In this document: positions 1 through 64,000 of the stretch, one piece after another
How the letters are laid out: each line of letters opens with the position of its first letter
How positions within the stretch are numbered: position 1 is the stretch's first letter
NCBI GenBank assembly: GCA_965217115.1
Contig: OZ244239.1
Coordinates: 582,392-646,391 of the forward strand
Direction: 5' to 3'
Source of the DNA: Bdellovibrionales bacterium
Lineage (GTDB): Bacteria > Bdellovibrionota > Bdellovibrionia > Bdellovibrionales > CAYMLA01
Length of the DNA: 64,000 nt
The notes under the pieces: model-generated
What the model was told of the DNA's origin: nothing
Database searches by the model: none
The model's input: the letters and a program-made list of their open reading frames with translations, nothing else
Translations under genes and position numbers: made by a program

Positions 1-260
1 GGGCAAGTCCTTTTTTCTGGATATGGTAACGAGTTTTTCGAAAAAAAATCCTATCGCTTATGTAAACACTCACTGTAAAGTAAATTGTATAAGCTATATC
101 CCTATTTAGCTACCAAGGTTTTTGGGACCAAATAGAGTACCCTCGGGAAAAGTCTTTTTTTCGAGGGTTCCTAGAGACTTACCCTGTTTTCAATGATTTA
201 AAGAGTATTGAACTTTTCTTTAATAAGTCAGAAGAGATATCGATAGAGTGTTGACTATTG

Positions 261-276
261 GTATCATATATGATAC
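261..276. promoter_or_regulatory. Perfect 16-bp palindrome GTATCATATATGATAC, a candidate operator of the TA operon, directly after a TTGACT -35-like hexamer (251-256)
   Basis: Read directly. The palindrome ends 18 nt before the toxin ATG. A GAGG RBS lies between them. Confidence 0.45.
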
Positions 277-294
277 GTTTATAAGTGAGGTTAC

Positions 295-609
295 ATGCGA
301 CCATTAGAATTGTTCACCTTGCCAAATGGCAAAGTTCCTTTTGAAGAATGGTTTAAGAAACAATCTCCAGGCGCAAGAGTCTCTATTGATAGATACGTTC
401 AACGTCTTCGCAGGGAAGGAGCGAGTCACAACGTAAAACCTGTGGGCGATGGAGTTTTTGAAGTTAAAATTGATAAAGGTCCTGGGTTCAGGGTCTACTT
501 TTGCACTATTGAAAATGTTGTTATTCTCCTTCTTTTAGGGGGAGATAAATCTACTCAAAAACGAGATATTGAAAAAGCAAAAAGTTACAGGAGGTCCATT
601 CATGCGTAG
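295..609 (+). CDS. Type II toxin, RelE/ParE superfamily (HigB / phage Gp49-like addiction-module killer)
   Basis: 104 aa. Pattern ...FEEWF...V..RL..L...G...VKPVGDGVFEVKID.GPGFRVYF...ILLLLGGDKSTQ..DI..A is typical of Gp49/HigB-like killers. The toxin gene comes first and overlaps the downstream HTH gene. Confidence 0.8.
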   Translation: MRPLELFTLPNGKVPFEEWFKKQSPGARVSIDRYVQRLRREGASHNVKPVGDGVFEVKIDKGPGFRVYFCTIENVVILLLLGGDKSTQKRDIEKAKSYRRSIHA

Positions 610-895
610 GTCAAAAAATTATGACGAGTTCTTCTCTGAACAGCTACACGACAAAGACTTTGCTAGAGAGTATTTACTACAGACCATGAAAGAAGATGGC
701 CTCACTCTGGTTGAAACCCTGAAACAAATGATTCAGAGAATGGGCATCACTGAGTTTGCAAGTCTGGTAGGAAACCAAAGGGCTAACATATCAAGATTTG
801 TTACAACTGACGAACACCCTAGAATGGAAACCCTCAACAGGTATTTGGCTCCCTTCAACCTTCAAGTAAAACTAGATATAGAAGACGTTGCTTAG
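602..895 (+). CDS. HTH antitoxin (HigA-like addiction-module antidote)
   Basis: The internal ATG at 602 is preceded by AGGAGG, and the gene overlaps the toxin stop by 8 nt. The HTH segment GITEFASLVGNQRANISRFV and the size (97 aa) fit HigA-type antidotes. Confidence 0.75.
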   Translation: MRRSKNYDEFFSEQLHDKDFAREYLLQTMKEDGLTLVETLKQMIQRMGITEFASLVGNQRANISRFVTTDEHPRMETLNRYLAPFNLQVKLDIEDVA

Positions 896-1308
896 AAAAG
901 AAAGCAAGCAAGGTCACACAGATTGAAAAAAAAGCAAAGGAGATTTTACTAACATTTTCCAAAACCAATATCGCAAGCTAGGGAAAACTATGACACTGAT
1001 AGATGACTTATTGAAAGGAATGATTTTTCTTGGGGAAAAGAGGAGTTAATAGTAAGAAAGGGATCTAATGGTGATTTGCATGCTCAATTGAAAAAAAGAG
1101 TAAAGATGACGAGGTACATATATACGGTTTGATAGTACGAACTGCCATAGGGCTTGAGAGCGAAGACATAACCAACAACGAATATCAATCAAAAGACACT
1201 GATTTCATCTCACCCGATAGGCACAGTGACATCAAAAATGCCATGAAGGAGTTTCTGACCGCCACTGTATTTTAAAGAAATTCAGGGGGAGGGCTAAGAA
1301 TGAGCTTG

Positions 1309-2100
1309 TTAGAAATAGCCCACAAGAGAAATACCAAAACCACTAGCATTCGTCTCTAGAGTCTCTGAAGTGTCTTTAACCTTAAAAGGCACCGATACTA
1401 CACCATAAGACAGAGTTATTCCAAAATAATCCTGTTGCGTAGGAAAAAAAGTGACTCCGACTTCAAAGGATTGACCGATACCAGACAACTCAATATTGCC
1501 TTCTATTCCTTCTTCCTCTCTCTCAATTTGAGCTAATGAAACTTCTATAAATGGAATCAGATAGTTGCCAGATTTATTCTCTATTAAGAATAGAGTCCCA
1601 TGTATACTCTTCGCAGTAGAACTAGATTCTTCTGTTTTCTCTCCCGTTATAAAGCCTCCAAATCCAAAGAAACCATTGTTTTTACTTAGACCTATTGCAA
1701 ATTTTGAAATGCTCGATGTTTCAGAAACTGAACCAATTGAAGCATTAGCCAAAGATGAAAAAAACCGTACATTGAAATAAAAACTTCTACTGAAAACATT
1801 GTTTTTCCTTTGAAAGATTGCTCCTTCTCCAATGTCCCCTCTGTTAGCGCACGAAGATGTATCTATAATAGCCAAAAGTTCTTTCTTCTTCTTTAATAAA
1901 TGAATTACTTTGGCCAAACACTCATCTTCAAATTCATCAATATGAGAAAGTGTATCACCTTCTATTAGATTACCAACTCCACTGACCACAACTCTCTTCT
2001 TATTTTTACTAGCACCTTTTACTAAAATTTGAGCATGACTTGACAGGACACAACACAGTAGAACAAGACCAATTTTAATTGTTAATCTAAGAAAAACCAT
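1309..2100 (-). CDS. Hypothetical secreted protein, possible outer-membrane beta-barrel
   Basis: The ATG at 2100 has a GGAGA RBS (the ORF track starts at TTG 2115). It has an N-terminal signal peptide (LVLLCCVLSSHA), alternating-hydrophobic strands, and a C-terminal ...SLVGYF with terminal Phe typical of OMPs. Confidence 0.4.
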   Translation of the reverse strand: MVFLRLTIKIGLVLLCCVLSSHAQILVKGASKNKKRVVVSGVGNLIEGDTLSHIDEFEDECLAKVIHLLKKKKELLAIIDTSSCANRGDIGEGAIFQRKNNVFSRSFYFNVRFFSSLANASIGSVSETSSISKFAIGLSKNNGFFGFGGFITGEKTEESSSTAKSIHGTLFLIENKSGNYLIPFIEVSLAQIEREEEGIEGNIELSGIGQSFEVGVTFFPTQQDYFGITLSYGVVSVPFKVKDTSETLETNASGFGISLVGYF

Positions 2101-2191
2101 CAAAATTTTCTCCAAATATTATTATTTTCTCTTAACCACTCCACTACCAGCAAGGTCCGCTTGAGAAGCTTTGGGCAAGCTTGTCTGAAAT

Positions 2192-2268
<77 letters not shown>

Positions 2269-2449
2269 ACAAACAAGAAAGGGCAACATACGCCCATATG
2301 CAAAACAGGTCAATATGACTTCACAAACACGTAAAGTCCCTGACGCTCGCCGTAATTACCTTTTGTCAGTGCCAAGAAGACTAAATCCGTGCATTCTCTC
2401 GACGGTTAAATAAACGACTCAAAAACCAGTGGAAAAAGGTCTCTTACAC

Positions 2450-3457
2450 ATGCAACTGCAAACTCCCTATAGAACAAAAATATCTGGTCATGGATCATGT
2501 CTTCCCGAGAGAATTCTGAGTAATCAGGATCTGGAAAAAATGATCGATACCACCGATCAATGGATCACTGAACGCACTGGGATCAGAGAAAGACGTATCA
2601 TCTCTGAAGAGGACTCCCTCAGTGGCATGGGGTTCGAAGCAACAAAGGTCGCCCTGAAAAATGCCAATATGGAAGCCAGTGAAATAGACATGATCCTCTT
2701 TGCCACAGTCACCGCAGAACAGGTCATGCCCAGCACGGCTTGCATTCTCCAAAAAAAATTAGAAGCCCTCGGACTCCGTAAGGTGATGTCCTTTGATCTC
2801 ATCGCCGCCTGCTCAGGGTTTGTCTACGGCCTAACCGTCGCCGATCAATTTATCCGCACTGGAATGTATAAAAATATTTTAGTCGTCGGTGGAGAGACTC
2901 TCAGTCGATACATAGACTATCAAGACCGCTCCACTTGCATTCTCTTTGGGGATGGTGCGGGGGCATTCATCGTCTCACGGGCTGATAGTGATGACTCAAA
3001 CCTTATTCTCAGCGCTGATATTCAAGCCGATGGGTCCCTGGGACACCTTCTCGAATTGCCCAACTCACGCCCAAAAATTCCCCTAAAAACCCATGAACAC
3101 TTTCCCATGGACTATGTGAACATGAACGGTCGAGAGATTTTTAAGCACGCCGTGCGCATGATGAGCCATAGCGCCCTCAAAGTGCTCGACGACTGTCAAC
3201 TCAGCTTAACTGATGTCGACTGGCTCATCCCCCATCAAGCCAACCAAAGAATTATCGAAGCCATCGGCAAGAAATTAGAACTCCCCAGCGATAAGATCAT
3301 CTCCACCATCGCCAAAACTGCCAACACCTCGGCTGGATCAATTCCCATCGCTTTTGATCTCGCTTGCCAGGATGGACGCATCCAACGGGGGCAGATAGTT
3401 CTTCTCGCCGCCTTCGGTGGAGGATTTACAAGTGGCAGTGTCCTATTAAAATTCTAA
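2450..3457 (+). CDS. fabH: 3-oxoacyl-ACP synthase III
   Basis: DLEKMIDTTDQWITERTGIRERR, the active-site region AACSGF and HQAN are present. Start is ATG 2450 or GTG 2429. It heads the fab cluster. Confidence 0.93.
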   Translation: MQLQTPYRTKISGHGSCLPERILSNQDLEKMIDTTDQWITERTGIRERRIISEEDSLSGMGFEATKVALKNANMEASEIDMILFATVTAEQVMPSTACILQKKLEALGLRKVMSFDLIAACSGFVYGLTVADQFIRTGMYKNILVVGGETLSRYIDYQDRSTCILFGDGAGAFIVSRADSDDSNLILSADIQADGSLGHLLELPNSRPKIPLKTHEHFPMDYVNMNGREIFKHAVRMMSHSALKVLDDCQLSLTDVDWLIPHQANQRIIEAIGKKLELPSDKIISTIAKTANTSAGSIPIAFDLACQDGRIQRGQIVLLAAFGGGFTSGSVLLKF

Positions 3458-3497
3458 TCTAATATCACCCCTTTGATCTGCAATAAGGAGAGTTAAA

Positions 3498-4457
3498 ATG
3501 CAAGCGGCTCTATTTCCAGGACAGGGAAGTCAGAAAACTGGCATGGGAAAATTTCTTTACGATAATTTCCAACAGGCAAAAGACACTTTCGAAGAAGCCA
3601 ACGACACCCTCAAACAGGATTTTAAAAAACTCTGCTTTGACGGGCCATTGGACCAACTCTCCCTCACACAAAACACCCAGCCCGCCCTGCTCCTGGTCTC
3701 AACAGCCACCCACAGAGTGATCAACTCCCTCATGCCCCTCCCCCTCACTGCTGTTGCAGGGCACTCCATTGGTGAATACGCCGCCGTTGTCGCCGCCAAG
3801 GGCCTCAGCTTCTCCGAAGCCCTCGTTGCCGTACGCAAAAGGGGCCTGGCCATGCAGGAAGCTGTGCCCGTAGGAGAGGGCTCCATGCTCGCAGTCCTGG
3901 GGCTTGGAGAGGACCAGGTCAGACAACTCTGCCAGTGGACCATGGAAAACTCCGGGGAAAAGCCCCTGGAACCCGCCAACTTCAATGCCCCTGGACAAAT
4001 CGTTATCAGCGGTTCAACCAGAGCTGTTAAGTGGCTCAAAGAAAATTTTAGCCCTGATCTCTTTTCTGAAAAGCCGAGACAAGCTAAGTTAATCCCTCTC
4101 AACGTCTCAGCTCCATTTCACTGCTCACTGATGAAACCAGCACAGGAGACCATGGACCGTGTTCTGGCTGAATTAAACTTCAATGACACTGAGTGTCCAG
4201 TCGTGCAAAACACCGATGCCCAGCCTCGGCAAAGCGCCTCAGACATACGCAATCACCTCGTCTCTCAGGTCTCCTCTCCCGTGCAATGGATAAAGTGCAT
4301 CGAAAAAATGAAAGAGCTTGGAATTCAGCGTTTTATTGAAATGGGCACAGGAAAAGTCCTCTCAGGGCTTGTAAAAAAAATTGACTCAGAGAGCTTCACA
4401 ACATTCAATGTAAACTCATTAGAAGATATAACAGAACTAGAAAAAACAACGACTTAG
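3498..4457 (+). CDS. fabD: Malonyl CoA-ACP transacylase
   Basis: FPGQGSQ and GHSIGEY motifs are present, plus fab cluster synteny. Confidence 0.95.
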   Translation: MQAALFPGQGSQKTGMGKFLYDNFQQAKDTFEEANDTLKQDFKKLCFDGPLDQLSLTQNTQPALLLVSTATHRVINSLMPLPLTAVAGHSIGEYAAVVAAKGLSFSEALVAVRKRGLAMQEAVPVGEGSMLAVLGLGEDQVRQLCQWTMENSGEKPLEPANFNAPGQIVISGSTRAVKWLKENFSPDLFSEKPRQAKLIPLNVSAPFHCSLMKPAQETMDRVLAELNFNDTECPVVQNTDAQPRQSASDIRNHLVSQVSSPVQWIKCIEKMKELGIQRFIEMGTGKVLSGLVKKIDSESFTTFNVNSLEDITELEKTTT

Positions 4458-4464
4458 AAAGTAT

Positions 4465-5214
4465 TTGAAAATGACAAGATTGAGAGACAAGAAAATTATA
4501 GTCACTGGCGGAAGTCGCGGAATCGGAGCTGCCATTGTTCAGTCCATCGCCCAACAGGGAGGACAGGTCGCCTTCTCATACGCCTCCCGTGAAGAGGCTG
4601 CCCAAGAAGTTCTGCAAAATCTTCCAGGAGAAGGACATTTTCATTTTCCCATGGATATTTCTGACGAAACTTCAGTTTTAGAGTCCATCAAAAAAACAAT
4701 CGAAAGACTCGGCGGCCTCTACGGCTTAGTCAACAACGCCGGTATCACCTGTGATCAACTTCTTCTACGAATGAAAACAGAGGATTTTGACAAGGTGGTT
4801 AACACAAATCTCCGTGGAGCCTTTCTCTGCACAAAATCAGTTATGAAAACTCTTATGCGTGCCAAAGGAAGTTCCATTGTGAATATAACAAGCGTGATTG
4901 GCCTCACCGGAAACCCTGGGCAAGCCAACTACGCCGCCAGCAAAGCCGGAGTTGTTGCCTTCAGTAAATCCATTGCACAGGAGGTCGCCTCTCGAAAAGT
5001 TCGAGTCAATTGCGTCGCCCCTGGATTTATTCAAACAGATATGACAAATCAACTGACCGATGGGCAACAACAGGAAATTAAAAATAGTATTCCTTCACAG
5101 GAATTAGGTACAACTGAAGATGTCGCTAACGCCACAGTGTTTCTACTCAGTGACGAGAGCAAATACATCACAGGACATACTCTCAATGTTAATGGTGGAA
5201 TGTTAATGGTTTAA
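4465..5214 (+). CDS. fabG: 3-oxoacyl-ACP reductase
   Basis: SDR motifs [12 protein letters not shown] and YAASKAG are present, plus synteny. Confidence 0.95.
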
Positions 5215-5255
5215 AAAACAATTTTATATTTTTAATAAAACACGGAGGATTAAAA

Positions 5256-5489
5256 ATGGCAGACTTTACAAAAATCAAAGAACTCATCGTCGAACAACTA
5301 GGTGTCGAAGCTGATAAGGTAAAACCTGAGGCTTCCTTCATTGATGACCTGGGTGCCGACAGCCTAGATATCGTCGAACTCATTATGGCCATCGAAGAGG
5401 AGTTTGACCTTGAAGTTCCTGACGAAGAAGCAGAAAAATTAAAAACTGTTCAAGACGTTATCTCCTACCTAGAGTCAAAAGATAAGTGA
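5256..5489 (+). CDS. acpP: Acyl carrier protein
   Basis: 77 aa with the [12 protein letters not shown] phosphopantetheine-attachment motif. Confidence 0.97.
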
Positions 5490-5529
5490 TCACTTTTTGT
5501 CATAGGCACAAAATGGAGCAAGCATAAAT

Positions 5530-6807
5530 ATGGCTATCAAAGAACTCTCATACTCCCGCCCTGATAAAAAGCAGCGGCGGGTTGTCGTCACCGGAATTGG
5601 AGCGCTCACTCCAGTCGGTCTAACAGCTCAGTCATCATGGCAAGCTGTTCTCGATAAAAAAAGTGGCATTGATAAAATCTCACACTTTGATACCAGTCAA
5701 TACACTGTACAGATTGCTGGTGAAGTTAAAGGGTTTGATCCCAATAAATTTATCTCTAGCAAAGAGCAAAAAAAAATGGGCCGCTTCATTCAATTATCCC
5801 TCGCCACCGCACAAATGGCCATGGAAGATGCTCGCCTAGAAATAAAGGATGACCATCAAGCTCGGCGCACTGGTTCTATTATAGGAGTCGGCATCGGTGG
5901 ACTTCCTCATATTGAAGTACAACATAGGAGACTTCTTGAAAAAGGGCCTGAGAAGGTCTCCCCTTTTTTCATTCCCATGGTGATTAGTAATTTAGCTTCT
6001 GGCCACATCAGCATTAAATACAATGCCAAATCTATAAACTATTCCATCAGCTCTGCCTGCTCATCTGGCAACCATGCCATTGGAGAAGCCGCGCAGTACA
6101 TACGCGACCATCGAGCCGATGTTATGATCGCTGGTGGCTCCGAAGCCTCTGTCACCCCCATGGCCATTGCTGGTTTTAACTCCATGAGAGCATTGTCCCG
6201 TAACAACGATTCTCCCAAGAGTGCCAGTTGTCCATTTGACCAAAGAAGAAATGGTTTTGTCCTCTCTGAAGGAGCGGCGACTTTAATATTAGAAGACCTG
6301 GATCACGCCCAAAAACGGGGGGCCACCATCTACGCTGAGGTTTCAGGATATGGGTTCTCGTCCGACGCTTATCACATAAGCAGCCCATCAAGAGATGGCA
6401 GTGGCGCCAGCGCATCCATAGAGGGAGCTCTTAACGATGCCATGTTAACAAGTCAGGATATCTCCTACATCAATGCCCACGGCACAAGCACGCCCGTTGG
6501 AGACTCCATTGAGTGCAAAGCTATTAATAATGTCTTCAAAGATCACCCCGTTCTTGTGAGTAGCACCAAAGGAGCCACCGGCCATCTACTAGGTGCAGCT
6601 GGAGCTATCGAAAGTATTTTCTCTATCATGACAATCAAAGATCAAATAGCTCCACCCACAACAAACTTAGAGAACATTGGCGAAGGATGTGATGTTCAAC
6701 ATATTATTGGTGAACCAAAATCTGGAAACTTCGATCACGTCCTCAGCAATAGTTTTGGTTTTGGCGGAACAAATTCTTCGCTTATTTTTTCCAAAGTTGC
6801 AACCTAA
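5530..6807 (+). CDS. fabF: 3-oxoacyl-ACP synthase II
   Basis: KAS I/II family: SSACSSG active-site Cys, HGTSTPVGD, and GHLLGAAG...NSFGFGGTN at the C-terminus. Confidence 0.95.
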   Translation: MAIKELSYSRPDKKQRRVVVTGIGALTPVGLTAQSSWQAVLDKKSGIDKISHFDTSQYTVQIAGEVKGFDPNKFISSKEQKKMGRFIQLSLATAQMAMEDARLEIKDDHQARRTGSIIGVGIGGLPHIEVQHRRLLEKGPEKVSPFFIPMVISNLASGHISIKYNAKSINYSISSACSSGNHAIGEAAQYIRDHRADVMIAGGSEASVTPMAIAGFNSMRALSRNNDSPKSASCPFDQRRNGFVLSEGAATLILEDLDHAQKRGATIYAEVSGYGFSSDAYHISSPSRDGSGASASIEGALNDAMLTSQDISYINAHGTSTPVGDSIECKAINNVFKDHPVLVSSTKGATGHLLGAAGAIESIFSIMTIKDQIAPPTTNLENIGEGCDVQHIIGEPKSGNFDHVLSNSFGFGGTNSSLIFSKVAT

Positions 6808-6824
6808 GAAAAGGACTTTATAAA

Positions 6825-7286
6825 ATGTCTGATGAAATTTCCTCTAAAACAACTATTCTCTTAGCGAGCGATCACGCTGGTTTTCCCTTAAAAGAAAAAA
6901 TCAAAAAGCATTTACTTCAAAGTGGGAAGAACATCAAAGACATGGGACCTTCAACAGAAGATCGAGTCGATTATCCTGATTTTGCCAATCTCGTTGCAGA
7001 AAAAATACAAAATGAAGATCAAAGCGATATCTTCATTGGAATTCTTGTCTGTGGATCAGGGCAGGGAATGTCTATGAGAGCTAATAAATTCTCAAAAATC
7101 AGAGCCGCTCTCTGCTACAATGAAGAGTCTTGTCTGTTATCACGCCAACATAACAACAGCAATATTCTGTGTCTTGGAGAACGATTAATTGATTACAGTC
7201 TCGCTATTGAGTTAGTTGATTTATTTTTAAAGACTCCCTTCGAAGGTGGTCGTCACAGTGATCGTGTCAGTAAAATTTGTATGTGA
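6825..7286 (+). CDS. rpiB: Ribose-5-phosphate isomerase B
   Basis: RpiB/LacAB family: [17 protein letters not shown] and GGRH. Confidence 0.9.
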
Positions 7287-7294
7287 GGTTCATA

Positions 7295-8533
7295 ATGTTA
7301 AAAAATGCCGACCCAATTATCCATCAATCCATTGAAGAGGAACTTCAAAGGCAAGAGTATGGACTGGAGATGATTGCCTCCGAAAATTATGTCTCCCCCG
7401 CAGTTCTGGAAGCCCAGGGCTCTATTCTTACCAATAAATACGCCGAGGGATATCCAGGCAAGAGATACTACGGCGGCTGTCATGTGGTTGATCAAATCGA
7501 GCAGCTCGCGATCGACAGAGCCAAGGAACTCTTTGGGGCCGAACACGCCAATGTTCAACCCCACTCAGGAAGCCAAGCAAACATGGCTGTCTATATGGCC
7601 GCCCTCTCCCCCGGTGACAAAGTCATGGGCATGGACCTGTCTAATGGTGGGCACCTCACCCATGGTTCACCAGTGAACTTTTCAGGAACATTATACAATG
7701 TTATCTCCTACAAGTTAGATCCTCAAACTCAGAGAATCAATTACGATCAAATGCACTCCCTCGCACAGGAGCATCAACCAAAAATGATCATTGCAGGTTA
7801 CAGTGCCTACCCACGCTCTCTAGAGTTTTCTAAGTTCAGAGAAATTGCCGACTCTATCGGAGCTAAACTCCTCGTAGACATGGCCCACTTCTCTGGTTTG
7901 GTTGCTGGTGGTGTCCATGAGTCCCCTATTCCCTATGCCGACTTTGTGACATCCACAACCCATAAAACCCTACGTGGCCCACGGGGAGGCTTGATTCTCT
8001 GTAAGGAAGAATACGCTAAAAAAGTTAATTCTAAAATTTTTCCCGGTATTCAGGGCGGTCCCCTGGAACACATTATCGCTGCCAAGGCCGTCGCTTTCGG
8101 CGAAGCTCTAAAACCCTCATTCAAAACCTACGTTGAGCAAGTTGTCAAAAATTGCCAAACCTTGGCTAAAGAACTCATGGCGAACGATCTAAAACTTGTT
8201 ACAGACGGAACTGATAACCACCTTATCCTCATTGATCTCTCTTCGACAGAGGTCACGGGTAAACTGGCCGAGAATGCTCTCGATGAAGCTGGTATCACTG
8301 TCAATAAAAACACCGTGCCCAATGAACAGCGCAGCCCTTTCGTAACGAGTGGCATTCGCATCGGTACAGCGGCATTAACAACCAGGGGAATGAAAGAAGA
8401 AGAGATGAAAACCATCGCAAAATGGCTCATCGCCGTCATTGCTGACCCTGAAAATAAATCTCATCTCAAGAAGATAAAACAAGATGTTAAAAAAATGTGT
8501 CTTAATTTTCCATTGTACATAAAATCTTCTTAA
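7295..8533 (+). CDS. glyA: Serine hydroxymethyltransferase
   Basis: [25 protein letters not shown] and the [17 protein letters not shown]-Lys motif are present. ATG 7295 has a GAGG RBS (the ORF track starts at 7277). Confidence 0.96.
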
Positions 8534-8552
8534 AACTTTTACAGGCGCTCCT

Positions 8553-9050
8553 ATGAGTTATCTCTCTACACACTCTTATAAAAAATCACATTTTATTTTC
8601 TTGATACTCACAGGGTTTCTGATCCTTAGTAGCTGTTCAACTCCGCCTCGTATAAGACAGTTGAAAAAAAAAACCTCCCGTAAACATTATTTTGACTGGC
8701 CTGTCGATCGCGCCCGTTTAACGCAAAAATTCAAACTCTACTCCCACCTGGGAATTGATCTCGCCTTTAAAACAGGAACTCCTATCTACGCAGCACACGA
8801 TGGTATCGTTATATACGCAAACTCTGGGTTTTCTGGATTTGGAAAATTAATCATCATCGAGGGAGAAAACAATAACCTGGCCACATTCTACGGCCATTTA
8901 AATAAAATTCGCGTCCAACAAGGGCAGCGAGTCTCTCAGGGCAATCGCATCGGTGATATGGGAAGCACAGGCCGTTCTAGTGGCACCCACCTTCATTTTG
9001 AAATTCGTAAGAACAAACGATCTCAGGACCCTCTCAAGTATCTTCCATAA
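8553..9050 (+). CDS. M23 family peptidoglycan metalloendopeptidase, lipoprotein
   Basis: Lipobox LSSC, HxxxD (HLGID) and HLHFEI motifs are present. Confidence 0.85.
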   Translation: MSYLSTHSYKKSHFIFLILTGFLILSSCSTPPRIRQLKKKTSRKHYFDWPVDRARLTQKFKLYSHLGIDLAFKTGTPIYAAHDGIVIYANSGFSGFGKLIIIEGENNNLATFYGHLNKIRVQQGQRVSQGNRIGDMGSTGRSSGTHLHFEIRKNKRSQDPLKYLP

Positions 9051-9066
9051 TAGATATTAAGATGGC

Positions 9067-9966
9067 CTAATCCTTCTCCGCCATTTTATTTACAGCTAGC
9101 ATAGATTCACGGATCTGCTCAGCCATGCTGCCCACCGCGTTCGCTGAATAAGGAAGTAGCAACGTATTTGTTTTAGAATTTTTTGTCACATCCTGAACCG
9201 TATCATAATGCTGAGTCATCAAAAGCAAAGTCATCACTTCAGATTGCTCCGCCCCTGTTTGTGAAATCGTCTCCATTGCTTCCCTAATACCACCAGCAAT
9301 TTCCAAACGCTGGGCCGCTAAACCAACCCCCTGTAACCGCTTGCTCTCCGCCTCTCCCTCAGCCTCTTTGACTCGCTTAATCTTAGACGCTTCGGCCTCA
9401 TTCTCTGCAGCGACCTTGTCCCTTTCAGTGGCATTAATGCGGTTCATCGAATCTTTGACATCCTTATCTGGTTGAATGTCCGTCACCAAAGATTTTGCAA
9501 TGGAAAAACCGTATTCATCCATCGATTCAGATAGACTGTCCTTAATTGCTAGAGCCACGGCATCTTTATTGGCAAAAACATCATCCAAAGTCATCTTAGG
9601 AATCTCTGATCTCACAACATCAAAAATATAGGCCTCAATCTGTGTTTCAGGAGATTCCAACTTGTAATAGGACTCTTCAATCTTATCAGACAAAACGAAA
9701 AATTGAACAGACACATTCGTAAGAACAAACACATTATCTAACGTTTTTGTCTCTACCTCTACATCCAATTGTCGAATACGCATGTTTTGAAAAAACACAA
9801 TTCTATCAATGAATGGGATCTTTAATTGCAACCCTGGATTAGCAACTCGTTCAAATTTCCCTAATCTCTCTATGATAGCTGCTGTTTTTTGACGAACTAC
9901 AAAAAAACCATCATAAATCACATACAGGGCAACTGCCATTACTACATAAAAAAAAGATCCTTCCAT
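9067..9966 (-). CDS. SPFH/band-7 (stomatin/prohibitin-like) membrane protein
   Basis: An N-terminal TM segment is followed by an SPFH-like core and a coiled-coil AEAE-rich region. ATG 9966 has a GGGAG RBS. Confidence 0.8.
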   Translation of the reverse strand: MEGSFFYVVMAVALYVIYDGFFVVRQKTAAIIERLGKFERVANPGLQLKIPFIDRIVFFQNMRIRQLDVEVETKTLDNVFVLTNVSVQFFVLSDKIEESYYKLESPETQIEAYIFDVVRSEIPKMTLDDVFANKDAVALAIKDSLSESMDEYGFSIAKSLVTDIQPDKDVKDSMNRINATERDKVAAENEAEASKIKRVKEAEGEAESKRLQGVGLAAQRLEIAGGIREAMETISQTGAEQSEVMTLLLMTQHYDTVQDVTKNSKTNTLLLPYSANAVGSMAEQIRESMLAVNKMAEKD

Positions 9967-10011
9967 AATCAAACTCCCGTTGGGTTAGGAATACACTGAC
10001 ATTAAATCGAT

Positions 10012-10224
10012 TTATTTTTTCTTATGATGTTTGCATTCACCTTTTTTATGGCTCCTACATTCTCTTTTTTTCTTTATTGAACAACTTTTCTTTTTGCAAA
10101 CCCCTTTATGGGAGCAACTAGCCTTGCCGTGATGACCACGCTTACCGTGATGTCCGTGACCTCCATGATGAGCACAGCTCGCTAGTAGAAAAATAAAACT
10201 TAATGCAATCATCATTGTCTTCAT
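10012..10224 (-). CDS. Small His/Cys/Lys-rich lipoprotein (candidate periplasmic metal-binding peptide)
   Basis: 70 aa with a GGGAG RBS and lipobox LLASC. The mature part is almost only H, K, G and C (HHGGHGHHGKRGHHGK...CSHKGVCKKKSCS...CRSHKKGECKHHKKK). Confidence 0.6.
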   Translation of the reverse strand: MKTMMIALSFIFLLASCAHHGGHGHHGKRGHHGKASCSHKGVCKKKSCSIKKKRECRSHKKGECKHHKKK

Positions 10225-10407
10225 CTAAAACTCCCTTTTTTAAATTGTTATTTATAAATTCGGTGCCAAATTATAAGGACCTCTAGCCTCTTTCTACAAT
10301 CTTTTTTATTGATTTTTCACTGCTCTGTACCAAATACTGAAACCAACCCCCAGTGAGCCCTTGATTTCACATCTCGCCTATCATAAGCTCGCCACAGATA
10401 ATGCTGC

Positions 10408-10484
10408 GCAGCCGTAGTTCAACTGGATAGAGCACCAGACTTCGAATCTGGGGGTTGCAGGTTCGAGTCCTGCCGGCTGCACCA
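10408..10484 (+). tRNA. tRNA-Arg (anticodon TCG)
   Basis: GCAGCCGTAGTTCAACTGGATAGAGCACCAGACTTCGAATCTGGGGGTTGCAGGTTCGAGTCCTGCCGGCTGCACCA folds as a cloverleaf by eye, with anticodon loop CTTCGAA and an encoded CCA end. Confidence 0.9.
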
Positions 10485-10574
10485 TTCTGACCTCCTGGGG
10501 CTAACCAGGTCCATTTTTTATGTTAAAATGGACAGGGTGCTGACTGTGTAGATTGGTCTTGCTAGAATAAACAC

Positions 10575-11012
10575 ATGGCTCGAAGTATAAAATTTTTAAT
10601 AATTATTATGTTCATATATTTTTCATGTCTAGCGGAGAAAAATAAGAGCTTAGAAAAGTCATTGCCTGCTAAGCAGGATTTTAGAAATATTTTTAATTTT
10701 TTAGGCCGTGATTTTGGGTGTAGAGCCAAGCATAGTTGGATTGGAATAAAACTGTTATCAAAACACATAATTCTACTCGAAAATGACGGTGACTCAGATA
10801 CCGAATATTATAGAAGCACCTCCTATAAAAAAGGAAAATTAAGTGCTGAAAATTTTCTAGAAGGACATTATGATTATACAACAACAGTTCGTAAGTCATC
10901 ATCACATCAATCAAAAATTGAACTGAAAGGGTACAAAGACCATTTGGAATTAACAGTTTTTAAAAGAAATTCTAAAAATCAAAAAAAACTTATTTGCAAA
11001 CCAAGACTTTAA
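10575..11012 (+). CDS. Hypothetical secreted/lipoprotein (145 aa)
   Basis: A hydrophobic N-terminus ends in FSC. No family was recognised. It is the first gene of the island 3' of tRNA-Arg. The RBS is weak. Confidence 0.45.
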   Translation: MARSIKFLIIIMFIYFSCLAEKNKSLEKSLPAKQDFRNIFNFLGRDFGCRAKHSWIGIKLLSKHIILLENDGDSDTEYYRSTSYKKGKLSAENFLEGHYDYTTTVRKSSSHQSKIELKGYKDHLELTVFKRNSKNQKKLICKPRL

Positions 11013-11014
11013 AC

Positions 11015-11108
11015 CACTAGGTAGCTGACCAAATATCTGCCCAAAAAGACAATGGAAAAAGGGCCAGTTAAGTAGCTGGCCCTGCGGTTAAAAACCATTC
11101 CTTAGAAA
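11015..11108 (+). repeat. Gene-terminal repeat, copy A (~92 nt) containing hairpin GGGCCAG-N8-CTGGCCC
   Basis: It is near-identical to 12047-12138, and its first 37 nt match 13825-13861. It starts 3 nt after the stop codon of the upstream ORF. Confidence 0.85.
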
Positions 11109-11233
11109 GTGAGTTGAAACTCTCGGTTAATGGAGTTCAGTTTGTCCTTCTGGTCGAAAGTCTAACTAAAATAGAACCTTCCCCCCTCCTAGATATTATA
11201 TTATAATGTTCCTGGACAACTAGGAGGTTGTAA

Positions 11234-12028
11234 TTGTTGAGACTTAGAAATTTTTTGGTTTTTTTTATTCTTTGTTTTTTATCTCTATTTTTATTTGGAG
11301 AAAGTAAGTCCGAGGTTCTTGGGCGAGTTCTAAATCTGAACTCGTGGGATATTGGCTCTGGTTTTACTTTTGACTCAAAAGGAGGAGTTCTATTTGATAG
11401 TGCTTTGTGGACTAAAAATGGTTCGACTTATACATCAAGAAAAGAGCCAAAGGGAGTCACTTTGAAGGAGAATGGGAATAGAATAGAAATCACTCGCTAT
11501 GACGACTCTAATTATGGAAACTTTTTTAAGGACGCTTCTATAACGGTGATTTTAAATAATAAGGTTTCTTCACACACTGAAGTAAGTTTTGGAGGAGCTT
11601 ATACCGTTACTCCTCTTCTTTGTCTAACTATGGCTAAAAAGGTTGGAGCAAAAAATTTTGATGATTTAAAAGAAAAAGGTCAACACTGCGGTAAGTTAGT
11701 TGATACAATTGTTTCTAGTATATTTAATGATACTGCATTAGAACTATACACTCGTGATATTCAGAAATCTAACCTTAAGAGGATGAAGTCTTCATCTGAG
11801 ACATTATCTAAAATTGTTACTGACCGGACAGAGCGTGCTGGAAACTGGATTTTTGACAGTAAGCCTCGAGAAGGTAGATTTTTTAATAAATCCTTAGGAG
11901 GAAATGCAGGGAGAGCAGCTTCGGCGGTGTCTGAGGCTGTAGATGTCTGTAGAGCACTTTTCCCAAATTCTTTATTAAGGCCTTCTAATACAACGACTGT
12001 CCCCAATAAAAAGTCGGCTGTCAATTAG
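11234..12028 (+). CDS. Hypothetical secreted protein (264 aa)
   Basis: A TTG start sits 5 nt after AGGAGG. It has an N-terminal signal-like hydrophobic segment. No family was recognised. Confidence 0.6.
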   Translation: MLRLRNFLVFFILCFLSLFLFGESKSEVLGRVLNLNSWDIGSGFTFDSKGGVLFDSALWTKNGSTYTSRKEPKGVTLKENGNRIEITRYDDSNYGNFFKDASITVILNNKVSSHTEVSFGGAYTVTPLLCLTMAKKVGAKNFDDLKEKGQHCGKLVDTIVSSIFNDTALELYTRDIQKSNLKRMKSSSETLSKIVTDRTERAGNWIFDSKPREGRFFNKSLGGNAGRAASAVSEAVDVCRALFPNSLLRPSNTTTVPNKKSAVN

Positions 12029-12046
12029 GTGGCCTGAGCCCTGTTG

Positions 12047-12138
12047 ACTAGGTAGATGACCAATATCTGCCCAAAAAGACAATGGGAAAAGGGCCAGTTA
12101 AGTAGCTGGCCCTGCGGTTAAAAACCATTCCTTAAAAA
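12047..12138 (+). repeat. Gene-terminal repeat, copy B
   Basis: By eye it differs from copy A by about 3 substitutions and one 1-nt indel. It starts 19 nt after the stop of the 264-aa ORF. Confidence 0.85.
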
Positions 12139-12139
12139 A

Positions 12140-12652
12140 GGTTCTTTGTGATAAATATTGGTGGAGCCAGTTTTTTTCTGATGAGCCGTTTTTTTTCTAG
12201 AGTATCTCCCAAAAGACTCTAGCCCTCTTCTTGCTCAAACATCCGTTTGTCACCTTCCATTGCAGAGAAATGCAATGGAAGTCGCCAAGCCAAACTCGCC
12301 GAAAAGAACTGGACTCTTTTGGAAGATACCCTAGAAAAAAATGCCGTATTCAATCAATGAGTCAATGGATCTTTAGTGTAATATCAAAGGGAATTGTACA
12401 AAAGACTGGGAAGGCCAAAGTGTTGGTTTAGAAATAGGTCATTTATTCTGAACAAATTCGATCGAAAGTTTGAAACGAATAATAATAAACCTGGGTTGGT
12501 TTAGAAAACTGAGCTCCATTAACTAGACAGATTTCCTCTATTTCTATGACTGACCTCCATGTATAACAACGCTGTTATCCATGGATAGTTTTAAAAGAGA
12601 ACCCTCAAGATGAGTCTCTTGGGAATAGTTCCACTATTTATCACAAAGAACC
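12140..12652. repeat. About 0.5 kb non-coding segment bounded by a perfect 17-nt inverted repeat (GGTTCTTTGTGATAAAT / ATTTATCACAAAGAACC); MITE-like candidate
   Basis: The IR arms are at 12140-12156 and 12636-12652. The interior contains a perfect 11-bp hairpin (12254-12281) and only a weak 66-aa ORF. Confidence 0.35.
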
Positions 12653-12749
12653 AAACATTACTTAAAAAATCAAATTTTTACAAGAATTGTCACTGTTAAC
12701 TTTTTAAACAGAATATCTTAGTTAACTGCCTGTAACTACTATTTGAGAT

Positions 12750-12765
12750 TGGCAGTCATCTTGCT
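12750..12765 (+). promoter_or_regulatory. Sigma-54 (-24/-12) promoter candidate TGGCAG-N5-TTGCT
   Basis: It matches the consensus TGGCAC-N5-TTGCW with one mismatch and correct GG/GC spacing. It lies about 55 nt upstream of ATG 12820. Confidence 0.55.
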
Positions 12766-12819
12766 TTAAATAGCACTGATAAGCTGAATTTTTATTCACA
12801 AAACTGTAGGGTTACCGCT

Positions 12820-13830
12820 ATGAGATTTCTTATATATTTTGTGTGTGTGGTGTTAACATTGAAGGTTGACGCAAACTCAGAACTAATAATTAGTAAAAAC
12901 TGTTCTGCCATTTTTTCTAGAACTAAATTAAATATTAATAATAAGGGAGCATCTCAGCAATTTGTAGAGTCCTTAAGGAAGGCACTCTTAGAAGTAAATA
13001 ATAACTTGGATCCATTAAAACAACCTGTAGGATATCGAATTGATCTCTACAAGGCTATTAAACACACGAGTAATTATAATGGCCCATTAAATCAGTTTGG
13101 AGTAATTAGGTCGTCTGAATATTATTCAGTCATAACTAAATCAGGAAAAATGCACTCTGTTCACCCTGAGTACAGTAAGGCAATTGCTGTACATGAATAT
13201 GGGCATGAAGTTTTTGCGCAAAATATTGGGCAATATATCACAAATACGAGGGTACAAGAATTTTTCAAAGGGCGCGAATTAATATTTAAAAATCAGCAAC
13301 AAACTAGTGTACTGAGGCAAAAAATTGAAAAATTGAAAAGAGCTGGTCTTAATAATGAAGAGATTATTGAGCATCCATACTTTGTAGAATTTGTAAAAAG
13401 ACGTGACTTAATAGACAAAGGGTTAAATGCTTATTCTATAAATGAGAAACAGAAGAATATTATTATTTCTTACGATGAATTATTTGCAGATGTAATAGCA
13501 GTTATCGGTACAAATAGACCTAGAGCGGTCTATCGTGCAAACAATGCAGGAGGAAGAGGCCATACTGGTAGAGACTTTACAGCACATACACCATTAAGAA
13601 GTTGGAAGGGTGCCTCTTTGCATGAAATGTTTTCCCCTACTAGGTCACATTTATGGAAACAGTATTTGTCCCATCCAAAATTTCAGTATGAGAAACCTAA
13701 GATATTAGAGGCTTTACTAAGAGCTATTGGTAAGGAAATTGATTTTTATACTTCTATTAAATTTGTAGATTTACCACATGAAAAAAACGCCAGATTAATT
13801 GACGCTTTTGGTAGGGAATTTGAACACTAG
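12820..13830 (+). CDS. Secreted putative zinc metallopeptidase (HExxH)
   Basis: It has a signal peptide, HEYGHE at codons 125-130 (nt 13192-13209) and a downstream ELFAD (ExxxD, gluzincin-like third-ligand motif). The family is not identified. Confidence 0.55.
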   Translation: MRFLIYFVCVVLTLKVDANSELIISKNCSAIFSRTKLNINNKGASQQFVESLRKALLEVNNNLDPLKQPVGYRIDLYKAIKHTSNYNGPLNQFGVIRSSEYYSVITKSGKMHSVHPEYSKAIAVHEYGHEVFAQNIGQYITNTRVQEFFKGRELIFKNQQQTSVLRQKIEKLKRAGLNNEEIIEHPYFVEFVKRRDLIDKGLNAYSINEKQKNIIISYDELFADVIAVIGTNRPRAVYRANNAGGRGHTGRDFTAHTPLRSWKGASLHEMFSPTRSHLWKQYLSHPKFQYEKPKILEALLRAIGKEIDFYTSIKFVDLPHEKNARLIDAFGREFEH

Positions 13831-13861
13831 GTAGATGACCAAATATCTGCCCAAAAAGACA
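13825..13861 (+). repeat. Gene-terminal repeat, truncated copy C (first 37 nt only)
   Basis: CACTAGGTAGATGACCAAATATCTGCCCAAAAAGACA. The TAG stop of the metallopeptidase ORF lies inside the repeat. Confidence 0.8.
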
Positions 13862-13955
13862 GATCGTCTCCACTCCATCCCTTTTAAAGGCAACCCTCAG
13901 AAAAATTGAAAAATTTACATCACTCGATGAATTTCCCCTTAAAGACATTGACATC

Positions 13956-13964
13956 TGTTATAAT
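13956..13964 (+). promoter_or_regulatory. Extended -10 promoter candidate TGTTATAAT
   Basis: A TGnTATAAT match lies about 90-160 nt upstream of the first paralog gene. There is no properly spaced -35. Confidence 0.3.
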
Positions 13965-14119
13965 GGTTCAAAAGTTTAAACTGAATAAAAAACTTTAACC
14001 CTACTAATTTAATTTCTTAGATTAACAGTGCATACTAAAGAAGGAGAATTATGATGAGAAAAATAGGACAAAACGAAAATGGCTCGGCGACCCTTGTCAC
14101 ATTAATGGAGAAATTATCT

Positions 14120-14731
14120 ATGAAAACATTAATTCTAATTATGGCAATATTTGTGTCTGCTCAGGCATCTGCTAATGCCCAAGTATTAACTCAGATTGTG
14201 AAGAACATAACTGGTTTGACGAGCACGGCTGGCAAGACTTCAAGGATTCAAAAAAAGGTTCTCAAAGAGTTTCTAGACCGACAGGTCATAAAAACTACCG
14301 ATGACTTTGGACGCATATCAGAAGTGAAATTTCACCAGACACTAGACGTTAAAAATCTTGAGCTTACAATGACTTCTCTAAAACCCCGTAAAAGAGCTGG
14401 AGGTCCAGATTGGACGATAAAAATCAATCATGTGGACTCTCTAGTTGAAGGGTTTAAAAAAGCAGACATTGATCGGTTGATAAAAAACTTTCTTAAAAGC
14501 AAAGGCTTAAAAGGGACACAAGTAAAAAATTCCAATCTCACAGACGTGAAGCATATGAACTATGGTATGCTCAATTATAAATTAAGCTCGCGCGCAAATG
14601 ATTCTTTTATAGAGATTGAATTAATCGATGTTAGCAGGATGTACAACCACGGGGATGTTATTGCTGGGCTTTTAGAGAAAATATCCACTAAATATCTTAA
14701 TTTTTCAAACTCAGCAGCGGCGTTGCTCTAA
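14120..14731 (+). CDS. Secreted protein of unknown function, paralog 1
   Basis: MKTLILIMAIFVSAQASANA signal peptide. The conserved GGAG lies 7 nt upstream of ATG 14120. A longer alternative start at 14051 has an AAGGAG RBS. It is homologous along its whole length to the next gene. Confidence 0.65.
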   Translation: MKTLILIMAIFVSAQASANAQVLTQIVKNITGLTSTAGKTSRIQKKVLKEFLDRQVIKTTDDFGRISEVKFHQTLDVKNLELTMTSLKPRKRAGGPDWTIKINHVDSLVEGFKKADIDRLIKNFLKSKGLKGTQVKNSNLTDVKHMNYGMLNYKLSSRANDSFIEIELIDVSRMYNHGDVIAGLLEKISTKYLNFSNSAAALL

Positions 14732-14765
14732 AGAAATTTTATAGCTAATGTCATTAAAAAGAAGG

Positions 14766-14801
14766 CAGACATTAAACCTGAGTATATGTCTGTGTCTTTT
14801 T
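14766..14801 (+). terminator. Rho-independent terminator candidate
   Basis: CAGACAT-N13-ATGTCTG stem followed by TGTCTTTTT, about 35 nt after the paralog 1 stop. Confidence 0.4.
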
Positions 14802-14936
14802 AACGAGGTAAATAATTGATCCCCAGCCGACAAGGCGAGAAGACCATGGCGGGGTCACTTTGCAGCGCCTAAAATGGCACCTGTCTCAAATATCTACAGC
14901 CAAAAGGCCTTAACTCTCTTAAGTGGCATTCTAACA

Positions 14937-14952
14937 TGGCACTCGTATTGCT
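14937..14952 (+). promoter_or_regulatory. Sigma-54 (-24/-12) promoter candidate TGGCAC-N5-TTGCT (perfect core match)
   Basis: TGGCACTCGTATTGCT lies about 50-65 nt upstream of the ATGs of paralog 2. Additional TGGCA boxes are at 14873 and 14924. Confidence 0.6.
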
Positions 14953-15015
14953 CTAATAGTGGAGTGAAATGACGTGAAGTCATTGGAAATAAATCAAACG
15001 ATGGAGAAAATATCT

Positions 15016-15609
15016 ATGAAAACATTAATTCTAATTATGGCAATCTTTGTATCTGCTCAGGCATCTGCTAATGCCCAAGTATTCACTCAGATTGTGAAGA
15101 GCACGATTGCAAGTCCAAGGATTCAAAAAAGGGCTACCCAACAGTTTCTAGACCGACAAATAATAGACATTGTCGATAACTTTGCAGGCATATTATTAAA
15201 AGTGGATTTTCACAAAACACTAGGCGTTAAAAATCTTGAGCTTACAATGCTTTCTCTAAAAGACTATAAAAAAGGTGCCGCTTCAGAATGGAAGATACAA
15301 ATCAAGCATGTGGACTCTCTGGTTGAAGGCTTTAAAAGAGCAGACATTGATCGGTTGATAGAAGATTTTTTTAAAAGCAAAGGTTTAAAATGGACACTCA
15401 TTAAATTTCCCAATAACATAATCGAGAAACATATAGACTCTGGCATGCTCAAATATAGCTTCAGCTCGTCCACCAATGACTCTGTTATAAATATTCGATT
15501 AATCAATGTTAGCTCGCAAGACGCCTACCAAACTATTATTACTGAACTCTTACAGAAAATATCCACTAAATATCTTAATTTTTCAAACTCAGCAGCGGCG
15601 TTGCTCTAA
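15016..15609 (+). CDS. Secreted protein of unknown function, paralog 2
   Basis: It has the same signal peptide and an identical C-terminal KISTKYLNFSNSAAALL as paralog 1. The ORF track starts at GTG 14974. Confidence 0.65.
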   Translation: MKTLILIMAIFVSAQASANAQVFTQIVKSTIASPRIQKRATQQFLDRQIIDIVDNFAGILLKVDFHKTLGVKNLELTMLSLKDYKKGAASEWKIQIKHVDSLVEGFKRADIDRLIEDFFKSKGLKWTLIKFPNNIIEKHIDSGMLKYSFSSSTNDSVINIRLINVSSQDAYQTIITELLQKISTKYLNFSNSAAALL

Positions 15610-15632
15610 TCCAAAAAGTGGAGAGATTAAAT

Positions 15633-17141
15633 ATGCGTCGTTATTCATCTGCTCTCTGGCTTTTTTCTTTGTTTCAAATATTTTTGGTTGGAAACACTTA
15701 CGCCGATCAAGTATCTTTAGATCAAAAAATTGATTTCTTAATTCGTCAAAAATCCTTTTTTACATTACTGAAAAATGTCAATCATCAGCATCTCTCCCGT
15801 TATCAAAAATGCCTTCAGAATCCAGAAGAGGATTTTACCATTACAGTTATCGGGGAAAATGCTCAAATGAAAGATTACACTCGTCCATGCAAGAAATTGA
15901 TCAAAATTCGTTTTAGAAGGTCCTTTCGGCTACACTACGAAAAAATGAGACTCTACCTTGCATTGAGCAAAACAAGGTACAGAGAATCCCCAGAAATAAT
16001 GTCTCAATCCAATAATATTGATCATAAACTCAATAGAGATATCTCACACCCATCATTTCTTGCCTACTTAGGGTTTAACTATCAACCTATGGATTTATCT
16101 CCTTTATCTGAAAGTGAAACGCGTAAAGCTCTAGATATGTACAGTCAAGACACAAAAGATTTTTGCATAAAATATAAAGAAAACCATTTGGATAAGAGAT
16201 TATATTTTCTAAAAAATGAAACTGATAAAAAACACTTAAAAGAACGGTTTTGTGAAGAATCTCTATTAAAAATCAGCAAAAACCTTGGCCATACAAAATT
16301 CGAAAGAGCCTCGAATCAATTAAATCTAGAGCAATTAAATAGAGATTACCATCGTTCAATAGAATATAACCGAGACAAACTAAGGGCTACATACAAGGGG
16401 CTCTATGAACAAACTATTTCAAAATACCCACTTCTGATATATGGAAAAACAGCTCACCCCACCAACAGGGAGTTATTAGATATTCTAGAGAAAATATCGA
16501 TGCACAATACTGCATTTAATATTAAGGTTGAAGATTATATCGTTGAAAATAACTTAGAGACTGAGATTAATAGTTTTCGCCAAGGCTTGCATAGTCCTAA
16601 GGAAAAAGAGGCCTTATTCGAAAACCTCCTTTTCTTTTTAAAAGAGGGTATTTTTAATGCCTATATGACTAAATACACACTGAACTCCCAGGATTCAGAG
16701 AAAATAAAAGAACTCGTTAAAGAGAAGAAAGAAACCATACAAAGAACAAATATGTTTAAGAGCCTGGGGCTTTTATCAGTTGCCCTTGGTAGTTGCTTTT
16801 TGCCTATTGGAAAAATTATTAAAGTGGCTCAAGTGGCTAAATATATAAAATTAGGTTGCTTTGTCTCTCTTGGAATACCGTTAAATCTATATTTTTTAAA
16901 CATCGCTTATCATGACTTTAATGACGGCTTGTCAGATGTCTTTTCCTCCCCTGATGGAGAGTATATTTTTGGTGATTTTCAACAACTCTCTAGCCATTAT
17001 CAAATGATTGTTTTAAATACGCTTCTGCTTGGTGTTGGGATTGGTCCCATCAAAGAATTTGTCTCTATAACCAAACAGGCGGCCATCCTTAGAAACCCTC
17101 TAAGAGAGAAGAAAAAAAACCTTGATAGATACCTCAATTGA
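15633..17141 (+). CDS. Hypothetical protein with N-terminal signal peptide and C-terminal TM helices (about 502 aa)
   Basis: ATG 15633 has a GGAGA RBS. The body is long and K/E/N-rich and probably helical, with 2-3 hydrophobic helices near the C-terminus. No family was recognised. Confidence 0.6.
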   Translation: MRRYSSALWLFSLFQIFLVGNTYADQVSLDQKIDFLIRQKSFFTLLKNVNHQHLSRYQKCLQNPEEDFTITVIGENAQMKDYTRPCKKLIKIRFRRSFRLHYEKMRLYLALSKTRYRESPEIMSQSNNIDHKLNRDISHPSFLAYLGFNYQPMDLSPLSESETRKALDMYSQDTKDFCIKYKENHLDKRLYFLKNETDKKHLKERFCEESLLKISKNLGHTKFERASNQLNLEQLNRDYHRSIEYNRDKLRATYKGLYEQTISKYPLLIYGKTAHPTNRELLDILEKISMHNTAFNIKVEDYIVENNLETEINSFRQGLHSPKEKEALFENLLFFLKEGIFNAYMTKYTLNSQDSEKIKELVKEKKETIQRTNMFKSLGLLSVALGSCFLPIGKIIKVAQVAKYIKLGCFVSLGIPLNLYFLNIAYHDFNDGLSDVFSSPDGEYIFGDFQQLSSHYQMIVLNTLLLGVGIGPIKEFVSITKQAAILRNPLREKKKNLDRYLN

Positions 17142-17199
17142 ATGAAATACTATGACAGCCTTGATGGATGCGCTAGTTATTAACTACGAGGGGATCTAA

Positions 17200-18414
17200 A
17201 TGAAAAAAATATTGAATGTGTTTGTAATCTTAATCACCCCTTTGTTCAGCGCCCTACTTACCTCTGCAAGTGACCATGTCGATGGACCTGTCACTAAGGA
17301 GCATCGTGTCGCCGATATTAGTGACTTCTATGTCTTTCAATCACCTGGGAACAAGAACAACACAACCATCATAATGAACACCTATCCGTTTGTAGGGAAA
17401 TCTGGGCATTTCTCAAATAAGGTGACATATGAGATTCATATCATTAACCTCAATATTAATAAATCAACGGGGATTTTTGATAAAAAAGAAAAAGCTAAGA
17501 TCGTGTGTGAATCAGTCACCCCACATTCTTCTCGTGAAGATCACTCCCTCTCTAAAATAACTTGTACCGATACGAAGGGAAACAAATCAATCGCCACCCT
17601 CAATGCTAGCCCAAAAAGTAATTTCAATAATCATAAAAATAATCATTTCCCTATTTTTGCAGGTAGAAGGCTTGATCCATTCTTTATCGATACCAAGTGG
17701 GCCACAGAAACAAACAATAGTGGAAAAATTAGCCCCTCTTCTGGAGGTGACAATGACATAGAAGATTTAAATGTCCTTAGCATTGCAATTGACATTAACT
17801 TAAAAGATCTCTTTGGTCATACTTCGTCAAAAATCTATGGCTTCTATGTAGAGTCACTAACACAAGACTCCCCTGGATCTGTAAAGAGAATCCTCGACAG
17901 AGTCGGGCGGGCAGAGATAACAAACTTCGCCATAAACCAAAAAACAGTTCCAGATATTAGAGACTCCTATAACCAAACCGATACTCTTAATATTCCACCG
18001 AGAAAGAAGAAAGAAATCCTTGATAGACTCCTCAATCAGATAAAATACTATGACAACCTTGATGGATACACTGACTGGAGTAAGAGCGAGCAACAACATC
18101 TTGCGAATATTTTTATAGATGATTTTCTTGTCATTGACCTGTCAAAACCCTGTTCTGGTAACGGCTTCTTGGAGATAGAGAAATCACTCATTGCAGGGAG
18201 GCCCCACGAAACATGTGGAGGAAGAAAGCTCACTGACGATATTGTTGATCGTATTTATACATATTATATATCCAAGGATAGAAAAGAATATGGCGACTCT
18301 GTTAATACCCCATCCAAATCTTTTGGAAAAAGCTTTCCCTACCTAAACACGCCAGCAACAGGAGTCTGGGCTTGGATAAAAGCTAAATTTGCATACAAAA
18401 AAGCAAACTTTTAA
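17200..18414 (+). CDS. Secreted DUF4331-like protein
   Basis: A signal peptide is followed by SDHVDGP...VADISDFYVFQSP, resembling the SSHREAP...D.TD.YAF.SP N-terminus of DUF4331 proteins. GAGGGG RBS. Confidence 0.55.
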   Translation: MKKILNVFVILITPLFSALLTSASDHVDGPVTKEHRVADISDFYVFQSPGNKNNTTIIMNTYPFVGKSGHFSNKVTYEIHIINLNINKSTGIFDKKEKAKIVCESVTPHSSREDHSLSKITCTDTKGNKSIATLNASPKSNFNNHKNNHFPIFAGRRLDPFFIDTKWATETNNSGKISPSSGGDNDIEDLNVLSIAIDINLKDLFGHTSSKIYGFYVESLTQDSPGSVKRILDRVGRAEITNFAINQKTVPDIRDSYNQTDTLNIPPRKKKEILDRLLNQIKYYDNLDGYTDWSKSEQQHLANIFIDDFLVIDLSKPCSGNGFLEIEKSLIAGRPHETCGGRKLTDDIVDRIYTYYISKDRKEYGDSVNTPSKSFGKSFPYLNTPATGVWAWIKAKFAYKKANF

Positions 18415-18436
18415 AAATAATTTAAACAATGACTAA

Positions 18437-19699
18437 CTACGACCTTCCATCACGAATCGCCAGGGACGGCCGCAACCCACTCAAACTACGGGCAGGTAAC
18501 CAAGCACTCATAAAGGCCAGCACTACAGATACCAAGAAAACTATACTCACTAAAAACAAATCCACTCGCACGGGAATTTGGGAATCGTAATAAATCCCTG
18601 GAAGCACATTAAGAGGATAGGTCTTCAACAACCAAATGGCTAAAAAAGAAGAGATCATTCCCCCAATGATACCGAGCAATGACAGAAGAAAACCCATTCT
18701 GCCAAATATCTTCGTCACCATCGCAGATGACATTCCAAGGGCCATCAACACCCCGATCTCTTGCTTTTTTTGTGAAACAAGTAACAACATCACTGTAATA
18801 ACACTACATACAGCCATCAAACCACTCAAACATAAAAACAGCCCTATGACCAACTTCTCCAGTTTCAGTGCAAAAAACAATGCCGCATTACGATCTTTCC
18901 AAGATTCTACAATCGCCCCCGGCATTTGTAATAATGCTTCTGTCTCTTCTAACAAATTCATATCATCCAACCACAACTCCACCCCTAAATAACGACTGGG
19001 AGATTCTTTAAACACATGAAGAGCCTTACCTAATTGATAAAAAATAAATTTACTATCCACATCTGACACATTCGTCGTGATGATTTTTCTCACCACCACC
19101 TTCTCTAATCGAGGGACTTCCCCTGAGGGAAGTAACAGTGCCTCAGGAGGTATGACTGTCAATGTATCTCCTTCCAACACCCCCAATCTCTGTGCCAAAT
19201 CAACACCTATCACAACCTCCCCTGCCTCTAAAGGAAAATTGTCTTCCTCCTCCCACAAGGCTTCTTCCCCCTGATTCTTTTGTCGCAATTGTTGAAGGCG
19301 TGAAAACATTTTTTCTAAAGACCTTCCCTTTAACCCTCTAGCCATAGCTCCACGGTAAGCGCCATCAATCGTTCTAAGAATAATATCCTGATTTTCAAAA
19401 ATAGAAAATTGAACTCCCTGCAAAGATTTTACTTTTTTGTAAAAAGAGCTCTCTTCGAGTTTTTTTAAATCATTCGAATCACTCGACCTAATGATCAAAT
19501 GAGGTTCTACTGATAGAATACGCTCCCTAATATTATCATTAAACCCATTCATTATACTCAACACTAGAACAAAACTAAAAACTCCCATAGCAATACCCAA
19601 AACACTCAGGCGAGCAATAACCTTTACCAAAGATCCTGAACGTTTAGAAAAGATGTATCGAGAAAAATAGACCCAACTAAGCATGATCAATAGGCCCAC
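18437..19699 (-). CDS. LolC/LolE-family (FtsX/MacB-type) lipoprotein-release ABC permease
   Basis: N-terminal TM, a periplasmic MacB-like domain and a C-terminal FtsX-like 3-TM bundle. FSRYIFSKRSG...ISVLGIAMGV is typical of the LolC/E N-terminus. An alternative ATG is at 19684. No adjacent LolD ATPase. Confidence 0.8.
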   Translation of the reverse strand: MGLLIMLSWVYFSRYIFSKRSGSLVKVIARLSVLGIAMGVFSFVLVLSIMNGFNDNIRERILSVEPHLIIRSSDSNDLKKLEESSFYKKVKSLQGVQFSIFENQDIILRTIDGAYRGAMARGLKGRSLEKMFSRLQQLRQKNQGEEALWEEEDNFPLEAGEVVIGVDLAQRLGVLEGDTLTVIPPEALLLPSGEVPRLEKVVVRKIITTNVSDVDSKFIFYQLGKALHVFKESPSRYLGVELWLDDMNLLEETEALLQMPGAIVESWKDRNAALFFALKLEKLVIGLFLCLSGLMAVCSVITVMLLLVSQKKQEIGVLMALGMSSAMVTKIFGRMGFLLSLLGIIGGMISSFLAIWLLKTYPLNVLPGIYYDSQIPVRVDLFLVSIVFLVSVVLAFMSAWLPARSLSGLRPSLAIRDGRS

Positions 19700-20268
19700 A
19701 GTGAATAGAAAAAAGATTTACACGATTCTATAAAAGTTTCCCAAAATCCTAAATAATAATTTCCAGAAACAACAGCTCTTACATAAATAGGATAATCAGG
19801 GGGGAACACAGATTTAAACGTATCATAAGCCCTCTTCATATGTAGCCTTGATGTGATTAATAAGATATCACGACAATGAAGAGCGCCAATAATAGCCAAA
19901 GACTGTCTAGCATTACCATAGGTTGTTCTTGATTGTTTTTCCAAAATAACATTCTCCTCTTTTATATCACCATAAAAAGGCCATTGAGGAAAAATTTGAC
20001 GTAACTCAGATCGCGGATGAACACCTGAGATAATTAAATTCTTAACTTGTTTCCGAGCTAAAGCATCAAACCCTTCTTTGACACGACCAACACTGCCCGT
20101 CAAAACCACGGCACAATCTGCCGATCTGTCCTCCAACCAAGAACTCACAGGAGTTCGAGAGACTTTTTGATATTCATCACGAATATTCCAAGTAAAAACC
20201 CCGATTAACAAAACCAATAAAATTAGAAATTTTCGTGTAATACTCAATCTTGTTCTGATTTTCAGCAT
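19687..20268 (-). CDS. DUF218 / YdcF-SanA-ElyC family protein
   Basis: N-terminal TM, then VVLTGS..R...G..L.....NLIISG and TTYGNA...LLITS..HM.RA patterns. Confidence 0.7.
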   Translation of the reverse strand: MLKIRTRLSITRKFLILLVLLIGVFTWNIRDEYQKVSRTPVSSWLEDRSADCAVVLTGSVGRVKEGFDALARKQVKNLIISGVHPRSELRQIFPQWPFYGDIKEENVILEKQSRTTYGNARQSLAIIGALHCRDILLITSRLHMKRAYDTFKSVFPPDYPIYVRAVVSGNYYLGFWETFIESCKSFFYSLWAY

Positions 20269-20270
20269 GT

Positions 20271-20657
20271 CTATTTCTGGAAGTGAGCAATCACCTCAAT
20301 CTCCACATTAACTCCTTTAGGCAAGGCGCTTACAGCAACGCAGGAACGAGCAGGAAAAGACTCATGGAAAAAACTCTGATAAACCTGATTTACTTCTTTA
20401 AAATCATCCATATCCGTCAAAAATACACTCGTTTTTATAATATGAGAAAAATCCAGGCCAACTTCCTTCAAGAGAGCCTTAATATTTTCCATCACGATTT
20501 CTGTTTGACGCCCCACTTCTCCACGGAAAACCTCGTTAGTCTTAGGATCAATGGCTATTTGTCCTGAACAAAAGAGAGTGTTCTCTACGCGCACTGCTTG
20601 AGAATAGGAGCCAACTGGTAGAGGGGCTTGACTGGTCACAATAATGTTCTTTTTCAC
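20271..20657 (-). CDS. ridA: RidA/YjgF family reactive-intermediate deaminase
   Basis: 128 aa. The ...APLPVGSYSQAV....LFCSGQI...P.T... and ARSCVAVSALPKGVNVEIEVIA patterns are present. Confidence 0.88.
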   Translation of the reverse strand: MKKNIIVTSQAPLPVGSYSQAVRVENTLFCSGQIAIDPKTNEVFRGEVGRQTEIVMENIKALLKEVGLDFSHIIKTSVFLTDMDDFKEVNQVYQSFFHESFPARSCVAVSALPKGVNVEIEVIAHFQK

Positions 20658-20863
20658 TGAATTCTCCTCTCTCTATCCTACAGTTTGATATCCCATTGAG
20701 AATAAATCCTCTCCTACAAAAAGACAACCTCACATTTATTATCCTGAAGGTCTGGGACAATTTACTTCATAACATCGATTTTCCCACCGATTTTTCTATT
20801 TGACACTCTCAAATTTTATAAGAAAGATCTAAGACTCTATCTCTGTTTTCAAAGGAGCATGAA

Positions 20864-21262
20864 GTGTCCACCCAGAAAGAACCAACAGGTCTGCTGTCTA
20901 CCCGCACCCTCGCCATGCCTGCCTATACGAACCCCAGCGGAGATATTTTTGGAGGATGGCTTCTGTCAGAGATGGACATCGCTGGAGCTATATTAGCTCA
21001 AAAACATGCCAAAGGGCGGGTCTCTACCGTCGCCTTAAATGGTATGACGTTTTACTTGCCTGTCTGCGTCGGTGATGTTGTCTGTTGCTACGCCAATCTG
21101 ATTAAAGTCGGAAAAACATCTTTAACCATAGATATACAAGCATGGAAAACCCCTCAAAAAAGTACCCAGAGAATAAAAGTCACCGAAGGGACTTTCACCT
21201 ATGTCGCCATTGACGAAAACCGTAAACCTCGCCCTCTGCCCCACATCGACACGCCTACCTAG
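20864..21262 (+). CDS. yciA: Acyl-CoA thioesterase, hotdog fold (YciA-like)
   Basis: TLAMPAYTNPSGDIFGGWLLSEMDIAGAILA...GDVVCCYA is closely similar to E. coli YciA. The GTG start has an AAGGAG RBS. Confidence 0.85.
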   Translation: MSTQKEPTGLLSTRTLAMPAYTNPSGDIFGGWLLSEMDIAGAILAQKHAKGRVSTVALNGMTFYLPVCVGDVVCCYANLIKVGKTSLTIDIQAWKTPQKSTQRIKVTEGTFTYVAIDENRKPRPLPHIDTPT

Positions 21263-21318
21263 AATTGATTCCATCGACTCTCTAAATAAAATGATTCTAA
21301 AACTCCCCCCACACGCTC

Positions 21319-22767
21319 CTACCCTCTCTCCTCTGTTAGATCCCTAAATGATTGCACAGTGTAATACTCAGCTTCTTTTATAATTTTCTCACTGATTTCA
21401 GTTTTACCCTCTAAATCCGCTATGGTTCTGGCAACCCTCAATAGAGACCCCCTTCTCCTCATAGAAGAAAACTTTGGCAGAAGATTTTTTAAAACAAACG
21501 CAGGGATGTCTCTCTCAATTTTATTCACACACAGCCGCTCATTCACCTGTGTAGATAAAGTTTTCTCTCTCCTGCTATTCATAGCAAATTCCTGACTCTG
21601 TTTAAGGTCATCCAAAATATCCTTCACTCTTATCTCTTTCTCACTACCCCATTTGTGGCTAAAGTTTAAAATGGTAAAACGATCTAGTAATGGACCCGAT
21701 AACCTCTCTAGATAAGCCATACATTTTCTCGCACTGCGATTGCAATTAATCACTTTTTGCGGAACCCATTTCCCACATGGACATAAATTCGTTGTGGATA
21801 AAATCAAAGATCTCGCTGGAAAAATGCTGCACCTCCCTGAACGCACAATCGTGATCTCTCCTTGTTCAAATGGCTCCCGCAAACCCTCTTGAGCTTTGAC
21901 TGAAAATTCTAGAAGTTCATCCAATAATAAAACTCCCCCGTGGGCCCTTGATATCTCCCCAGGTTGCGGAACTGTTCCTCCGCCTAATAAACCTATCGCT
22001 GTAATACTATGATGGGGTGCCACAAACGGACGCCATTTCAAATGATGTCCAAACAGTCTTGACAGAATTTGACTCAGAAGAAAAGTGTCCTTATCAGGCT
22101 CTTTCAAAAGGGCGTGAATCATCTTTGCGGTCGTTGTTTTTCCCGACCCCGCAGGACCTGCAAACAGAGTCGAGTGTTCCCCGTGCACAACAATTTTTAT
22201 GAGCTGTGCTACTGATAGAGATACTTTTAACTCAGAAAAATCCTCAGGCCTTTCAAAGGAAGGTTGCCAATTGGATCTCTTTGGCTTTAAATCATTCTTT
22301 AATTCTTGTAACTGATTGATTTGCAAAAAAGAATAATCTGACATCAGAGGACCGCTCCCTGTCAGAATAGAAATTTCTTTCCCATGCTCAAAGAGATCTG
22401 ATAGATCCTCTGGCGCTTTCACCTCACCTGTTAAACCCAGCTCTCCATAGGCAAAAACTCTATCTCCTCCCCACCGTGGTTTTGGCACTTGCTCTGTTGC
22501 CAACAAGATAGCAAAAGCAATCGCTAAGTCTAAACCACGACTTTGTTTCTTAAGATAGTGGGGTCGAAGGTTCACTAAAATCATCTGTGCCCGAGGAAAT
22601 TGAAAACCTTGTGCCTTCAGAGCAGACTTCACACGCACCGTGCTTTCCTTAATCACCGAATCTGGCTGCCCCATGATCTGTATTTGAGGAATTCCTGATA
22701 GCAAGTGCACTTCAACTTCAATTGGAAGTAATTTCCACTCATGGCGAATGAAAGAATGAACAGTCAT
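21319..22767 (-). CDS. YifB/ComM family Mg-chelatase-like AAA+ ATPase
   Basis: Walker A GPAGSGKTT, Walker B VLLLDEL and a Lon-like N-terminal domain. ATG 22767 has an AGGAG RBS (the ORF track starts at 22848). Confidence 0.88.
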   Translation of the reverse strand: MTVHSFIRHEWKLLPIEVEVHLLSGIPQIQIMGQPDSVIKESTVRVKSALKAQGFQFPRAQMILVNLRPHYLKKQSRGLDLAIAFAILLATEQVPKPRWGGDRVFAYGELGLTGEVKAPEDLSDLFEHGKEISILTGSGPLMSDYSFLQINQLQELKNDLKPKRSNWQPSFERPEDFSELKVSLSVAQLIKIVVHGEHSTLFAGPAGSGKTTTAKMIHALLKEPDKDTFLLSQILSRLFGHHLKWRPFVAPHHSITAIGLLGGGTVPQPGEISRAHGGVLLLDELLEFSVKAQEGLREPFEQGEITIVRSGRCSIFPARSLILSTTNLCPCGKWVPQKVINCNRSARKCMAYLERLSGPLLDRFTILNFSHKWGSEKEIRVKDILDDLKQSQEFAMNSRREKTLSTQVNERLCVNKIERDIPAFVLKNLLPKFSSMRRRGSLLRVARTIADLEGKTEISEKIIKEAEYYTVQSFRDLTEERG

Positions 22768-22946
22768 ACAACTCCTTTCACTGAGCATAATTATAAAAAC
22801 GAAGCAATAATAGAAGAGCCCTTGAAACACACTTGTTGCAAGAGCCATGGAGAAGATTTTCCCGGCGGATTTCTAATACAGGAAATAAATACGAATTATC
22901 TTCCATAAAATGGTCAGAATTTCAGAAATAAAAATCGCTTCTGTTC

Positions 22947-23828
22947 TTATTTCTGCTCTGACTCCACATCTAAGCTAGATAACGGATGAAACTCATCAAT
23001 CGTCTGTTTCATTTTCTCCGTTGTTACGCTCGTGTAGATTTGGGTGGTCTGAATATTAGCATGCCCCAAGAGCATCTGAATAGAACGGAGGTTAGCACCA
23101 GACTCCAATAACGCCGTCGCACAGCCATGACGAAATTTATGGGGACTTATCGGTATAGATAAACCCGCCTCTTTCGACCAAGAAGAGAGCCATCGCCATA
23201 TATCCGTGCGACTAGGCCGCTTACCCCGATCATTTAATAAAACAGCATCTGTCCCTGTTTTTAACAAATGGGGGCGGACCTCTTTAAGGTACGTAACAAA
23301 CTCTTCCATCAAGCCTTCAGTCAACGGCACTAAACGCTCTTTTTCTCCCTTACCAAGAACCTTTAACCACCCATCAGTATGGCTAAAAGAAGAGAGATTT
23401 AAATCAATCAACTCCGTCACGCGACAGCCCAATCCATAGAGTAAAAGCAATGTGATTTTATTACGAGCTGTTTTAAATATATCTTTGACCTCACAGGCCT
23501 CGTAGAGCTTTTTAAAATCATCCATTGTAATAGGCTTCGGTAGGGTGGCTTGAATACGGGGAGACTTTAAATCCCTTAATTCAGGCGTTTTTTTACCACG
23601 GCTCTCTAAAAATTTAAAATAAGTCCTCAAGCTACTAATAACCCTCGCCTGAGAGCGGCTCGACAACCCCTGTTCCCCCATGAATTGATAAAAACCAAGA
23701 ATATCTTGGGGCTTCCCATACTTAACGAAAAGTCCCAAATCCCTTCGATAGGCCATGACTGTATTGCGAGAGCGTCCACGAACATTTTCTAAATCATCAA
23801 AAAAATCTGCCCATAAAATTAAGCCCAT
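22947..23828 (-). CDS. xerD: Tyrosine site-specific recombinase, XerD-like
   Basis: NTVMAYRRDL (XerD-type), catalytic region ...PHKFRHGCATALLESGANLRSIQMLLGHANIQTTQIYTSV. Confidence 0.75.
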   Translation of the reverse strand: MGLILWADFFDDLENVRGRSRNTVMAYRRDLGLFVKYGKPQDILGFYQFMGEQGLSSRSQARVISSLRTYFKFLESRGKKTPELRDLKSPRIQATLPKPITMDDFKKLYEACEVKDIFKTARNKITLLLLYGLGCRVTELIDLNLSSFSHTDGWLKVLGKGEKERLVPLTEGLMEEFVTYLKEVRPHLLKTGTDAVLLNDRGKRPSRTDIWRWLSSWSKEAGLSIPISPHKFRHGCATALLESGANLRSIQMLLGHANIQTTQIYTSVTTEKMKQTIDEFHPLSSLDVESEQK

Positions 23829-23861
23829 GCAGAGAGCTTACCTAATACAACCCCCACTAGC

Positions 23862-23897
23862 AAAAAAAAAGTTCATCCACTAAAGTAGTAGATGAAC
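23862..23897 (-). terminator. Rho-independent terminator of the two-lipoprotein operon
   Basis: The minus strand reads GTTCATC-N13-GATGAAC followed by T9. Confidence 0.6.
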
Positions 23898-23922
23898 TTA
23901 TATGAATTAGAAAGCACTCAGA

Positions 23923-23932
23923 GGGGGGGGGG
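23923..23932. repeat. Homopolymeric G10 (C10 on the coding strand)
   Basis: Read directly. It lies between the lipoprotein-gene stop (23965) and its terminator hairpin. Confidence 0.95.
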
Positions 23933-23964
23933 ATATCTAAGCGCTCTCTGACTTCCAAGGTTGT

Positions 23965-24642
23965 TTAGTAAGTCACTATCACTAATCCAGGATTACAGAC
24001 TTGCCCATTGACCGTTTCCACCAAAAAGGGCGCGGCATTTATTCTGTATTCATAATCTAATTTTACGTTACCGTTAGAATCAATTCCGCTATAACTACCT
24101 GGTCCAAGAATGTTCATGCTCATCCTGATACGAGCAGTGTTGTTACTAGAGCGTCCACGGGCTTCCATAACGATCGTGTTGTCTCCATGTTTTCCTGACC
24201 ATTGACCCGCTTGAATTGTTTCAAGATCGTATTCACCTTGAGGTAGAAGACAAGTCTCAGGCGTCACATAATTAATAGAGAGGTAGCCACGTACGCCAAA
24301 TGTTCCTATGTTATTAGGCACGACTCCTATATGGTGATCTGCGATTTCCTGAGTTCCCATATTCTCGTATGAACCATTCTGTGCAATAAGACCCACAGAC
24401 ATCGTTCCAATATCATTCCATCCGATAGCTACTTTTCCTGTAGCATCTGCGAAAAGACCTTTTGTATTTAAAGGCAGACATCCTGAAGATGTGCAACTTG
24501 ATCCGTTTCCAGAACGTATTACGTTGCCACTATCATCCTTTTTAGAGCAGCCCACTGTGAATCCAGCTAAGGAGACAACTAGGCCAACTATAATAGATAG
24601 GTTCTGCCATTTTCTTTTTTTGTACACAGATAAAAATTTCAT
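23965..24642 (-). CDS. Lipoprotein of unknown function
   Basis: ATG 24642 follows a GGAGGGAG RBS. Lipobox FTVGC. No family was recognised. Confidence 0.65.
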   Translation of the reverse strand: MKFLSVYKKRKWQNLSIIVGLVVSLAGFTVGCSKKDDSGNVIRSGNGSSCTSSGCLPLNTKGLFADATGKVAIGWNDIGTMSVGLIAQNGSYENMGTQEIADHHIGVVPNNIGTFGVRGYLSINYVTPETCLLPQGEYDLETIQAGQWSGKHGDNTIVMEARGRSSNNTARIRMSMNILGPGSYSGIDSNGNVKLDYEYRINAAPFLVETVNGQVCNPGLVIVTY

Positions 24643-24657
24643 TTTTACTCCCTCCAA

Positions 24658-25401
24658 TTAATTTAATTTAAATGCTTGGTTTAAGCTTAAGTTTCTAAAT
24701 TCACCCAGGAGAGTGTATCCTCCCTCTGGAGTTATTCTATTTTCATCATCATAACCAGCCCCACAGCTGTAAGGACCTCTAGTGACAAACCAACATTTCG
24801 TCGGTGATGGCGGCGCATACACGTTCCCAAAGTTCTTGTAATAAATTCTTCCGTTCACATCATCGTCTGGACCCAAACCATCACCTAAATCAATGACATC
24901 ATCAATAATAACAATCACAGACCCGTACTCATCTTGAAACATCGCTCGAAACATAGTTTTACCGTCTAGAGTTAACCATTTATTGTACTTGTTCTCTTTT
25001 TGCCCATCATATTTATTATATCTAACGTCAATTATTTCAGATCCAGTGCTTTGAGAACTCTGATGAAAAACCCCATCATCATAATAAGAGATACTTACAT
25101 TTCCTTTATAGAGATCACTCTCTTCATCCCTCTCAAGACTTAAGCGAATTTTATACTCGCCAGGATTGTTAAGTGGTCGCTCATAGACATAGTCTTCCAT
25201 CGTACGTGCTTTCTCATGATCTGTTGAACCTGCAGGAAAGAAGTTCGCGACCCCACCCGACAGACCATCATCAAATTGACCTGTTGGTGCTCCAGGAACT
25301 GTTCCATAGGCTGGGGAATTGTCACCAACATCAACCTGCTTCTTAGCACAGCCTCCAAGCCATAATGACAGAACACTTAGTATAATAATTAACGCCCTCA
25401 T
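24658..25401 (-). CDS. Lipoprotein of unknown function
   Basis: AGGAGGAG RBS and lipobox LGGC. The mature protein is D/G/Y-rich. No family was recognised. Confidence 0.65.
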   Translation of the reverse strand: MRALIIILSVLSLWLGGCAKKQVDVGDNSPAYGTVPGAPTGQFDDGLSGGVANFFPAGSTDHEKARTMEDYVYERPLNNPGEYKIRLSLERDEESDLYKGNVSISYYDDGVFHQSSQSTGSEIIDVRYNKYDGQKENKYNKWLTLDGKTMFRAMFQDEYGSVIVIIDDVIDLGDGLGPDDDVNGRIYYKNFGNVYAPPSPTKCWFVTRGPYSCGAGYDDENRITPEGGYTLLGEFRNLSLNQAFKLN

Positions 25402-25454
25402 GATCTCCTCCTAATATCCACCCCCTCAATAAGGAGGTTTCTTGTCTTAAGCTA

Positions 25455-25471
25455 TTGCCAAGCGTGTGCCT
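25455..25471 (-). promoter_or_regulatory. Sigma-54 (-24/-12) promoter candidate AGGCAC-N5-TGGCA
   Basis: The minus strand reads AGGCACACGCTTGGCAA. GG and GC are correctly spaced and the -12 box is imperfect. It lies about 55 nt upstream of ATG 25401. Confidence 0.4.
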
Positions 25472-25514
25472 ATTTTCTTTTCACTGTGTAACTATTTGAC
25501 TTTACTTGTTAAAG

Positions 25515-25540
25515 TAAAAAACTGTCTGATTTTGAGACAG
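25515..25540 (-). terminator. Rho-independent terminator candidate downstream of the LOG-family gene
   Basis: The minus strand reads CTGTCT-N7-AGACAG followed by T6-7. An alternative pairing partner is at 25548-25554. Confidence 0.4.
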
Positions 25541-25588
25541 AAAAATCCTGTCTAAAAAATGATTGTAAACCAAAAAATGTCACTTTTA

Positions 25589-25597
25589 GGGGGGGGG
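25589..25597. repeat. Homopolymeric G9 (C9 on the coding strand)
   Basis: Read directly. It lies between the LOG-gene stop (25701) and the terminator candidate. Confidence 0.95.
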
Positions 25598-25700
25598 TTT
25601 TTGAACAAATGGCTGTGGAATCTAGTGTCTATATTATGTGATATCAATATAATGGGAGCTGAAAACCCCATAGGATTGCACGCAGAACCCTTCTACGCTA

Positions 25701-26261
25701 TCATCTTCTCCCAGCCAGGTAATCAATGGCTTCTTGACTCGATTCGCACACATGGAATATTTTTTTTGCCCTTTCATCTATCATCGCGTGGGCTAAGAAA
25801 TCATCCATTAACTTGAGCAATGAATTCCAAAAACCTCTGTAATTGATTAAGACGATGGGTTTATCTATAAAATTGAGCTGTTTCCACGTTAGAACCTCAA
25901 GCAATTCATCTAAAGTCCCATAGCCACCAGCAAAAATGATAAAAGCATCGGAATATTCAATCATTTTTCTCTTTCGTTCATCCAAAGTCTCCACCACGAC
26001 TAAATCCTTTAGATTTGGATGCTCAATTTCCCGTATGGCCGCTAAATTTCGTGGAATAATCCCTTTTATTTCTTCACTCAATTCTAAAAAACCATCAGCC
26101 ACAGACCCCATTAATCCTGCAGAACTTCCACCATAACAGAGCTTAAACCCTTCCTGTGCAATACTGTAACCTAGCACCCTCGCCGCTTCATGGAAATGCA
26201 GCTCTAGATGGTAGCTAGCGCTGCAAAACACACAGATTGAAGAGCCTCTCTTTAATTCCAT
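25701..26261 (-). CDS. LOG family protein (TIGR00730-type nucleotide 5'-monophosphate nucleosidase / cytokinin riboside 5'-monophosphate phosphoribohydrolase-like)
   Basis: GGSSAGLMG and AGGYGTLDEL (PGGxGTxxE) motifs; 186 aa. Confidence 0.85.
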   Translation of the reverse strand: MELKRGSSICVFCSASYHLELHFHEAARVLGYSIAQEGFKLCYGGSSAGLMGSVADGFLELSEEIKGIIPRNLAAIREIEHPNLKDLVVVETLDERKRKMIEYSDAFIIFAGGYGTLDELLEVLTWKQLNFIDKPIVLINYRGFWNSLLKLMDDFLAHAMIDERAKKIFHVCESSQEAIDYLAGRR

Positions 26262-26538
26262 TCTAAAAACTCACAATGATAAATACATATTCCATCATCT
26301 CTCTCTCCCATTTCATCCTTGTTGGAGATACTACAAAAAATATTCTCATAAATAAAGATCTAAGTGACTTACCGCTATTACAGGGATTATCATATAATTA
26401 ATTCAAAGCTAAAAGATTTGTAACTATTCAGTTTTTTTTCCCACAAAAAAGGACTATGACCAGAAGACGAGCGTTGTGCAATACGTATCTGCAAAGTGGA
26501 ATAGCTTATCTTGAAACACACTGATATGAGGTACATCT

Positions 26539-26997
26539 ATGGCAAAAAAATACTGGCTTATGAAATCAGAACCTAATGTCTATTCTATCGATCACCTCAA
26601 AAAAGAAAAAAAATGTCTTTGGGATGGTATTAGAAACTACCAAGCGCGAAACTTCATGGTGAAAGAGATGAGTGTTGATGATGAAGTTCTCTTTTATCAC
26701 TCAAATGCCAAACCTCCAGGTATCGTTGGTTTAGCAAAAATATCAGCACCTGCACAAATCGACCCCACTGCTTTTGATAAAAAGTCCAAATACCATGATG
26801 AGAAATCCTCCCCCGACAAGCCAAGGTGGTTTTGTGTTGAAGTGAAATTCTCAAAAAAATTTCCACGCCTCATTAGCCTCGAAGAACTCAAAAACTACAG
26901 AGAACTCAAGGATATGCTGGTCATTAGAAGAGGAATGCGATTATCTATTCAACCCGTGACTGAAAAAGAATTTCAATTTATCTCCACACTCTCTTAA
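26539..26997 (+). CDS. EVE (PUA-like, DUF55) domain protein
   Basis: KYWLMKSEPNVYSIDHL......WDGIRNYQARNFM...GD.VLFYHS is the typical EVE N-terminus. Confidence 0.85.
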   Translation: MAKKYWLMKSEPNVYSIDHLKKEKKCLWDGIRNYQARNFMVKEMSVDDEVLFYHSNAKPPGIVGLAKISAPAQIDPTAFDKKSKYHDEKSSPDKPRWFCVEVKFSKKFPRLISLEELKNYRELKDMLVIRRGMRLSIQPVTEKEFQFISTLS

Positions 26998-27006
26998 TTC
27001 AGATTT

Positions 27007-27660
27007 TTAAAACGCGCTAAATGGCTTCAAAATTGCCACACGCTCATGGGGGAACTCACAATGGTAGGAAAACCTCTCTCCTATCCACTGAAATGTTTTC
27101 TGACTATAAAAACTCACATGGGTTTCATCTCGCCAATAATGCCAACCTGAAAAATCAGACACCTCATCATGTCTGTTAGTCATGATCACGACGGGGGCAG
27201 ATAATCCGATGACAGATAATATCTTCCTCCACTCTTGATTCACATCGTGAAAATGCTCCACAACTTCTGTAGATACTAAAAAATCGTATTTCTTTTCCTT
27301 TAAATCAGGAAAAAACGCGGGATCATAGGTATCCACCTGAATTCCATTCTCTGACAAAATCTCTGCCAATGCTGGGTAGGGACCACAACCATAATCTAAG
27401 CCAATCCATCCCGATTGATAGAGGTCTCTTATGCCCTCCACACTCGGCTGTAAAAAAGCACGATAGCCCTCATCCAAATTGCTGTTTTCATGCTGCGCAT
27501 AACGCCTCCTCTCCTCCGATCTATCAAGCAAGTCCTTGCGGTTCGCAAAAACAAGATCACAAACCCCACAGCGATAAAACACCCTCCGAGACTTGGTGTG
27601 TTGAAAATACAATTTACCACCCTCTTCATGGCAAAGAGGACATTCTTTATTCCTTTTCAT
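27007..27660 (-). CDS. Class I SAM-dependent methyltransferase with N-terminal Zn-ribbon
   Basis: CPLC...CGVC pairs, then motif I GLDYGCGPYP. Confidence 0.7.
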   Translation of the reverse strand: MKRNKECPLCHEEGGKLYFQHTKSRRVFYRCGVCDLVFANRKDLLDRSEERRRYAQHENSNLDEGYRAFLQPSVEGIRDLYQSGWIGLDYGCGPYPALAEILSENGIQVDTYDPAFFPDLKEKKYDFLVSTEVVEHFHDVNQEWRKILSVIGLSAPVVIMTNRHDEVSDFSGWHYWRDETHVSFYSQKTFQWIGERFSYHCEFPHERVAILKPFSAF

Positions 27661-27729
27661 ACTGACGTGATGTTATACTATTTTCCATAAAACAACCCGG
27701 AAATAATTCCTCAAGGAACGATAAAGACA

Positions 27730-29556
27730 ATGGAAAAAAATCACACAGGTCTAAATTGGCTCATCGGTGCTGGTATTGTTGGAGCAGATATCGGAACATC
27801 CATTTTTTACTCTACAGGGTTACTTTACCCTATTGTTGGCTACCTCGCTCCACTGTGCATTATCTTTGTTTGCATAATGATGTGGGCCTTAAAGGCCACC
27901 TATGAGGAAGGGCTCGCATTGAGCCCTTATAACGGTGGAGCCTACTCCATGATTCTCAGAACCATCGGAAGGCGGGGAGCCGTTGTTGCTGGAGCACTGA
28001 CCTTTATCACTTATTTAGCGACAGCTGCTGTCAGTGCATTGTCTGGCGCTTTTTATATGTCCTCCCTCTTTAATATGAGCGCTTCCCAGGTTGTTCTTTA
28101 CTCATTTATTCCTATTATCCTCTTTGGACTGCTCAACTCAAGGGGCATTAAGGAACCTGCCAAGTTAGTCACAGGGGTGGCCATCTTTCACTTTGCCCTT
28201 CTCATCTTTATATCCCTATGGGGACTCAGCTACATTGCCACCCACGATATTGATTGGGAAAAGATGAGCCAAATCACTCCATCGGGGGAATTAAGTGTCG
28301 CCATGATATTCCATGGTATCGCAGCCGCTTTTCTTGGTATCTCTGGGTTTGAATCGGCAGCACAGATTGTCGAGGAACTCGAAGCCCCGATTAATAAAAC
28401 AGTTCGTTCTCTCTACAAAGCCGTTGTTATTCTCGTTTCCATCACAGCCCCTGTTATTTCATTTCTATGTTTAGCCATTCTCTCTGAATCAGAAATCAAT
28501 GGCAATCTGCAATCTCTCCTATCAGCTTTTGCCAACAAAATTGGCGGTTCAATCCTTGCCACCATTATCGTTATTGATGCCACCTTAACTCTCTTTGCTG
28601 CCGTCAATACTGCCTTTGTCGGCTTCATCGGCTTAGCAACAACCATGGCTAAACAAGGGAATTTACCACAAACTCTACTTACACGACTGGCCCACAAATT
28701 CCCATCCATCCAAGGATATCCATTTATTGCTATCCCTTTTATGCTTATTGCTATGACAATGTCAGCCCTTGTCATGGGAGAGGTCGACATTATTGCCAAA
28801 GTTTATGAGATGGCTTTTCTTGGAGTCATGGTCAGCTTTTGCCTAGGTGTTGTTCTCATGCGAAATAGACCTCTGCGCAGAGATACCCCCAAGCAGTATC
28901 TTTCAACAACTGTTATTAAAACCAAAAACCATGTTTATCCTCTCATACCCTTAATCTCAGGTATCATACTCGCTATTGCTAACTTGATGCTTATTCTTCA
29001 TTCGCCAAGTCGCGCTACAAATATGCTCATTGAATTCATTTCCATCGTTATCCTTATTATGGCCTACTACCGATGGGGAACTTTAGAGAAGAGATTAGAA
29101 AATCGTTCCGATTTGCGCCTAGGTTTGGGGAAGTTTTCCACCCAAATAGATCTTCCTGACAATTTACCAAAGTTTGTTCTCTGCACGGGTGGCTCTGGAG
29201 CTAGATCATTAATTAATGCTGGTATCCGATATTCCATGGATAAAATGAAAGGCCTGCCTTTTGAACTTATTATTTTTCACGCTGAACCTGAAAGAGATAA
29301 AAATGGTTTCACTGCTGAATTATTACAACGAGTCGCCTCCCAACAAATTGCCCCCATCTATCATCAAGATTTCATCCTAAGTGTTAAAGTTTTACCTGGA
29401 GATTTTCTCGAAGGCCTTATTCTTCTTAAAGAAAAAACTCATTTTGACACTTTACTCATTGGCGCAGGACGCAGCTACGAAGGCGCAAAAAGCTTTACTG
29501 AAGACCTAAAAAAAGAGCTTGAGATTGACGTTCATAATCTTGGAATTAGAGGGTAG
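27730..29556 (+). CDS. APC-superfamily amino acid/polyamine permease with cytoplasmic C-terminal domain
   Basis: About 12 predicted TM helices, a GADIGTSIFY N-terminal motif and a soluble tail of about 150 aa. Confidence 0.6.
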   Translation: MEKNHTGLNWLIGAGIVGADIGTSIFYSTGLLYPIVGYLAPLCIIFVCIMMWALKATYEEGLALSPYNGGAYSMILRTIGRRGAVVAGALTFITYLATAAVSALSGAFYMSSLFNMSASQVVLYSFIPIILFGLLNSRGIKEPAKLVTGVAIFHFALLIFISLWGLSYIATHDIDWEKMSQITPSGELSVAMIFHGIAAAFLGISGFESAAQIVEELEAPINKTVRSLYKAVVILVSITAPVISFLCLAILSESEINGNLQSLLSAFANKIGGSILATIIVIDATLTLFAAVNTAFVGFIGLATTMAKQGNLPQTLLTRLAHKFPSIQGYPFIAIPFMLIAMTMSALVMGEVDIIAKVYEMAFLGVMVSFCLGVVLMRNRPLRRDTPKQYLSTTVIKTKNHVYPLIPLISGIILAIANLMLILHSPSRATNMLIEFISIVILIMAYYRWGTLEKRLENRSDLRLGLGKFSTQIDLPDNLPKFVLCTGGSGARSLINAGIRYSMDKMKGLPFELIIFHAEPERDKNGFTAELLQRVASQQIAPIYHQDFILSVKVLPGDFLEGLILLKEKTHFDTLLIGAGRSYEGAKSFTEDLKKELEIDVHNLGIRG

Positions 29557-29564
29557 CTTTCTAT

Positions 29565-30734
29565 ATGCGAGAGAAAAACCAAACACCTCAATTTAACTCC
29601 TACTCTCCCAACCTCAAAATTGGTTTTCTTGGCGGCGGGCAACTTGCCAGAATGCTCTGTCTTGAGGCCCATAGCCTTGGTCTTGAAAGTCACGTTCTAA
29701 GCTCTAACTCCAGTGACCCTGCTGCCCAGGTCTGTAACCAATGGCACAAAGGAGAAATTAATAGTGTTCAGAGTTTAAAGAGCTTCTTTAAATCCGTTTC
29801 CCTTGTTACGTTTGAAAGTGAATTCATTGATCCCCATATTATCCAAAAAGCTCTCGATAACATCCAAAAACCTCTCATCTATCCAACACTCGACACCATG
29901 GCTCTCTGCCAAGATCGGCTCCCGCAGAAAGAACTCTTCCAAAAACATTCTCTTGCAACTTCCCCTTTTATGTCCGTTGACACAAAAGAAGATCTTGAAC
30001 TAGCTGTCTCAAAATTAAAATTTCCCCTTGTTTTAAAAAAACGTTACGGAGGTTATGACGGCTATGGAACCTTTATCTTAAAAAACCAGTCTGACATTAA
30101 AAAATTTCAACCACTTATAAAGAAAGAGCCTCGAGGCTTTATTGCTGAACAGTTTATTTCCTTTAAAAAAGAAGTGGCTCTTGTCGTTGCACGCAATAAG
30201 CAAGGTCAGTGTGTTAAATTCCCCTGGGTTGAAACACATCAGGAGAACTCTCGATGTCTCTGGGTCAAGGGACCCATCTCACCTGTAGGATACCGGAAAA
30301 TAGAATCCCGTATCAATAAAATATTATCTCAATTGAATTATGTAGGCGTTATGGGCCTTGAATTTTTTATTGATAAAAAAAACGACCTTATCATCAATGA
30401 GATTGCTCCAAGGGTACATAACTCCGCACATTATTCTCAAAACGCAATGGATGTAAATCAATTTCAACTGCATCTAAAGGCGGTACTTGGTTTTAAACTT
30501 TCTACCCCTGTTTTGCAAACGCCAGGGTTTGCTATGTTAAATCTTATCGGTACAGAAAAAAATAAAAAAAAGAAGCTCCCACAATGGGACCTTCCTCCTA
30601 ATATACATCCTCATTGGTACCGCAAAGATCAAAATCGACCAAATCGTAAAATGGGGCATTTAAATGCTCTAGGAAAAACCCCACAAAGAGCTTTAAATTA
30701 TTTACTCAAACATAAAAAGGAATTTGATTTATGA
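29565..30734 (+). CDS. purK: N5-carboxyaminoimidazole ribonucleotide synthase
   Basis: ATP-grasp fold; [13 protein letters not shown]; translationally coupled (ATGA) to purE. Confidence 0.88.
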
Positions 30735-31231
30735 AAATCACAAACAAAACTCCCCATGTCGCCATTATTATGGGCAGTGACTCTGATCTTCCCGTAATGT
30801 CCTCAGCTAAGGATGTTTTAGATTCTTTCTCTATTTACTATGAAGTCAAAATTGTCTCTGCCCACAGGACTCCAAAGGCAATGATAAAATATGCTGAACA
30901 GGCAGCTAAAAGAGGAGTTAAAATCATTATTGCTGGAGCTGGTGGAGCGGCACATCTGCCAGGCATGGTGGCTTCATTAACAACTCTGCCTGTTATAGGA
31001 GTTCCAATACAAGTTGGCAAACTAGAAGGGCTTGATGCTTTATTGTCCATCGCACAAATGCCAAAAGGCATTCCTGTTGCGACAATGGCTGTAGATAATT
31101 CCTACAATGCAGGACTTTTGGCTATAAGAATTCTAGCTCTTAACAGTAAAAGGTTACAAGCTAAGATCATCGACTTTAATCAATCACAAAAAAACAAAGT
31201 CACTCTAGCAAATAAGAGCCTTAAAAAGTAA
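30731..31231 (+). CDS. purE: N5-carboxyaminoimidazole ribonucleotide mutase
   Basis: [18 protein letters not shown] and [13 protein letters not shown] motifs. Confidence 0.95.
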
Positions 31232-31364
31232 TCCTTCCCGAAAATACCACAACTTATTACTCAAATAGCCCCTTCAAATACCCGATAAGTCTCATAACAG
31301 AACACAGGGGTTTGAGTGTGCTTAAGGGTTTCATCATTAATCATTTTATCAAGGCGAGGTCTCT

Positions 31365-31748
31365 ATGAAAAAGGGGCTTAAGGTTCTTCTCGCCGAAGAT
31401 GACCAGAATATTTTTGAAATTCTCTCCCTCTCTCTAAATCATATAGGAGGACACAGTGTTAGCAAGGCCAGTAACGGCGAACAAGCATTATCAATGGCTC
31501 TCAGTGAAAATTTTGACCTTCTCCTCCTAGATGGAATGATGCCAAAAAAAGATGGCGTCACTGTCTGTCGCGAGTACATTGCACAAAAGAAAAATCCTGC
31601 TCCTGTTATTTTTCTCAGTGCTAGATCCTCTCAGCAAGATATCCAATTAGGACTAGAGTCTGGGGCTATTGGTTACATTGCCAAGCCCTTTGACCCCACA
31701 ACCATTTGTCAGGATATCTCCAACATCCTCTCCAAGCCACGGTTGTAG
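31365..31748 (+). CDS. Single-domain response regulator (CheY-like receiver)
   Basis: VLLAEDD, the LLLDGMMP phospho-acceptor Asp region and the YIAKPF Lys. Confidence 0.88.
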   Translation: MKKGLKVLLAEDDQNIFEILSLSLNHIGGHSVSKASNGEQALSMALSENFDLLLLDGMMPKKDGVTVCREYIAQKKNPAPVIFLSARSSQQDIQLGLESGAIGYIAKPFDPTTICQDISNILSKPRL

Positions 31749-31750
31749 CC

Positions 31751-33103
31751 ATGAAGTATCAACCTATTCGCCGAAAAATATCCTTTATCGCTTTTATCTT
31801 CTCTAGTATTATGTTGGGCTTTGGTTTTCTCTCTCTTCAAGTACTCAAAGGTAACCAATATTTACGTCAATCACTGCTCTATAGCTACTCATTAGAAGCA
31901 CACGTCAAAGCAGCTCAACACTATAAGTACAGCAAAAAACAATATGCAACCCTACAAAATATTCGTAAAAATCTCATCGATAATACCAGAATTGGTCTTC
32001 TTAGTGACGTTGTTCAATCTTTTTCTGCCGAGGACAAATCTCAACTACAGAAACGCATTCGAAAATTCTCTCAATATGAAACTCGTTACCGTCATCAACT
32101 AAGTGTTAAACTATCAGGTAGTGAAAAACATCTAGAGGAAATTATTGTAAGTCTTATTACTTTCTTTACATTGATGATTGCTCTTCTTCCTATTTTTCTA
32201 TCAAGGCAAGTTTTCTCTCCTATGAAAAAATTAGCACAGAGAATGTCTGATTTTATCTATAGTAAATACACTTATCAAATGACTCCGCCTGACAGAACAG
32301 AAATTGGTCAGCTCCATGCAACTTTTAATTCTCTAGCCGAACGAGTCGTTAATAACGTGAACAAACTCAAAGCCCTTGATGAAGCCAAAACAGATTTTCT
32401 TAACATTGCCAGCCATGAACTACGCACGCCTATGACCTCTATCAAAGGGTCCTTAAGCCTGTTGTCTAAAGGAATCGTTGGACAATTAGACAGTAAGGCT
32501 CAAAATTTAATTAATATCGCTGAAGGTGAATCCGATCGTCTTATTCGCTTGATCAATGACATTCTTGATCTTGCAAAGTTGGAAGCGAATCAATCATCTA
32601 TAAAACCTGAATGGGTGAATACCCATTCTTTCGTAGATAGAACAATCAAAGGACTTACAGGACTCTCCCAACAAGCCTCTGTTGATGTTATTATCAACGA
32701 TCAATTTTCTAAAAACATAGAAGCCTATGTAGATGAAGATCGTGTCATTCAAGTTCTCACAAACTTTCTATCTAATGCAATTAAGTATACGGAAAAAGGA
32801 TGCACTGTGAGGGTTCATTGCCATATAGTGGATCAATCCCTACGCATTGATGTCGTCGATGAAGGACCTGGAATCGCCTTTGAAGACCAAGAAAAAGTAT
32901 TTGATAAATTTCGTCAAATCTCTGGTCCAAATAACCCATTGGTAAAAGGAACTGGTCTTGGATTAGCCATCGCTAAAGCCATTGTAGAAGATCACAATGG
33001 AACCCTTGGACTTCACTCTTCACCAGGAAGAGGAAGCACGTTTTATTTCACTATTCCAAAATGGCGTAAACAATTACAAACAACTAAGAAGACAGCCGCA
33101 TGA
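31751..33103 (+). CDS. Membrane sensor histidine kinase
   Basis: Two TM segments, H-box FLNIASHELRTP, and N/G boxes (LSNAIKYT, DEGPGI, GTGLGLAI). Start taken at ATG 31751, just after the RR stop. Confidence 0.88.
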   Translation: MKYQPIRRKISFIAFIFSSIMLGFGFLSLQVLKGNQYLRQSLLYSYSLEAHVKAAQHYKYSKKQYATLQNIRKNLIDNTRIGLLSDVVQSFSAEDKSQLQKRIRKFSQYETRYRHQLSVKLSGSEKHLEEIIVSLITFFTLMIALLPIFLSRQVFSPMKKLAQRMSDFIYSKYTYQMTPPDRTEIGQLHATFNSLAERVVNNVNKLKALDEAKTDFLNIASHELRTPMTSIKGSLSLLSKGIVGQLDSKAQNLINIAEGESDRLIRLINDILDLAKLEANQSSIKPEWVNTHSFVDRTIKGLTGLSQQASVDVIINDQFSKNIEAYVDEDRVIQVLTNFLSNAIKYTEKGCTVRVHCHIVDQSLRIDVVDEGPGIAFEDQEKVFDKFRQISGPNNPLVKGTGLGLAIAKAIVEDHNGTLGLHSSPGRGSTFYFTIPKWRKQLQTTKKTAA

Positions 33104-33459
33104 ATTCAAGTCATCCCATGAAACAACTACAAGAAGACTACCTTAAATCTCTCCCTGAAAAAATAGTTCAACTTCAACACGCAAAAATGAATAAAGACTG
33201 GGAAGTTCTCCAAAATGACTTTCACAAGTTAAAGGGCTCTGGAAAAACATACGGCTTTCCACAAATTACAGATATTGCCCAGATTGTCGAACAAATACTT
33301 GAATTAGAAAAAAACCCCGATAAGCTTTCAGTGATTTCTCAAAAAGGCATAGAACTCTTAGACAAGATTGCTAAGAATGATGTCGGTTTTGACCTTGTAT
33401 CCGATGTTGAGTTTCAAGAATTACTTAAGTTTTATGAAGAACTTTCATCAAATAAATAA
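33100..33459 (+). CDS. Hpt (histidine phosphotransfer) domain protein
   Basis: HKLKGSGKTYGF (HxxKG) motif; overlaps the HK stop by ATGA. Confidence 0.75.
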   Translation: MNSSHPMKQLQEDYLKSLPEKIVQLQHAKMNKDWEVLQNDFHKLKGSGKTYGFPQITDIAQIVEQILELEKNPDKLSVISQKGIELLDKIAKNDVGFDLVSDVEFQELLKFYEELSSNK

Positions 33460-33476
33460 AAAACCACCACCGACGA

Positions 33477-34637
33477 TCAAGCGAACTGCAGAGTTCCTGT
33501 GTAGTGATTCCACTGAGCATAGGCAAGTTTGTACTCACTCTTCGCCTCTTTAAGCTTGGACTTCATCAAGGCAATACGTTCACGACCTTGCTCTGTCTTT
33601 AATTTTTTTAAACTCTGATACTCTTCTCTATACTTGCTCTTAACTTTTTGCCAATCTATATAGGCTCTCTCTACTCTTTCCTTCATTTGCTCAACAATCT
33701 CATCCATATCAAAATTTTCTATTTTACTCTCTAATTTCTTCTTCTGCATCGCCATTCTGGCTTGTAATATCTTAATCTGAGAAGTTCGTCTTAATTTCTT
33801 CGCTCCTCCTAAGAAGGCGATAAAAGCAATGAACCATTTTGTTGGATCATAATCATACCAACGAATCCCATTGCGATAATCATTGTGAAATAAATGGTGA
33901 AAATTATGATAGCCCTCTCCATAGGTAAATAAAGCTAAGAAAGCGCTATCTTTGGATGAGTTCTCATCCGTGTAGGTTTGTTTTCCCCACCAATGACAAG
34001 CTGAATTAATAAAAAACGTAAAATGATGAACCACAACAATCCTCAAAAACCCTGCTAAAGCAAATCCACCAAAAGCAGAACCTAGCATCCACCCAAGCAG
34101 CGTCGGCAACACCCCACCGACGGCTAAACCAATCAAAGGATAATACTTATCTTGCCAAATAATCAGTTTATTACTCGCCAAATCTCTATTATAACGAGAA
34201 AAATCCTTGGGGTTTCCACTCTTGCAAATCCACCCCATGTGGGCATACCAAAAACCCTCTTTGATATTGTATGGGTCATCCTCGTCATCAACATAACGAT
34301 GATGAATTCGATGGTCCGTACACCACTTTAAAGCCGAGTTTTGAAATGCCGCTGCACCAAAAATAAGATACAAAAACTCTATAATCGGATGAACTTCGTA
34401 ACATTTATGGGAGAAGAGACGATGATAACCCGCCGTGATCGCTATCCCCGTCACAAAATAAAAGAAGACAAATAATCCAATAATACCATAATTTATTTCT
34501 TCCATAACGAAATAAGCCACCGTTACAACAACAGCCACTATTGGACAGAGCACCATAAATGAAGTATTCACCCAGTCCCACTTTGCGTTCACTCTCCAAT
34601 CAGAGTTTTGTTTGATATTCTCTGGTAATCTTCCCAA
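33477..34637 (-). CDS. Acyl-CoA (delta-9 type) fatty acid desaturase
   Basis: His boxes HRLFSH, HRIHHRY and HNFHHLF; 4 TM segments; a K/E-rich helical C-terminal tail. Confidence 0.88.
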   Translation of the reverse strand: MGRLPENIKQNSDWRVNAKWDWVNTSFMVLCPIVAVVVTVAYFVMEEINYGIIGLFVFFYFVTGIAITAGYHRLFSHKCYEVHPIIEFLYLIFGAAAFQNSALKWCTDHRIHHRYVDDEDDPYNIKEGFWYAHMGWICKSGNPKDFSRYNRDLASNKLIIWQDKYYPLIGLAVGGVLPTLLGWMLGSAFGGFALAGFLRIVVVHHFTFFINSACHWWGKQTYTDENSSKDSAFLALFTYGEGYHNFHHLFHNDYRNGIRWYDYDPTKWFIAFIAFLGGAKKLRRTSQIKILQARMAMQKKKLESKIENFDMDEIVEQMKERVERAYIDWQKVKSKYREEYQSLKKLKTEQGRERIALMKSKLKEAKSEYKLAYAQWNHYTGTLQFA

Positions 34638-34704
34638 AAAAAACTTCCTTTACTATTAAACGATAACAAGCTAATCACTTAAAAAATTTTACCTAAATCT
34701 CCAT

Positions 34705-35904
34705 TCAAGTACAAACAATACGTGTACGCACACTCACTTGCAATTTTGATATGGCCTCTCTTAACCCATTAATATCAGATTTTTCAACATCCATCACTAA
34801 ATAACCAATTTGGTCATCAGTCCCCAAGGACTGTGCGCGAATATTTGCACCCAATTCAGAAACAATACCATTAATCTCCCTTAAAACTCCAGGAACGTTT
34901 TTATGAACATTCAACAATCGTAGAGAATCCGGCGCTTGAGGTGTTTCTATCTGAGGAAAATTCACTGCCCCGAGTGTACTTCCTCGATGTAAAAAACGCC
35001 TCAAACTCTCGGCCACTTCACGACCTATGGCTTCCTGAGCCTCTTCTGTGCTACCGCCTATGTGAGGAGTCAAAATAACGTTAGGAACACCCTGAAGTGT
35101 ATTCTGAAATTTCTCTTTATTACTCTTAGGTTCTTCTGGATAAACATCGATGGCAGCCCCCGACAAACGTCCACCCATCAAAGACTCTTTTAAGACCTCT
35201 AGATCAACCACTGTTCCTCGGCTTGCGTTAATAAGATACGCCCCTTTTTTCATTTCTTTTAACTGATCTCTACCTATCATTCTTTTTGTTTGCGGAGTTT
35301 CAGGAACGTGTAACGTCACAAAATCAGCCTGTTGGAGAAGCTCATTCAAGCTCTCTACACACCGGGAATTTCCTAAGGGAAGTTTCTTTATCACATCATA
35401 GAACAGGACGTTTAAGCCTAGAGATTCAGCCAAAACACTCACCTGACTCCCTATATGACCGTAGCCAACAATTCCTAAAGTTTTACCACGCACTTCTTTA
35501 GAACCATGGGCCGATTTGCTCCACTCTCCCCGATGACTCTTCATGCTCCGATCAAAGAGCTGCCTCGACAAGGCAATCATTTCTGAAATCACCAACTCAG
35601 CCACACTCCTTGTGTTGCTATAAGGTGCATTAAAAACAGGTATTCCTAAACGATTTGCTATCTTTAGATCCACCTGATTCGTCCCGATACAAAAAGTCCC
35701 CAGAGCATGGAGGTGGGGAGAGGCCTCTAACACCTTCCCTGTAACCTGAGTTTTTGAACGAATTCCTAAAACCTGAAAGCTTGAAAGTTTCTCAATTAAA
35801 TTATCATCAGATAGGGCTGTCGGTAAAAGTTCCGTCTCCCAACCCCAACTCTCCATTTTCTCTTTGGCTACAGAATGGATTCCCTCCAGAAGCAGAACTT
35901 TCAA
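34705..35904 (-). CDS. serA: D-3-phosphoglycerate dehydrogenase with C-terminal ACT domain
   Basis: 2-hydroxyacid dehydrogenase motifs GIVGYGHIG and ...NASRG..VD; an ACT-like tail; a TTG start with an RBS. Confidence 0.85.
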   Translation of the reverse strand: MKVLLLEGIHSVAKEKMESWGWETELLPTALSDDNLIEKLSSFQVLGIRSKTQVTGKVLEASPHLHALGTFCIGTNQVDLKIANRLGIPVFNAPYSNTRSVAELVISEMIALSRQLFDRSMKSHRGEWSKSAHGSKEVRGKTLGIVGYGHIGSQVSVLAESLGLNVLFYDVIKKLPLGNSRCVESLNELLQQADFVTLHVPETPQTKRMIGRDQLKEMKKGAYLINASRGTVVDLEVLKESLMGGRLSGAAIDVYPEEPKSNKEKFQNTLQGVPNVILTPHIGGSTEEAQEAIGREVAESLRRFLHRGSTLGAVNFPQIETPQAPDSLRLLNVHKNVPGVLREINGIVSELGANIRAQSLGTDDQIGYLVMDVEKSDINGLREAISKLQVSVRTRIVCT

Positions 35905-36010
35905 ATCATCTCCCTTTCCATTAAAAAATTCTTCTAAAAATTAGCAAAGTCCATGGAAATAAGTTAGCATTAATTCTTTATTTGTAACCATTTATTTTTC
36001 CGAGGTTTTT

Positions 36011-37357
36011 TTGGCCTTTAATCTACTCATTGTAGATGATGATCCTCTTGTGCAACAATCCATAGATATGATTGTCAAAGACCCGTGGAAGTTCCATGGG
36101 GCCTCCTGTTTAAAATCTATTCCTTCAGGAACCACTCTTCACGCCGCCTTTGTCGATATGCACTTGAGTGATGATCTGGAACAAACGGAGGGCCTACAAG
36201 TCCTATCTGCTTTGAGAAAAACCCACCCTCATATAGAGCTTATTGCCATCTCTGGAGATCTTAATCAAAAGCTCATGGAAAACGGATTAAAATGCGGTGC
36301 TTCTAAATTTCTGGCAAAACCCCTCAGCCCAGAAGAAGTTCTTCTCACATTAGAAAAAATCGAAGCTCATTATTTGCTGCAAAACACCATTTCGCAGAAT
36401 TTTCTTCATTATAAACACTCACACGCTGTGTGGATTGGCTCCAGTGCTTCTTCGCTGAAAATTCGCCATCAAGTGTCACAACTCAAGGGAGAGACAGCGC
36501 CCATTCTTATTCACGGAGAAACAGGAACTGGTAAAGAAGTTGTCTCACAAATGTTAGGCACTCAAGAGTCAGGACCTTTTATTCAAGTTAATATCGCCTC
36601 CTTGCCAGAGAACCTTTTTGAAAGTGAGATCTTTGGCCATATCAAGGGATCATTTACTGGTGCCAATCAAAATAAAATTGGCCTTGCCGAAGCCGCTCAC
36701 AACGGAACTTTACTTCTTGATGAGATCGAAGCCCTGCCGACACATCTGCAAGTAAAACTTCTACGCTTTCTCGAATCAGGTGAAATAAAAAGAATTGGTA
36801 GCACCACTGCAATACATCTCAACGTGCGAGTGATTACCACCACCAACGAAAATTTAGACAGCAAGGTCAGTGATGGAAGCTTCCGCGAAGACCTCCTGTG
36901 GAGAATAAAAAGTCATCTCATAGAACTCCCACCATTGAGAGATAGAAAAGAAGATATCAAGGAGCTTGCCCAATATTTTCTCAAAAAAGAACGGCCCCAT
37001 CGCAATAAGAGCTTCACCGAAGAAGGTATTGAGTCTCTACAAGATCACCCGTGGCCAGGGAATGTTCGCGAACTCAAGCGCGTCTGTGAACAACTCAGTC
37101 TCCACTCACCTCTACCCATTATACGAGAAGAAGATATTAAGCATCTTTTACAACCTTCTCCTAATCATCAAGACCTTCCTAAATGGGAACAACTGGATTT
37201 CAGCAAAGGCCTTTCCCATTTAGTCAATCAATACGAAGCAAAACTGATTAGAATTACGATGCAACAAGATAAAAACATCGATAATGTCACTAAAAAATTG
37301 CAAATCTCCCGCTCTAGCCTTTATAAAAAGTTAAAGGATTATGATATTAGTAAATAA
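36011..37357 (+). CDS. Sigma-54-dependent response regulator (NtrC-family enhancer-binding protein)
   Basis: Receiver domain (VDDD...VDMHL...KPL), AAA+ GETGTGKE, the GSFTGA sigma-54 contact loop, ELPPLRDR, and a C-terminal Fis-type HTH. TTG start after GAGG. Confidence 0.88.
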   Translation: MAFNLLIVDDDPLVQQSIDMIVKDPWKFHGASCLKSIPSGTTLHAAFVDMHLSDDLEQTEGLQVLSALRKTHPHIELIAISGDLNQKLMENGLKCGASKFLAKPLSPEEVLLTLEKIEAHYLLQNTISQNFLHYKHSHAVWIGSSASSLKIRHQVSQLKGETAPILIHGETGTGKEVVSQMLGTQESGPFIQVNIASLPENLFESEIFGHIKGSFTGANQNKIGLAEAAHNGTLLLDEIEALPTHLQVKLLRFLESGEIKRIGSTTAIHLNVRVITTTNENLDSKVSDGSFREDLLWRIKSHLIELPPLRDRKEDIKELAQYFLKKERPHRNKSFTEEGIESLQDHPWPGNVRELKRVCEQLSLHSPLPIIREEDIKHLLQPSPNHQDLPKWEQLDFSKGLSHLVNQYEAKLIRITMQQDKNIDNVTKKLQISRSSLYKKLKDYDISK

Positions 37358-37371
37358 CTAAGGTAATAATT

Positions 37372-38304
37372 ATGATGACTGAATTTATTTCGCAAAGCTT
37401 TTGGCAAGACCCGCTCTACAGACAGATTTTTATCATTGCTCTCTCATCTTTATTTATTACTAGTGTCCCTGTTTATTTTTTTCGGCAAAGAAATCACTAT
37501 TTAAAAATGGCTTGGTGGAGTGTCAAGAGTTGGCTCTTAGCCGCGCCTATTATGTTATTTGTTTTAGGCGCTCCTAAACCATGGCCCCTTGTTTTTCTCA
37601 CTATCACTGCCATCTTTGGAACTAAAGCATTCTTTAAAATTATGGGCATCTATCACAAAACACCTTTTGTGATCACTTCTTATTTAGGTATTATTGCCCT
37701 TGCATTCGCCACTCATTTCGAGCGCACGGACCTTTATAATCTTATACCTATGGTTGTACTCGGAGTTTTATGTTTCATTCCTATTTTTCTTAATTCCTAT
37801 AAAAGCATGGTTCAATATATAGCTCTGACACTCATGGCATTTATCTTTCTGGGTTGGTCCTTTATGCACTTGGGACTTATTCTTAATTTAGAGAATGGTC
37901 TTTATCAGCTACTCTATCTTATTCTTCTCACTGAATTCTGTGACAATACAAACCTGGCGATGGCACGTTATTTCTCTAAACCTAAGCGTCTTGATCAAGT
38001 CATGATTAGAAGGACCTACGGTAGCACTCTCTTTTCAGCCGTTCTCACCTTGGCATTGGCCTTTGCCATGCGACATCTTCTCCCTGTTAGTTCAGAAATC
38101 TTCTGGCTTACGGCCGGGCTTGTCTCTTCTCTTGCTGGTAGTTTTGGGGATATTATTTTAAACGTTGTTCGACGTGACATTGGTATCAAAGTCGTTGGAG
38201 CCTTTGTTCTCGGTCGAGGAGATTTTTTAAGCCGCATTGACCGTCTTATTTTCGTTGCACCTATTTATTATTATCTCATGATCTATCTCCATAAAATAAT
38301 TTAA
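37372..38304 (+). CDS. Divergent CdsA-family (CTP_transf_1) integral membrane protein
   Basis: About 8 TM segments. The C-terminal GSFGD...RRDIGIK..G....GRGDFLSRIDR parallels the CdsA signature S..KR..G.KD.G...PGHGG..DR.D, but key residues differ. Confidence 0.45.
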   Translation: MMTEFISQSFWQDPLYRQIFIIALSSLFITSVPVYFFRQRNHYLKMAWWSVKSWLLAAPIMLFVLGAPKPWPLVFLTITAIFGTKAFFKIMGIYHKTPFVITSYLGIIALAFATHFERTDLYNLIPMVVLGVLCFIPIFLNSYKSMVQYIALTLMAFIFLGWSFMHLGLILNLENGLYQLLYLILLTEFCDNTNLAMARYFSKPKRLDQVMIRRTYGSTLFSAVLTLALAFAMRHLLPVSSEIFWLTAGLVSSLAGSFGDIILNVVRRDIGIKVVGAFVLGRGDFLSRIDRLIFVAPIYYYLMIYLHKII

Positions 38305-38331
38305 AGGACTTACTTTAGAAGGACTCTAGTT

Positions 38332-39054
38332 GTGAAGAAATGGAATTATGACAATGATCAGTGGACCAAACTGCCCTCTCATCTGAAACACCTACCTTTG
38401 TTCACACGACATATTGACCTGATGAGTATCTTTATACGCATGTGCTGGGCCTTTCTCTTGAGAGGAATTATTTTCCGTTATTTTATTCGTTTAAAAGTAA
38501 TTGGTCATTACAAAGATATATACAAATCCCATCCCCGTCTTCTTGTTATCTCTAACCATTCAAGCCATTTGGATGCGGCGGCAATCACTGCTTCTATGCC
38601 TATGAGCTATTGGTTACATCTTTACATTGCTGCAGCTAAGGATTATTTTTTCTCTAATTTTCTTTTTACTTTTTTTTCAGCCCATTGCCTTGGGGCTATC
38701 CCCATAGATCGTAAAGATAAAAAAGGCGAGGCAATCAAATTATGCACCTCTCTACTCAAAGACCTTGATCGTATTTGGCTTATTATTTTTCCTGAAGGAA
38801 CTCGCTCAAAAGATGGTTACATCCATGATTTTAAAAAAGGTCTCTCTCTCTTCTCCAGAACAACAAACACGCCTATTTTGTTCTTGTATCTAGACGAAGC
38901 TCATAAACTTTTCCCTAAAGGACAAAGATTACCCAAACCAGGAAAACTCTCTATCCACGTAGGCCCTGTCTGTCCTCCTGGTGATATCGAAGGGATCCAG
39001 AAAGCCTACAAGGATTGGGTCGCCACTATTAATCCACAGGCCTACAAAGAATAG
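38332..39054 (+). CDS. Lysophospholipid (1-acyl-sn-glycerol-3-phosphate) acyltransferase family
   Basis: NHSSHLD (HX4D) and FPEGTRS motifs. Confidence 0.8.
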   Translation: MKKWNYDNDQWTKLPSHLKHLPLFTRHIDLMSIFIRMCWAFLLRGIIFRYFIRLKVIGHYKDIYKSHPRLLVISNHSSHLDAAAITASMPMSYWLHLYIAAAKDYFFSNFLFTFFSAHCLGAIPIDRKDKKGEAIKLCTSLLKDLDRIWLIIFPEGTRSKDGYIHDFKKGLSLFSRTTNTPILFLYLDEAHKLFPKGQRLPKPGKLSIHVGPVCPPGDIEGIQKAYKDWVATINPQAYKE

Positions 39055-39175
39055 TCTCTCTTATCTCAATGGAGTACCTACATACTCAGTTCTGCTTAAA
39101 AGCTTCCATTTAAAGAGATAATTCAATAAACCTTACTGACAGCAGAGTTGTATCTGTGGTAGTTTCTGCGACGAT

Positions 39176-40990
39176 ATGGACGGAAAAATCATTCCTAATA
39201 ATTTTGTCATTGATATAGCTACTACCAACGGAAGTGGTAGCCAATCGTCGAATAATATTCTTGTGAAAAGTCTCTTTCGTATGGGTCTGCCAGTGGGAGG
39301 GAAGAATCTATTTCCTTCTAATATCCAAGGGCTTCCCACTTGGTTCACCATCAGAGTCAGTGACAAAGGGTACACTGGCCACTCTCTAGCCATTGATATG
39401 AAAATAGCTATGAATGCCACCACCATTTACAAAGACATTCAAACCGTTAAACCCAAGGGGGTTTTTCTTTACAACAAAGACCTGAAGTTCGACGATAGCC
39501 AACTCAGAGATGACACCATCAATATTGGTCTGCCCTTCCGAAAAATCGTCTCAGATGTCACAAAATCCATTCAACTTAAGAAGCTACTGACAAATATGGT
39601 TTATGTAGGAGCCTTAGGACAACTGCTCAAAATGGATTTAGATATTCTATGCAAAACTGTTTCCGATCAATTCGCTGGTAAGACCGATGTGATTAAAATC
39701 AATATCAATGCACTCAAGGCTGGTTGGGATTACACCAAAAATCATGTTACCTTTGACATTCCCTACAAAATTACGCCTCTAAAGAACACTCAATTAAATG
39801 CAGGGAAAATTCTTATCGATGGCAACACGGCGGCTGGATTGGGACTGACCTATGCTGGTTGTACTTTTGCCGCTTGGTATCCTATCACCCCGAGCAGTTC
39901 TCTGATGGAAAGTTTTTCCAATTATGCAAGTGACCTGCGCTTAGACAGTGAAGGTAAAAAGAACTTTGCTATTGTTCAAGCTGAAGACGAACTGGCTTCC
40001 ATCGCTATGGTCGCAGGGGCTGGTTGGGCTGGAGCCAGAGCCGTGACGGCGACATCTGGTCCTGGATTAAGTTTGATGGCTGAGACAGCGGGGCTCTGCT
40101 ATTTTGCCGAGATTCCCGCAGTGATATGGGATGTGCAACGGGCTGGCCCATCCACAGGACTGCCTACGCGAACAATGCAATGTGATGTTTCTTCGGCCGT
40201 AACACTCTCCCATGGAGACACCAAACATCCTGTCATTATTCCTGGAACTCCCACTGAATGTTTTGAATTTGCTCAAACAAGCCTTGATTTAGCTGAAAGA
40301 CTACAAACTCTTATCATCGTTCTCTCCGATCTCGATTTAGGAATGAATTTACATATCACCCATGATTTTGATTTTCCTAAAAATCCAATGGATCGAGGAA
40401 AGGTTTTAAAAAAAGAAGATTTAGATAATATGACTGAGTTTGCACGTTACCGCGATCTTGACGGAGACGGTATAGCTCACCGAACACTCCCTGGGACTGA
40501 GAATGATCTTGCTGCCTATTTCACCCGTGGAACAGGACATGATGAATTCAGTAAATACACCGAAGACAGCACAATCTTTCAAAACACTCTAGACCGCTTG
40601 GCTCTTAAATGGCAGACAGCCAAAAGCATTATGCCTAAGCCTGTGATTGACGACGAAGAAAATGAAGTTGGTCTTATTGCCTATGGATCTTCTGGCTCTG
40701 TTATGACAGAAACACGGGATCTCTTAAAACAAAATAACAACCTGTCTACGGACTACCTAAGATTGCGAGCCATTCCATTTAGCAATGAAGTCCATGAGTT
40801 TATCAAATCACACAAAACTCTCATTGTTATCGATCAAAATCGTAACGGTCAAATGCGTAACCTCCTACAACTCGCCTACCCTGATTCTGCGAATAAACTT
40901 TTGTCTATTTGTCACTATGATGGCTTAATGCTAGATGCTGATTTTCTTGTTCACAACATCTCACTTATTAATCAGAAATTAGAGGTTTAG
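39176..40990 (+). CDS. korA: 2-oxoacid:ferredoxin oxidoreductase, alpha (fused gamma-alpha) subunit
   Basis: The N-terminal gamma-like domain (GSGSQS.N) is followed by the PFOR alpha core (YPITPSS, QAEDE.A). Confidence 0.85.
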   Translation: MDGKIIPNNFVIDIATTNGSGSQSSNNILVKSLFRMGLPVGGKNLFPSNIQGLPTWFTIRVSDKGYTGHSLAIDMKIAMNATTIYKDIQTVKPKGVFLYNKDLKFDDSQLRDDTINIGLPFRKIVSDVTKSIQLKKLLTNMVYVGALGQLLKMDLDILCKTVSDQFAGKTDVIKININALKAGWDYTKNHVTFDIPYKITPLKNTQLNAGKILIDGNTAAGLGLTYAGCTFAAWYPITPSSSLMESFSNYASDLRLDSEGKKNFAIVQAEDELASIAMVAGAGWAGARAVTATSGPGLSLMAETAGLCYFAEIPAVIWDVQRAGPSTGLPTRTMQCDVSSAVTLSHGDTKHPVIIPGTPTECFEFAQTSLDLAERLQTLIIVLSDLDLGMNLHITHDFDFPKNPMDRGKVLKKEDLDNMTEFARYRDLDGDGIAHRTLPGTENDLAAYFTRGTGHDEFSKYTEDSTIFQNTLDRLALKWQTAKSIMPKPVIDDEENEVGLIAYGSSGSVMTETRDLLKQNNNLSTDYLRLRAIPFSNEVHEFIKSHKTLIVIDQNRNGQMRNLLQLAYPDSANKLLSICHYDGLMLDADFLVHNISLINQKLEV

Positions 40991-40994
40991 AAAA

Positions 40995-42008
40995 ATGACG
41001 ACGTCGGGTTATACTAAGGAAGATTATAAAGGTGGTAAGTCAACTCTTTGTACTGGCTGTGGACATGACAGTATTACCACGCAGATTATTAATGCTTATT
41101 CTAAATCAGATATTAATCCTTATATGGTTGCAAAAGTCTCAGGAATTGGTTGTTCCTCTAAAACTCCCGCTTATTTTCTAAAAAAATCCCATGGCTTTAA
41201 CTCTCTCCATGGACGTATGGCCCCTGTTGCTACAGGTGCCAAACTCGCCAATCATCAGCTTCAGATACTTGGAATCTCTGGAGATGGAGACACGGCCAGT
41301 ATTGGCGTGGGCGGCTTTACTCATATCATACGCCGTAATCTACCTATGGTTTATATTATTGAAAATAACGGGGTTTATGGTCTTACAAAAGGACAATTCT
41401 CTGCCACTGCTGATAAATCTTCCACGCTGAAAGCAGGAGACTTAAATCCATTTGCAAATATTGATCTATGCACGTTAGCACTTAATCTTGGAGCCACTTT
41501 TGTTGGACGATCTTTTTCGGGTGACTCCAAGCAACTTGTTCCCATGATTCAAGCGGCAATTGCCCATAAAGGAACGGCCATTCTTGATATCATTTCGCCT
41601 TGCGTGACTTTCAACAATCACAAAGGCAGCACCAAAAGCTACGACTTCATCAAAGAGACCACAACAGCCTTTCAACAACTGGGATTTGTACCCTCCTTTG
41701 AAGAAAAATCTGTGGATTACAAAGAAGGCTCCACTCAAGAAGTGGAAATGCACGATGGTTCTACACTCACTCTACGCAAGCTGATGACAGAAGAACTTGA
41801 TCTACAAAAACCGTTGTCAGCCCTCAAATTGATTGAACAATATAAATCTCAGGGACAGATCCTCACCGGAGTATTTCATATCAATACAAATAAGAAAGAT
41901 CTTATCGCTATTTTTGATTTAACGAACAGGCCTTTAGTTAGTCTTGAACAAAAGGATTTACAGCCTACCGAAGAGAGTTTGCAAAAAATTTTGACAGTTT
42001 TCCGTTAA
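40995..42008 (+). CDS. korB: 2-oxoacid:ferredoxin oxidoreductase, beta (TPP-binding) subunit
   Basis: CTGCGH, the GDGD TPP motif and NNGVYGLTKGQ. Confidence 0.88.
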   Translation: MTTSGYTKEDYKGGKSTLCTGCGHDSITTQIINAYSKSDINPYMVAKVSGIGCSSKTPAYFLKKSHGFNSLHGRMAPVATGAKLANHQLQILGISGDGDTASIGVGGFTHIIRRNLPMVYIIENNGVYGLTKGQFSATADKSSTLKAGDLNPFANIDLCTLALNLGATFVGRSFSGDSKQLVPMIQAAIAHKGTAILDIISPCVTFNNHKGSTKSYDFIKETTTAFQQLGFVPSFEEKSVDYKEGSTQEVEMHDGSTLTLRKLMTEELDLQKPLSALKLIEQYKSQGQILTGVFHINTNKKDLIAIFDLTNRPLVSLEQKDLQPTEESLQKILTVFR

Positions 42009-42254
42009 TTCCAATAGAATAATATTGCTTTATAATCAAAAGCTAATAGCGTCTCTTTTCCCTCGGCGGTGCAACTCTTTTAGCAAAAGAATTCTAGCCG
42101 TTGGTCTAGCTTGAAAACTTTGATATTCTTAAAAAAATCGCTTACTCTTTATACAGAGAAATGGGTTGGTCGGTTTTTGTAAGTTCTAACTCTCTCTCTC
42201 ACATAGGAGTTGAGTTATTTTCGCAAGTTAGACGTATCTTAAAAAAGGAAAAAC

Positions 42255-42270
42255 TGGCCCATATCTTGCC
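42255..42270 (+). promoter_or_regulatory. Sigma-54 (-24/-12) promoter candidate TGGCCC-N5-TTGCC
   Basis: GG/GC spacing is correct with one mismatch in the -24 box. It lies about 80 nt upstream of ATG 42350. Confidence 0.5.
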
Positions 42271-42349
42271 TTAGTTATAAGATTGAAAGCCGTATACTGA
42301 GTACAAATTCAAATTGGAAAATTATTTAACCTTTTAGGAGGAAAACACA

Positions 42350-43405
42350 ATGAAACAGACCAACTATTACCTTTTTGCCTTTTCTATCATTTTTGTGGCT
42401 GTACTTTCTGGCTGTGGCGCTAAGTTTAAATTTGACGGCATCCCAAATAAGAAAAAACCTGATCCTATAAAAAAAATCACTGAATCCGTTCAAGTCACTT
42501 CCACTCAGAAGGTTGTTGATATTTTAGTTATTACTGACGACTCTTTTTCTATGGAGTCGGAGCAAGAGAGACTGTCTGAACGTTTTTCAAGTTTTATTCA
42601 AGATCTCTCTGCAGTTGATTGGCAAATGGGTATCACAACGACTGATATCGACAGTGGTGGCCTTCAGGGAGAACTCTCTAATTTTTCTGATACTTCCCTT
42701 AAAATAATTAATGCCGCCACACCTAATGCTGAGCAACTATTTAAAGATACCGTACAGAGAGAAGAATTTGGAAGTTCTGATGAGCAACCCTTGGCTGCAG
42801 CTATAAAAGCTATGGAGAAGAGAGATTCTGTGAACCAAGGATTCTTTCGCGATGATGCTAATTTAGCTATTGTGGTGCTCACTGATGAAGACGAACTGAG
42901 TGATGGCCCTAGGGGAGCAACACAACCCCAGGCTGTTATTGATAAATTCTCTAGCATCTGGGGAGGAGCCGAAAAACAGTTAAGAGTTTATGGGCTTATT
43001 ATAGAGCCTGGTGATACAGCTTGTTATGACTATCAAAATGAACACGGCGGATGGGGCGCTACTTCCTATGGAACTTTTGTCGCCAACTTGGCTAGCGCAA
43101 CTGGTGGCCTAACGGGAAGTATCTGCCAATCTGATTATAGTTCGACATTACAGACCATAGGACAAAATATCGACGAATTATTTAGAAGCTACACTCTGTC
43201 TGATACTCCGAAACCTGGGTCTCTAGAAATAAGAATGATTCCTAGACGGAATATCCCATGGACTATTTCAGATAAACTCGTCACATTTGACTCAGTCGTC
43301 CCAGCAGGAACAGAAATTCGGTTTACCTACGAGAAAAAATTGACTGATCCTGACACTGATCCTGACAATGATCCTACTCCCGACGACGATGACGACGATA
43401 ATTAG
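42350..43405 (+). CDS. vWA-like lipoprotein with poly-acidic C-terminal tail
   Basis: AGGAGG RBS, lipobox LSGC, and a MIDAS-like DDSFS after a beta-strand (ILVITDDSFSM). The C-terminus is TDPDTDPDNDPTPDDDDDDN. Confidence 0.6.
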   Translation: MKQTNYYLFAFSIIFVAVLSGCGAKFKFDGIPNKKKPDPIKKITESVQVTSTQKVVDILVITDDSFSMESEQERLSERFSSFIQDLSAVDWQMGITTTDIDSGGLQGELSNFSDTSLKIINAATPNAEQLFKDTVQREEFGSSDEQPLAAAIKAMEKRDSVNQGFFRDDANLAIVVLTDEDELSDGPRGATQPQAVIDKFSSIWGGAEKQLRVYGLIIEPGDTACYDYQNEHGGWGATSYGTFVANLASATGGLTGSICQSDYSSTLQTIGQNIDELFRSYTLSDTPKPGSLEIRMIPRRNIPWTISDKLVTFDSVVPAGTEIRFTYEKKLTDPDTDPDNDPTPDDDDDDN

Positions 43406-43472
43406 GCCTCTTTTCGCCAACTAGGGATTTCCCATTGAAATCCCGCTCTTTTCTGATAAGAATAGCGTGCAT

Positions 43473-43549
43473 GGTGGTGTAGCTCAGCTGGATAGAGCAA
43501 CAGCCTTCTAAGCTGTAGGTCGAAGGTTCGAATCCTTCCACCATCACCA
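43473..43549 (+). tRNA. tRNA-Arg (anticodon TCT)
   Basis: GGTGGTGTAGCTCAGCTGGATAGAGCAACAGCCTTCTAAGCTGTAGGTCGAAGGTTCGAATCCTTCCACCATCACCA folds as a cloverleaf by eye, with anticodon loop CTTCTAA. Confidence 0.9.
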
Positions 43550-43601
43550 TCACCGCTCCTGGCGATAAATCGTATAATGGATGAATACAGAGGGTTTTAA
43601 A

Positions 43602-44132
43602 ATGATTCGTATCGAACAAATACATCATGTTGCCTACAGGTGTAGAGACGCCAAAGAGACTGTCGAGTTTTACCGAAAACACCTTAATATGGACTTACTG
43701 GTTTGTATTGCCGAAGACGAAGTCCCCTCTACCAAAGAGCCAAATCCTTATATGCATGTTTTTTTAGATGCTGGTAAAGGTAATATCCTCGCTTTTTTTG
43801 AAATTACTGGTGAAAAAGATATGAGCCGAGATCTTAATACACCTAAGTGGGTTCAACACATTGCTTTTCAAGTCGCCGACCAAAAAGCTCTTATAGAAGC
43901 CAAAAAAGAGCTCGAACAAAAAAATCTCGATATCCTCGGTATCACTGAACATGGCATCATTGAGTCTATCTATTTTTTTGACCCTAACGGACACCGTATC
44001 GAATTGACTTGTGTTACTGGTACACCTGAACAGATGGGAAAATTAAAAGATGCCGCCCCCGAAATGTTAGAGGAGTGGAGTAAAACTAAGACGCCCCCAC
44101 GGCAAGCTTCATGGCTACATGAAAAAAAATGA
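43602..44132 (+). CDS. VOC (glyoxalase/bleomycin-resistance/extradiol dioxygenase) family protein
   Basis: IHHVAYRC...FY...L...., a second H (VQHIAF) and a metal-binding E pattern (RIELT). ATG 43602 follows an AGAGGG RBS. Confidence 0.7.
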   Translation: MIRIEQIHHVAYRCRDAKETVEFYRKHLNMDLLVCIAEDEVPSTKEPNPYMHVFLDAGKGNILAFFEITGEKDMSRDLNTPKWVQHIAFQVADQKALIEAKKELEQKNLDILGITEHGIIESIYFFDPNGHRIELTCVTGTPEQMGKLKDAAPEMLEEWSKTKTPPRQASWLHEKK

Positions 44133-44149
44133 TGGAAAGAATATCCCTC

Positions 44150-45415
44150 TCAAGGGAGATTCCCCCCTTTTTCTGTCAAAAATTTCAGCGTCAATTTTTT
44201 TCCAATATCGACACCTGGCTGATCAAAAGCATTGATTTGATAGAATTCTCCTAAAGTTCCTACTATCATTTCAAATAAAACAAACATTTGTCCAAGATGA
44301 AATTCATCGATCTTATCCACAACTAGCTCCAAGCAGGAGACTCCCACTTGCTCCATACCTTGACGGGTAGCAATCGCTTCAGAAGAAAATAACTCAGATA
44401 ACGAGCGGCCTTTAAGAAAATCTTGCCCTGAAAATAGGTTTTTCTGCAAAGACAACTCTATTTCCTCCACATCTTTAAATCTTAAGAACCAAACAAACTT
44501 GTCCTTTTGCCCCTCCATCACCTGTTGCAATAGTGAGTGCTGATCACTCGTTCCAATACAAGAAAGTGGTGTGCTGACCTTAGGCCCTTCCTCTCCAGAG
44601 CTTGTTATCTTCTTAGCTAAAGATTCGGCCCATAGTTGCTCCAACCAAGCTCCAAACTCTTTCATGTATCGACTGTAAAACCAAAACATCGTTACAAATT
44701 CTTTTCTTGAAAAACTAGTGACCGTCTGCGCGACAAGCTCCTCTATCAAACCTCTATAAGTTTTTAGAACTTGTGGAATGGATTGACGAAAACTTTCAAC
44801 CTCTAGACCCAAGAACGCAGCAGGAAACATTCCTACAGGCGTTAACACAGAAAATCTTCCCCCTACATTTTCAGAAATTTCTAATCTAGGGACGTCATTC
44901 TCATTAGCCCATTGATTCAAAGGATTTAATTTTTCTTCAGAAATCACAATGGCTTTTTTAGCTAAATCAATGCCTTTTTTCAGTAATTCTTGGGATACAA
45001 AGTTTGTAAGTGCTAAGGTCTCTAAAGTCCTACCGCTTTTAGAAATTAAGACCCAGCCCGTTCGCGACCAATCGATTTCTTTTGACATCAATTCTAAAAA
45101 AACGATGGGATCTACATTATCTAAAAAATAAAGCCTTTTATGCCGTCGAAAATCCTTCAACTGCCTTTTAACTCCAAGCATCTCATCAATTACACGAACC
45201 CCTAAAGAGCTTCCTCCAATACCCACAATAACCAATTGATCATATTTCTCCCGAAACTCTTTTCCCCTCTCAGTACTTTCTCTCCAAAATTTCCCTTTCT
45301 CATGCAGGCGAAAAAAATCCACATCTTCACGTTGTAAAAGCTGATCGTAGGCCAAATTGACCTGTTTCCTTAAATTTTCACCGATAGAGGTATTATTAGA
45401 TTTGAAATGAATCAT
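44150..45415 (-). CDS. pgi: Glucose-6-phosphate isomerase (short bacterial type)
   Basis: IGIGGSSLG, SKSG.T.ET and the conserved C-terminal QPGV... region. Confidence 0.85.
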   Translation of the reverse strand: MIHFKSNNTSIGENLRKQVNLAYDQLLQREDVDFFRLHEKGKFWRESTERGKEFREKYDQLVIVGIGGSSLGVRVIDEMLGVKRQLKDFRRHKRLYFLDNVDPIVFLELMSKEIDWSRTGWVLISKSGRTLETLALTNFVSQELLKKGIDLAKKAIVISEEKLNPLNQWANENDVPRLEISENVGGRFSVLTPVGMFPAAFLGLEVESFRQSIPQVLKTYRGLIEELVAQTVTSFSRKEFVTMFWFYSRYMKEFGAWLEQLWAESLAKKITSSGEEGPKVSTPLSCIGTSDQHSLLQQVMEGQKDKFVWFLRFKDVEEIELSLQKNLFSGQDFLKGRSLSELFSSEAIATRQGMEQVGVSCLELVVDKIDEFHLGQMFVLFEMIVGTLGEFYQINAFDQPGVDIGKKLTLKFLTEKGGNLP

Positions 45416-46476
45416 CCCTTCTCCTGTTTATCGGGTAACAACACATTAATTTTCATTTTTACATAAAAAACTGCACCTAAAAGGCCCCACATTAAACTCA
45501 TCATTTGAAACAACGTCATAATATTAGGGCCCACATCAGATTCAACTCCTGTTTGATGCTTAATCAAAAAATAAATAGCGGCTTGTCCAACTCCAATACC
45601 TGCTGGAGCTAGAGGGAGAGTCGTTGCCAAAAGAGCTAACGGCATCGCAAATAGATAAACAAATAAAGGAAAATGAGCCCCTGAACCCTCTGCCAAGCTT
45701 TCTGCAAGGTTCTCTCCCATTAATTCACCACCTAGGTAAAATGCAAATATAACTGGGCACAACTGTGACAATAAACTTAATAATACGCCCATTGAAATGA
45801 CCCGAGGGTTTTTGCCATACAAGTGAAAGGCCATTAGTAACCTACAGAATCTATTAATCCAATATTTACTTTTTAACTTATTTCCACCGTTTTCTATAAC
45901 GTTTTTTTTCAATATTGTACTCTCTAAATACCTGTAAACCCAGTTAGAGAAGCCCAAACCAGAGAAAAGAAGGATTGCTACCAAGAGCCCCAAAACTCCC
46001 CAAAAAAAGACAGTCATCTCTCCTGTCTTCCAAATATGATTCCACTGATAAAACATCACTCCAAGGGCAAGTAAAAGCATAGCAACCAGACCAAACACCC
46101 GATCTATCAAAACTGTCATACCTGCATTGATCTTATGTTGAGGGTATTTTTTTATAATGTAATACCCTTTTATAACATCTCCACCGACTCCTCCTGGAAC
46201 AGCAAAATTAAAAAACTGCCCTATAAGAGTCAAACGAAATACCTCTTTAAAAGAGAGGATTATGCCCTTTGAATCAAGTAAGATCTTCCAACGCCAGTTG
46301 TTCAAAACAAGTTGTAAAAAAACAAAAAAGGCACAAATCACCCCGCCTTTAACCGTTATTGTTTCAAAAAGAAAAGTAACATCCAACATTCCATTATTAA
46401 AGAGCCAAGTCATCAGACCAACGGCTATGACTAACTTCAATAACGAAGGAATAACTGCCTTTAATTTTTTTTTCAT
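45412..46476 (-). CDS. UPF0104 / LPG-synthase-TM-like flippase-like membrane protein
   Basis: About 8 TM segments with the conserved GG.GGD..K segment (VPGGVGGDVIKGYY). It overlaps the pgi start by ATGA. Confidence 0.45.
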   Translation of the reverse strand: MKKKLKAVIPSLLKLVIAVGLMTWLFNNGMLDVTFLFETITVKGGVICAFFVFLQLVLNNWRWKILLDSKGIILSFKEVFRLTLIGQFFNFAVPGGVGGDVIKGYYIIKKYPQHKINAGMTVLIDRVFGLVAMLLLALGVMFYQWNHIWKTGEMTVFFWGVLGLLVAILLFSGLGFSNWVYRYLESTILKKNVIENGGNKLKSKYWINRFCRLLMAFHLYGKNPRVISMGVLLSLLSQLCPVIFAFYLGGELMGENLAESLAEGSGAHFPLFVYLFAMPLALLATTLPLAPAGIGVGQAAIYFLIKHQTGVESDVGPNIMTLFQMMSLMWGLLGAVFYVKMKINVLLPDKQEKG

Positions 46477-47201
46477 CTAAACCTATACGCTTGTATCAAA
46501 ATAAATTCACCACATCGTTGTTGGTGATGGAGCATTGCACACGTTCATGGTGTTTTTTACTAAATAACGACGACTTCCCTTCAATTATCTCGCTAAAATA
46601 ACCACAAGAGCCTTCTTCCGCCACTATTTCTAAAATGACGCTGCGCTCTGTTTTGTTGTGGCCCTCCACACTTTCAAAACACCTATGAACGACTCCACGA
46701 TAGAGAGTACAGAATCACCATAAAATAAGATATGAGCCTCTGTGAAAGAAATCCAAAAAAATAAATGTCGTATAAACAGTCAGAAAAATATCCCCAAACA
46801 TATCACATCATAATTAACAGCTAGATACGGGGCGCACTTTAAAATCACTTTTCACAGGCGTTCAAAGATAATCAAAAACCTACAAGAAGAACTTACTGTT
46901 AAAAAAAAAGGATATAAAACGGCTATAATAGATATTAAATTGGAAGGGTACAGACCTGATACTATCGTAAAAACCATTGATTTGATTTCTATTTTCTACA
47001 TGCAATACACTCTTAAAAAACGGGCTAGTACGACTTCTGTTATAATTATTGATTCCGCTATGGCACTGAGTGAAACAGTGAAACCCAGAAAACTTCTTTC
47101 TATACTTATTAGTTTAGTACCATTTTAGGCTTTTTCTCATCTCTCACTCTTATTCTTATTCGTGAAGCATAGGCACAAAAATAAAAAAATCAAAGAAATC
47201 T

Positions 47202-48290
47202 TCAAACTGAGGCCAAAACTATTTTGGTCACTTTTTTTATATCTTCATAACTCAAATAAGGATGCATGGGTAAGCTCACTACTCTCTGTGCCACATCCTC
47301 AGCATTAGGTGTCGATACATTCCCATAGCCCATCTCCTGGTAAATAGGTTGTTTATGCAAGGGGATCGGATAGTGCACTGCTGTGGGAATTCCTTGCCTC
47401 TTCATATTCTCAATAAATTTCTCTCTATCTGGAACCTCAATAGTGTACTGAGCAAAGACTGACGTCCGTCCCTCCTTAATCAAAGGTGTCTTCACATGGT
47501 CTTGCAGAAGTTCAGTGTACCACTCGCCAACTTGAGCTCTTTTCTTAACCTCTTCAGGGAAAATTTCTAATTTACATAATAAAATGGCTGCTTGTAATGT
47601 ATCCAAACGTCCATTAATTCCTATCAAAGTATGGGTGTATCTGGCTGACTGACCATGATTCACTAATTCTCTCAAAGTCTTAGCTAATTGATCGTCATTG
47701 GTAAAACAAGCACCTCCATCTCCATATCCAGCAAAGGGCTTAGATGGGAAAAAGCTTGTACAAGCAATGGTCGACAAACCACAAGATTTCTTATTTCCAT
47801 ACTCTGCTCCAAACGATTGTGCCCCGTCTTCTATAACAGGAATTCCATGCTTATTTGCAATAACGTTAATCCCATCCATATCAGAGCACTGACCATAGAG
47901 GCTCACAGGAATAATTGCCTTCGTTTTATCAGTGATTTTTTCTTCTATTTTTTTCCCATCAATATTATACGTGTCAGGCTCAATATCGACAAAAATAGCC
48001 TTAGCTCCTAGGAGAGAGATCACCTCCCCCGTCGCAAAAAATGTGAACGGTGTGGTGATAACTTCATCTCCAGATTTGACACCTAAAGCCAAGAGGGCCA
48101 ACAAGAGAGCATCCGTGCCATTGGAGCACCCAATACAGTGCCTTACTCCCACATACGCACTGAGCTTCTTTTCCAATTCTCCAATTTCAGGCCCATTGAT
48201 ATACTGCCCATGGGATAACACATCTTGAATTTTCTTGTCTATCTGGGGCTTAATCAGAGATTGCTGTGTTTTAAGATCTATAAAGTCCAT
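47202..48290 (-). CDS. DegT/DnrJ/EryC1/StrS-family PLP-dependent sugar aminotransferase (PglE/WecE-like)
   Basis: GPEI.ELE, CSNGTDAL and the FFPSKP Lys region. Confidence 0.88.
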   Translation of the reverse strand: MDFIDLKTQQSLIKPQIDKKIQDVLSHGQYINGPEIGELEKKLSAYVGVRHCIGCSNGTDALLLALLALGVKSGDEVITTPFTFFATGEVISLLGAKAIFVDIEPDTYNIDGKKIEEKITDKTKAIIPVSLYGQCSDMDGINVIANKHGIPVIEDGAQSFGAEYGNKKSCGLSTIACTSFFPSKPFAGYGDGGACFTNDDQLAKTLRELVNHGQSARYTHTLIGINGRLDTLQAAILLCKLEIFPEEVKKRAQVGEWYTELLQDHVKTPLIKEGRTSVFAQYTIEVPDREKFIENMKRQGIPTAVHYPIPLHKQPIYQEMGYGNVSTPNAEDVAQRVVSLPMHPYLSYEDIKKVTKIVLASV

Positions 48291-48390
48291 GATTCTCTCT
48301 CTTTTTTCATATTGAGGTTACTTCTGAATAATTATAAGATAACTATGTCTAAAAACAAAATGAACTTTTCCTAAAAAAAGGATTTATACA

Positions 48391-49638
48391 GTGAGCCGTA
48401 TTCTACAAACCATTCTAGGCGGCACTTTTTTTCTTTATCTGTTTTCTCTCCCCCTATCTATAACGGGTCTAGAGATGTTTTCATGGCTCTCAGTCATTCT
48501 CTTCTGTTTTGCTCTTCTATTTAAAAACCCTTATTTTCTCGCCTCTTCAAAACAATTCAACTTTAAAAGGATATACTGGGCCCTTCCATTTATTGGAGTT
48601 ATTCTGCTTGAGATATTCTTAGCCCCAAATATCCCAAAGAAACACCAATTCTATATCATCGGAGAACTCAGATGGGGTGTTCTTCTCTTTTTTCTTCCTG
48701 TGCTTTTATTTCATTTTTGGAGTAAAGGAGAGAAAGTATTTTCAATTTTCTGTGCGATTCTCACATTGAGCGCTTCTTACGCTATTATACAGTCTTTCAC
48801 AGGCCTTGATCTACTCAGTGACTCCGACTATTTTCCCCTCAAGTCAGGAGGCCTATGGCGTGCGAAAGGTTTACTCGAAATCATGACCTATTCCCATTCC
48901 ATCTCCATGCTATTTCTCTTTGTCTACTCTACCATTCTTCTGAATTGGGGGAATAAAAAGTGGCTTATTCCATGTGTGATTCTCATAGGAGTAAGCCTCG
49001 TTCTCACTTTCACCCGTGGCATGTGGTTATCACTCTCTATTGCTACAATTACAATCACCTTCATAGTTCATCGCCAGAAGGCCCTACATCTCATTGGAAT
49101 TGGTGTAGGATTAATCTCTGTTTTAGTGTTAACAGTTGATGAAATACAGCATCGTCTTTTACTCACATTTAATTTCTCTGATTCATCCACCTCCGCACGA
49201 TTTCAGTTATGGAAAGCCAATTGGAATATATTTCTCGATCACCCCTTCTTTGGAGTTGGGTTTCAACGGAATAAAGCCCATCTTCCCCAGTATTACAAAT
49301 CTCTGGGAATAGAAGACGGCATGATCAGCCACGCTCATAACAATTATTTCAGTGTTTTAGCTGGCACGGGACTTTTTGGCTTTATTGCTTATTTAGTATT
49401 TGCATTTGGCTTTTTTAAAATAGCCTCCTCTCTTTGGAGAAACCACCGTTGCCTGCCTCTCTTTGATCAGGTCATTGTTCTCGGAAGCCTCGGAGCATTG
49501 ATTAATTTTCATATCGGTGGACTCACAGAGTGTAACTATTTAGATATAGAGGTGTTCCACACCTACATTATCGTTCTCAGCCTACTCATTGCCGTTCTCA
49601 ATAGATACGAAAAACAAAGTAATTACAGTACTTTATAG
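48391..49638 (+). CDS. O-antigen ligase family (Wzy_C domain) membrane protein
   Basis: About 10-12 TM segments, the conserved TFTRGMW segment and the periplasmic-loop motif ...HAHNNYF. Confidence 0.75.
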   Translation: MSRILQTILGGTFFLYLFSLPLSITGLEMFSWLSVILFCFALLFKNPYFLASSKQFNFKRIYWALPFIGVILLEIFLAPNIPKKHQFYIIGELRWGVLLFFLPVLLFHFWSKGEKVFSIFCAILTLSASYAIIQSFTGLDLLSDSDYFPLKSGGLWRAKGLLEIMTYSHSISMLFLFVYSTILLNWGNKKWLIPCVILIGVSLVLTFTRGMWLSLSIATITITFIVHRQKALHLIGIGVGLISVLVLTVDEIQHRLLLTFNFSDSSTSARFQLWKANWNIFLDHPFFGVGFQRNKAHLPQYYKSLGIEDGMISHAHNNYFSVLAGTGLFGFIAYLVFAFGFFKIASSLWRNHRCLPLFDQVIVLGSLGALINFHIGGLTECNYLDIEVFHTYIIVLSLLIAVLNRYEKQSNYSTL

Positions 49639-49658
49639 AGCTTGTCATCATACCTATC

Positions 49659-51560
49659 TTGTCATACATTGGGCACATGCTTCATCGAGTCGATTCCCTT
49701 TTTCCGTCACCCTATGCACGTCGAGCTATTATCATCGCTTATGATGCTCTCTGTATTCTATTGGCTTATTATTTAGCCTATGCTCTCCGTTTTGAATCCT
49801 TCTCTATCACTGAATTTGATTCGCCTTTTTTTGTACAGAACTGCTTGTTCAACTTTTTTTTACAACTCTCTACTGTCGCTATCATGGGCATTCATAGAGG
49901 TCTATGGAGATTTTCTAGCACCTCTGATCTCACTCTCATTATCAAAGCTGTCATTACAGCTATAACTATTTCCTTTGTAGGAACTTTTCTTCTAAATCGC
50001 CTGGAGGGCACTCCTCGGTCAGTCTACCTTATCGACAGCTTACTGCTTATTATTTCTTTAAGTGGGGGCCGCTTTGCCTACAGAATATTTAAACAAAAAT
50101 CTAATACAAAACACTCGAAAAATGCCATTCTTGTCGGCGCTGGTTTTGCTGGAGAACAACTCATCCGAGAATTTAAAAGAAACTCTCATAATATGGAGTA
50201 CAACATCTCCTGCATATTAGATGATGATCCTAAAAAAATAAACAGCACCGTTCACGGAATTAAAATCAGAGGAATCATTGATGAACTCCCTAAATTTTGT
50301 GAAAAATACCAGGCCCAACTCATCTTTATTGCAATTCCCTCTGCTTCTAATAACACCATCCGCCACATTTATTCTTTAGCTAAAAAAACTGCCATAAAGG
50401 TCCACACTCTCCCACCCATCACTGATCTCTTGAGTGGAAAAATCTCCTTTAAACAAATGCGTGAAGTACAGGTTGAAGATCTTGTCGGTCGTAATACTGT
50501 CGATCTCCATATCAATAATATGGCTCACACTCACAGAGATAAAATCATTTTAATCACTGGTGCAGGAGGCTCTATTGGCTCCGAGCTTTGCAGGCAAGTT
50601 CTCAAATACCACCCGCGAAAACTCATCATGGTAGATAATAGCGAGTTTAACATCTACAAAATAATCGAAGAATTCACTCCCTATGAGAACTCAACTAAAT
50701 TGGAGTTCTTCACTGACAGTGTTTATGACCAGGAACTCATGGATACTATCTTCGATCAACACTCCCCTAATATAGTATATCATGCTGCCGCCTATAAGCA
50801 CGTTCCTATCATGGAGCAAAACCCCCTCTCAGCAATTAAAACAAATATTTTAGGAACATACATTATTTCTCGTTTGGCTGTAAGACATCATGTGGATAAA
50901 TTCATTTTAATTTCTACAGATAAGGCCGTCAATCCAACTAACATTATGGGCACAACAAAAAGAATCGCTGAGATGATCTGTGAGAAACAAAATATGGAGA
51001 AAAAAACGACTTTCTCCATGGTTCGTTTTGGCAATGTGCTAGGAAGCTCAGGCTCTGTCATCCCCAAATTTAAAAAACAAATTGCTCAAGGTGGTCCTGT
51101 TACTGTCACCCATCCTGAAGTCACCCGTTTTTTTATGACTATTCCAGAGGCCTCACAATTAGTTATTCAAGCAGGATGTCTTGCTAAGGGTGGTGAAATC
51201 TTTGTGCTCGATATGGGCACTCCCATCAAAATTGCTGATCTGGCCAAAGAGCTCATCAATCTAGCTGGTTACGAAGTCGACACTGAGATAGAGATAAAAT
51301 ACACAGGCCTTAAACCTGGAGAAAAACTCTACGAAGAGGTTTTATCTGACAGCGAGTCCACTCGCCCCACAACTCATACCATGGTTCGTGTCGCCCAGAC
51401 ACGTCCTCTACCTGAGCAATTTGATAAACTATTTAAGGAAATTATTAATCTCCCACCAAAAATATCCAAAAATGAGACTCGACGTCTTCTCAAAGAACTT
51501 GTTACTGAGTACTCTCCACAGTATGACAGTCAAATTCTCGATCTATCAGGAGAAAACTAG
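49659..51560 (+). CDS. Membrane-anchored NDP-sugar 4,6-dehydratase (CapD/PglF/WbpM family)
   Basis: 4 N-terminal TM segments, ITGAGGSIGSEL, AAAYKHVP and the STDKAV catalytic region. Confidence 0.88.
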   Translation: MSYIGHMLHRVDSLFPSPYARRAIIIAYDALCILLAYYLAYALRFESFSITEFDSPFFVQNCLFNFFLQLSTVAIMGIHRGLWRFSSTSDLTLIIKAVITAITISFVGTFLLNRLEGTPRSVYLIDSLLLIISLSGGRFAYRIFKQKSNTKHSKNAILVGAGFAGEQLIREFKRNSHNMEYNISCILDDDPKKINSTVHGIKIRGIIDELPKFCEKYQAQLIFIAIPSASNNTIRHIYSLAKKTAIKVHTLPPITDLLSGKISFKQMREVQVEDLVGRNTVDLHINNMAHTHRDKIILITGAGGSIGSELCRQVLKYHPRKLIMVDNSEFNIYKIIEEFTPYENSTKLEFFTDSVYDQELMDTIFDQHSPNIVYHAAAYKHVPIMEQNPLSAIKTNILGTYIISRLAVRHHVDKFILISTDKAVNPTNIMGTTKRIAEMICEKQNMEKKTTFSMVRFGNVLGSSGSVIPKFKKQIAQGGPVTVTHPEVTRFFMTIPEASQLVIQAGCLAKGGEIFVLDMGTPIKIADLAKELINLAGYEVDTEIEIKYTGLKPGEKLYEEVLSDSESTRPTTHTMVRVAQTRPLPEQFDKLFKEIINLPPKISKNETRRLLKELVTEYSPQYDSQILDLSGEN

Positions 51561-51588
51561 TAATGACTTACATCATATTGGTTACATC

Positions 51589-52149
51589 GTGAAAAGATTT
51601 ATTGATTTGTTATTGCTCATCCTAACTATTCCATTAACAGGAACATTAATCATTTTTCTAATTCCAATCATGAGGGTATCTTCAAGGGGGCCCATATTAT
51701 TCTGGTCAGACAGGGTTGGTCTTAATAATAAAATCTTTAGAATGCCTAAACTACGTACTATGAAGGTGAATGCGCCAGTCATCGCGACACATCTTATAAA
51801 GAATCCTGACGAGCTTCTAACTCCTATTGGTGCCTTCCTGAGGTCATCTAGTTTAGATGAATTACCTCAACTATGGTGTGTCCTTATAGGTGAGATGAGT
51901 TTTGTTGGCCCAAGACCTGCCCTTTTTAATCAATATGATTTAGTTAATCTAAGAACACAACATGGCATTGACAAGGTCTTGCCTGGCTTAACTGGTTGGG
52001 CACAAATTAATGGCCGGGATGAAATCTCGATACCTCAAAAAGTCAAACTTGACCTTTATTACAAGCAGAAGCAGTCAGTATTTTTTGATATGAAGATCAT
52101 TTTAAAAACGTTTCTCAATATTATTATAGCTCAAGATGTCTCACATTAA
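51589..52149 (+). CDS. Small polyprenyl-phosphate sugar-1-phosphate transferase (PglC/WecA-unrelated 'bacterial sugar transferase' family)
   Basis: KRFIDLLL...ILFWSDRVGLNNKIFRMPKLRTM...DELPQL...GEMSFVGPRP. I place the start at in-frame GTG 51589, because the ORF-track start (51388) overlaps the upstream gene by 173 nt. Confidence 0.8.
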   Translation: MKRFIDLLLLILTIPLTGTLIIFLIPIMRVSSRGPILFWSDRVGLNNKIFRMPKLRTMKVNAPVIATHLIKNPDELLTPIGAFLRSSSLDELPQLWCVLIGEMSFVGPRPALFNQYDLVNLRTQHGIDKVLPGLTGWAQINGRDEISIPQKVKLDLYYKQKQSVFFDMKIILKTFLNIIIAQDVSH

Positions 52150-52230
52150 AATGACCATACTCTCAGAACGATGTTTAAAAAATATAGTTTTTAGGAATTT
52201 GAAGATAACTTTATTCAATCTAAACACGGC

Positions 52231-53712
52231 CTAGTTATCAATTCTTCTGCCATTCTCGGTATTAATAAATCTGTGGTTTAAATTTGATTCAAAAGGTAGG
52301 TCTTTTATAAATTTAGCTTTATCAAAAGAATCTAAAACATCTAAAGTCGTTTTTACAAACAAATCTATGGGAGATTCTTCGTTATTTACTGTTAAAGATT
52401 CAATTTTAAGTTTCTTCCTATCCTCTTTTAATGAATCGCTTACTTGAATTTCATCTAATAAAGAAAATAAATCTCCCTTATACAAATCAAAATAATATGC
52501 TGCACGAGAAAGGCTATTGTTATTCAAGAATTGATTTCTATCACTAAAAGTATCAATTAGTATATAGGGTTTTAGAGAGTACAGCCAGTCTCCCACAGTG
52601 CTCGAAATATCAGACAAAAGACAGTCTGAAGAATTGATACAATCAGTAATATTTTCATAAGTTGAATCAAATTTGGAATGATTTACGACACAATGACCAT
52701 TAGAAGTTTTTAACCCTTCTCGTTTATTGATTTTCAATAATATAGAAGCTATTTTATTTATTATTCGTACCTGAGAAAAATCTTTATAGGAATACGGATG
52801 AGGTCTAAAAATAATTCGGTAACTTTTTTTCAATAATATTCGAACAATTTTTTCTGCTTCATGGATAGATGTAAAATTACTTCCATTATCATAACCTGAC
52901 CAAGTTGTTGTATAAAAAACCGTTCCTTTGAAGTTTTTGGAAGATAATACCGGAAATTTTTCAATAAGTACATCAGAACACTGGGGGCGACTGACAAATT
53001 TAAATTTGTACTCTGGAATGTTAACTCCATTATATCTATAACGATCTTTAGCGGTTTTTCCACTAACAAATATGAAGTCATACATCTGAGAAACTGGATT
53101 ATAACTTGGTGGCTTGTCACTCTCACCATGTAATAATTGAACATGAGTCAATTCACTGAATTTGACCATATGGGTATTGCACTCTGCATTGTTTACATAG
53201 AACACAGACCTGAAACTATACTTCTTAATAGATTTTTCGATTTCTCGAATAGATCGACAAAGCAATACTGGTTCTTTTATCTGTTTAAAAAAGGAATAAT
53301 AATAATATTTTCTCCGTAAAATAATCGCATAACTTTTATTCAGAAGCTTCAAATAAGGTAGCCACATCAGAACTTGTTGCTTACTATTTTCTGGGGCATC
53401 AAAATAAATCACAAAATCCAATTTTTGCACCCGCACGCTTTTTTTTCCACTGTCTATTAGATAAAATTGCCATTTTTTTGTGAGCTTTTTTAACGGTAGC
53501 AAAAGAACTGACATATTATTTTTTATAAAGAAATAATAATATTTTAGAAAAACACGTAACCTTACTTCAAAAACGTCTAATAATACATATAACAGAAATG
53601 AAAAGTAAATAAAATTAACTTCAATAGAGATAAAACTAAAGATAACAACAGCTAAAGATGCTATCAAAATAGCTAATACAAATTTAACAACCCAAAAGTT
53701 TTTAGTATCCAT
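52231..53712 (-). CDS. CDP-polyol (glycerol/ribitol) phosphotransferase, TagB/TagF family
   Basis: The C-terminal catalytic region ...FRPHP... and CLLSDISSTVGDWLYSLKPYILID resembles the Glyphos_transf signature (LITDYSS..FD....KP.I). N-terminal TM segments. Confidence 0.7.
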   Translation of the reverse strand: MDTKNFWVVKFVLAILIASLAVVIFSFISIEVNFIYFSFLLYVLLDVFEVRLRVFLKYYYFFIKNNMSVLLLPLKKLTKKWQFYLIDSGKKSVRVQKLDFVIYFDAPENSKQQVLMWLPYLKLLNKSYAIILRRKYYYYSFFKQIKEPVLLCRSIREIEKSIKKYSFRSVFYVNNAECNTHMVKFSELTHVQLLHGESDKPPSYNPVSQMYDFIFVSGKTAKDRYRYNGVNIPEYKFKFVSRPQCSDVLIEKFPVLSSKNFKGTVFYTTTWSGYDNGSNFTSIHEAEKIVRILLKKSYRIIFRPHPYSYKDFSQVRIINKIASILLKINKREGLKTSNGHCVVNHSKFDSTYENITDCINSSDCLLSDISSTVGDWLYSLKPYILIDTFSDRNQFLNNNSLSRAAYYFDLYKGDLFSLLDEIQVSDSLKEDRKKLKIESLTVNNEESPIDLFVKTTLDVLDSFDKAKFIKDLPFESNLNHRFINTENGRRIDN

Positions 53713-53715
53713 TAA

Positions 53716-54435
53716 TTAAAGCCTTACTACGAGGTTTTCGCTATCAACAAATCGTCCCGTATCACTCAGTAGTAATTTAACTACGTCAGCAACATGCTCT
53801 GGCTGCATAATAGTTGAAAAATCTTCATCTGGAGCTAAAGTTCTTCTTAAATTTGTCGCACATCGACCTGGAGAAATAGATGTTACACGGATGCCCAAAG
53901 GAAGAAGCTCCTCTCTTAAAGATTCACTCATCGCAATAAGAGCTGCCTTAGAACTTGAATAAGTTAACCATCCCCCACGCCCCTTAATACCAGCTGTAGA
54001 AGCAATATTTATAATGTGAGAAAATTTATTTCCTGCTTGTAATAGCTTTTGCACCATCAAGAAAGGAGCAAAGAGATTGACATCAATACTCTGTTTTAAC
54101 TCTTCATAATTTGCTTCAAAAATAGTTTTCGGAGAAGTAAACCCTGCATTATTAATTAAAATGTTAATATCTCTCTTTTCTGCAATGAGCTGATCTAAAA
54201 AAAAATGAACTTCTTCATGGTTTCCCAAGTCACAGTGGACGGTCACCACTTCTTGTTGTGGCCTTGATTTGCGTTTGAGTTCAGAAACCAGGTTTTCAAA
54301 ATCTTCTGACTCTCTGGCTACTAATAGAATTTTTAAGGCTTCTTCTTTCAAAAACATCTGAGATAGAGCAGCACCTATGCCCCTAGATGCACCTGTAACC
54401 ATAATTGTCTTTCCAGCAATATTTCCAGACATCAA
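53716..54435 (-). CDS. Short-chain dehydrogenase/reductase (candidate ribulose-5-phosphate reductase)
   Basis: TGASRGIG, NNAG and YSSSKAA motifs. It overlaps the upstream cytidylyltransferase gene by 4 nt. Confidence 0.85.
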   Translation of the reverse strand: MMSGNIAGKTIMVTGASRGIGAALSQMFLKEEALKILLVARESEDFENLVSELKRKSRPQQEVVTVHCDLGNHEEVHFFLDQLIAEKRDINILINNAGFTSPKTIFEANYEELKQSIDVNLFAPFLMVQKLLQAGNKFSHIINIASTAGIKGRGGWLTYSSSKAALIAMSESLREELLPLGIRVTSISPGRCATNLRRTLAPDEDFSTIMQPEHVADVVKLLLSDTGRFVDSENLVVRL

Positions 54436-55121
54436 GAACTCTTCCCCGAATCTGTAAGTAAAAACTCAGCAATATGAATATCTAATGGAGTCGTCACCTT
54501 TATATTTTTCTCAGATCCTTTTATAATTTGAACTCTTCCTCCGTTAGCAAACACTAAGGAGGCATCTTCAGTGTAATTTGCCCCCTCTTTCAAGGCCCTA
54601 ACATGAGCTCTTCGAAGTTCGTCAGATGTGAATTTTTGCGGAAGCTGAACATTAATTAATCGATCTCTATCTAAAATTTCACTTATGCAGTTATTTTTTT
54701 TATCAGCCTCCAAAACAGTGAATGGAACTGGAAGTACATACGTTACATTCTGGACTGGATGTTCAATAAGATCAATGAACTCCTGTTCTGTCACCAAAGG
54801 ACGAGCTGCTTCGTGTAATATTACAGTCTCAGTTGTACAAACATCAAGCATTCGGCGGACAGAATCTTGACGAGTTTGACCAGCTGACACAAACTCAATA
54901 GGTTTTTGGATAGCGTATTTTGAAGTAAGATTTTGTAATTTATCTAACCAGCCGTCAGGGTAATTCACAACAATTTTGGTAATAGCATCGATATTACAGG
55001 CAATACGCAATGAATATATAAAAAGAGGTATGGACTTTACTCTGATAAATTGCTTTGGGGTTTCACCGCCAATCCTTCGGCCAAGTCCACCATTAAGTAA
55101 CAATAACGTTGCCATAAACAC
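54432..55121 (-). CDS. IspD/TarI-family cytidylyltransferase (candidate ribitol-5-phosphate cytidylyltransferase)
   Basis: LLNGGLGRRIGGETPKQF N-terminal nucleotide-binding motif; 229 aa; context with an SDR and a TagF-like enzyme. Confidence 0.75.
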   Translation of the reverse strand: MFMATLLLLNGGLGRRIGGETPKQFIRVKSIPLFIYSLRIACNIDAITKIVVNYPDGWLDKLQNLTSKYAIQKPIEFVSAGQTRQDSVRRMLDVCTTETVILHEAARPLVTEQEFIDLIEHPVQNVTYVLPVPFTVLEADKKNNCISEILDRDRLINVQLPQKFTSDELRRAHVRALKEGANYTEDASLVFANGGRVQIIKGSEKNIKVTTPLDIHIAEFLLTDSGKSS

Positions 55122-55141
55122 CTCGTAATTGCGTTATAACT

Positions 55142-56380
55142 CTAAGAGATAATAACTTTATTTAAACAAGTCAATCCATCTACCTGGTAAATTAACTTTT
55201 GCAATCGTAACTGATTATAAAGACTCTCATACGCTTGTATATCTGTTTGGTATAGCATAATCAAGCGTCTAATTAAGAAGCAAATAGTATGTAAATTTCT
55301 TACAAAAGTTAGGTTTGTTGTGTCTGAAGAACACGAAAATTTTTTCTTTTCAACTCTCCACTCACCATAATGCTCTGTCAAATATAAATCAGCCTCACTT
55401 GGCCCAAAAACTTCTTGTTTCCCAATACTATAACTTTTTAATTCAAAAGAAGTGTTCACCCAGTGCATAGAGCCCGAGCCGTGCCAACACTCGCCATTTC
55501 GGTTCTTATGGAAAAATACATCTAAATTTATGCCATTTTTATGAATAAGCTTAAGCAAGGAGGGTTCTTTATTTAAATACAACTTTCCTTTAGGACTCTT
55601 TTGAATTTCTGACTGCATATCAAACTTTGCAATGGAAAAAAGAGACGAATTATTTTGAATTTTCACTAGAAACTGGTCTAAATCTAATCCATCCAAATGC
55701 ACTCCGACATCAATATCGACATCGTGTTTTAAGAAAAAACCTTCTCGAACTGCTCCAAGGAAAGTTCCTCCTGTCACAAACCAATTCCAGTCCTCTTTAG
55801 GAACTACTTTTTGAAAATCACTTAAGGTCTCTGGGGCTTTATGTATAAATTCATTTCCTTCCTCAGCTTCACTTTCTAAACTTTTCCTTGAATTTTGAGA
55901 TTGAGGCTTGTTCAAGAGTTTCAATAAATGATTTATTTTTCTATTGTACTCTTTCTGGTATTTTTTAAATAACTCAATATCTTCATTCTCTAATGACCTA
56001 TGAGCAGATTCGGCTAAAATAGATGCTTGATAACCATAATAAAGAGCATTTGCACCGTTATCCTGAATATCAGGCTTTTTTAAAAAATGAGATTGCTTCT
56101 TCAATAATTTATCAGAAGAGAGATGGGTAAAGTCAAAGAATGGGTCAAAAGAAATATCATATTTCGTCCAGCCATTTCTAATATACCAGCCCGCTAAACG
56201 ACCTGCATCTTTGAACTCATCCTTTCTAAAGATATTAAAAACATGCTTGGCAAAACTTAGCTTCAAGGTTGCAAGAGCAACAATTATAAAAGATGATATA
56301 GAAAAAAAGAAGCATACAGGCAAGGCGTGTTTCTGATTTAAAAAACGGATAATTCTAAAAGATCTCGGTATCTTAAACAT
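55142..56380 (-). CDS. LicD-family phosphotransferase (nucleotidyltransferase fold)
   Basis: The TGGTFLGAVREGFFLKHDVDIDVG motif corresponds to the LicD GTLLGAVRH.GFIPWDDDIDI signature. N-terminal TM. Confidence 0.65.
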   Translation of the reverse strand: MFKIPRSFRIIRFLNQKHALPVCFFFSISSFIIVALATLKLSFAKHVFNIFRKDEFKDAGRLAGWYIRNGWTKYDISFDPFFDFTHLSSDKLLKKQSHFLKKPDIQDNGANALYYGYQASILAESAHRSLENEDIELFKKYQKEYNRKINHLLKLLNKPQSQNSRKSLESEAEEGNEFIHKAPETLSDFQKVVPKEDWNWFVTGGTFLGAVREGFFLKHDVDIDVGVHLDGLDLDQFLVKIQNNSSLFSIAKFDMQSEIQKSPKGKLYLNKEPSLLKLIHKNGINLDVFFHKNRNGECWHGSGSMHWVNTSFELKSYSIGKQEVFGPSEADLYLTEHYGEWRVEKKKFSCSSDTTNLTFVRNLHTICFLIRRLIMLYQTDIQAYESLYNQLRLQKLIYQVDGLTCLNKVIIS

Positions 56381-56442
56381 ATACAGGCATTATACAAGAC
56401 AGGGGACAAATAGCAATCATCTTATTTTGAAAACATCAATAA

Positions 56443-57129
56443 TTACAGCTTATTGTAGGCCTCCACCGCATCATCTATTCCTCCATAAAAACAAGATATC
56501 CCGTTATTAATTACCAGCCCTTTTTCACATAGCTCTTTCAGAGTGTCTTGATTATGAGAGACAATCACTGCAGTAGATTTATTAATTTTACTTTTTATGG
56601 TTTTAAAAGATTTCTCTTTAAAAGCCCTATCACCTACACCTAAAACTTCATCTATTAAGATAATATCTGGCTCTATCGCATTGGAAATAGCAAACCCTAA
56701 GCGAGCCCTCATGCCAGAAGAATACGTGCCCACTGGATAATCGATAAAATCTTCTAATTCAGAATACTCAATTACCTCGTCCATTTTTTTGAGAGCTTCT
56801 ACCTTAGACAAGCCAAGTAACATTCCAACAAGAATAACATTTTTACGCCCCGATAGATGATTCAAAAATCCTGCTTGTAGGGAAAGAAGAAATGAAGGAC
56901 CAAAATTATTAGTCATAGTGCCTTTATCATTTTCAATAATACCAGCGATCAAAGACAACACTGTACTTTTGCCTGCTCCATTCTTACCCAAAATACCTAA
57001 AGTTTGATGCCTATTTAATATAAAATTCACATCTTTGAGTGCCCAGAATTCACTAACTCCGTAATTAATTCCTTTTTTTTTACGATGCTGAAATTTAACA
57101 CCAACATTCTTAAATTCTAACCGAGACAT
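56443..57129 (-). CDS. Polysaccharide/teichoic-acid-type ABC exporter ATP-binding protein (Wzt/TagH/KpsT-like)
   Basis: Walker A GKNGAGKST, signature YSSGM and Walker B IILIDEV. Confidence 0.88.
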   Translation of the reverse strand: MSRLEFKNVGVKFQHRKKKGINYGVSEFWALKDVNFILNRHQTLGILGKNGAGKSTVLSLIAGIIENDKGTMTNNFGPSFLLSLQAGFLNHLSGRKNVILVGMLLGLSKVEALKKMDEVIEYSELEDFIDYPVGTYSSGMRARLGFAISNAIEPDIILIDEVLGVGDRAFKEKSFKTIKSKINKSTAVIVSHNQDTLKELCEKGLVINNGISCFYGGIDDAVEAYNKL

Positions 57130-57138
57130 AAATAACCT

Positions 57139-57897
57139 CTAAATAACAATTTTTGCATATCTTTTTCCATTTTTCTTTAATATCCAATATCCCAAAATAT
57201 AAAGAAAAATGCCCAGGGCACTTAGTATACTTAAACTAAAAAATTCAGGAGAGCTCTTGTACATTAAAATATTCCTAAAACTCTGTATAGAACCAACAAT
57301 TGGGTTAAGTTTAATAAAAAACTGTAGGTCACTTGGCAAGTCATAGACATTGAATAAAACACCCGAAGGATAAAATAATAACCTGAGAAAATGTGGCAAA
57401 AACAACTTTAAATCAGGTATTAAAGGGAATATAGATGAAAGAAATAAACCAAACCCAGCTATAAATATAAACATGGATATTAAAGGTAGAAAAATTAAAG
57501 TATGGTAAATTGTAATTCCATAAGAGAAACTAAAACACACAAATACAAAAATGAAAATAGTCATGAACTTCACAAAAACAGCTAACGTCTCTGATAGTGG
57601 GAATACTATTTTATGTATATTTACTTTTTTTATAAGGCTCGCTTTTGATAGGATAGAATTGGCTGATTTTGTAACAGAGATATTAAGCCATCTCCATACG
57701 ATAACACCAATAATTAAAAATTGAATATAATCAGCCCCTCCTCTATTTAAAATGACTTTAAATAAAAGAAAATATATACAAATATTTAAAGCTGGCTCAA
57801 TCACCCACCATAAATAGCCTAAATATGATTTTTGAGATTCTTCCTCTAACTTAAAGCTCGTGTAAATTAAAAGAAGGTTTAGAAAATGCCCTCCCAA
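57139..57897 (-). CDS. ABC-2 type polysaccharide exporter permease (Wzm/TagG/KpsM-like)
   Basis: 6 TM segments; SYLGYLWWVIEP N-terminal motif; TTG start. Confidence 0.8.
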   Translation of the reverse strand: MGGHFLNLLLIYTSFKLEEESQKSYLGYLWWVIEPALNICIYFLLFKVILNRGGADYIQFLIIGVIVWRWLNISVTKSANSILSKASLIKKVNIHKIVFPLSETLAVFVKFMTIFIFVFVCFSFSYGITIYHTLIFLPLISMFIFIAGFGLFLSSIFPLIPDLKLFLPHFLRLLFYPSGVLFNVYDLPSDLQFFIKLNPIVGSIQSFRNILMYKSSPEFFSLSILSALGIFLYILGYWILKKNGKRYAKIVI

Positions 57898-57998
57898 TAC
57901 TCCTACCCTCTCTTCGTCTTTTAGTTCTAAATAATTTCTATAGTATGGCTTTATCGAGTTCTCTTCCGAGAGTCAAACTCCACTTTACTTACCTTCTT

Positions 57999-58139
57999 TC
58001 ATTTTTTATTCTCCATGGATTCATATTTCTGATTCCAGTTAGAATGTGTCACATTCGTTAGAGGGAGCCCTACATACCCTAATCCCACGATTCCGATTTT
58101 TGCTGACTTGTTCTCTAATTTTTCAATCAATTCTTGCAT
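57999..58139 (-). pseudogene. 5' remnant of an NDP-sugar dehydrogenase gene (UDP-glucose/GDP-mannose dehydrogenase family)
   Basis: From ATG 58139 it reads MQELIEKLENKSAKIGIVGLGYVGLPL, the Rossmann N-terminus of this family. It then continues as unrelated sequence to a stop after about 20 more codons. Confidence 0.65.
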
Positions 58140-58181
58140 ACAAGAAACCCTGACATTCTTATTCACACAATGACGCATACT

Positions 58182-58360
58182 ACACAACGGGCGATGGGGA
58201 TTCAAAGCATTCTCTCCATAAGGTTTAATTATTTTAAACCTTTACCATGTGCTGCTCAGCGTTATTTCTAAAACACAACGGGCGATGGGGATTCAAAGCA
58301 TTCTCTCCATAAGGTTTAATTATTTTAAACCTTTACCATGTGCTGCTCAGCGTTATTTCT
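58182..58360. repeat. Perfect tandem duplication of an 88-nt unit (58182-58269 and 58273-58360, 3-nt spacer AAA)
   Basis: Compared base by base; the two copies are identical. It lies in the divergent intergenic region between the dehydrogenase remnant and manC. Confidence 0.97.
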
Positions 58361-58543
58361 CTGCTGACACGCCCCCTTCATCCCATTTCAGCCTTCTCCT
58401 AAGCGCCTATAAGAAAATAATAGCCTACTCAAATACTGTATTGTAGATTTCTAGCTGCAAGAACCTCTTCTGCTGTAAGTATGATAAGAGAGGAAGCTAG
58501 CTAACATCAGTTAAATTTATTCTTATAAAAGGAAAATCATCAA

Positions 58544-59971
58544 ATGATCCCTGTGATTCTATCAGGTGGAAGCGGAACCAGGCTGTGGCCTGTGTCACGG
58601 ACCAATTATCCTAAACAATTCTGCCAACTCTTTCCTGAACCTCTGATGATTCAAACCCTTAAAAGAGTTGCCTCCTTTGGACCTGCTACTGTTATCACCA
58701 CCGAAGATCTCAAAGTGTTAACTGAAAAAACTCTTAAGAGCCCCACTCTCTCTGACACTGCTTGTATCTACGAACCTTTTGGCCAAAATACAGCCCCTGC
58801 CATAGCTCTTGTCTGCCAAATTCTTAGCAGACAAGGTAAAAAATCAGAAGCCGTGGGGGTTTTTCCAGCCGATCAACTCATAGAAAACAACTCTGTCTTT
58901 CAACAAGCCATACAGCTCAGTGAACAATACGCTCAAAAAAATCAAGTTGTCACACTCGGCATCAAACCCACCCACCCTGCCACTGGCTATGGTTATATCG
59001 AAATCAAAAATGAATCCAGCAGTAACACGACTTCTGCAGAAGACTTTGTGGAGATATCTATTCATAAAGAAAAACCTCTCAAGGCCTTCCCTATCGCTAA
59101 TTTTCACGAAAAACCCGATTCAACAACTGCACAAGCCTACCTAAATAAGGAAACTTTTTTCTGGAATGCTGGTATTTTTATTTTTAAAGTCCAAACTATG
59201 ATCGATCTTTTAACGAAACACGCTCCTAAGCTCTGGGCAACTATCTCACAAATTAACTCTGATCTTAGTAATATCAAAGAAATTTATAACTCTGTCGAAA
59301 GCATCAGTATTGATCACGCTCTTATAGAGAAACTCTCCCCTGAACAACTCACCTGTATTCCAACTGATATGGGTTGGAATGATATTGGCTCCTGGGATGC
59401 CATGTCTGATATACCCGCTAAAATAAAATCCTCTCAAACAATCCAAATTAACTCTAAAAACAATTATCTCTTCTCTGAAAAAAACAAGACCTATGCCCTT
59501 AATAACGTTTCCGAACTAATCGTTGTCGATACTAACGACGCTCTGCTTATTACTCGCAAGGGGTGCTCTCAAGAGATTAGAGAGGTTGTCAAAAAATTAA
59601 ATGCCGAGGAAAATCCGCGAGTAAAAGATTTTCCCTCTGAACAAAAGCCATGGGGCCAGTATGAAATTTTAAAAGATTCAACTAAATTCAAAACTAAAGC
59701 AATCACCATTGACCCCAAAAGTCAGATTTCCTATCAATCCCATAAACAACGGGAAGAACACTGGATCATTGTCTCAGGCTCTGGAGAAGTTGTTCTTAAC
59801 GGTGAGACAATCTCTGTTAAAAAAGGCAGTTACATCCATATTCCTCAGGAAAGCAAACATCGCATACGTAATACAGAGAACATCCCTCTTGAATTTATTG
59901 AAGTCCAAATGGGGGAATATTTTGGTGAAGACGATATCATTCGTTATGATGACGACTACAATAGAACCTAA
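58544..59971 (+). CDS. manC: Mannose-1-phosphate guanylyltransferase / mannose-6-phosphate isomerase (type II PMI-GMP)
   Basis: IPVILSGGSGTRLWPVSR and a C-terminal cupin (WG.Y......K.I.I.P...IS.Q.H..R.EHW). Confidence 0.9.
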   Translation: MIPVILSGGSGTRLWPVSRTNYPKQFCQLFPEPLMIQTLKRVASFGPATVITTEDLKVLTEKTLKSPTLSDTACIYEPFGQNTAPAIALVCQILSRQGKKSEAVGVFPADQLIENNSVFQQAIQLSEQYAQKNQVVTLGIKPTHPATGYGYIEIKNESSSNTTSAEDFVEISIHKEKPLKAFPIANFHEKPDSTTAQAYLNKETFFWNAGIFIFKVQTMIDLLTKHAPKLWATISQINSDLSNIKEIYNSVESISIDHALIEKLSPEQLTCIPTDMGWNDIGSWDAMSDIPAKIKSSQTIQINSKNNYLFSEKNKTYALNNVSELIVVDTNDALLITRKGCSQEIREVVKKLNAEENPRVKDFPSEQKPWGQYEILKDSTKFKTKAITIDPKSQISYQSHKQREEHWIIVSGSGEVVLNGETISVKKGSYIHIPQESKHRIRNTENIPLEFIEVQMGEYFGEDDIIRYDDDYNRT

Positions 59972-60003
59972 TATCATCATACAGCGATAAGGAATCTTTC
60001 TCT

Positions 60004-60531
60004 ATGAGCCTCGTACTTAAACAAATTTTTTCCTTTCTGAAGCTTCTCAATTCAGAAACAGGAACAACACAAATCGCCCTCGGACTATCCCTTGGAATCA
60101 TCCTAGGTTTTGCTCCAACTCTTTCTCTACAAACTCTCTTCGTTTTTGGTCTTAGTTTTGTTTTCCGTATTCAATTAGGAGCTGTCTTTCTCTCAACATT
60201 TGTTTTTAAATTTTTAGCCTATCTCGCCGATCCTCTCTGTCATGAAATTGGCCGCCTTGCCCTTGAAAATACCTCAATGCAACCTCTCTTCACAACACTC
60301 TATAATATGCCCGTAGTTCCCTTAAGTCAGTTTAATAACACCATCGTTATGGGATCTGCCATTCTCTCTATTCTTCTCTCTATTCCCATGGTTTTTATCT
60401 TTCAAAAACTCATTCAAAAATATCGACAAAACATACTCGAACACTTTAAAAACAGCCGCTTTTACAAAATCCTTAAAACCACTTCATTTTACCGATGGTA
60501 TCATAAGTACAACGAACTCTATGGTTCATAA
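60004..60531 (+). CDS. DUF2062 / TIGR03546-like small membrane protein
   Basis: 175 aa. The N-terminal ...LL.S..G...IALG.SLG...GF.P...LQ and 3-4 TM segments, plus pairing with the next gene, match my recollection of the TIGR03546/TIGR03545 pair. Confidence 0.5.
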   Translation: MSLVLKQIFSFLKLLNSETGTTQIALGLSLGIILGFAPTLSLQTLFVFGLSFVFRIQLGAVFLSTFVFKFLAYLADPLCHEIGRLALENTSMQPLFTTLYNMPVVPLSQFNNTIVMGSAILSILLSIPMVFIFQKLIQKYRQNILEHFKNSRFYKILKTTSFYRWYHKYNELYGS

Positions 60532-60542
60532 AAGGCCTCGTC

Positions 60543-62498
60543 ATGACGAAAAAAATAAAAAAACCTCCTTTTAGGCTAGAGGCCCTCATTCCATTTGCTA
60601 TTGTTATTTTTCTTTTTTCTATTTATTCCCATTTCTTTTTTCATTCCCATGTAAAAAATCTTATCCAATTCTCCGCAACATGGATCAACGGCGCCGAAGT
60701 TAATATTGGCAGCTTTAAATCTAGTATCTTCAATGCTAGTTTTGAATTTAAAAATATTCAAATCACAGACCCTCAGAATCCTAAACGAAATTCCATAGAG
60801 ATTGAACGTATACACTCTCAAGCCCTCTGGGATGGGCTACTTAGAGGAAAACTCATTGTTGAACTCGCCAGTGTTGAAGGAATTGCAATTAACTCTCTAC
60901 GAAGAACCCAAGGAAAAACCCTTTCACAATCAGATAGATCTAGCCGCCAGAGAACCATTGAGAAAACAGAAAAAATAGCAACAACTCACATTCAAGAAGA
61001 GTTTTCCAATAACATTCTCTCCGATATGGCCTCTATTGCAGGGGGAAATAGCTCCAAAAAACAGTTAGAACTCATTCAAGGAAATCTGCAAACTTCGAAA
61101 TACATTGAAAAACTTAAAAAAGAGTTGCAAAAAAAACAACGCTCTTGGCAAGAGAGGCTTAAGACTCTACCTACTAATAAAGCTCTTAAAGAGTTACAGG
61201 TGAAATTAAAAAATATAAAAACCTCCAACTTTAAAAATGTCTTCGAACTTCAAAATTCTATAGAACGGCTAAAAACCGTCATTGATGACTCTAAGGGAAA
61301 ATATAAAACCATTTTCAGCGCAAACAAAGAGTTAAAACAAGATATCTCTTCTATTCAAAAAAAAATCAACAGTATCAACCATTTTGTTAAAAATGATATT
61401 CAATCTTTGGAGAAAAAACTTCGCATACCATCTCTTGATCCCAAAGAAATTTCTAAATCTCTTTTTCAAAAACAGTTTACCCCCTATCTACAAAAATTCG
61501 ATGCTTACATGAAGATAGCTGAAGAATACATGCCCCCTAAAAAAACAGCTGAGCAACTAAAAGAAGAACGTAAACAAAAACTCTCCCCCCATAAAAGACA
61601 TCAAGGGCGTAATTATCACTTTGGCACATCCACATCATATCCCCTCGTTTGGATAAAAAAAGTTGTCATTTCATCCAAAGAGAATAAGTCTAAAAATACG
61701 GGGTCTTTACGTGGAGAAATCCTAAATATCTCAACAAATCAATCTCAAATTAATAAACCTCTTATTGCATCCATATCTGGAGATTTCCCTCAGAAAAACA
61801 TCTACGGCCTCATCTCCCATCTCACCATTGATCATCGAAGCACAGTGCCATCAGAAACTCTTGACCTCTCAGTTACCCGTTACCCAATAGAGACACGGGA
61901 AATATCCAACACCCCAGAGGTGAAGCTTATTATAACCGAGGCCCAGGGGGGATTAAAACTCAAAGCCTTGCGCACAAACAATCTGGTAACAATGGTCATC
62001 AACAATCATTTCTCTTCCCTTAAGTATGAAATTGATTCTAAACAGAAAGAAATTAAAAATCTTGTTACCAATGTTATGGGCAATGTTCCTAAAATCTCAA
62101 TCAGCGCTTCGGCAAAAGGCTCTTTTCCACTTATGAACTGGCATATCTCTTCTAATATCGGCTACGAATTACAAAAAGGATTTGAACAGCAGATCAGAGA
62201 AAGAGTCAAAGGAGCAAAGAGAAGGATCAAAAAAGAGGTCAACGGAGTTATTTCTAAACAAAAAAATCAACTCAAAAAAAGTATGTACGATTTTAAAAAT
62301 CAATATCAAAAAGAAATAAATAACTTAAAACAGGAAGTACAATCAACACGTAAGTCAGCTAATATGAAAATTTCTCGGGCTAAAAAACAGGAAGGAAAGA
62401 AAGCTAAAGATAAAATTGAAAAAGAACTCAATAAAATTCTTAAAGATAAGGATGCTAAAAAGCTTCTTGATGATCTAAAAAAGAAGTTCAAATTCTAA
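60543..62498 (+). CDS. TIGR03545-like large uncharacterised envelope protein
   Basis: 651 aa. One N-terminal TM, a long coiled-coil K/E/Q-rich middle, a beta-rich C-terminal part and a Lys-rich tail. It lies directly downstream of the DUF2062-like gene. Confidence 0.45.
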   Translation: MTKKIKKPPFRLEALIPFAIVIFLFSIYSHFFFHSHVKNLIQFSATWINGAEVNIGSFKSSIFNASFEFKNIQITDPQNPKRNSIEIERIHSQALWDGLLRGKLIVELASVEGIAINSLRRTQGKTLSQSDRSSRQRTIEKTEKIATTHIQEEFSNNILSDMASIAGGNSSKKQLELIQGNLQTSKYIEKLKKELQKKQRSWQERLKTLPTNKALKELQVKLKNIKTSNFKNVFELQNSIERLKTVIDDSKGKYKTIFSANKELKQDISSIQKKINSINHFVKNDIQSLEKKLRIPSLDPKEISKSLFQKQFTPYLQKFDAYMKIAEEYMPPKKTAEQLKEERKQKLSPHKRHQGRNYHFGTSTSYPLVWIKKVVISSKENKSKNTGSLRGEILNISTNQSQINKPLIASISGDFPQKNIYGLISHLTIDHRSTVPSETLDLSVTRYPIETREISNTPEVKLIITEAQGGLKLKALRTNNLVTMVINNHFSSLKYEIDSKQKEIKNLVTNVMGNVPKISISASAKGSFPLMNWHISSNIGYELQKGFEQQIRERVKGAKRRIKKEVNGVISKQKNQLKKSMYDFKNQYQKEINNLKQEVQSTRKSANMKISRAKKQEGKKAKDKIEKELNKILKDKDAKKLLDDLKKKFKF

Positions 62499-62499
62499 T

Positions 62500-63945
62500 T
62501 TATTTGTAACTTCTCAAGTGCATTGCTTTATATATCTTGTAAAGACAAACTATGGTTATCACCGAAATAATCCCTGGAAAGGCCTCTGTGACTACAGGGC
62601 TTAAGCCAAACATTCTCCATAAAACAGTGACCAATCCTCCTACAAAAACAATAAATAAACACATCGTTTCTTTTATAGAAGGAAAAAGTATTTGTAAACA
62701 AGCTGCTGTTCCTAAAGTCACTCCCAAGGTTGACCATGAGAATACCACCATATCAAAAATGCTCCCACTGGAAAAAATAGCGGTCAGTGTTGTTACAATT
62801 ACTAAAATCACTGTTAACAATTTCGTAAAATGATACCTTGATCTATTTTTCAATAAAGAGACCTTTGGCATAATACTCTGAGAAATCGCAGCTGAACAAC
62901 TAATAATCTGCGAATCCACTGTTGACATTACTGATGAAAATATTCCCGCCAAAACAATCCCCACCAAAATCGCCGGCATTAGCTTTAAAGACAACAGAGG
63001 CAGTGCCATTTCAGGATCAAATTCTCCGACTCCCACATCTTTTAAAATTAAACGACACGCTAATCCTACAAAAAATAAGAACACAAAAAGAAGATTATTT
63101 GCTAGGTAATAATAGATTCTCATCTTCCTTAAGTTCTCGATTTTATCGAGGACCATTATTCTCACCATAACATGGGGTTGTCCCAAGATGCAAAGTCCTG
63201 AAAATACCCAACCTATAAGGAATAACAGGAACCCCCCTACTCCACCGCCTCCTGAGTTTTCAGGGAATAGAGTAAAATAATTAGAAGACACTCCTTGGAG
63301 ACCTCCCATAAACTCTTTCCATCCTCCTAAATAAATAAGCGAGTAAATCGTCAGACCCACACTCGAAGCAAGCATAACAATGGCCTGTACCGCATCAGTC
63401 CAGATAGAAGCCCTAATTCCTCCTGACCAACTATAAAACAATACAAAAAAAGCACACAGGATCGTTCCTGAAATCTCTGACCATCCCAGAACTGCCTGTA
63501 AGGCCTTACTACTAGCCTTTAACTGGGCTGAAGCGTAAATTGATAGAAAAATCAAAATCATAACAGCCAAAAAAAATCTTAATTTTTTATAAACCCCTGA
63601 AAATCTCTGGGAGACTAGGTCTTCATAACTCAAAGAGTTGTACTGGTTATGCAACTTTTTAAGCTTTGAACTTAAAGTATAAAAAACAATGATATCTCCC
63701 GTTAATAGACCAAACATCAACCAAGCAGCTGCTACGCCATTAAGATAAACAACTCCAATAAACCCAATAAACATATATCCACTCAGCTTTGAGGCCATCA
63801 TTGATAGAGCGCTCAACGCAGGAGAGACATCTCCACTAGAAAGCAAATAATCTTTCGAAGATTTCTGGCTTTTACGACTAGCTAAAAAACCCACCCCTAC
63901 AAATATAAGCATAAAGAAAATGAAACTATATAAAATCATATGCAC
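62500..63945 (-). CDS. Sodium:solute symporter (SSF) family transporter
   Basis: About 12-13 TM segments, SSF-like spacing, and the GGxxAxxWTDxxQ motif (WSGGIRASIWTDAVQ). Confidence 0.75.
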   Translation of the reverse strand: MHMILYSFIFFMLIFVGVGFLASRKSQKSSKDYLLSSGDVSPALSALSMMASKLSGYMFIGFIGVVYLNGVAAAWLMFGLLTGDIIVFYTLSSKLKKLHNQYNSLSYEDLVSQRFSGVYKKLRFFLAVMILIFLSIYASAQLKASSKALQAVLGWSEISGTILCAFFVLFYSWSGGIRASIWTDAVQAIVMLASSVGLTIYSLIYLGGWKEFMGGLQGVSSNYFTLFPENSGGGGVGGFLLFLIGWVFSGLCILGQPHVMVRIMVLDKIENLRKMRIYYYLANNLLFVFLFFVGLACRLILKDVGVGEFDPEMALPLLSLKLMPAILVGIVLAGIFSSVMSTVDSQIISCSAAISQSIMPKVSLLKNRSRYHFTKLLTVILVIVTTLTAIFSSGSIFDMVVFSWSTLGVTLGTAACLQILFPSIKETMCLFIVFVGGLVTVLWRMFGLSPVVTEAFPGIISVITIVCLYKIYKAMHLRSYK

Positions 63946-64000
63946 CCTTCTATAATTATTCAGTTTCTAATAAATATTTAAAAAACGTTAGGGTCTCTTT

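Follow-up and report, generated by a model that had tools for sequence, protein, structure and literature searches.

What is made by an operon that combines an ABC exporter with enzymes for the synthesis and transfer of a CDP-activated polyol, with no glycosyltransferase beside it? ORF calling placed six genes, all on the minus strand, at positions 52231 to 57897 of the window (the whole 64-kb stretch of DNA analyzed), where the original prediction had put them, and intergenic gaps of 9, 62, 20, and 3 nt bear out their tight packing (Table 1). The remaining junction, between the IspD-like and SDR genes, had been described as a 4-nt overlap; this stands for a TTG start of the SDR, whereas an ATG start gives an overlap of 1 nt (TGATG). 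To judge from this junction, translation of the SDR gene is coupled to that of the IspD-like gene. As predicted, the ORFs scanned, both between 44 and 64 kb and across the remainder of the window, include no GT-A or GT-B glycosyltransferase, and kpsC/S/D/E and tagD were likewise absent from all of them. We propose that the operon directs the synthesis, assembly, and ABC-transporter-dependent export of a poly(alditol phosphate) resembling teichoic acid, poly(ribitol-5-phosphate) being the most probable, a reading to which family assignments and analogy with characterized enzymes lend somewhat better than even chances.

Table 1. Cassette genes and flanking features, in order of position in the window
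Feature	Position	Strand	Remarks
DegT/PglE-type sugar aminotransferase	47202..48290	-	PF01041 397 bits; predicted 4-amino-4,6-dideoxy-HexNAc primer
Wzy_C-domain protein	48391..49638	+	PF04932 83 bits
PglF/CapD-type membrane-associated UDP-HexNAc 4,6-dehydratase	49659..51560	+	PF02719 394 bits; predicted primer sugar synthesis
Small PglC-type polyprenyl-phosphate sugar-phosphate transferase	51388..52149	+	PF02397 180 bits
TagF-family CDP-polyol phosphotransferase	52231..53712	-	493 aa
Classical SDR	53716..54435	-	239 aa; predicted ketose-phosphate to alditol-phosphate reductase
IspD/TarI-family cytidylyltransferase	54432..55121	-	229 aa; predicted CDP-alditol synthase subunit
LicD/fukutin-family phosphotransferase	55142..56380	-	412 aa
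ABC ATPase (Wzt/TagH-like)	56443..57129	-	228 aa
ABC-2 permease (Wzm/TagG-like)	57139..57897	-	252 aa; first gene of the operon
Truncated ORF upstream of wzm	57899..58139	-	46 codons, Rossmann N-terminus, then stop codons
Perfect 91-bp tandem duplication	58182..58360		Tandem Repeats Finder: period 91, 2.0 copies, 100% matches

All six family assignments of the original prediction hold, that of the LicD-like protein only after profile and structure evidence. The permease matched PF01061 (ABC2_membrane) with 29.0 bits (gathering score, 26.9) and the NCBIfam KpsM and galactan Wzm models only weakly, far under their cut-offs; among the fetched loci, its nearest relatives are actinobacterial. The ATPase matched PF00005 (ABC_tran; 67 bits) as well as the galactan Wzt and teichoic-acid TagH models (E about 1e-45), and it consists of the nucleotide-binding domain only, without a C-terminal glycan-binding domain. 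It is 78% identical to its homologue on contig L001, which carries the same cassette, again with the primer, ligase, and PGI genes as neighbors.

When the two phosphotransferases were held against Pfam gathering scores, the TagF-like protein stood above that of PF04464 (Glyphos_transf; 30.5 bits against 22.1, a partial match of about 130 residues) and the LicD-like protein, scored as a single protein, fell below that of PF04991 (19.6 bits against 22.6). However, LicD was matched by 11 of the 11 homologues of the latter (best E 1.3e-9), and their family profile matched FKRP with an E value of 3.2e-5 over a region spanning the DxD motif. In a Foldseek search with its AlphaFold (AF2) model (pLDDT 86), the top 13 PDB matches were all FKRP, the CDP-ribitol complex 6kam among them; FKTN and FKRP are users of CDP-ribitol (PMC4873967). 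In the protein, a transmembrane helix at the N-terminus and a helical domain (about residues 1 to 175) precede a C-terminal nucleotidyltransferase-fold domain. An HDxDxDxG motif is invariant, as are residues D220, D222, D224, D287, and H291, and the invariant DxDxD aligns with DYDVD of FKRP. Judged by family profile and model together, the LicD-like assignment holds. For the TagF-like protein, the family profile matched the TagF-like capsule polymerase Cps3D (8qoy; E 1.6e-4), and the best Foldseek match of its AF2 model (pLDDT 80) was TagF (3l7l; E 1.2e-9). Bcs3 and the CDP-ribitol complex of TarL were also matched, and generic GT-B enzymes scored nearly as high as TagF in this search. It has two N-terminal hydrophobic helices and two invariant histidines, H195 (LHG motif) and H305 (RPHP motif), which by our reading are the counterparts of TagF's two catalytic histidines described in PMC11666461.

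These assignments leave room for two divisions of labor. In Actinobacillus, polymerization falls to the LicD-family protein CpsC (PF04991) and priming to the TagF-like CpsA (PF04464), and their product is poly(glycerol-3-phosphate) (PMC11666461). By this analogy the roles may be the opposite of those originally implied, with the LicD-like protein polymerizing and the TagF-like protein priming. The two enzymes might also each add only one or a few alditol phosphates, in which case they would either build a brief lipid-linked oligomer or cap or substitute a glycan whose genes lie elsewhere, and what is exported would be a small phosphorylated unit in place of a long teichoic-acid-like chain. The TagF family does include the single-addition primases TagB and CpsA (PMC11666461), and FKTN and FKRP likewise stop after one ribitol phosphate each (PMC4873967). 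The lack of a C-terminal domain in Wzt and of a visible chain-length regulator would suit such decoration, as would the manC gene that adjoins the cassette with no mannosyltransferase, since its presence there requires further glycan genes in other parts of the genome. Yet a dedicated ABC exporter and a dedicated CDP-alditol synthase, together with two phosphotransferases in one operon, form a layout typical of polymer synthesis, and CpsC is a precedent for a LicD-family polyol-phosphate polymerase. In addition, H195 (xHG) is invariant, and the polymerases TagF and TarL have it too, whereas the CpsA primase lacks it (Y94 in Cps7A; PMC11666461). We consider decoration distinctly unlikely, and a polymer remains our preferred reading.

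The chemistry of that polymer depends on the IspD-like/SDR pair. The SDR matched PF00106 (adh_short) with 161 bits, and its translation shows the TGxxxGxG and YxxxK motifs. The best-scoring models for the IspD-like protein were PF01128 (157 bits) and the NCBIfam ispD equivalog TIGR00453 (165 bits), as would be expected if it were the housekeeping ispD of the MEP pathway and the SDR an unrelated FabG-like reductase, both lying beside the exporter by coincidence. No second ispD was found in any scanned ORF of the 64-kb window. However, the TIGR00453 score lies under the equivalog cut-off of 181, and no more than 35% identity is reached by the best matches in plasmid records, whose annotations, if any, read ispD or IspD/TarI; IspD-like genes of other phyla that have an SDR and a TagF-like gene as neighbors are instead 46 to 76% identical. 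The SDR is likewise 52 to 78% identical to SDRs adjoining IspD and TagF at other loci. Coupling to the SDR also argues against coincidence, as does location in the block of the window that is richest in AT and was apparently acquired. Because more than 40 of the 80 fetched loci, mostly actinobacterial ones, contain an adjacent IspD-SDR-TagF triad, we read it as a mobile CDP-alditol/polyol-phosphate module. By these sequence comparisons the IspD-like gene is very probably not a housekeeping ispD, and a chance neighborhood is very improbable indeed.

To our knowledge, Bcs1/Acs1 is the only IspD-like and SDR combination that has been characterized biochemically. It is a CDP-ribitol synthase (Pereira and Brown 2004, as cited in PMC10918830): the substrates of Bcs1 are ribulose-5-P, NADPH, and CTP, its product is CDP-ribitol, and a TagF-like CroT domain transfers the ribitol phosphate (PMC10299916). 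By analogy with Bcs1, the polyol is most probably ribitol. The same machinery could instead make a poly(alditol phosphate) from another CDP-alditol, such as CDP-arabinitol, -erythritol, -mannitol, or -glucitol, possibly with cytidylyl transfer preceding reduction. Two observations point away from ribitol: the IspD-like protein scored 111 bits against the NCBIfam D-ribitol-5-P cytidylyltransferase model, under its cut-off of 166, and in the PDB a bona fide IspD chain (E 1.9e-29, 106 bits) outscored the TarI chains (E 5e-20, 75 and 68 bits), the natural substrate of IspD being an erythritol derivative. Other CDP-alditol routes are known, as in Campylobacter jejuni, where CDP-6-D-glucitol arises by cytidylyl transfer and then reduction by an SDR-superfamily enzyme (PMC10918830), and Actinobacteria, which hold most of the homologous triads, build both poly(ribitol phosphate) and poly(mannitol phosphate) into their walls (PMC6801904). 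However, the C. jejuni reductase has an extra N-terminal helix and binds a CDP-linked substrate (PMC10918830), and it is presumably larger than the 239-aa SDR. The LicD-like protein has its best structural match in FKRP, a user of CDP-ribitol, and the known Gram-negative teichoic acid, that of the alphaproteobacterium Sulfitobacter brevis, is of the 1,5-poly(ribitol phosphate) type (PMC3210612). A different alditol is thus a serious contender, although on balance an unlikely one.

The adjacent priming module and ligase-like protein of the original prediction were all recovered by Pfam. The PglC-type gene, convergent with the cassette, has a likely ATG start at 51523, and its product matched NCBIfam EPS_sugtrans (E 7.6e-64). 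The PglF-like dehydratase gave a PseB-like match (E 2e-58) and is 66% identical to its L001 homologue; the DegT aminotransferase gave a PseC-like match (E 1e-73). No acetyltransferase is present. The Wzy_C protein scored 61 bits against TIGR03097 (putative O-glycosylation ligase), under the cut-off, and could be a WaaL-type ligase, an O-oligosaccharyltransferase, or a Wzy polymerase. Its presence, a LolC/MacB-like permease, and placement near Bdellovibrionota suggest a Gram-negative (diderm) host, uncultured and probably related to Bdellovibrio; this is tentative because the phylum was read from one flanking protein at 42 to 47% identity.

Homology and gene context suggest the following pathway. 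The SDR would reduce a ketose phosphate with NADPH (by the Bcs1 analogy, ribulose-5-P to ribitol-5-P), and the IspD-like enzyme would convert the alditol phosphate and CTP to a CDP-alditol. At the cytoplasmic face, the PglF-like, DegT, and PglC-type proteins would build undecaprenyl-PP-(4-amino-4,6-dideoxy-HexNAc). The TagF-like and LicD-like proteins would then transfer alditol phosphate from the CDP-alditol, one priming on the amino sugar and the other elongating; the CpsA/CpsC analogy would make the TagF-like protein the primase and the LicD-like protein the polymerase, the reverse being equally possible. Wzm/Wzt would export the completed lipid-linked chain, and the Wzy_C protein would ligate it to lipid A-core or protein.

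Windowed GC and GC3 statistics confirm that the cassette is the most AT-rich part of the window: its GC content of 0.329, against 0.397 for the rest, is the lowest among all sliding windows of equal size, and its GC3 is 0.27 against 0.37 (Mann-Whitney p = 7e-4). Rearrangement scars at the right end had also been noted and are evident as the 91-bp duplication, inside the 646-bp intergenic region separating wzm from manC, and the stop-interrupted ORF. The latter begins with a Rossmann N-terminus, 'KIGIVGLGYVGLPL' (longer form MQELIEKLENKSAKIGIVGLGYVGLPL...), before the stops; its PDB matches, the N-termini of NDP-GalNAcA dehydrogenase and Cap5O, are not significant (E about 1). It may be what is left of a displaced nucleotide-sugar dehydrogenase gene, an assignment that is no more than suggestive. 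For both IspD and SDR, the nearest homologues come from other phyla (50 to 61% identity), and the flanking PGI is only 42 to 47% identical to its nearest named relatives. A relative more distant than L001, L083, carries a MurJ/Wzx-type cassette at the same PGI-flippase-DegT-WzyC chromosomal site; the DegT protein is 75% identical to that of L083 and only 32% to that of L001. Because L083 has a different cassette at the same site, cassette exchange is supported, and with it the predicted replacement by horizontal transfer, for which the cross-phylum homologues, the GC and GC3 anomaly, and the right-end scars also count.

Beyond Actinobacteria, the triad occurs in Alpha- and Gammaproteobacteria (Rhodobacterales, Hyphomonadaceae, Rhizobium, and Shewanella), and a Pirellulaceae MAG has LicD-IspD-SDR-TagF in the same order together with an ABC transporter. 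Because a GT4 adjoins the Pirellulaceae version, other versions of the module make glycosylated products. On these comparisons, the cassette is a horizontally mobile module common to Actinobacteria and scattered Gram-negatives, here in a variable surface-polysaccharide locus. If our reading is correct, a Gram-negative bacterium makes and exports a sugar-free polyol-phosphate chain on an amino-sugar primer. Such polymers have been described in the walls of Gram-positives and in a few capsules of Gram-negatives, and the cassette would be an uncharacterized variant.

The IspD-like/SDR pair had been contrasted with a Gram-positive TarJ of the MDR type. This contrast stands for Firmicutes, whose TarJ is an MDR-type reductase, whereas the reductase of the cassette is a classical SDR. 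It fails for Gram-positive Actinobacteria, in dozens of which the same split pair lies beside this TagF subfamily, so that the pair is no Gram-negative speciality. The closest characterized precedent is CpsA/B/C of Actinobacillus, in which a TagF-like primase and a LicD-family polymerase likewise occur together in a Gram-negative bacterium.

The six minus-strand open reading frames (ORFs) that the original prediction assigned to the cassette are all present exactly as called. The genes are separated by gaps of 9, 62, 20, and 3 nt, and the SDR gene begins inside the IspD-like gene, the overlap being 4 nt for a TTG start codon and 1 nt (TGATG) for ATG. In Pfam, the permease matches ABC2_membrane (29.0 bits; gathering score, 26.9), the ATPase matches ABC_tran (67 bits), and the SDR matches adh_short (161 bits). 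The best NCBIfam models for the ATPase are galactan Wzt and teichoic-acid TagH (about 1e-45). The GC content of the cassette is 0.329, compared with 0.397 in the rest of the window, and is the minimum among all windows of the same size; GC3 is 0.27 versus 0.37 (Mann-Whitney p = 7e-4). Windowed GC and GC3 thus confirm the AT-rich block and its distinct composition. Promoter and terminator matches between 51.9 and 58.6 kb were no more common than in shuffled sequence (29 versus 26.6 +/- 4.2 and 3 versus 2.9, respectively) and therefore cannot serve to draw operon boundaries. Rfam and tRNA scans gave three tRNAs and nothing tied to the cassette. Elsewhere in the window, a block with gene GC of 0.30 to 0.37 lies just downstream of tRNA-Arg(TCG). 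It holds at least five consecutive ORFs without a Pfam match, the largest of which also has no NCBIfam match, and is followed by a DUF4331 protein; this block may be an acquired island. A XerC/XerD-like tyrosine recombinase gene (Phage_integrase with a SAM-like N-terminal domain) is accompanied by two ORFs without a Pfam match.

Coordinates of the cassette genes and of other features in the window and in related loci
Feature	Locus	Coordinates	Strand	Size
Wzm-like permease	window	57139-57897	-	252 aa
Wzt/TagH-like ATPase	window	56443-57129	-	228 aa
LicD-like transferase	window	55142-56380	-	412 aa
IspD-like cytidylyltransferase	window	54432-55121	-	229 aa
SDR reductase	window	53716-54435	-	239 aa
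TagF-like phosphotransferase	window	52231-53712	-	493 aa
Intergenic region right of the cassette	window	57898-58543		
ManC and the TIGR03546/TIGR03545 pair	window	58544-62498		
Gap without a credible gene	window	46477-47201		726 bp
Short ORF in that gap	window	46496-46669	-	57 aa
tRNA-Arg(TCG) and low-GC block downstream of it	window	10408-17141		
tRNA-Arg(TCG)	window	10408-10484		
Consecutive ORFs without a Pfam match	window	11234-17141		
DUF4331 protein	window	17200-18414		
XerC/XerD-like recombinase	window	22947-23828	-	
Two ORFs beside the recombinase	window	23965-25401		
Protein between Wzt and Wzm	L006 (Pirellulaceae MAG)	4813-6033		406 aa
Protein between Wzt and Wzm	L081 (Pirellulaceae)	7796-9016		406 aa
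LicD-like gene, two overlapping ORFs	L001 (metagenomic relative)	430-1696		180 + 242 aa
Related locus	L083 (metagenomic relative; ENA ERZ25073868)	1-10810		

A TagF-subfamily profile was used to scan one genome per GTDB species, and the 80 loci fetched were searched with all window proteins. In more than 40 of these loci, the IspD-like, SDR, and TagF-like genes lie side by side. Most of the triads are actinobacterial (Brachybacterium, Glycomyces, Microbacterium, Micromonosporaceae, and others), and those closest to the window are from diderms, namely Hyphomonadaceae, Rhodobacterales, Rhizobium sp. NFR03, Shewanella electrodiphila, and a Pirellulaceae MAG. SDR and IspD are 49 to 61% identical to their counterparts in diderm loci and 46 to 54% identical to those of Actinobacteria; TagF is 32 to 39% identical to actinobacterial homologues. 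For Wzt and Wzm, the closest relatives in the fetched loci are from Actinobacteria. The homologous triad is found in L002 and L008, both from Rhodobacterales, and the Hyphomonadaceae locus has an extra LicD-like gene and a second TagF-like gene. The Pirellulaceae MAG locus, with a matching second record, has the LicD-IspD-SDR-TagF order of the window together with an ABC transporter, and a GT4 gene lies next door. Both Pirellulaceae records also encode a conserved protein without a Pfam domain between Wzt and Wzm, for which the window has no counterpart. The cassette is not unique to the lineage of the window, as it is also found in the metagenomic relative L001 and in the Pirellulaceae loci.

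The cytidylyltransferase matches PF01128 (IspD) at 157 bits but misses the cut-offs of the TIGR00453 equivalog (165.2 bits; cut-off, 181.3), NF001186 (137 bits; cut-off, 253), and NF001183 for TarI-type D-ribitol-5-phosphate cytidylyltransferase (111.4 bits; cut-off, 166). Its PDB match to Bacillus subtilis IspD (1.9e-29) is stronger than those to TarI chains (5e-20 and 8e-18), and no second ispD, ispF, or other MEP gene was found among the ORFs scanned across the 64-kb window. It is very unlikely to be a housekeeping ispD. The conserved IspD-SDR-TagF adjacency and the 46 to 61% identity within the fetched loci argue strongly against this, compared with at most 35% identity for the best tblastn matches in plasmid records. 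Where annotated, these plasmid matches are ispD or IspD/TarI genes, and no annotated fused Bcs1-like homologue was found in the plasmid collection. The split CDP-ribitol synthase of the original prediction is supported by the order of IspD followed by SDR in overlapping genes, but it is no Gram-negative peculiarity: judging from the fetched loci, the split pair is the normal actinobacterial (Gram-positive) form. Ribitol is the likeliest polyol, as predicted, but the cytidylyltransferase misses both the ispD and the TarI-type cut-offs, other CDP-alditol routes exist (PMC10918830), and mannitol polymers are found beside ribitol polymers in actinobacterial walls (PMC6801904).

The TagF-like protein scores 30.5 bits against PF04464 (Glyphos_transf; gathering score, 22.1), so that the predicted family assignment holds, though through a partial match to residues 253 to 385 only. 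It has hundreds of homologues, on nearly all of which PF04464 is precomputed. A PDB search with the single sequence gave no match, and the family profile matched the TagF-like capsule polymerase Cps3D (8qoy, E 1.6e-4). The AlphaFold model (pLDDT 80) has TagF 3l7l as its top Foldseek match (E 1.2e-9) and also matches TarL 8va1 with CDP-ribitol and Bcs3 8a0m, with generic GT-B enzymes scoring similarly. Aligning the 15 closest homologues shows that H195 (QLLHGESDK, LHG) and H305 (FRPHPYSY, RPHP) are invariant. The TagF family has two catalytic-histidine motifs, xHG and RxHP (H584 equivalent), and the CpsA primase has Tyr at the position of the xHG histidine (PMC11666461). H195 and H305 match the two motifs and are putative catalytic residues, assigned by motif and not by structural superposition. 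The invariant xHG histidine appears polymerase-like, unlike that position in CpsA, and the enzyme may be a polymerase or a single-addition transferase.

The LicD assignment stands, but not on Pfam alone. The PF04991 score of the window protein, 19.6 bits, lies below the gathering score of 22.6, whereas the family profile and the structural model point to FKRP. All 11 family members match PF04991 at E <= 0.1 (best, 1.3e-9), several representatives scoring above 22.6 bits, and a profile of the 11 homologues matches FKRP at E 3.2e-5 across the GGxLLGxxR...DxDxD motif. The metal-binding motif GG(S/T)xLGxxR...DxDxD is kept, in a stretch that aligns with FKRP, and G205, T206, L208, G209, R212, H219, D220, D222, D224, and G226 are invariant in the family. 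In a Foldseek search with the AlphaFold (AF2) model (pLDDT 86.3), ranks 1 to 13 are all FKRP (E 3.6e-5 to 2e-4), including the CDP-ribitol complex, followed by the LnuA nucleotidyltransferase; about 180 columns align, and over the full length the TM-score is about 0.3. The catalytic domain is preceded by a transmembrane helix at the N terminus and by about 150 residues of helical domain, which a Pfam scan did not recognize as TPR. The family is not rare. The word-indexed search that found 11 members is insensitive, which accounts for the apparent rarity, and an exhaustive HMM search gave 13,068 cluster representatives at E <= 1e-3 and 346 at E <= 1e-30, many of the latter being full length (about 400 aa). 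LicD-TagF fusions were not found among the long representatives, which show LicD only, one with an aminotransferase. On plasmids of Lactiplantibacillus plantarum (NZ_CP059171.1, H15) and Levilactobacillus brevis (NZ_CP156921.1, H25), an annotated IspD/TarI-family cytidylyltransferase adjoins a LicD-family protein; these represent a further putative case of CDP-alditol synthesis coupled to LicD transfer.

To the left of the cassette lie genes for a PglC-type phosphoglycosyltransferase (convergent, 81 nt away), a PglF-type 4,6-dehydratase, a Wzy_C protein, a DegT aminotransferase, an LPG_synthase_TM flippase-like protein, and PGI, so that the adjacent priming module and ligase-like gene had been correctly recognized. 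The priming enzyme is PglC-type and not WecA, with Wzm and Wzt in the same locus. No acetyltransferase is present at the locus, and the predicted primer is therefore a 4-amino-4,6-dideoxy-HexNAc, its amine free or modified in some other way. The Wzy_C protein (83 bits in Pfam) is a candidate ligase, O-oligosaccharyltransferase, or Wzy. As also predicted, no Leloir glycosyltransferase (GT-A or GT-B), tagD, or KpsC/S/D/E-like gene was detected among the scanned ORFs of the flanks and the rest of the window, and the permease scored 39.5 bits against the KpsM model (cut-off, 300). TagO/TagA/TagB-type linkage-unit genes and an LCP ligase are likewise absent from the window. To the right are ManC (GDP-mannose synthesis), which passes its NCBIfam cut-off and has no mannosyltransferase beside it, and the uncharacterized pair TIGR03546 (DUF2062) and TIGR03545, both above their NCBIfam cut-offs. 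The nearest named PGI homologues are from Bdellovibrionota (42 to 47% identity), which tentatively suggests a Gram-negative (diderm) placement; a LolC/MacB-like permease and the Wzy_C gene are consistent with this. GlyA, searched against the PDB, carried no taxonomic signal. The window comes from a genome in one contig of 2.17 Mb.

Two metagenomic relatives bear on the claim of cassette replacement. L001 (PGI 61 to 68% identical) has the same cassette at the same locus, with identities of 78% for Wzt, 72% for LicD, 76% for IspD, 78% for SDR, and 54% for TagF, but its DegT (32%) and phosphoglycosyltransferase (38%) are different paralogues. L083 (PGI about 60% identical) keeps the PGI-flippase-DegT-WzyC flank, with DegT 75% identical, and has in place of the ABC/TagF cassette an HpcH/HpaI aldolase, a small phosphoglycosyltransferase, a MurJ/Wzx-type flippase, and a second Wzy_C. 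The same cassette in L001 and a different one in L083 at one chromosomal site indicate a variable surface-glycan locus that exchanges cassettes, in agreement with the original prediction. The rearrangement scars predicted at the right end are also seen, both in the intergenic region beside the permease gene: a perfect 91-bp tandem duplication and a stop-broken ORF of 46 codons, the first 27 residues of which are a Rossmann N-terminus (KIGIVGLGYVGLPL) and then run into stops. A reading of this 46-aa remnant as a nucleotide-sugar dehydrogenase was not retained, as its PDB matches were not significant (E 0.1 or worse) and it follows a motif only. The gap between the flippase-like gene and DegT holds short ORFs only; the matching genes lie close together in L083 and L001, and the gap may therefore be decayed DNA from rearrangement. 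L083 also carries a DAO oxidoreductase, and its PGI is called as two pieces (176 and 269 aa). The divided LicD-like gene of L001 could be a sequencing frameshift (contig coverage about 2.5x) or a real pseudogene.

Overall, what the original prediction observed is confirmed and most of its interpretation stands, with the polyol, a polymeric product, and the attachment site as predictions. The best-supported model is an ABC-transporter-dependent poly(alditol phosphate) that would be built on an undecaprenyl-PP-amino sugar. The SDR would reduce a ketose phosphate and the IspD-like enzyme would form the CDP-alditol, with the TagF-like and LicD-like enzymes responsible for priming and elongation; of the two, the LicD-like enzyme could be the one that polymerizes. 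Wzm/Wzt would export the chain and the Wzy_C protein would attach it. Precedents for this model are Bcs1 with Bcs3 CroT (PMC10299916), CpsA/CpsC (PMC11666461), ISPD/FKTN/FKRP (PMC4873967), and Sulfitobacter (PMC3210612). A much broader proposal, which we consider possible but rather unlikely, is that unrecognized "Gram-negative teichoic acids" occur in many diderms (Bdellovibrionota-like bacteria, Rhodobacterales, Hyphomonadaceae, Rhizobium, Shewanella, and Planctomycetes). Such polymers would consist of poly(alditol phosphate), free of sugars, on an undecaprenyl-PP-amino sugar and would be made with no glycosyltransferase, a TagF-like enzyme acting as primase and a LicD-family enzyme as polymerase. 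A TagGH-like transporter would export them and a WaaL-type enzyme would ligate them to lipid A-core as O-antigen, the module having been exchanged horizontally with Actinobacteria. If the best-supported model holds, the outer surface of this bacterium would display a sugar-free chain of polyol phosphate that is strongly anionic and perhaps zwitterionic where it joins the amino sugar, a chemistry normally tied to Gram-positive walls. One conserved module that could be reconstituted in vitro would link actinobacterial teichoic acids, the recently discovered TagF-like/LicD poly(glycerol-phosphate) linker of Actinobacillus capsules, and the Sulfitobacter polymer, and would provide a second candidate LicD-family polyol-phosphate polymerase as well as a compact two-gene CDP-alditol synthase, possibly useful for enzymatic CDP-ribitol synthesis. 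The practical importance is limited. This bacterium is uncultured, and all functional steps are predictions. We found nothing directly relevant in the literature on actinobacterial or Bdellovibrio teichoic-acid genetics.

Among known systems, CpsA-CpsB-CpsC of Actinobacillus pleuropneumoniae serotypes 3 and 7, which provides group 2 capsules with their poly(glycerol-3-phosphate) linker, is similar by description (Litschko et al. 2024, PMC11666461). There, poly(glycerol-3-phosphate) was shown to be the product of the TagF-like primase CpsA and the LicD-family CpsC, the latter with a helical (TPR) domain at its N terminus (PMC11666461). Both systems are Gram-negative (tentatively so here), and in both, by prediction here, a cytidylyltransferase supplies a CDP-polyol, export runs through an ABC transporter, and PF04464 and PF04991 enzymes combine for a sugar-free polyol-phosphate chain. 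CpsC (378 aa, compared with 412 aa here) likewise joins an N-terminal helical to a C-terminal nucleotidyltransferase domain. However, the donor here would come from IspD-like and SDR enzymes (an alditol of at least 4 carbons, probably ribitol) rather than from a glycerol-3-phosphate cytidylyltransferase, and the predicted acceptor is a PglC-type undecaprenyl-PP-amino sugar rather than lyso-PG-poly(Kdo). The window also lacks KpsC/S/D/E and the glycosyl-polyol-phosphate polymerase CpsD and has the Wzy_C ligase-like gene beside the cassette. Bcs1 (Acs1) and Bcs3 CroT of Haemophilus influenzae b/a share, by description, the N-to-C order of IspD-like then SDR, a TagF-like ribitol-phosphate transferase, and ABC-transporter-dependent export (Cifuente et al. 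2023, PMC10299916). In contrast, Bcs1 is one fused polypeptide, compared with two coupled genes here, Bcs3 alternates ribose and ribitol phosphate via further domains that are all missing here, and their capsule belongs to group 2 and is exported by Kps.

The cassette resembles TarI/J/L and TarG/H of Staphylococcus aureus in its predicted CDP-alditol synthase, predicted TagF-family polymerase, and two-component ABC exporter. The TarJ of Firmicutes is an MDR-type reductase and not an SDR. The actinobacterial loci have exactly the same IspD, SDR, and TagF subfamily. Unlike Gram-positive wall teichoic acid, the primer here would be a PglC/PglF/DegT amino sugar, and Wzy_C is adjacent, as in diderm O-antigen and O-glycosylation loci. 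The locus differs from an ABC-dependent O-polysaccharide pathway in the absence of Leloir glycosyltransferases for chain extension among the scanned window ORFs, and from a group 2 (Kps) capsule in the missed KpsM cut-off and the lack of KpsC/S/D/E in the window. To our knowledge, genes for the Sulfitobacter teichoic acid have not been assigned. According to PMC3210612, where the work is cited, the Gram-negative marine alphaproteobacterium Sulfitobacter brevis KMM 6006 has chains of the 1,5-poly(ribitol phosphate) type as well as of poly(glycerol phosphate). As presented there, this is chemical proof that a proteobacterium makes poly(ribitol phosphate)-type chains, but its polymer is GlcNAc substituted and alternates with poly(glycerophosphate) (PMC3210612). 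The mammalian ISPD (CRPPA)-FKTN-FKRP pathway shares IspD-family CDP-alditol synthesis and DxD transferases of the LicD/fukutin fold (PMC4873967; 6kaj-6kan), which add an alditol phosphate onto HexNAc and then onto alditol phosphate (PMC4873967). FKRP is the best profile and structural match of the window LicD-like protein, although only about 180 residues align at 14 to 16% identity. That pathway, however, is located in the Golgi, adds exactly two residues, and has neither a TagF-like enzyme nor an exporter. We found no characterized example combining a PglC-type primer, Wzm/Wzt, and Wzy_C. The chemistry of Gram-negative teichoic-acid-like polymers is already known, as is their enzymology in the case of group 2 capsules. 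The locus differs in its platform, in which a PglC-type primer, Wzm/Wzt, and a Wzy_C ligase-like protein occur with neither Kps proteins nor a glycosyltransferase among the scanned window ORFs.
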